Shown here: one piece after another, positions 1-24,813 of the stretch
How positions within the stretch are numbered: the first letter of the stretch is position 1
Layout: each line of letters begins with the position of its first letter
Position numbers and translations under genes: made by a program
Virus record (IMG/VR): IMGVR_UViG_3300016484_000453
Span: 1-24,813 of that record
Strand: one strand, 5' to 3'
Length of the DNA stretch: 24,813 nt
Source of the DNA: a virus
Taxonomy: Duplodnaviria > Caudoviricetes
The notes under the pieces: generated by a model
The model's input: only the letters and a program-made list of their open reading frames with translations
Told to the model about the DNA's origin: nothing
The model's database searches: none

Positions 1-576
1 GTGTTCCATCAAACAGATAGTGAGTATTTTCATAGAACATTGATACTTAATTTAATGACTAAATTATCAAAAACTAAAATTGTCTGTAATTACGATACTG
101 ACGTTGTATTCCCTGAACAACAATATATTAATTCTGTAAATAAAATAAAAAAAGGTGATACGTTAGTTTTTCCATATGGTGGTAAATTTATGAATGTACC
201 TAAAACATTCTTTCAGTCAATTACAGATAATAAATTTGAGGATTTAAATGAAAATGATTTAGAGTTAGCACACCCAAATTCATTAGGTGGAGCATTCTTT
301 TTTGATAAAGAAAAATATAATTTAGCTGGATTAGAAAATGAAAATTTTATTTCATGGGGTTTTGAGGATAATGAAAGAATAAATAGACTATCAAAGTTAG
401 GTTATATTGTTAGTAGATCACCTGGGTTACTATATCATTTAGATCATGAAAGAACTGTGAATAGTTCACCTAACCATAAATACTACGGTCAAAATATTGA
501 TGAATTTAATAAGATTAATAATCTATCTAAATCTGATTTAGAAGATTATATAAAAACATGGCATTGGATTAATTAA
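1..576 (+). CDS. Glycosyltransferase, GT2/GT7-like (galactosyltransferase C-terminal domain), 5'-truncated
   Basis: Frame open from window start; DxD motif (YDTDVV), GGAFFF and GLENENFISWGFEDNE plus LYHLDH, typical of the Glyco_transf_7C domain. Confidence 0.8.
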   Translation: MFHQTDSEYFHRTLILNLMTKLSKTKIVCNYDTDVVFPEQQYINSVNKIKKGDTLVFPYGGKFMNVPKTFFQSITDNKFEDLNENDLELAHPNSLGGAFFFDKEKYNLAGLENENFISWGFEDNERINRLSKLGYIVSRSPGLLYHLDHERTVNSSPNHKYYGQNIDEFNKINNLSKSDLEDYIKTWHWIN

Positions 577-577
577 A

Positions 578-1342
578 ATGGTTACAACTAGTTTAGGAGG
601 TGGATTAGGAAATTACTTATTCCAAATAGCTTCAGCTTATTCTTTAGCATTAGATAACGGTGATGAATGTGTTTTTGATATGGATAATAGTGTTAAAGTT
701 CATAAACATATAAGTACTTATGAAAATAATATTTTAAGAAATATTAAATTCAATAATTTTGATGTTAAAAACGAATATAATGAACCATATTTTCATTATA
801 ATAAAATACCTTACTTAGAAAATATTAGATTAAACGGCTATTTCCAAAGTGAAAAGTATTTTAACCATAATAGAGATAAGATATTAGACCTATTCTCAAT
901 AAGTGAAGAATGTAATAAATACATACAAGATAAGTACGGTGAGATATTGAAAGAAGATACTTGTTCGATACATGTTAGACGAGGTGATTATTTAAACCTC
1001 CAGAACTTTCACCCACTTTGTGAATTGGATTACTATGAAAAAGCTATTAAACAATTCCCAGTAAACACTAAATTTTTGGTTTTTTCTGACGATATTGATT
1101 GGTGTAAAAAGTCATTTAAAGATAATAACTTCATCTTTATTGAGGGTAATAAAGATTATATCGATATGTGGGTAATGTCTTTATGTAAAGATAATATTAT
1201 ATGTAATAGTACTTTTAGTTGGTGGTCAGCTTATCTAAATAAAAATAAAAATAAAAAAGTGGTAGCACCTAACAAATGGTTTGGTGATTTATTAAACCAC
1301 GACACAAAAGATTTAATTCCAGAATCATGGGTAAAGATGTAA
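578..1342 (+). CDS. GT11 alpha-1,2-fucosyltransferase-like (possibly colitosyltransferase)
   Basis: GT11 hallmark motifs GGLGNYLFQ, GYFQSEKYF, SIHVRRGDY, FSDDIDW, NSTFSWW. Confidence 0.92.
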   Translation: MVTTSLGGGLGNYLFQIASAYSLALDNGDECVFDMDNSVKVHKHISTYENNILRNIKFNNFDVKNEYNEPYFHYNKIPYLENIRLNGYFQSEKYFNHNRDKILDLFSISEECNKYIQDKYGEILKEDTCSIHVRRGDYLNLQNFHPLCELDYYEKAIKQFPVNTKFLVFSDDIDWCKKSFKDNNFIFIEGNKDYIDMWVMSLCKDNIICNSTFSWWSAYLNKNKNKKVVAPNKWFGDLLNHDTKDLIPESWVKM

Positions 1343-2028
1343 AATTTTCTATAGTAATACCTACTTACGAGTACAAAGGTTTGGCTCCAGAATTATTAAC
1401 TAAATTATTAAAAAGTATTCGTAAACAAACATATACTAATTATGAAATAATAATTTCAGACCATAGTAAAACTAATTTAGTTTTTGATTTTATAAAAACT
1501 TTTGATTTCGATATAACCTACTATAAAAATGAAAGAGGTATTGGTAACAGCTCAATTAACATGAACGAGGGTATAAAAAAATCTACAGGTGATTTTATTA
1601 AAATTATGCATATGGACGATTGGTTTTCAAATGAAAACACTTTAAGTTTAATTAACGAACATATAAATAATAATCCAGACAAGAAGTGGGGTGGTGTAGG
1701 ATTTAACCATTTCTATGAATCCACAAAAATTACTGATAGATTCATAATGCCTACAATAAATAACGATATTAGGACTTTACTTGGTTGTCCTAGTGTATCA
1801 TTCTTTATTAACAATAAAGAAAATCCAGATTTATTTGATGAGAATCTTATAATAATAAATGATTCTGATATGCATATTAGGTTAGGTAAAAAATACGGAG
1901 ACCCTATTATGGTAAATGAATATTGTGTAACTATAAGAATGTCTGACAATCAAGTATCAAACCAAGTTACAGAAGAACAACACTTAAATGAAATAACATA
2001 TTATAAAAACAAAAATTTTAATGGATAA
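1327..2028 (+). CDS. Glycosyltransferase family 2 (GT-A)
   Basis: FSIVIPTY, SIRKQTYTNYEIIISDHS, NMNEGIKKSTGDFIKIMHMDD, GCPS; classical GT2 N-terminal fold. Overlaps upstream gene by 16 nt. Confidence 0.88.
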   Translation: MGKDVKFSIVIPTYEYKGLAPELLTKLLKSIRKQTYTNYEIIISDHSKTNLVFDFIKTFDFDITYYKNERGIGNSSINMNEGIKKSTGDFIKIMHMDDWFSNENTLSLINEHINNNPDKKWGGVGFNHFYESTKITDRFIMPTINNDIRTLLGCPSVSFFINNKENPDLFDENLIIINDSDMHIRLGKKYGDPIMVNEYCVTIRMSDNQVSNQVTEEQHLNEITYYKNKNFNG

Positions 2029-2704
2029 ATTAACTGAATTAGCAAATAAATATGCATCAGACAAAGGTACTGTTGCACCTTCTAACGGTCACCATGGACC
2101 TAGATTACATTTCACACCTAAATACTACCCTTATTTTGAACCTTTATCAAACCAGGAAATAAAATTATTGGAGATAGGTGTAGGGAGTGGTCCATCATTA
2201 AAAATGTGGTATGACTTCTTCCCTAAAGCAAATATTTTTGCTATAGACATTTCCGACCAAACACCACATGAAAATGAAAGAGTTAAAACTTTCATTTGTG
2301 ACCAATCTAAAAGAGAAGATTTAGAAAATGTCGTTAAAAATACTGGTAAATTAGATTTAATAATTGATGATGGGTCACATGTAATAGATCACCAACAAAT
2401 TAGTTTAGGTACATTATTTAAACATGTAGTCTCTGGTGGTCAGTACTGGATCGAGGATTTACATACCTCTGATAAATCTGTTTGGCAAGGTAAAGATTTG
2501 TACGGTTATGATATGTCATTTAATGACGGTGAATCTACTGTAGAGGTTATTGAAAATTATATGAAAACAAAAATTTTTAATAGTCCATTTTTAACAGTAG
2601 AAGAAAATCAGTATTTAACTGATAATATAGATGATTGTATTATGTATGACTTACCTGAAACTTTTTACGGTTTTAATAAATTGTGTTTATTTACTAAAAA
2701 ATAA
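2021..2704 (+). CDS. Class I SAM-dependent methyltransferase, deoxysugar O-methyltransferase-like (MycE/ElmMI type)
   Basis: SDKG, LLEIGVGSGPSLKMW (motif I), AIDI, CDQS, DLIIDDGSH, IEDLHTS match the metal-dependent sugar O-methyltransferase family. Confidence 0.8.
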   Translation: MDKLTELANKYASDKGTVAPSNGHHGPRLHFTPKYYPYFEPLSNQEIKLLEIGVGSGPSLKMWYDFFPKANIFAIDISDQTPHENERVKTFICDQSKREDLENVVKNTGKLDLIIDDGSHVIDHQQISLGTLFKHVVSGGQYWIEDLHTSDKSVWQGKDLYGYDMSFNDGESTVEVIENYMKTKIFNSPFLTVEENQYLTDNIDDCIMYDLPETFYGFNKLCLFTKK

Positions 2705-2707
2705 AAT

Positions 2708-3634
2708 ATGAAAATATTAATTACTGGTGGTGCTGGTTTTATTGGTACTAAAATATCTGAAAAATTAAAAGATAATAATGAAATAATCATCTTAGACAAT
2801 TTATCAGAACAAATACATGGTAAAACCCCTATTTTATTAGAAGGTGTTAATTATGTAATTGGTGATGTTAGAAATTATAATGACTGGATTAAAGCACTAT
2901 CATTTAATCCAGAAATAATTTTACATTTAGCTTCTGAAACAGGTACTGGACAATCTATGGAAGAAGTTAACATGTATACCACAACTAATATTGATGGTAC
3001 TGCTATAATGTTAGAATTAATTAATAGTGGTAATTACGATGTTAAAAAGGTGATATTAAGTTCATCTAGAGCGGTTTATGGTGATAATGAAAATTCAGAA
3101 TCTAATTATAACTTAAACCCTAAATCTGTTTATGGTGTTACTAAATTAACCCAAGAGTTATTGATAAAAACATCTTGTAAAATACCATACACAATACTTA
3201 GATATCAAAATGTATACGGTGATGGACAAAGTTTAAAAAATCCTTATACAGGTATCATAAGTATTTTTAGTAATAAATTTAAAAATAATGAAGATATTAC
3301 TATATATGATAATGGTAAACCTACTAGAGATTTTATTTATGTAGAAGATATTGTAAATATCACAATTGAATGTATGACTAATAATAAATCTAATTATAAT
3401 ACATATAATGTTGGTACTGGTATGGAGACACCTATTATTCAGGTTACTGAAAAATTAAAATCACTACTTAATAGTGAATCTAAAATAATAATAACAGATT
3501 ACCACAGAGAAGGTGATATTATGTTTGCTAAAGCGGATATAACAAAATTAAAAACAGATTTTAACACACCTATAAAATATAGTATAGATTATGGTTTAAA
3601 TAGATTTGTAGAATGGTTCAAAAAAAATAATTAA
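2708..3634 (+). CDS. NAD-dependent nucleotide-sugar epimerase/dehydratase (WbiB-like extended SDR)
   Basis: TGGAGFIG Rossmann motif, SSRAVYG, YGVTK catalytic YxxxK; LSEQIHG, ETGTGQSM and GQSLKNPYTGI recall the WbiB-type 4-epimerase subfamily. Confidence 0.88.
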   Translation: MKILITGGAGFIGTKISEKLKDNNEIIILDNLSEQIHGKTPILLEGVNYVIGDVRNYNDWIKALSFNPEIILHLASETGTGQSMEEVNMYTTTNIDGTAIMLELINSGNYDVKKVILSSSRAVYGDNENSESNYNLNPKSVYGVTKLTQELLIKTSCKIPYTILRYQNVYGDGQSLKNPYTGIISIFSNKFKNNEDITIYDNGKPTRDFIYVEDIVNITIECMTNNKSNYNTYNVGTGMETPIIQVTEKLKSLLNSESKIIITDYHREGDIMFAKADITKLKTDFNTPIKYSIDYGLNRFVEWFKKNN

Positions 3635-3635
3635 A

Positions 3636-4475
3636 ATGTATTATATTGTAGGTAAAAAAAATAAAGAAGGTACTGTAACTAGTGATACTGAACGTGGTAA
3701 CCTTAACGAATATTTTGAACTAGGATGGGAATATGCGGTAACACATCTTTATATTAAACATTTATATGTCTTAAATGAACTAAAAAATGATGATATAATT
3801 GTTACATTAAAGGATAGAATGTTTCTTTATGAAGGTTTTTGGCATAATGTAATGTCATATGAAGAGTTTATCACATTAGATGTAGATTCTAACGTTATTG
3901 ATTTATGTGACAAAGCCGAAAAAGAAAGATCTGGTATGATACCTAGAATAGTTAATGGTGAGTATGAATTTTTAGAGAGTGATTTAGAAGTTATAAAAAA
4001 AATAAATTTTACAGACATAACACATTTACCAATAACTGAGAATTATTGTTGCATACATATTAGATTTAGAAAATATGCTAACTACCGAAATTTAAGTAAA
4101 GATGGTTGGTTAGACATAATTAATAAATTAAAATTTAAATATAGTAAAATTTTTATTTTTGGTAAGGATACTGAAAATTTTTGTGATGGTGAAAATATTA
4201 TAAATGTTAACCTTAATGAATATGCGTCTTTATTAAATGGTAAAAATTGTAAGTTTTTTGTTGGGACAATGTCTGGTGGGTCTTTAATTGCACAATTAAT
4301 GTCTAATAAAGATTGTGTTAATAATATTATTATAACAGATCAGAAAACACAGAATGAGTTTGAGACAAAGGATGAATATCAGATTTTTTACCACTCAGAA
4401 GCATTTAATTTTTCTAAAACACCCATATATTATATAAAATATGGTGAATTAAATAATTTCATTAATAACTTATAA
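3636..4475 (+). CDS. Hypothetical protein, possible divergent GT-B glycosyltransferase
   Basis: 279 aa ORF tightly packed in the operon; CIHIRFR..RNL and FFVGTMSGGSLIAQL resemble GT-B C-terminal donor-binding motifs (HxR; GxxSGxxHxA). Confidence 0.5.
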   Translation: MYYIVGKKNKEGTVTSDTERGNLNEYFELGWEYAVTHLYIKHLYVLNELKNDDIIVTLKDRMFLYEGFWHNVMSYEEFITLDVDSNVIDLCDKAEKERSGMIPRIVNGEYEFLESDLEVIKKINFTDITHLPITENYCCIHIRFRKYANYRNLSKDGWLDIINKLKFKYSKIFIFGKDTENFCDGENIINVNLNEYASLLNGKNCKFFVGTMSGGSLIAQLMSNKDCVNNIIITDQKTQNEFETKDEYQIFYHSEAFNFSKTPIYYIKYGELNNFINNL

Positions 4476-4476
4476 T

Positions 4477-5742
4477 ATGACAGAACAAATATATGATTAC
4501 CTAATATTAGGTGCAGGTATTACTGGTGTCGCGGCCGGTAGAAGATTACAACAGTTAGGTAATAATAATTTTTTAGTTTTAGAGGGTGAAAATGAATCTG
4601 GAGGTCTTTGTAGGACTAAAGTTGTTGATGGACATTATCTAGATATAGGTGGTGGTCACGTACTACACTCAAAATTTGATGATGTCCTTGATTGGGTGTT
4701 CGAACATATCCCAAAAGAGGATTTTAACAAGTATGATACTAAAGTATTAATTGATTTAGAAGGCCATGCGGTACAATTCCCTATAGAACTCAATTTATGG
4801 CAATTACCTACTGATTTACAAGTTGACTACCTATATTCATATCTTAATGCGGCTAGTAAAGATATTAAATACGAAAATTTTGAATCATGGATAAGAAATT
4901 ATCTTGGTGACAAAATAGCTGACAATTATATGATACCATATAATAAAAAATTATGGTGTATGGATATAAGTAAATTAAACACTGATTGGTTAATTAAAAT
5001 TCCAGAAACAGACATAAAATTAGTTTTAAAATCTATAATAGAACGTGATTCTAATTTCACTGAAAAAGTTGTTAGTCATAAATCATTCTATTACCCTAAA
5101 TACGGAGGATTTCAATCAGTATTTGACGCAATTAAAAAACCTATAGAAGAGAATATTAAATTAAATTTTAATATAGAAAAATTGAGGTACGACTCAAAAA
5201 CTAAACTATGGCATGTAAATGAAACTTATGTCACTAAAAAAATTATTAATACAGTTCCTTGGACATTATTAAAAATAGAGATAGAGGGTTTTGATTATGA
5301 TAGTGAATTTAAAAATCTAGAATATCTTAGTGATGTAATATCTTTATGGCAACGTGAACATTATGAACATGACGCTCATTGGAAATATATCCCAAGTGAC
5401 GATGTTGAACAACATAGAGAATTTTATATACATAATTTTGCTCCTTATAGTAAAAAGGGTGGTGTTATGACTGATATTAATAGATTAAGATGGTTAGCTA
5501 ATGATAAAAAATGGAAAGCCGGTAAACCACTATATGAACATGAAAATATATATTCATACCCATTACCTACTAAAATATATAAAGATTCTATGAGAAAAAT
5601 TTTAGATTTTTCTAAAGATTATAATTTATATGGTTTAGGTAGATGGGGTCAGTGGCAATACTTCAATACAGACCAATGTATTAAACAAGTCCTAGATTTT
5701 TTTGAAAATGAAGACGATTTTGATTATTTTAAAATATTTTAA
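4477..5742 (+). CDS. FAD-dependent oxidoreductase, UDP-galactopyranose mutase/HemY-like family
   Basis: ILGAGITG, E..SGGLCRT, DIGGGHVLHS, PYNKKLW, FYYPKYGGF, YSYP, GLGRWGQWQYFNTDQCI. Confidence 0.78.
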   Translation: MTEQIYDYLILGAGITGVAAGRRLQQLGNNNFLVLEGENESGGLCRTKVVDGHYLDIGGGHVLHSKFDDVLDWVFEHIPKEDFNKYDTKVLIDLEGHAVQFPIELNLWQLPTDLQVDYLYSYLNAASKDIKYENFESWIRNYLGDKIADNYMIPYNKKLWCMDISKLNTDWLIKIPETDIKLVLKSIIERDSNFTEKVVSHKSFYYPKYGGFQSVFDAIKKPIEENIKLNFNIEKLRYDSKTKLWHVNETYVTKKIINTVPWTLLKIEIEGFDYDSEFKNLEYLSDVISLWQREHYEHDAHWKYIPSDDVEQHREFYIHNFAPYSKKGGVMTDINRLRWLANDKKWKAGKPLYEHENIYSYPLPTKIYKDSMRKILDFSKDYNLYGLGRWGQWQYFNTDQCIKQVLDFFENEDDFDYFKIF

Positions 5743-5744
5743 AT

Positions 5745-6674
5745 ATGATTGGTAATAGAAAAATTTTAATCACAGGTGGTTCTGGATTAGTTAGTAATTA
5801 TTTAAAAAAAATTCTTCCAGAGGCTACATATGTTTCTTCAAAAGACTTTGATTTAACAGACCAAAATCAAGTAATTAAAATGTATGAAGAAATAAAACCA
5901 ACACATGTAGTACATTTAGCTGCCAGAGTAGGTGGGATTTTTGATAATATATACCACCCTTCCGAATACTTTGAGGAAAATGTTTTAATGAATACTTTTA
6001 TGGTTAAATACGCTAGAGAGTTTGGTGTGGATAGATTTTTAGGTGTGTTAAGTAGTTGTATATTTCCTGATGTTGTTGAACATTATCCTATGAGTGAAGA
6101 CGACCTTCACCTTGGGCCCCCTACAAAGACTAATTTTTCATATGGTATGGCAAAAAGAGCTTTAGCTGTACAAATAGAGGCCAGTAATGAAGAACACGGC
6201 ACAAAATATAATTATATATCACCATGTAATTTATACGGTGAATCCGATAAAGACGAGGAGACAAAAAGTCATTTTGTGACATCGTTAATTAAAAAAATAT
6301 ATTTAGCTAATACTAATAACGATGATAGTATAACTTTATATGGTGACGGAACCCCATTAAGACAATTTATGCATGCTAGTGATGTGGCTAATATTATAAA
6401 AATAATATTAGATAAAGATATTACTGATTCATTTAATTTAGCTACGAGAGAAAATGTTAGTATAACAGATATTGCCAAAATAGCTTTAGATTCTACAAAT
6501 TCAAACCATTTAAAAATTTTATACGATAAAACAAAACCAAACGGTCAATTAAGAAAAGATTTAAGTATTGATAAGTTAAATAAATTAATACCTAATTATA
6601 ATTTTATATCTCTAAGTGAAGGTATATCAGATTATTATAAAAAATATAAAGAATACAATGATAAAATTAGTTAA
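5745..6674 (+). CDS. fcl: GDP-L-fucose synthase / GDP-colitose synthase (ColC)-like epimerase-reductase
   Basis: ITGGSGLV, HLAARVGGI, LSSCIFP, YGMAK, PCNLYG, SHFVTSLIKK, GDGTPLRQF, KPNGQLRK. Confidence 0.9.
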   Translation: MIGNRKILITGGSGLVSNYLKKILPEATYVSSKDFDLTDQNQVIKMYEEIKPTHVVHLAARVGGIFDNIYHPSEYFEENVLMNTFMVKYAREFGVDRFLGVLSSCIFPDVVEHYPMSEDDLHLGPPTKTNFSYGMAKRALAVQIEASNEEHGTKYNYISPCNLYGESDKDEETKSHFVTSLIKKIYLANTNNDDSITLYGDGTPLRQFMHASDVANIIKIILDKDITDSFNLATRENVSITDIAKIALDSTNSNHLKILYDKTKPNGQLRKDLSIDKLNKLIPNYNFISLSEGISDYYKKYKEYNDKIS

Positions 6675-7806
6675 TGATACAATAAATAAAGAAGACATAA
6701 ATAGTCTAATAGATTGGTTGTCACAAGAAGAAACACCTAGATTAACCAAAGGTGAACTCACATGGGAATTAGAAAAAAAATGGGCCAAAAAAATGGGTAC
6801 AAAGTATTCGGTATTTGTTAACTCAGGGTCTTCCTCAATATTATTAACTTTAGCAACATTAAAGGAAACTAATCGTTTAAAAAACCTTAAAATAGTTGTA
6901 CCAGCACTAAGTTGGGCGACTGATGTTAGTTCACCTATGTTGTTGGGTTATGATACTATAATGTGTGATTGTAATTTAGAAGATTTATCTTGTGATTTAA
7001 ATCATTTGGAAGAGTTATTTAAACAACACAACCCATCAGTTTTTATACTTGTTTCACCACTAGGGTTAGTACCTAGAATGGATAAGGTTATTGAATTGTG
7101 TAATAAATATGATGTTATTCTTTTGGAAGATGTATGTGAGAGTATGGGGTCTAAGTTTGATGGTAAATATTTGGGGTCTTTTGGTTTTGCTTCATTTTTT
7201 TCAATGTACTTCGGACATCATTTATCTACCATTGAAGGTGGTTTTATTAACACAAATGATGAGAAATTTTATCATGAATTATTAATGATGAGAAGTCATG
7301 GTTGGGATAGGGATTTACCTGAAGAAATTCAAAAGGAACTTAGAGTGAAACATAATTGTTCTGATTTTGATGCTTTATATAATTTCTATCTACCAGGTAT
7401 GAACGTTAGAGCGACAGATTTACAAGCATTTATAGGTTTAAGGGCTATAGATAAATTAGACACCTACTCAAATAAAAGAAGAGATAATTTTTTCTTTTAT
7501 AAAGAAAATTTAAAAAACAATCAATTAAAGTTAATAGAACATGAAGGTGATTTTGTATCTAGCTTCGCTATACCAGTAATTACTGAGAAAAGAAATGATA
7601 TTGTATTAAAATTACAAAATTCTGGTATTGAGGTTAGGCCATTAATTGCCGGTAATATGGCAAATAAACCTATGTGGAAAGGTAATAAAGAAAATTTACC
7701 TAACTGTGAATTAGTAGATAAATATGGGTTTTACTTACCTAATCACCAGGATTTAACAAAAGAAGATATTTTAAAAATAACTAATATATTAAATATTGAA
7801 TATTAA
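6658..7806 (+). CDS. colD: PLP-dependent DegT/DnrJ-family enzyme, GDP-4-keto-6-deoxymannose 3-dehydratase (ColD)-like
   Basis: FVNSGSS, LLEDVCESMG, FSMYFGHHLSTIEGG (His where aminotransferases have the Schiff-base Lys), RSHGWDRDLP, EVRPLIAGN. Start placed at ATG 6658 (MIKLVNDTI) rather than the track's GTG at 6616. Confidence 0.8.
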   Translation: MIKLVNDTINKEDINSLIDWLSQEETPRLTKGELTWELEKKWAKKMGTKYSVFVNSGSSSILLTLATLKETNRLKNLKIVVPALSWATDVSSPMLLGYDTIMCDCNLEDLSCDLNHLEELFKQHNPSVFILVSPLGLVPRMDKVIELCNKYDVILLEDVCESMGSKFDGKYLGSFGFASFFSMYFGHHLSTIEGGFINTNDEKFYHELLMMRSHGWDRDLPEEIQKELRVKHNCSDFDALYNFYLPGMNVRATDLQAFIGLRAIDKLDTYSNKRRDNFFFYKENLKNNQLKLIEHEGDFVSSFAIPVITEKRNDIVLKLQNSGIEVRPLIAGNMANKPMWKGNKENLPNCELVDKYGFYLPNHQDLTKEDILKITNILNIEY

Positions 7807-7808
7807 TA

Positions 7809-8786
7809 ATGAAAAAAGCGTTAATAACGGGAATAAATGGCCAAGACGGTTCTTATCTTGCAGAATTTTTATTAAAAAAAGGTTATGAAGTTTGGGGTAC
7901 TGTTAAAAGAAACTCAGTGTCGGAAACACAATCTGTTAGAATCGACCATCTGCTTGGGGAAATAAATTTAGAGTATGCTGATTTAACTGATATGGCATCA
8001 CTAATAAGGGTTTTACAAAAAGTAAAACCAGATGAGATATATAATTTAGCTGCACAATCACATGTTAGGATTAGTTTTGACCAACCGATATATACAGCAA
8101 ATGTTACTGGTATTGGTACATTAAATATGTTAGAGGCAGTTAGGATGGTATCACCACAATCTAAAGTATATCAAGCCTCATCATCAGAAATGTTTGGTAA
8201 TAATATTGACCCTGACGGGTATCAAAGAGAAACAACCCCAATGAATCCAGTATCACCTTATGGATGTGCTAAAGTGTTTTCATATAATATTTGTAAAAAT
8301 TATAGAAATTCATACGGAATGAATATATGGAATGGGATTTTGTTTAATCACGAATCACCAAGACGAGGAACAAACTTCGTAACTAACAAAGTTGTTAAAG
8401 CAGCAGTTAGGATTAGTTTAGGGTTACAAGATAAATTACATATAGGTAATTTATCCGCAACACGAGACTGGGGTCATGCTAAAGATTATGTTGAGGCAAT
8501 GTGGTTAATGTTACAATCAGATAAACCAGACGACTATGTTTGTTCAACTGGGATATCTCATTCAGTGAAAGATTTGTGTGAATACACATTTAGTTCATTA
8601 GGTCTAAATTATTTAGATTACATTGTTGTTAACGAAAAACATTTTAGACCTGAAGAATTGGAGAATTTAAAAGGAGATTCATCAAAATTAAGAAATGAGC
8701 TACTTTGGCAACCCAAGTACACATTTGAATCGATGATAGATGAAATGATTGAATACTGGGTAAAATTTTACGATAATGAAAAATAA
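7809..8786 (+). CDS. gmd: GDP-mannose 4,6-dehydratase
   Basis: ALITGINGQDGSYLAE, YNLAAQSHV, YQASSSEMFG, SPYGCAK, GILFNHESPRRG, RDWGHAKDYV. Confidence 0.97.
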   Translation: MKKALITGINGQDGSYLAEFLLKKGYEVWGTVKRNSVSETQSVRIDHLLGEINLEYADLTDMASLIRVLQKVKPDEIYNLAAQSHVRISFDQPIYTANVTGIGTLNMLEAVRMVSPQSKVYQASSSEMFGNNIDPDGYQRETTPMNPVSPYGCAKVFSYNICKNYRNSYGMNIWNGILFNHESPRRGTNFVTNKVVKAAVRISLGLQDKLHIGNLSATRDWGHAKDYVEAMWLMLQSDKPDDYVCSTGISHSVKDLCEYTFSSLGLNYLDYIVVNEKHFRPEELENLKGDSSKLRNELLWQPKYTFESMIDEMIEYWVKFYDNEK

Positions 8787-9555
8787 TCTTATAAAGGCTA
8801 AAACTTTCGGTTCACTAGACCATGATATGTACTTCAATACAGATGTTAGTATTTCTTTTGATACATTAGAACATTCTAAAACATCTAATATAAAAGTTTT
8901 GGTACAAATAGAACCACCAGAAATACAAGATCAAAAAAAAATTTTTATAGAAAACCATAAAATATTTGATTTAATTTTAACATGGGATGAAGATATTTTA
9001 GATTCTTGTGATAATGCTAAAAAATTTATTTTTGGTACGTGTTGGATAGACTTTGATTCTTTTAAACCTAATAAAAGAAATAAAATATCATTTATTTTAT
9101 CTAATAAAAATTATGCCCCAGGTCACATATTGAGACATGGAGTATGGGGTTATTTGTCAAATAAAACAAGTATTAATAATTTTGAGTTATTAAAAATAAT
9201 GACACCACCTAGAATCGAAAGTAAAAATATTCTATTTGAAGATTCAAAATATCATATAGTAATCGAAAACTGTTCTAGAAAGAATTGGGTTACAGAAAAA
9301 TTAATAGACTGCTTATCTACTAAAACCATACCGATATATTGGGGGTGTTCTAATATAGGTGAAATCTTTAACGAAAAAGGTATTATAAAATTTAAAAATA
9401 TAGATGAATTAAATTTTATATTAGAAACTTTAGATATGGATTTTTATGAGAAATCAATTAATGTTATAGAAGAGAATTATGAAAAATCTAAAGAATACTT
9501 TGATTTTTATGGTAGAATAACTAATGAAATAAATAAATATATATTAAAAAAATAG
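8776..9555 (+). CDS. GT10 alpha-1,3-fucosyltransferase-like glycosyltransferase
   Basis: KYHIVIENCSRKNWVTEKLIDCLSTKTIPIYWG is the GT10 alpha-1,3-FucT motif (YxFxxxxEN...YxTEK...PIYxG). Confidence 0.82.
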   Translation: MKNNLIKAKTFGSLDHDMYFNTDVSISFDTLEHSKTSNIKVLVQIEPPEIQDQKKIFIENHKIFDLILTWDEDILDSCDNAKKFIFGTCWIDFDSFKPNKRNKISFILSNKNYAPGHILRHGVWGYLSNKTSINNFELLKIMTPPRIESKNILFEDSKYHIVIENCSRKNWVTEKLIDCLSTKTIPIYWGCSNIGEIFNEKGIIKFKNIDELNFILETLDMDFYEKSINVIEENYEKSKEYFDFYGRITNEINKYILKK

Positions 9556-9556
9556 T

Positions 9557-10309
9557 ATGGTCAGAAAAAAAGGTAAAATTAATACTCAGGAGGCTTATGA
9601 CGAGTATTTAAACAATGACTCAATCAATAAAGAATTTGGTTCATATAAAACTGTTAAATTATCAGATAAACAATACGAACTTTTTAATGGTATAAAAAAT
9701 TCTAGAATTTCTACTATTGTCGGTCCTCCAGGTACATCGAAAACTTTTACAGCTTGTTGGGCGGCGGTTAAAGCTTTACAAAAAGGTGAAATTAAAAGAA
9801 TTGTTTTGGTTAAACCGTTAGAGACTTCTGGTGAAGATTTAGGGTTTCTACCTGGGTCTGAAAAAGATAAAGTACAACCATTTATGGAATCCTTCCTAGA
9901 TAACTTAATTGAAATGATGGACGGTAGAACTCTTAAAATGTTAATAGATAATGGTACAATTAAGTTTGAACCTATTGCCTATATGAGGGGTCGTACTTTT
10001 AAACATTCATTCATTATTTGTGATGAGATGCAAAACGCTGACATTAAACAATTAATGACAACAATTACTCGTTTTGGTGAAGGTTCTAAAATAACAATTA
10101 TCGGAGATTCAAGACAGAATGATATTAATGAAAAGTATGTGGCCTTAGATTTCTTTGTTAAAGAAATTTTAGGTGAAGACGACCAGATGTTCCATTTTAG
10201 ATTTGATAGGGATGATATAGTTAGAGACCCATTACTTATTAAGATTATAGATAATTACGAAAAAGCTTTGGCTGACGGACGTATACCTAATACTAAAAGA
10301 AAAAATTAA
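9557..10309 (+). CDS. phoH: PhoH-family ATPase
   Basis: GPPGTSKT Walker A variant, LGFLPG, AYMRGRTF, ICDEMQN, TRFGEGSK, GDSRQND, DIVRDPL. Confidence 0.95.
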   Translation: MVRKKGKINTQEAYDEYLNNDSINKEFGSYKTVKLSDKQYELFNGIKNSRISTIVGPPGTSKTFTACWAAVKALQKGEIKRIVLVKPLETSGEDLGFLPGSEKDKVQPFMESFLDNLIEMMDGRTLKMLIDNGTIKFEPIAYMRGRTFKHSFIICDEMQNADIKQLMTTITRFGEGSKITIIGDSRQNDINEKYVALDFFVKEILGEDDQMFHFRFDRDDIVRDPLLIKIIDNYEKALADGRIPNTKRKN

Positions 10310-10311
10310 TT

Positions 10312-10461
10312 ATGGACAATTACCATCTAATGAATAGATTTGGTGAAACCATCAAACAATTAAAAGCTAGTAATATTGAGGAGGCTATTGAACTATTCTC
10401 ACAAATAAAAAATCTTGATAAAAAAGAATTACTTAAAATTTATACTGTTATAAAAAAATGA
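10312..10461 (+). CDS. Small hypothetical protein (49 aa), missing from the ORF track
   Basis: ATG 2 nt after the phoH stop; MDNYHLMNRFGETIKQLKASNIEEAIELFSQIKNLDKKELLKIYTVIKK; its TGA overlaps the next ATG (ATGA), filling the gap exactly. Confidence 0.75.
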   Translation: MDNYHLMNRFGETIKQLKASNIEEAIELFSQIKNLDKKELLKIYTVIKK

Positions 10462-11159
10462 AAATAGGATTATCAATAGACGGTGTTTTACGTGACCTTT
10501 TTGGTAAAATAGAGGACACACACCAAAAATATTTCCCACCTGAAAATGAAAATGAAGACGGGATTAAAATTTTAGATTATGAGTTTGATAAATGGTTACA
10601 CTTCCCAGAAGAAGAAACTAAACAAGCTGAGTTAGAGTTTAACCCAGATTTTGAAGAGTCCTCTTTTATGGAAGAGGAACAAACAATAGACTTTGTAAAA
10701 ACAAAAACTAAGGTAACAGTAGAGGAATTTCTTTATGAAAAATGTACATTAGAAATATTTGGTTATGCCGGAGAATCTACTAACTCAGTAGTTGAGAGCC
10801 TTAATCAATTAATTTTAGAAAACCCAAACCATGAATTTATTCTATTAAGTCGTGAAATAGGGTTATCGATCCCATCGACACTTTTCTTTTTATCTAAAAC
10901 AAAATGTATGTGTCAAAATATAAAATTTGTTTTAGATAATGAATCTGTTTGGGATCATGTGGATGTTATGATAACAGATCACCCAAAAATTATTACAAGT
11001 AAACCAGAGAATAAAGTTTGTGTTAAAGTAGAAAAAGATTTTAATAAATTATTAACACAATCAAATATTGTTATCAAATCAATTAAAGAATTAGATTCAA
11101 CATCCTTAAACTCAATAGAAAATATTTTAACAAATGGTAAGGGAGAATGGACTCTATAA
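10458..11159 (+). CDS. HAD-superfamily 5'(3')-deoxyribonucleotidase-like protein with degenerate motif I
   Basis: MKIGLSIDGVLRD (cf. IxxDxDGVLxD), FILLSR (motif II), DVMITDHP (motif IV). Confidence 0.6.
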   Translation: MKIGLSIDGVLRDLFGKIEDTHQKYFPPENENEDGIKILDYEFDKWLHFPEEETKQAELEFNPDFEESSFMEEEQTIDFVKTKTKVTVEEFLYEKCTLEIFGYAGESTNSVVESLNQLILENPNHEFILLSREIGLSIPSTLFFLSKTKCMCQNIKFVLDNESVWDHVDVMITDHPKIITSKPENKVCVKVEKDFNKLLTQSNIVIKSIKELDSTSLNSIENILTNGKGEWTL

Positions 11160-11195
11160 AGTTTACATCTGTAAAATTATGATTAATTATTAACT

Positions 11196-11537
11196 ATGGA
11201 AGGATTATTTAAAATAGCTAAAGAAGAGTTTTATTTTGATATAGATAAAATATCTGATTACATAAGAATTGACGGGTCAGTAGACCAACTTTTTCAAAAA
11301 CCTTTATTAGTTGAGAACGAAGAGGATGGTGAAAATGAGGTAGGTCAACAAGACCACCAATTAATCGATGTTGCTAAATGGGAAATCATTAAAGCAATGA
11401 CTGATACAGTATTAAATGAAAACGGTGTTATAGACGAATCTATGGGTATAACGAAATTGGGTGACCAATTGTCAATACCTTTTAGACTGGCATTTAACAC
11501 ATTATTAAAACATAAAATTATAAAGAAAAATGGATAA
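11196..11537 (+). CDS. Hypothetical phage protein
   Basis: 113 aa acidic ORF ending SIPFRLAFNTLLKHKII, overlapping the next gene; no function recognisable. Confidence 0.75.
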   Translation: MEGLFKIAKEEFYFDIDKISDYIRIDGSVDQLFQKPLLVENEEDGENEVGQQDHQLIDVAKWEIIKAMTDTVLNENGVIDESMGITKLGDQLSIPFRLAFNTLLKHKIIKKNG

Positions 11538-12630
11538 TAAAGAAGAAATCGTAAAATCTCTTACGGAGAATTTAGGGAAAATGGAGAATAAAGACTTCGC
11601 AATTTATTTTTTTGTTATTGACACTAAAGGGTCACCTGTTGGCTCAGTTTCTAACATCTACGAACACGTTAAAGTTTTAAATGAATTGGGTTATAAAGCC
11701 TTTGTTTTACACGAAAAAAATGATTACAAAGATAATCAAATTAACTACATTAAAGGTTGGTTAGGTGAAGAATACGGTAATTTACCACACGCTTCTATCG
11801 AAGACCAGTCTATCAAGGTAACACCAACAGATTTTGTTATCATACCTGAATTATTTGCTAATGTAATGGAACAAACGGCTAAATTACCCGCTAAAAGAGT
11901 TGTATTGTGTCAGGCTTATGATTACATCACAGAAACTTTACAACCAGGTAAAGGGTGGAGAGATTACGGTATTACAGATTGTATTACAACAACTGAACCA
12001 CAAAAAGTTTATATTGAAAGTTTATTCAACGGAACGGTAAAAACTAGTGTTATTCCAGTTAGTGTAGACGATACATTTGCTAAACCTAAAAAACCTAAAA
12101 AACCTATCGTAGCTATTTTTACTAGAGACCAAAGAGACACAGTAAAGATATTTAAAACTTTTTATTTAAAATACCCACATTTAAAATGGGTCACTTTTAG
12201 AGATATGCGAGGTATGTCTAAAGATTTATTTTCTAAAGCTTTAGCTGAATCTTGTGTTTCTGTTTGGGTTGACGATGTTGCTGGATTTGGTGGGTTCGCT
12301 ATTGAATCTATGAAATGTGGTACACCAGTTATTGGTAAAATTCCTAATCTACTTAATGGTTGGATGACTGATAAAAATGGTATATGGGTTGACAGTATTA
12401 ATGCTATTCCAGAGATTTTATCTAAATACTTACAAGCTTGGTTAGAAGATAACCATCCAGAAGAATTATTTGAAAGTATGGAAGAGACTGTGAATAACTT
12501 TACACCAGAAATCCAAAAACAAAAAATTCAGGAAGTTTACGGCGAATTGTTTACCAACAGAACAAATGAATTTGTTGAAGCTTTAAAAAAATATGAAGAA
12601 AATAATGTTGAAGAAAAAATTAATGAATAA
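11530..12630 (+). CDS. GT-B glycosyltransferase (GT4-like)
   Basis: IYEHVKVLNELGY, DFVIIPE, and AGFGGFAIESMKCGTPVIG (GT4 EGFGxxxxEAMxxGxPV motif). Confidence 0.78.
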   Translation: MDNKEEIVKSLTENLGKMENKDFAIYFFVIDTKGSPVGSVSNIYEHVKVLNELGYKAFVLHEKNDYKDNQINYIKGWLGEEYGNLPHASIEDQSIKVTPTDFVIIPELFANVMEQTAKLPAKRVVLCQAYDYITETLQPGKGWRDYGITDCITTTEPQKVYIESLFNGTVKTSVIPVSVDDTFAKPKKPKKPIVAIFTRDQRDTVKIFKTFYLKYPHLKWVTFRDMRGMSKDLFSKALAESCVSVWVDDVAGFGGFAIESMKCGTPVIGKIPNLLNGWMTDKNGIWVDSINAIPEILSKYLQAWLEDNHPEELFESMEETVNNFTPEIQKQKIQEVYGELFTNRTNEFVEALKKYEENNVEEKINE

Positions 12631-13442
12631 TGGAAAGTAATTTAACAGTAATATTACCAGTTGTAACACTTAATGAGGAAGAAAAAAATCTTTTTGCTAA
12701 TGCTATTGGTAGTGTTAGAGAACAAAAAGTTTTACCTACTAAATTGTTAATAGTAATCCCAAAAAACGGGGATTTGAAAAAAGAATTAGAATCTTATGAT
12801 TTTGGAGATAAGCTCTCTGAAATAGTATCAATTGTTGAAAATGATGGTGAAACAGATTTTTGTTCACAAATTAACTTTGGTGTAAACAAGACAGAAACAG
12901 AATGGTTTTCGATTTTAGAATTTGATGATGTATACTCTAATATCTGGTTTGATAATTTCGTTACATATAAGAATAGTTACGAAGATGTAGATGTATTTTT
13001 ACCAATAGTATTAGACGTGAATACTGATAACCAATTCATTCACTTTACAAACGAACCTGTATGGGCAAAAGACTTTTGTGAAAATATGGGATTCTTAGAT
13101 AATGACGCTTTATTGAACTTCCCTAATTTCCAAATTTCAGGGTCTGTAATTAAGAAAGATGTATTTACTGGTGTTGGTGGTTTAAAAGGAAATGTTAAAA
13201 TGTTCTTTAACTACGAACTTCTTTTAAGAATGAGTTATTATGATAAGAAAATTATGGTAATCCCTAAAATTGGGTACAAAAAAGTTAATATGAGACCTGA
13301 TTCATTGTTTTGGAGATACAAAAATGTTCAAGGAGAAATTATTGACCCTAATGAATCTAGATTTTGGTACAATACGGCTAGAAAAGAATGTTATTTTAAA
13401 ACTGATAGAGGTATAAAATATGATGTTGAAAATGTTGCTTAA
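12630..13442 (+). CDS. GT-A glycosyltransferase (GT2-like)
   Basis: LTVILPV, AIGSVREQ, QINFGVNKTETEWFSILEFDD (ExDD), YELLLRM; TAATG coupling to upstream gene. Confidence 0.8.
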   Translation: MESNLTVILPVVTLNEEEKNLFANAIGSVREQKVLPTKLLIVIPKNGDLKKELESYDFGDKLSEIVSIVENDGETDFCSQINFGVNKTETEWFSILEFDDVYSNIWFDNFVTYKNSYEDVDVFLPIVLDVNTDNQFIHFTNEPVWAKDFCENMGFLDNDALLNFPNFQISGSVIKKDVFTGVGGLKGNVKMFFNYELLLRMSYYDKKIMVIPKIGYKKVNMRPDSLFWRYKNVQGEIIDPNESRFWYNTARKECYFKTDRGIKYDVENVA

Positions 13443-13445
13443 TTT

Positions 13446-14222
13446 ATGTCAGAGAAAAAAGTTAGGGGTAGAAAACCTAGTGATAAAAAATCTTATTTTG
13501 ATGTAGATGAAGAAGAAGCTGTAAGAAAATTTATTTCAATTGGCACTATGGTCTTTGACCCTAGTGCCCTTGATAATTATAGATGGTCTGGAAGCACAGA
13601 ACAATCTAGAGAAAGGGATAAGATATATAAAGACCATTTAAGGTACCCTTTAGATAAAATGGTAGAGAGTATTATACGTAAGTATAAATTATACCCAAAA
13701 ACAACCTCATTTGAAGATGCCCATTCAGATGCTTTATCATTCTTAATGATAAAATTCCACAAATTTAAACCAGATAAGGATAAAAAATCTTATTCATACT
13801 TTGGTACTATCTGTAAAAGATATCTATTAGGTCGACTAATTAAAGACGATAAAAAAATCAAATCTATTTTACCTTACGAAGATTTCTCTACTCAAATTGA
13901 AGAGGATGTTGAGAACAGTTATGAAATTGATAATGATACTGTTGATCTAAGTCTATTTATATCTAAAATATCTGATAGTATTAGAGAAGAGATGGAGAAT
14001 AAAATTTTAAATGAAAACGAATTAAAAGTTGGTAACTCATTGATTAAAATTTTAGACGAGTGGGATAATATTTTTAGTGATGAAATTAGTAAAAACAAAA
14101 AGTATAATAAAAATTTAATTTTATTATATATGAGAAATATGACTTCATTAAATACTAAAGATATTCGTAACGCAATGAAAAGATATAAAACTATATATAA
14201 AATGTTAAAAGACGATTTATAA
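13446..14222 (+). CDS. Phage sigma-factor-like protein (T4 gp55-like late sigma candidate)
   Basis: PLDKMVESIIRKY...EDAHSDALSFLMIKFHKFKPDKDKKSYSYFGTICKRYL resembles sigma region 2 (FDPxKxxxxFxYFxxI) of gp55/sigma70 proteins. Confidence 0.65.
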   Translation: MSEKKVRGRKPSDKKSYFDVDEEEAVRKFISIGTMVFDPSALDNYRWSGSTEQSRERDKIYKDHLRYPLDKMVESIIRKYKLYPKTTSFEDAHSDALSFLMIKFHKFKPDKDKKSYSYFGTICKRYLLGRLIKDDKKIKSILPYEDFSTQIEEDVENSYEIDNDTVDLSLFISKISDSIREEMENKILNENELKVGNSLIKILDEWDNIFSDEISKNKKYNKNLILLYMRNMTSLNTKDIRNAMKRYKTIYKMLKDDL

Positions 14223-14236
14223 AATCCTTATTACAA

Positions 14237-14244
14237 ATATTTAT
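14237..14244 (+). promoter_or_regulatory. Putative late promoter motif ATATTTAT
   Basis: In the 35-nt intergenic gap, 13 nt before ATG 14258; same 8-mer precedes four other operon starts. Confidence 0.55.
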
Positions 14245-14257
14245 ATATAAAATTACC

Positions 14258-14617
14258 ATGGCAAGACCAAAGAAAAAAGACGTTAAATTAAGTACCGATA
14301 GTTTTTTATCTATAGCGCAAGAAGCTTACAATGAACTAGTGGAACAACGTAGTACTGCTATTAGACAAATAAATGAAAATAAAAAAGCGGTAGAGGTTGA
14401 GGATGTTCATGACTTAGTTAATTTAAATAAAGCTAATACTGATTTATTAAAGTTGGTTGATAGTACTATTGATAAAAAATTAACAATAGTTAAGTTGATG
14501 AGTCAATTAATTTTTAAGGGTGAGAATTTAGATAGTAATGTTAGTAACGGACAATTAACGCCTGAAGATGTTGAGTTATTAAGAACTATCATGACAAAAG
14601 ATGATGATAAAAATTAA
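14258..14617 (+). CDS. Hypothetical helical/coiled-coil protein
   Basis: 119 aa ORF, first gene after the ATATTTAT motif. Confidence 0.75.
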   Translation: MARPKKKDVKLSTDSFLSIAQEAYNELVEQRSTAIRQINENKKAVEVEDVHDLVNLNKANTDLLKLVDSTIDKKLTIVKLMSQLIFKGENLDSNVSNGQLTPEDVELLRTIMTKDDDKN

Positions 14618-14619
14618 TA

Positions 14620-16050
14620 ATGGGTTTTATAGAAGATAAAGATGCATTATTTGGTCAAATATCAGTAGTTAAAGGTATTGAAGAAAATTTTCCTGCCTTT
14701 AAAAAGGGTGAAGAGACTTTCCAATCCGTAAAAAGTAAAAAAGGTAATCTAATACCTATGTTTATGGATTTACTAAAAAATTTAGTAGATTCATCTGAAA
14801 TGAAAACAGAGTTGAATAAATTCTTAGTTAAATCAGATAAGATTGAACAGAAGATAAAGGATAAAATTGCTGAAAAAATAATAGAAACATATACTAAAAA
14901 CTTCGATTTTACTTTAACAGCCGGTACGGTATTCCAGACTTCAATATTAAACATAGACCTTAACGACATGTTAAAACCAGACCCAAGTACGGAGATGGGT
15001 AAATTCTATTACACTAAAGTAGAATTTAGTGGTAATACTAGTCAAAATTTAGCTAATAAAGATTTTAACCAAGTATTACGTGATGCTACTCAAACTGGTT
15101 CAGCTTCATGGGGTGATTTGCTTGACATGACTTTTACGGCCGAGACTGGTACAATCCAAGTTTCATTAAATAATAGTTATTCTAATAAAAGTTTTGAAAC
15201 GTTTGTTTGGGCTATGTTAAACAGTGTTCAGTTATTTAAACCTAGTCAGTTAGTTACAAAAATAATTGACAATATGTATGGTACAGTATCATCGTTAGGT
15301 GAATTTGGTTTAGATTGGATAGAAAACCAGGTTAAATTAGCCAAACTTGTTGACAAAATCATTGAGAAAGAATCTTTTACAACTACTACAAATGTTTACG
15401 AAAATGATTTTTTTACTTTTAATAAAGCTGAACTTGATGAAATATCAAATAAAGCTAACGCAATTTATAATGGAGTAAATTTAGCTGATTTAGGTTGTGG
15501 ATTTGGTGAGTCTTTTATTGACTTAAATTCTTTTAATGACTCATTTAATAAGATGAATGACTCAAGACCATCATTAGTTAAAGAATCTATGGTTAGTTTT
15601 ACTAATAATTTAATAAAACAATCTACAGTAGATGTTAGTGATGAGAATAAAAAAAATGTAGAATTAAATATCATATCTGAAATATTTAAAAATTTACCAT
15701 CAATCTTCACTAACTTTGCTTTGTCACCAGCTATAGTAACACTATTCCAGATGTGTGAATCTATGGTAAACGGTCCGGCATTAGATTTCCAGGCAAATAC
15801 ATTAGAAGGTACTAGAACAGGTAACTTTATACAAAAGTTACGTGAACCTATGTCATGTATAATTAAAGAGATATACGCGATATTAATTGAATTTTTATAC
15901 GATAGAATTAAAGCTGAAGTTATAAAATTAGCTAAAAAATTATTAGCTAAAATATTAGCTGACCAGGCTGAAAATTATATAAAAATATTAAAAATAATTA
16001 ATGAAATAAAAAGTAGGGTAGAATCCATTAGTGAACTAATAGGTAAATAA
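14620..16050 (+). CDS. Hypothetical protein, probably structural (baseplate region)
   Basis: 476 aa ORF in operon with the spike gene; no motif recognised, function inferred from context only. Confidence 0.7.
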   Translation: MGFIEDKDALFGQISVVKGIEENFPAFKKGEETFQSVKSKKGNLIPMFMDLLKNLVDSSEMKTELNKFLVKSDKIEQKIKDKIAEKIIETYTKNFDFTLTAGTVFQTSILNIDLNDMLKPDPSTEMGKFYYTKVEFSGNTSQNLANKDFNQVLRDATQTGSASWGDLLDMTFTAETGTIQVSLNNSYSNKSFETFVWAMLNSVQLFKPSQLVTKIIDNMYGTVSSLGEFGLDWIENQVKLAKLVDKIIEKESFTTTTNVYENDFFTFNKAELDEISNKANAIYNGVNLADLGCGFGESFIDLNSFNDSFNKMNDSRPSLVKESMVSFTNNLIKQSTVDVSDENKKNVELNIISEIFKNLPSIFTNFALSPAIVTLFQMCESMVNGPALDFQANTLEGTRTGNFIQKLREPMSCIIKEIYAILIEFLYDRIKAEVIKLAKKLLAKILADQAENYIKILKIINEIKSRVESISELIGK

Positions 16051-16060
16051 AAATTTTAAT

Positions 16061-16486
16061 ATGAATAGTAATATAGATAGTAACAATAATATAGATTTCA
16101 GTAAAGCTCCACAAGTTATTAAAGCATTACTTAAACTTTTTAAAGTACCAGTGATACCAGCACCAAATGTGAGTAAGGTACAAACACTAACGTCAACACT
16201 GAGACCTGGATTATCTGCAACAAAAATAGCCGCTAATATAATAAAAAGGCAGTCAGAAGCTGGTGCACCAATAGGTGTATTAGATGATGGTACCGATAAT
16301 ATTAGTGAAAAAATGGAAAGGATAAGGGTTGAAGAGATTGTTAACGCTTTAATTAGTGATGCTAGAATAACTGTAACAGTGTTACCTGGTCAAACAATAC
16401 AAGGTTCTGGGGGTAATGCTGGTGGTCCAGTGGCAGTAGTAGGTCAAACATTAACATTAGGTAAGGGAACAGGATTAATTCAATAA
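16061..16486 (+). CDS. Hypothetical protein with Gly-rich beta-strand C-terminus, probably structural
   Basis: RPGLSA..IAANII; C-terminal VTVLPGQTIQGSGGNAGGPVAVVGQT; upstream of spike gene. Confidence 0.7.
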   Translation: MNSNIDSNNNIDFSKAPQVIKALLKLFKVPVIPAPNVSKVQTLTSTLRPGLSATKIAANIIKRQSEAGAPIGVLDDGTDNISEKMERIRVEEIVNALISDARITVTVLPGQTIQGSGGNAGGPVAVVGQTLTLGKGTGLIQ

Positions 16487-16487
16487 T

Positions 16488-16673
16488 ATGAAAAAAACAG
16501 AGTTACAAAATAAAAATAATTCAGACTTACTTTTATTACAAAAAGAAAAAAGAGATGAGTTTGAAAAGGTTAAATTTCAAATAGTCAAACTTTACGATTA
16601 TTGGATGTCTATCGAATCTGATTATAATGAAATAACTGAAGAAGTTAATAAAAGAAATTTAAATAAAAATTAA
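16488..16673 (+). CDS. Small coiled-coil hypothetical protein
   Basis: 61 aa helical ORF, 1 nt after previous stop and TAATG-coupled to the spike gene. Confidence 0.7.
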   Translation: MKKTELQNKNNSDLLLLQKEKRDEFEKVKFQIVKLYDYWMSIESDYNEITEEVNKRNLNKN

Positions 16674-17812
16674 TGGCAAATCCTCGTAATGGTAAATTTT
16701 CTAACCAAGAATTAGGTGCTATGGCACTAAATTCAGCTGGTGCTGTACAAAATGTTTATATAGGTGAAGTTGTCCATATTGATGACCCATTAAATGCTGG
16801 TAGAATAAAAGTTAGAATACCTAAAGTAGATATTAATAAGAAAATTTTTTGTAAACAAACTGAAAATAATGGTACTAATGGTAAAAAATATTATAAATCA
16901 CAAGGTTCTGAAGTAACACAAATTGTAGACGGTAAATCTTTAAATAATTTAAACGAATTTACTAATAAAGATGTTTCACAGAATGCTGGTAATAGTACTT
17001 GTGTAGAAATACCTTGGTCTACACCATTTTTACCTAGACATTTCCAGGTAACCCCTAAGTTAGGTGAAATGGTCAAAGTCATTATTTTTGATTTAAATAA
17101 CCCGTTATTGAATCGTGAATGGGTTGGACCTATAATGTCTTTTAAGAATAAATTTAGTTATGATGATAAAACAACGGCTACTTCAACAATGAACACTGCC
17201 GTTATATATGCATTAGATGACCCAACAAATACTATCCAATTAAATAAAAGAGGTGATTTTACTGGTGGGTTTGCACAACCATTAGATGTTGCTATTTCAT
17301 CAAGAAATAATGCTGATATAGTTATGCCTACCTTCCAAGATAAAAGAGGTAATATTACTAGGGGTGGTGAGGTTTTAATAAGAGCTGGTAAATTAATATA
17401 TGATGAAACCAATACTAATTTAGCTTTAAACGATAAGAATCCGGCATATTTTAGATTGAAGGTGTTAACAAATGGTGTGAGTAATACAAACAAAACCCCT
17501 AGTACACACGCAATGTTATTTGCTGATTTTATTAGTTTTGTATCACATAAGAATGGTGAAAAAGGTGCTCCAGGTATTACTAAGATTAACCCTATTCTTG
17601 AAACAGATGCTGACATTGAACGTACACATCTAGAACTACAACAAATGATACGTGGTAATTTTTTAATAGAATTTTTAGAATTACTTAGAGATTATGTAGC
17701 AAATCATAATCACCCATATCCTGGTTTACCATCAACTGACGCTAATTCAAAACCAGAAATACTTAAATTTGATTTAAATAAATTATTATCACCGAACATT
17801 AGGATCAATTAG
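16673..17812 (+). CDS. Baseplate central spike protein (T4 gp5 / P2 gpV / VgrG-like OB-fold)
   Basis: YIGEVVHIDDPLNAGRIKVRIP, PWSTPFLP, PKLGEMVKVI, REWVGPI form the gp5 OB-fold; C-terminal NHNHPYPG HxH motif. Confidence 0.8.
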   Translation: MANPRNGKFSNQELGAMALNSAGAVQNVYIGEVVHIDDPLNAGRIKVRIPKVDINKKIFCKQTENNGTNGKKYYKSQGSEVTQIVDGKSLNNLNEFTNKDVSQNAGNSTCVEIPWSTPFLPRHFQVTPKLGEMVKVIIFDLNNPLLNREWVGPIMSFKNKFSYDDKTTATSTMNTAVIYALDDPTNTIQLNKRGDFTGGFAQPLDVAISSRNNADIVMPTFQDKRGNITRGGEVLIRAGKLIYDETNTNLALNDKNPAYFRLKVLTNGVSNTNKTPSTHAMLFADFISFVSHKNGEKGAPGITKINPILETDADIERTHLELQQMIRGNFLIEFLELLRDYVANHNHPYPGLPSTDANSKPEILKFDLNKLLSPNIRIN

Positions 17813-17820
17813 ATATTTAT
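17813..17820 (+). promoter_or_regulatory. Putative late promoter motif (G)ATATTTAT
   Basis: In the 23-nt gap, 15 nt before ATG 17836. Confidence 0.55.
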
Positions 17821-17835
17821 TAATAAAAGATTCTA

Positions 17836-19353
17836 ATGAATATTACCAGAACATATTTCACAAAAGATACGGTAATTGTAAGAAATTCAGATGTTAATAC
17901 GGGAAGAAACCCTATTGCTGAAATTTTTTATGGTGCCTCAAAAGATTTAAATACAACCACTTATTCTAGATACTTATTTAATCTAGATTTAACAGATATT
18001 ATACAAAAAGTTAATAATAGTGAGATTTTTTTAGCGGATATTAAGCACACTATAAATTTAACTAATACTAGTGCATTTGATAGAGAACCAGTATGTAAAA
18101 CAGTTATCGCTTCTTGTGGTGATGTTAAAAGAGCAACTGGTTTTAATTTAATTGTTTTTGAAATACCTGAAACTCCTTGGACTGAAGGTATAGGTTACGA
18201 TTATATTGATGCTTTAAGTGTTGGTTGTAATGTTAATGATAAGGCTTACTGTGTTGGACCGACAAACTGGTTTGATAGAGAGTTATCCTCATCTTGGTCA
18301 CAAGAAGGTGTTTATATAGATCCTACACAGTGGTGGCCTGGTACTGGGACTGGTTACACAGGGACAACAACGAATTTAATTGTTGGCACACAATATTTTG
18401 ACAAGGGTGATGAAAATTTATATGTAGATGTTACAAATTATGTAAATAATTTAATACTTAGTGGTGTAACCGAAGTAAATTTAGGTGTTGCTTTTGAATA
18501 CGCTTTAGAAACGGCTCCACAACCAGACATATATTATGTTGGATTTTTTACTCGTGACACTCAAACTGTTTATGAACCGTTTATGGAAACATCTTACGAT
18601 GACACCATTAGAGACGATAGAGATAAGTTTTACTTAGATAAGACTAACAAACTATGTCTTTATGTTAATGCGGGTGGAGAACGTGTTAATGCGAATATTA
18701 CAGGTGTTTCTATATATGACCAGAATGATAATGTGTACCAAACACTATTACCTTCTGAAATAGAACAAATTACAACAGGTGTTTATTGTGTTAACATAAA
18801 TGTACCTAGTGACCCAGTAAGTGGTTATTGTGGTAACATACAATTTAGAGACGTTTGGGAAAACGTTACTATAAATGGTTATAATGTTGGTGATGTTGAA
18901 TTAGAGTTTATTGTACAAGATAAAGCTAATTATTATAATGTAGGTTCTACAAATAGTGCTGGAGCTTTTGGTTTAGGTGTTAATGATGCTAACAATAGAT
19001 CAATTTTTGAGTATGAATTTGCTATACATGGTATTAAAAGAAGAGAAAAAATAAAAGGAGGTGATACTAGAAGAGTAGATGTTACTGCTAGAATACCTTT
19101 AACATTTGACCAGTCACAAGCGATAGATAAAATATATTATAGAATATACATTAAAGAAGGAGAAACACAGATAGATTATATTGATTGGAACGAGGTTAGT
19201 AGAACACCAGATGGTAATTTCTTTTTAATTGATACATCTTGGTTTATACCTAACGACTATTTTATGGAAATTAAAATAGAATCTGGAAATCAAATTAGAA
19301 CTTATAATGACATTTATCAGTTTGAGATTGTATCTGAAAAAGATTGGAGATAA
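17836..19353 (+). CDS. Probable virion structural protein (beta-rich; DNRLRE-like N-terminal domain plus Ig-like C-terminal modules, tentative)
   Basis: KDT.I, SRYLFNLD, WTEGIG, TNW, VDVTNYV, GFFTRDT..YEP pattern; Thr/Gly/Tyr-rich; follows the spike gene. Confidence 0.6.
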   Translation: MNITRTYFTKDTVIVRNSDVNTGRNPIAEIFYGASKDLNTTTYSRYLFNLDLTDIIQKVNNSEIFLADIKHTINLTNTSAFDREPVCKTVIASCGDVKRATGFNLIVFEIPETPWTEGIGYDYIDALSVGCNVNDKAYCVGPTNWFDRELSSSWSQEGVYIDPTQWWPGTGTGYTGTTTNLIVGTQYFDKGDENLYVDVTNYVNNLILSGVTEVNLGVAFEYALETAPQPDIYYVGFFTRDTQTVYEPFMETSYDDTIRDDRDKFYLDKTNKLCLYVNAGGERVNANITGVSIYDQNDNVYQTLLPSEIEQITTGVYCVNINVPSDPVSGYCGNIQFRDVWENVTINGYNVGDVELEFIVQDKANYYNVGSTNSAGAFGLGVNDANNRSIFEYEFAIHGIKRREKIKGGDTRRVDVTARIPLTFDQSQAIDKIYYRIYIKEGETQIDYIDWNEVSRTPDGNFFLIDTSWFIPNDYFMEIKIESGNQIRTYNDIYQFEIVSEKDWR

Positions 19354-19386
19354 AAAAAGGTCTGAGAAATCAGACCTTTTTTTTTT
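19352..19386. terminator. Bidirectional intrinsic terminator
   Basis: A7-GGTCTGA-GAAA-TCAGACC-T10: perfect stem with GNRA loop and T-tracts on both strands between convergent genes. Confidence 0.92.
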
Positions 19387-19387
19387 A

Positions 19388-19674
19388 TTATTTATCGTGT
19401 AATCTTTTAAATACTGCTAATAATTCAGGGGTATTTTTGATTTTATCAATTAGATCTTTCATTTTAGTATCTAAAAATTTTTTATAATCTTCATCACTTT
19501 TAAAACCCATCTTCTCCCAGTCCATTTCATCTTTAGATGGTTTAAACCCTAATTTAGTTTTTTTTGAACCAGTGTCTGTACTCTATTATCACCAGCAGTT
19601 TTAAACCCTATAGCTTTTTCTTCTAATCTTTGATTAGCTTCTTGGATTACTTTTAATTTGTCTCTCTTTCTCAT
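19388..19674 (-). CDS. Small gene split over two frames (41 aa ORF 19674-19549 plus -1 frame ending at 19388; 95 aa if joined)
   Basis: ATG overlaps the upstream stop (TAATG); MRKRDKLKVIQEANQRLEEKAIGFKTAGDNRVQTLVQKKLN*; -1 frame continues ..KKTKLGFKPSKDEMDWEKMGFKSDEDYKKFLDTKMKDLIDKIKNTPELLAVFKRLHDK* up to the terminator; A8 run lies in the overlap. Confidence 0.6.
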
Positions 19675-20093
19675 TAATAGGAATAATTTCTACCGTTATT
19701 TCTAGCCTTTTCTTTAGCCATATAATGCATTTTCTTTTTTTCTTGCATTTGTTTTTCTTTCATTTCTTTGTGTCTAGCATTATCAATCACTTGGTAGTCA
19801 TTAATTTTTTCTTTTAACTTCTCAAGTTTACCAATAAAGTTAGTGAAATCACTAGAGAATTTATCTATTTCACTATGGTAACCATCTGTACCAGAAACGG
19901 CATCAGCAATACCATCTTTAAATTTAGTTTTTAGTTGTTCTAAATTTCTACCTAATTCGTCAATAACACCATAAGCTGGGTGTTTTGTCATTGTTGTTTT
20001 CTTTTGTGAAGAACCTTCACCTTCTTCAGCTATAATTTTTTTAACTAATTTTTCTAAACTTTCTTCGTTAAGTCTTATTATTCTATTTTTCAT
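19674..20093 (-). CDS. Hypothetical late protein with putative head-targeting leader
   Basis: 139 aa; N-terminus MKNRIIRLNEESLEKLVKKIIAEE; preceded by GATATTTATA. Confidence 0.8.
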   Translation of the reverse strand: MKNRIIRLNEESLEKLVKKIIAEEGEGSSQKKTTMTKHPAYGVIDELGRNLEQLKTKFKDGIADAVSGTDGYHSEIDKFSSDFTNFIGKLEKLKEKINDYQVIDNARHKEMKEKQMQEKKKMHYMAKEKARNNGRNYSY

Positions 20094-20107
20094 AAAAATA
20101 TTTCTAT

Positions 20108-20115
20108 ATAAATAT
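20108..20115 (-). promoter_or_regulatory. Putative late promoter motif (G)ATATTTAT
   Basis: Minus strand, 14 nt before ATG 20093. Confidence 0.55.
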
Positions 20116-20137
20116 CTGTGTAATTAGAAAAAATTAC

Positions 20138-20145
20138 TATATTTG
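20138..20145 (+). promoter_or_regulatory. Possible second Bacteroidota-type -7 element (TATATTTG)
   Basis: Matches TAnnTTTG; the -33 element is only approximate (TCTG at 20115-20118). Confidence 0.4.
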
Positions 20146-20188
20146 TACTGTGTTCAGTTAAAAACAATAAAAAAAATATAAAAAATAA

Positions 20189-20220
20189 TTTGACACATAA
20201 ATAAAAAAGTTTTAAGTTTG
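20189..20220 (+). promoter_or_regulatory. Bacteroidota housekeeping-sigma promoter (-33 TTTG / -7 TAAGTTTG)
   Basis: TTTG 20189-20192, 20-nt spacer, TAAGTTTG 20213-20220, 26 nt before ATG 20247; also readable as TTGACA-N17-TAAGTT. Confidence 0.7.
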
Positions 20221-20246
20221 TATAAATAATCAATAAAAGAAATAAG

Positions 20247-20987
20247 ATGGCAAAAAAGAAAGACCTTAAAGTAATTAACCCTGAATACTCAATTGATGTT
20301 ATTGAGGTTTTAGCAGATAATGACCCAACTGAGTCAAATAAGTATCTACCGTTTATGATTAAACAAACCAAAGATTGGGTTGATTGGATTCATAATGAAT
20401 TGAAGAATGAGACATTTAAAGAAATGTTTGAGATTATCAAAGATTTCGAAGACCTTTCACAACGTAATCTTTTGGAGAATAAGGATATCTATTCTTATGA
20501 ATCTAATCGTGACATTATTGAAGCAGTTAAATTTGCTAAAGAAAAAGTTACTCGTTCTGAGGTTAAAAAGAAAGAAACCGAAGTTATCTATGAAGATGAT
20601 AAATGGTTGGTAGTTTTCCCATTAACTACTCGTAGTTCTAACATGTACGGTAAAGCTACAAAATGGTGTGTGGCTAGTGAGGACCATAACTATGGGAAGT
20701 ACTTCAAACAGTACACTGAGAATGGGGTGTTAGTTTTTGTTATCGATAAAACTGTTAAAGACAGTGAGTGTCGTACAAATATGATGTCTAAAGTGGCTTT
20801 CCATAATGACCGAAATAAAGAAGATGGAATTACAGCTTGGGATGTTAAAGACTCACAAATGAGTGTTCCACAAATCATGAAATTTACTTCATTGATTGGT
20901 CCAGAGATTTTAAATATTGTTTATGACCGTTTGGAGAATGGTTCTACAAATAAACAAGAGGCCACAAAAAGAAATTTAAAAGATTAA
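20247..20987 (+). CDS. Hypothetical phage protein with YGxxTKWC motif
   Basis: DPTESNKYLPFMIK, KDIYSY, YEDDKWLVVFPLTTRSSNMYGKATKWCVA; motif recurrent in large-phage proteins, function not established. Confidence 0.8.
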   Translation: MAKKKDLKVINPEYSIDVIEVLADNDPTESNKYLPFMIKQTKDWVDWIHNELKNETFKEMFEIIKDFEDLSQRNLLENKDIYSYESNRDIIEAVKFAKEKVTRSEVKKKETEVIYEDDKWLVVFPLTTRSSNMYGKATKWCVASEDHNYGKYFKQYTENGVLVFVIDKTVKDSECRTNMMSKVAFHNDRNKEDGITAWDVKDSQMSVPQIMKFTSLIGPEILNIVYDRLENGSTNKQEATKRNLKD

Positions 20988-20988
20988 T

Positions 20989-21183
20989 ATGAAGCCCTTA
21001 GATAAAAAAACTTTGAATTTGGCTTTAAATGATATTAATTCTATTGGGGATTTAGCTGATACCTATGAAGAAGTAATCAATCATATTAAAAAATTAATTC
21101 TTGAAACCCCTAACGATTACGATTTAGGTGAAAAACTAAGGTCATTTGGTATTGATTATTTGGAGGTGTTCAGGAATAAATAA
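20989..21183 (+). CDS. Small hypothetical protein (PNDYDLGEKLR motif)
   Basis: 64 aa, 1 nt after upstream stop, ends directly at a terminator. Confidence 0.75.
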   Translation: MKPLDKKTLNLALNDINSIGDLADTYEEVINHIKKLILETPNDYDLGEKLRSFGIDYLEVFRNK

Positions 21184-21215
21184 AAAAAGGGGGGTTTAAA
21201 TACTCCTTTTTTTTT
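21182..21215. terminator. Bidirectional intrinsic terminator (imperfect stem)
   Basis: A7-GGGGGGTTTAAATACTCC-T9 between convergent stops; stem has a G-U pair and a mismatch. Confidence 0.7.
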
Positions 21216-22254
21216 ATTTAGAAAAATCGTTTAAAATATTACCAGTTTCATCAAATAAAACCCATACACCTAGATTAACGTATTGTTCTACTTCTTCTAT
21301 TGAATAATCTATTTCAGTATTACCTAAATTAAGAATAACATTATCACCCTCTATTCTATCCACTAACCAATAAGAATACAGATTATTATATCTGATAGGG
21401 CCCAAATCAACGTCACCTCTTTTAAGTTGAGAGATGGAAAGATTATATTCTTCTTCTAATTCATCTAAATTATTTTCTCTATAAGTACATTTTTTACCTA
21501 TAATATCATTAATTGTAAAAATAACTTCACCTCTAGCCCAGTCAAAATCGTCTTCTTCGGATTCATTTAGGTATTCAAAATATGGTTCTGTAGCTTTTTT
21601 ATAAACACCGTTATTATGTTCATCCTCTTCAGTGAAGAATACTGTTTCATCGTCATGAAAAGTATTTGGAGCAATACTTTTTATAGTGTAAATTTTACCA
21701 GGTTTATATGCTGCACCACCATATTCAGGATTAATAGACCGACTAACCCTACTAAAACCATTTTTACAGATAAATTTATCCCCTACTTTTGGTTCCCATT
21801 TGTCTGAAATATCATTTATCCAACTAAAGTCGTCATCTTGGGATTCATTTAAATCTAAATAAATGTTTACCCACCCAAAGTAAGATTTAATATAATCATA
21901 AACTTCATTTAAAGATTTAAATGTTTTTATGTTTGTGTTTTTGATGTCCCCATATATAGATGATCCTGTTTCATTTATAATTAATTTTAAGGGGTATTCT
22001 TTATAATATAACTCCATCCCAACAGTAGAACCTTCTTCAGGTGTACTCCAGTCATAAACTATAAATATGTGATCTTTAGATTCGTCAAAATCATACTTCA
22101 AATTATAACTTGAGTAATCTTGACTAGCCAAATCTAATTTAGTTTTAATCTCATCTAATTCATATAAAAAACTCAACACATCCCCAACAGGATCCATCTC
22201 ATCCACCCAATCAAAATCATCGAGTTCTTCTCTTATTATTTTTTTAAGATTCAT
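21214..22254 (-). CDS. Acidic three-module protein with repeated (I/L)xE-x-DDFxW linkers, possible head-packaged polyprotein
   Basis: IIREELDDFDW (aa 6-16), LNESQDDDFSW (aa 135-145), LNESEEDDFDW (aa 229-239) separate three unrelated ~95-130 aa segments. Confidence 0.8.
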   Translation of the reverse strand: MNLKKIIREELDDFDWVDEMDPVGDVLSFLYELDEIKTKLDLASQDYSSYNLKYDFDESKDHIFIVYDWSTPEEGSTVGMELYYKEYPLKLIINETGSSIYGDIKNTNIKTFKSLNEVYDYIKSYFGWVNIYLDLNESQDDDFSWINDISDKWEPKVGDKFICKNGFSRVSRSINPEYGGAAYKPGKIYTIKSIAPNTFHDDETVFFTEEDEHNNGVYKKATEPYFEYLNESEEDDFDWARGEVIFTINDIIGKKCTYRENNLDELEEEYNLSISQLKRGDVDLGPIRYNNLYSYWLVDRIEGDNVILNLGNTEIDYSIEEVEQYVNLGVWVLFDETGNILNDFSK

Positions 22255-22258
22255 ATTA

Positions 22259-22266
22259 ATAAATAT
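22259..22266 (-). promoter_or_regulatory. Putative late promoter motif (G)ATATTTAT
   Basis: Minus strand in the 18-nt gap, 4 nt before ATG 22254. Confidence 0.5.
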
Positions 22267-22272
22267 CTTCTT

Positions 22273-23994
22273 TTATTTTAAAATTAATTCATATTTAAAT
22301 AAACCACAATCCCATATTCTGTCATACCCCAGATTCTTTATCATTTGCCATTCTGTTAATGACTTATCGAAATTATATTTTTTAATTAAATTTTTCTTAC
22401 TCATTCTAAATTTATGGAATCTATCATTGGTGTTACTTTTTTTGAAATAAAAATAACTTTGTTTAGAATTACCTAAATAATTAAAACCTAGTTTAGTGTA
22501 TAAATTATTATTATGTGTTAAAGTCCATCTTCTATCAGCAAAACTTATTACTTTATGTGGGTTATATTCTTTTATAAATTGTTTTAACATTTTATTAGCT
22601 AAACCACTAATAACGTAATTATGATTGGTGGCAAATCTATTTAAAACAAAAATATTTTTATCATTTTTAGCGTTATTCATACCCCTATTATTTGAAAAAC
22701 ACATAACACCTACAAGTTCATCATTATAGTAGGCACCATAACTTATAGGTGATAAATCTTCACCTTGTATATGGTATTGATTTAAAAAATCATTTTTCAA
22801 ATGAAAATCAACCTTTTTTATAGTACATTTTCTCGCACCAATTTTAGTGGAATTAGATTTATTTAGAATATGTTTTAATTTTTCCTTAACTAAATCCTTT
22901 TTTGTTAACCATTCATCTGAAAAAATATGTATAAGTTTATATCCAGCAAAATTCATTAATAACGTTTTATTTAGATGGTAATTTAGGTCCTTACCACCAA
23001 AGTCTTCTGAATGCCATAGGATACCATTATATTCAATGGCTATTTTTAATTCAGGTATTATTATATCAATTTCCTTACCCTTTAAAATTTTTCTATCATT
23101 TGTAATAACTTCCGACCCTAAATTTCTTATAAATTCAACCAATTCTGTCTCTTCTTTGGACACACTTGAATATTTTATAACATGTTCATTGTTATATATT
23201 GCCTTTTCACTTAAATAATGTGATATACTATTTGACACTATTTTTGGGTTTCCGTATAACTCAACATATTTTTTCATTGTTATGTTATGAGTATTTTTTA
23301 AATGGGTATTAGTTATCATACCAAACTTTTCACCACATATTTCACAAGTAACAGAATTATCATCATTAGAGAGATATTCATATCTTTTAACTCTTTCTAC
23401 ATGGTTTTTATGTAATATAGAATCTTCAGGAAAATCATTTAAATATTGGTCTAAAGTTTTATTGTGAGTAACTTTTAAATGGTTTTCATAATAACCACTT
23501 TTATTATCTATATCTATGGTAGACCATTCACAATACCTACATTTCCTAACAGGTTTTTGTTCAATATCAATTTCCATTAGATTAAAGAAATTTTCGTGCC
23601 AATATTTACCAGTAGTTTTAAATAACATATTTCTTTTATATTGACTAGGTATAATTGTGTCTTTAAAATTATCCTTTATATGTAATATAAGTGTACCAGA
23701 TTTATTACTATAGTCATTATAAACTTTACCCGTAACTTTACAAATGGCTATAATTTTTTTATTTTTTGATGATAAAGTATTATCAATTTCTTCCTGATTA
23801 AATATTTTTTCTGAGTATTTTTTTTGGCCACCTTTTTTATTAATCTCTACACCATTATCCTTTAGTATTGTAGAGATTTTTTTATGACCCATATTAAACA
23901 TCTTACCTAATTCATGTGTACTAGGTACTGTTTTTGTAACATACAATTCTATTATTTTATTTATTATTTCTTTTGTTAAAACACTTTTTTTCAT
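22273..23994 (-). CDS. Free-standing homing-endonuclease-like protein (HTH + C2H2 zinc fingers + PD-(D/E)xK/Vsr-like nuclease + GNAT-like domain; Hef-like)
   Basis: STHELGKMFNMGHKKISTILK (HTH); CRYC..HLKVTH and CEICG..HLKNTH (C2H2); SKEETEL..EIDIIIPELKIAIEYNGILWHS..LIHIFSDEW (nuclease); ARKC..FLNQYHIQG..LNRFA..GLANKML..SFADRRW..LYTKLGF..IWDCG (GNAT-like). Confidence 0.82.
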   Translation of the reverse strand: MKKSVLTKEIINKIIELYVTKTVPSTHELGKMFNMGHKKISTILKDNGVEINKKGGQKKYSEKIFNQEEIDNTLSSKNKKIIAICKVTGKVYNDYSNKSGTLILHIKDNFKDTIIPSQYKRNMLFKTTGKYWHENFFNLMEIDIEQKPVRKCRYCEWSTIDIDNKSGYYENHLKVTHNKTLDQYLNDFPEDSILHKNHVERVKRYEYLSNDDNSVTCEICGEKFGMITNTHLKNTHNITMKKYVELYGNPKIVSNSISHYLSEKAIYNNEHVIKYSSVSKEETELVEFIRNLGSEVITNDRKILKGKEIDIIIPELKIAIEYNGILWHSEDFGGKDLNYHLNKTLLMNFAGYKLIHIFSDEWLTKKDLVKEKLKHILNKSNSTKIGARKCTIKKVDFHLKNDFLNQYHIQGEDLSPISYGAYYNDELVGVMCFSNNRGMNNAKNDKNIFVLNRFATNHNYVISGLANKMLKQFIKEYNPHKVISFADRRWTLTHNNNLYTKLGFNYLGNSKQSYFYFKKSNTNDRFHKFRMSKKNLIKKYNFDKSLTEWQMIKNLGYDRIWDCGLFKYELILK

Positions 23995-24105
23995 TAGGAT
24001 TAAAATTAAATGGTTTATTAAAATAAATATAAGTATAATAGGATTAAAATTAAATGGTTTATTAAAATAGATTTTAATTTTTAGGATTAAAATTAAATGG
24101 TTTAT
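23995..24105 (-). repeat. Three direct repeats, 24-nt core ATAAACCATTTAATTTTAATCCTA (minus strand), period 43-44 nt
   Basis: Exact core copies at 23995-24018, 24039-24062, 24082-24105; the first two extend to 31 nt identity; the last-transcribed copy abuts the endonuclease ATG. Confidence 0.95.
24023..24030 (-). promoter_or_regulatory. Putative late promoter motif ATATTTAT embedded between repeat cores
   Basis: Minus strand, 28 nt before ATG 23994, between two repeat cores. Confidence 0.45.
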
Positions 24106-24135
24106 ATTTTAAGTAAAAAAAAATTTTATAAAATG

Positions 24136-24164
24136 AAAAGGGGGACCGAAATCCCCCTTTTTTT
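24136..24164 (-). terminator. Intrinsic terminator of the major capsid gene
   Basis: Minus strand AAAAGGGGGA-TTTCGG-TCCCCCTTTT followed by CATTTT, 25 nt after the capsid stop; T-tract also on the plus side. Confidence 0.88.
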
Positions 24165-24189
24165 AATTAAAATGATGTTTTTCAACAGA

Positions 24190-24813
24190 TTATCTCAATT
24201 CTCTAACATCAAATGTACGTAAACCGTCTACACGGATATGTCCATAGAAGCGGTTGTTAACCATCTTCTTAGCATATCTCGTCATTATACCCTTAACTGG
24301 TACGAAGTTAAACGGGTTATACATTGTAGGTGTTAATTGTAGAGGTACATACGGAGCGTAGATGTAACCTGTATCTAACAATGATTTACCTTTGTGACCA
24401 ATCAAAATTGAATATGCTGGTGCGTAAGGGTCACGGTAGATAGTGTAACGTCCTTGTAAAGAACCTACTCTTTCGATACCCATGTTATACTGATCTTGTT
24501 CAGGAGATGCGTTAGATACGTGGAAGTATTCTAAATCGTCAAATACTGCAGATACTTCAGAAGAAACAACAACCCAGTTAGCTCCACCTCTCAATGTAGA
24601 TTTGTGGATTTGTGCTGAAATTTGGTTAACAGCAGTCATTAACGTTTGGTTCCACTCTTTTTGAGTATAAGCTGTAGATTGAGGAAGTCTTTTCCATCCG
24701 TTGTAATCCCAACGTAATTGCCATGCTGCACCTTTACGTAAGTCAATTAAAATTTCACGGTCAATTTCTGCTGCCACTTACTCAGATAATAAAGCTGTTA
24801 ATTCAGCTTCAGC
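24190..24813 (-). CDS. Major capsid protein, T4 gp23-like (C-terminal part; runs off window; in-frame TAA at 24778-24780)
   Basis: AEAELTALLSE*VAAEIDREIL, TLRGGANWVVVS, GRYTIYRDPY, GYIYAPYVPL, GIMTRYAKKMV are gp23-family hallmarks. Confidence 0.93.

Follow-up and report, generated by a model that had tools for sequence, protein, structure and literature searches.

Three identical 24-nt repeats stand directly before the gene for a free-standing Hef-like homing nuclease in the stretch of viral DNA analyzed here (24,813 nucleotides, referred to below as the window), and we read them, with a probability of roughly three in four, as autorepression operators of the I-TevI type that would reveal the target of the nuclease in the adjacent major capsid gene, at or beside which the enzyme would cut. 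The idea that these operators mimic the target was put forward in an earlier sequence-only reading of this DNA, has a published precedent in I-TevI, and now finds strong computational support. Specifically, the motif is confined to the nuclease family, it lies at a promoter-like box, and a profile derived solely from upstream DNA finds the capsid codons YNPFNFxP.

Repeat array and predicted promoter

Followed along the minus strand, the 3′ part of a gp23-like gene gives way to a hairpin, the three cores and the ATG of the 573-aa gene. The features are as follows:

24190..24813, minus strand: 3′ portion of the major capsid gene (T4 gp23-like), truncated where the contig ends (PF07068, E=3e-38; phrog_138)
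24297..24321, minus strand: predicted recognition site within the gp23-like gene, at codons Y-N-P-F-N-F-V-P, which the operator profile scores above every window position other than the repeats
24136..24161, minus strand: intrinsic terminator-like hairpin 3′ of the capsid gene, separating it from the nuclease promoter; 11 pairs, 5 of them G-C
24082..24105, minus strand: operator-like copy 1 (24-nt core), upstream of the predicted promoter; family profile score 26.0 bits
24039..24062, minus strand: operator-like copy 2, covering the positions 19-23 nt upstream of the TATATTTA box
24023..24031, minus strand: TATATTTAT box, a phage promoter-like element resembling the Bacteroidota −7 box TAnnTTTG
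23995..24018, minus strand: operator-like copy 3, abutting the ATG and covering the inferred transcription start and leader
22273..23994, minus strand: 573-aa Hef-like nuclease with an N-terminal helical (HTH-like) part, zinc-finger/MucR-like modules, a Vsr-like nuclease and a Mom-like GNAT

The layout of the array is as it had been noted from the letters alone: the copies are spaced 43 and 44 nt apart, they bracket ATATTTAT (24030-24023, between copies 2 and 3), and the third ends one base before the nuclease ATG at 23994. The array is also reproduced in contigs from independent runs, with 0 differences over approximately 23995-24068 in X3 record 17 and X6 record 26, and 2 differences in X10 record 9. 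Spacings of 43/44, 33/44 and 43/43 across three arrays are consistent with helical phasing, which these three cases can only suggest. The terminator-like hairpin has an expectation of 0.1 in shuffled sequences. In the capsid gene itself, an in-frame TAA at 24778-24780 replaces a codon that is Q in relatives; contig depth (the contigs being those of relatives) is nearly all G at 24780, and this TAA is probably an assembly error near the contig end and not recoding.

With respect to transcription, the ATATTTAT box would serve as the nuclease promoter, judging by its match to the Bacteroidota −7 consensus TAnnTTTG (given in the available text of PMC9723704), and we infer Bacteroidota as the host phylum. 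The same box lies at most 60 nt upstream of 57 of the 254 ORFs in genome G001 and 53 of the 278 in G002, an enrichment before the genes of related phages, and it also precedes 4 of the 9 other window genes examined. A −33 element, expected 19-23 nt upstream of the box, would fall within copy 2. A sigma-70 scan returned 2 sites against 3.6 expected, and zero at the repeats. A search of sequencing runs listed no RNA run with this DNA, a result that does not bear on expression.

Several other features of the window were recorded alongside the array. A TTTG-N20-TAAGTTTG element (20280-20220) precedes the plus-strand gene at 20247; it fits the Bacteroidota −7 consensus and hints at the host phylum. 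Positions 1-13442 contain a PhoH-like gene and an extended series of genes apparently for sugar modification (glycosyltransferase-like, NAD-dependent epimerase-like, GDP-mannose dehydratase-like and aminotransferase-like), as judged by eye from the translations. A shared N-terminal peptide such as MNLKKIIREELDDFDW or MKNLIKKILKEEFDW begins several genes, including those at window 21214-22254, L081:2058-3137 and L296:7496-8689.

Distribution of the motif across nuclease homologues

The searches provided 174 usable nuclease loci, 115 of them distinct, with six others dropped for want of an intact frame; 86 homologues, the window excluded, had a readable upstream region. The motif was found upstream of 66 of these 86, as a single reverse copy in 62 and in forward orientation in 4. 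The 20 regions without it include some that are truncated, some that carry the shifted motif described below, and some with neither (e.g. L142, L168, L082 and L083). At the loci without this nuclease, the motif was found in the 200 nt after gp23 at none of 67 (best score 3.5 bits). A TAnnTTT(A/G) or ATATTTAT box follows 61 of the 62 reverse operators, at a distance of 24-25 nt in 36, and 30 of the 62 reverse copies terminate in TTTG or TTGA. The motif is kept between proteins that are only 45-50% identical, and the DNA flanking it is unalignable. Because the loci are kin, these counts overstate independence, and it is the genome-wide ranks given in the next section that carry weight rather than the counts.

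The triplication is a trait local to one small clade and not family-wide, triple forward arrays occurring only in the clade of the window (L081/L172 and L093, 68-69% identical). A search of viral contigs for the exact tandem pattern gave just one more array, so triplication is rare. In L093 the copies sit in a tandem unit that includes the promoter box, which indicates that triplication arose by local duplication.

Homologues beside non-capsid genes (L085, L088-L090 and the paralogues of G002 and G003) are too few per locus for a profile. The Hef-like paralogues elsewhere have other N-terminal domains (L277:15249-16865 in G002 and L296:10270-11724 in G003), and the former comes after a gene resembling a tail tube protein. 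Four homologues of approximately 40% identity (L038, L082, L083 and L084) lie behind gp23 in the opposite, convergent orientation; L038 retains a motif of the shifted type, and none was seen at L082 or L083.

Predicted recognition site in the capsid gene

The operator profile was built from 41 unique upstream sites with the window repeat as seed, and no capsid DNA was used in making it. In a scan of the window, the capsid site followed directly after the three repeats with 13.1 bits, compared with 8.7 bits for the next hit. In two genomes that have no such gene at gp23 the result was clearer still: the YNPFNFxP codons ranked 1 of 643,590 positions in G001 (27.4 versus 14.4 bits), and the capsid site ranked 1 of 545,780 in G003 (24.7 versus 15.3 bits). 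In the carrier G002 it ranked 2, behind that genome's own operator (29.1 versus 12.3 bits). Column-shuffled profiles, 40 per genome, reached maxima of 22.7 and 22.0 bits. When full capsid genes were scanned, the top hit was the capsid site in 67 of 67. The nine copies of the window's clade, used alone as a profile, again gave the top place to that site in all 67, with ranks of 12 (G001), 2 and 1 in the genomes.

For 48 of 77 carriers, as opposed to 0 of 65 controls, a blind best match between each upstream region and its own whole capsid gene lay 50-10 nt ahead of the TRY codon. Taken together, the blind match and the genome-wide profile ranks establish that the upstream sequence resembles the predicted target beyond chance. 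The operators of L138 and L149 read Y-N-P-F-N-F-T-P exactly, and variation across the operator columns tracks wobble variation in the target (Spearman 0.53, p=0.007, 24 columns). A hand-loosened pattern search in five genomes was made with the capsid codons in mind; it was not blind and is not counted here.

The direct match of the repeat to the resident capsid gene, from which the sequence-only reading had started, was confirmed by alignment in its particulars. Against capsid positions 24320-24297 the core is identical at 15 of 24 ungapped positions, with both CC pairs retained; six of the nine mismatches fall on third-codon positions, two lie in the V codon, and the ninth is the first base of the next codon. 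As evidence this pairwise score was rejected, since it is at chance level in shuffles: at least 15 identities in the sense strand of the capsid fragment were reached by 20.6% of 5000 mononucleotide-shuffled cores (38.6% on either strand), and the window has 99 other positions at this level or slightly above it, 82 scoring 15/24 and 17 non-repeat positions scoring 16-17/24. The match between repeat and capsid gene gains significance only once relatives are added. The expectation that alleles of relatives would stand closer to the repeat was borne out, as 80 of 80 related alleles match it at 16-21 of 24 positions compared with 15 for the resident, although much of this gap reflects the T-to-V codon of the window lineage, which is common to the non-carriers L001 and L002.

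Carrier and non-carrier alleles

The nuclease gene is optional and patchy, being present at full length beside gp23 in 8 of 80 capsid loci. Among 17 carrier/non-carrier pairs, which were chosen on upstream identity (at least 94.5% alike), most diverge sharply from about −22..+23 to the end of the gene; the close pairs L008/L004, L159/L063 and L167/L047 are 97-100% alike upstream and divergent from this point on. Over the first 30 nt of the site, the 17 pairs average 5.2 mismatches compared with 1.6 in 30 control pairs (counted in both directions), with the controls too diverging further 3′. Sharp divergence extending to the gene end is what would be expected if the capsid 3′ end were co-converted with the nuclease gene. 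Among contigs from other runs, no clean near-isogenic non-carrier allele was found; two contigs that seemed to skip the nuclease gene have a short side of 22-23 letters and were not relied on.

Of 582 positions compared, the two that differ most with carrier status are synonymous bases at the center of the site. TTCAAC is the center of 62 of 67 non-carrier alleles, of 19 of 65 carrier alleles (after two carriers had been dropped for indels) and of 0 of 41 operators, and the difference persists after clustering at 92% (40 of 43 versus 11 of 35). The shift is smaller at other synonymous positions (p 0.0008-0.003), and carriers and non-carriers were not sampled in the same way. The window allele has TTTAAC at its center, and the operators do not extend over the IKG codons.

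These data bear on the earlier claim that the resident allele is recoded and immune, which they support only in part. The center is indeed altered in 46 of 65 carriers, but the carrier-linked change shifts the resident towards the operator, and the profile scores of the two groups are alike (carrier median 26.1 bits, non-carrier 26.9 bits, p=0.52), the window allele scoring just 13.1. Recoding of the resident away from the repeat was thus rejected as a rule for the family. In addition, 11 of 65 carriers keep both TTCAAC and GGT with their catalytic residues intact, and the carrier L098 is identical to the non-carrier L062 from −64 to the gene end, which together indicate that sequence immunity is not the whole story.

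Second register and second nuclease-like gene in the slot

In terms of where cleavage might occur, the more distant homologues provide a candidate region. Upstream of six of them (L148, L156, L171, L204, L038 and L248) stands another motif, a pseudo-palindrome whose alignment to the capsid gene is displaced 12 nt onward, to cover N/D-F-T-P-(R/I)-K-G-I-M. The corresponding feature in the window is the following:

24282..24309, minus strand: capsid stretch N-F-x-P-x-K-G-I-M, overlapping the predicted recognition site; the upstream motif found in more distant nuclease clades matches it, and many alleles are pseudo-palindromic here

A six-site profile of the shifted motif ranks its capsid stretch 1st, 1st, 3rd and 6th (L171 left out) in four genomes, a result that is supportive rather than blind, as the six loci were picked after their alignments had been seen. 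A search with the L171 protein for more loci of this second class returned none that were new. Given that I-Bth0305I is a dimer cutting a pseudo-palindrome (available text of PMC3239194), the break may fall in the P-x-K-G codons, just past the end of the class I operator, with 24282..24309 as the candidate cleavage region.

The same slot is occupied in 28 of 67 other distinct loci (L004:4682-5359 and 27 more) by an unrelated gene of 225-230 aa with an HTH and an HNH-like motif, the HNH label being a by-eye reading of the sequence for which Pfam gave a weak HTH only. A motif found de novo in 24 unique upstream regions of this gene ranks the capsid codons N-N-R-F-Y-G first in 58 of 67 capsid genes and among the top 4 in all; the window equivalent is 24259-24236, and the genome-wide rank is just 24th to 278th. 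This motif is probably a second target mimic, directed at another capsid site. The slot of L001, whose capsid gene is the closest to that of the window (94%), encodes a 471-aa protein in which the HNH-like gene is fused to a clear Mom domain (L001:4706-6118; PF25680, E=1e-19), and Mom domains thus pair with two different nucleases in one slot.

Domains of the nuclease

The 573-aa protein matches the homing endonuclease family phrog_3339 (PHROGs, E=1e-90) as well as PF05443, PF18741 and PF00583, and its nearest named relatives in phage records are annotated as Hef-like. Its C-terminal 300 aa are 34-45% identical to Hef-like proteins of Tenacibaculum, Bacillus and Campylobacter phages. Of 50,697 phage records, 418 contain Hef-like nucleases at E<=1e-5, often with many copies per genome, Campylobacter phage genomes having 10-12 each. 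The gene is free-standing behind a terminator, with a Vsr-like nuclease, and is not of the intron-encoded GIY-YIG kind. Two domains were delimited:

22843..23181, minus strand: Vsr-like (EDxHD-type) nuclease domain, aa 272-384, assigned to the I-Bth0305I catalytic domain 3r3p by HMM and fold
22276..22833, minus strand: Mom-like GNAT domain, aa 388-573, assigned by Foldseek, VIA and hhalign

The nuclease domain matches 3r3p both by HMM (E=1.7e-5) and by Foldseek (rank 1, E=3.9e-5, TM 0.65), with Vsr 1cw0 at Foldseek rank 5. In an alignment of 58 homologues, among the 120 listed, E282, D310, E321, H328, H340 and D360 are invariant in 58 of 58. With respect to the EDxHD motif, E282, D310, N/D323 and H328 are kept; the place of the last D is taken by the invariant H340 or by K343, with D360 further on.

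For the GNAT domain, the first Foldseek hit is Mu Mom (8bv8, E=1e-6). VIA gives Mom a Z of 12.4, tied with other GNATs, yet with the longest alignment (162 residues) among the top rows. H408, R453, D487 and Y499 are invariant in 58 of 58 homologues and align with residues needed for Mom activity, in an hhalign alignment that is weak (E=0.02). Six such residues have been reported, namely H48, Y49, R101, S114, D139 and Y149 (available text of bioRxiv 10.1101/861617, where numbering is 10 lower). Four of the six are thus invariant here; 57 of 58 homologues have I at Mom Y59 (Y49 in the published numbering), and Mom S124 (S114 in the paper) is S in 49 of 58 and N in the window protein. The equivalents of H48 and Y49 were placed by motif, outside the stretch aligned by hhalign. 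At E<=0.01 the Pfam scan gave no Mom hit for the window protein, and a paralogue had one at 27.2 bits, the cut-off being 27.1. Domain and fold searches showed DNA-binding modules in the protein and no RNA-binding guide domain.

Proposed mechanism and alternatives

In the mechanism that we favor, one protein-DNA specificity for a site of approximately 25 bp would be used twice, for homing into gp23 and for autorepression. During co-infection, the nuclease would break the capsid gene of a rival at or beside this site. With the carrier genome as the repair template, the rival would then receive the nuclease gene along with the capsid 3′ end (intronless homing). As the protein accumulates, it would occupy the operators as double-stranded DNA and block its own transcription, and the clade of the window would have tripled its operator by local duplication to obtain a tighter switch. 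Two steps of this scheme are weaker: the operator and resident site may escape cutting because TTCAAC is missing at the center, the neighboring P-x-K-G half is missing, or both; and adenine modification by the Mom-like domain may be a further safeguard.

The nearest alternative is compatible with autorepression and differs in how self would be told from non-self. If that distinction were set by chemistry, the protein would be a one-chain restriction-modification-like enzyme whose Mom-like domain modifies an adenine in the operators and the resident site, whose nuclease cuts unmodified DNA only, and whose repeats are protected loading or control sites. Mom is indeed the top fold hit, the four invariant GNAT residues align with Mom activity residues, carrier alleles score as well as those of non-carriers, the 11 unchanged carriers look unprotected by sequence, and a role of this kind was predicted in 2021 by Iyer for REase-Mom fusions of jumbo phages (available text of PMC7824862). 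We nonetheless consider it unlikely, as Mom Y59 is replaced by I in nearly all homologues and Mom S124 by N in the window protein, Pfam Mom is not reported for the latter at the threshold given above, the GNAT fold could serve DNA binding alone, and the altered center in 46 of 65 carriers suggests selection on sequence. A combination of the two schemes may be entertained tentatively, at odds somewhat worse than one in four being an apt description of our confidence: Hef-like proteins in general would be self-protecting homing nucleases, single chains devoted to one essential-gene site of approximately 25-30 bp, in which the Mom-like domain marks the enzyme's own site and operators and the Vsr-like domain cuts the unmarked site of a rival. 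If true, this would join homing and restriction-modification in one enzyme, and upstream mimics would be a general key to the targets of the large Hef-like family.

The remaining alternatives dispense with homing or with function at the DNA level. Homing-nuclease DNA-binding domains have become the capsid repressor CapR (available text of PMC10448857; see also PMC8096241), and a comparable domesticated protein might, with homing lost, serve as a repressor or roadblock bound to operators and capsid site, the more so as the resident site still scores well in most carriers. This is improbable given that the nuclease residues are invariant, that the gene is patchy (8 of 80 loci), that an unrelated nuclease occupies its slot elsewhere (28 of 67 others), and that the capsid 3′ end seems to travel with the nuclease gene. 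The repeats might instead be a scar devoid of function, left when insertion of the gene copied part of the capsid 3′ end beside it, and tandem-duplicated later; the L093 tandem unit does show local duplication, and an origin of the operator as a copy of target DNA is plausible. We disfavor this reading and regard it as very improbable because the motif is kept across proteins of 45-50% identity while its flanks are unalignable, occurs in both orientations at a fixed distance to the promoter box (36 of 62) with variation that is mostly wobble-equivalent, and has counterparts, the shifted motif of other clades and the third motif of the unrelated nuclease, that point to different capsid stretches. 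The sequence-only reading had raised the further idea of RNA guides or decoys, for which the repeats would be transcribed, as might be thought of target-like tandem copies with spacers adjoining a nuclease. This idea drew no support and is scarcely credible: reverse copies outnumber forward ones 62 to 4, and a guide cannot flip freely; most homologues have a single copy, upstream of the promoter box and downstream of the terminator; the array RNA folds no better than shuffles (z=+0.90) and an Rfam search of it gave nothing that reaches cut-off; and the protein has DNA-binding modules where a guide-type RNA-binding domain was not seen. Autorepression by target-mimic operators, which would also carry the homing specificity, thus stays our preferred reading.

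The practical value of this reading is that a few oligonucleotides would allow direct tests of binding, cleavage, autorepression and the Mom-like role, since the operators define a 25-bp substrate and a candidate position for discrimination, and the natural alleles come in pairs. The role of the Mom-like domain in Hef-like nucleases has so far been a prediction. Moreover, one slot is home to two nuclease families, each apparently with its own capsid site as the model for its mimic. This suggests that self-control of the I-TevI kind is common among free-standing nucleases, and that their targets can be predicted from upstream DNA.

Comparison with known systems

Sandegren reportedly described the Hef free-standing homing endonucleases of T4-related phages in 2005. 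The window gene shares with them its C-terminal homology and its standing as an optional gene beside a conserved target gene, swapping with other nucleases in one slot; it differs in the N-terminal modules of its protein and in its predicted gp23 target. In the literature searched, in which few subscription papers were included, we found neither an operator for a free-standing or Hef-like nuclease nor a target for a capsid-linked Hef-like gene. In 2009, how free-standing nucleases are regulated was said to be unknown (available text of PMC2790892).

The EDxHD homing endonucleases, a family that includes the Hef proteins, have as their prototype I-Bth0305I, which cuts a pseudo-palindrome in a conserved gene (available text of PMC3239194). 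The window nuclease domain matches the 3r3p structure of this enzyme by sequence and fold, but it is internal, with the GNAT following it, the last motif residue is seemingly H rather than D, and the gene is free-standing. Mom, for its part, modifies a loose SASNY consensus genome-wide, and the REase-Mom fusions of jumbo phages are predicted to modify self DNA and cut foreign DNA (available text of PMC7824862, bioRxiv 10.1101/861617 and PMC13219725). The window protein resembles Mu Mom and these fusions in that its GNAT is nearest Mom by Foldseek, keeps four active-site residues and is fused to a restriction-fold nuclease. Unlike Mom, the protein described here, whose modifying activity is putative, yields a comparative signal that leads to a single long site, and its gene behaves as a homing element.

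The closest parallel is I-TevI, which is encoded in the td intron of phage T4 and whose operator is 15/20 identical to its homing site, bound by the enzyme and cut approximately 100-fold less; I-TevII and I-TevIII have putative operators as well, and the available text of this review (PMC2988022) describes none for a free-standing gene. In both systems a degenerate copy of the target overlaps the nuclease's own promoter, which here is assigned by consensus, with identities of 15/20 for I-TevI and from 15/24 to 21/24 here, and the copy is proposed here likewise to be bound and left uncut. Unlike I-TevI, the present gene is free-standing, its product combines a Vsr-like and a Mom-like domain instead of GIY-YIG, its target lies in a capsid gene approximately 300 nt away, and its putative operator occurs in either orientation and in one or three copies. 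The best reading of the window operators is therefore that they would work like the I-TevI switch in the hands of a different nuclease family.
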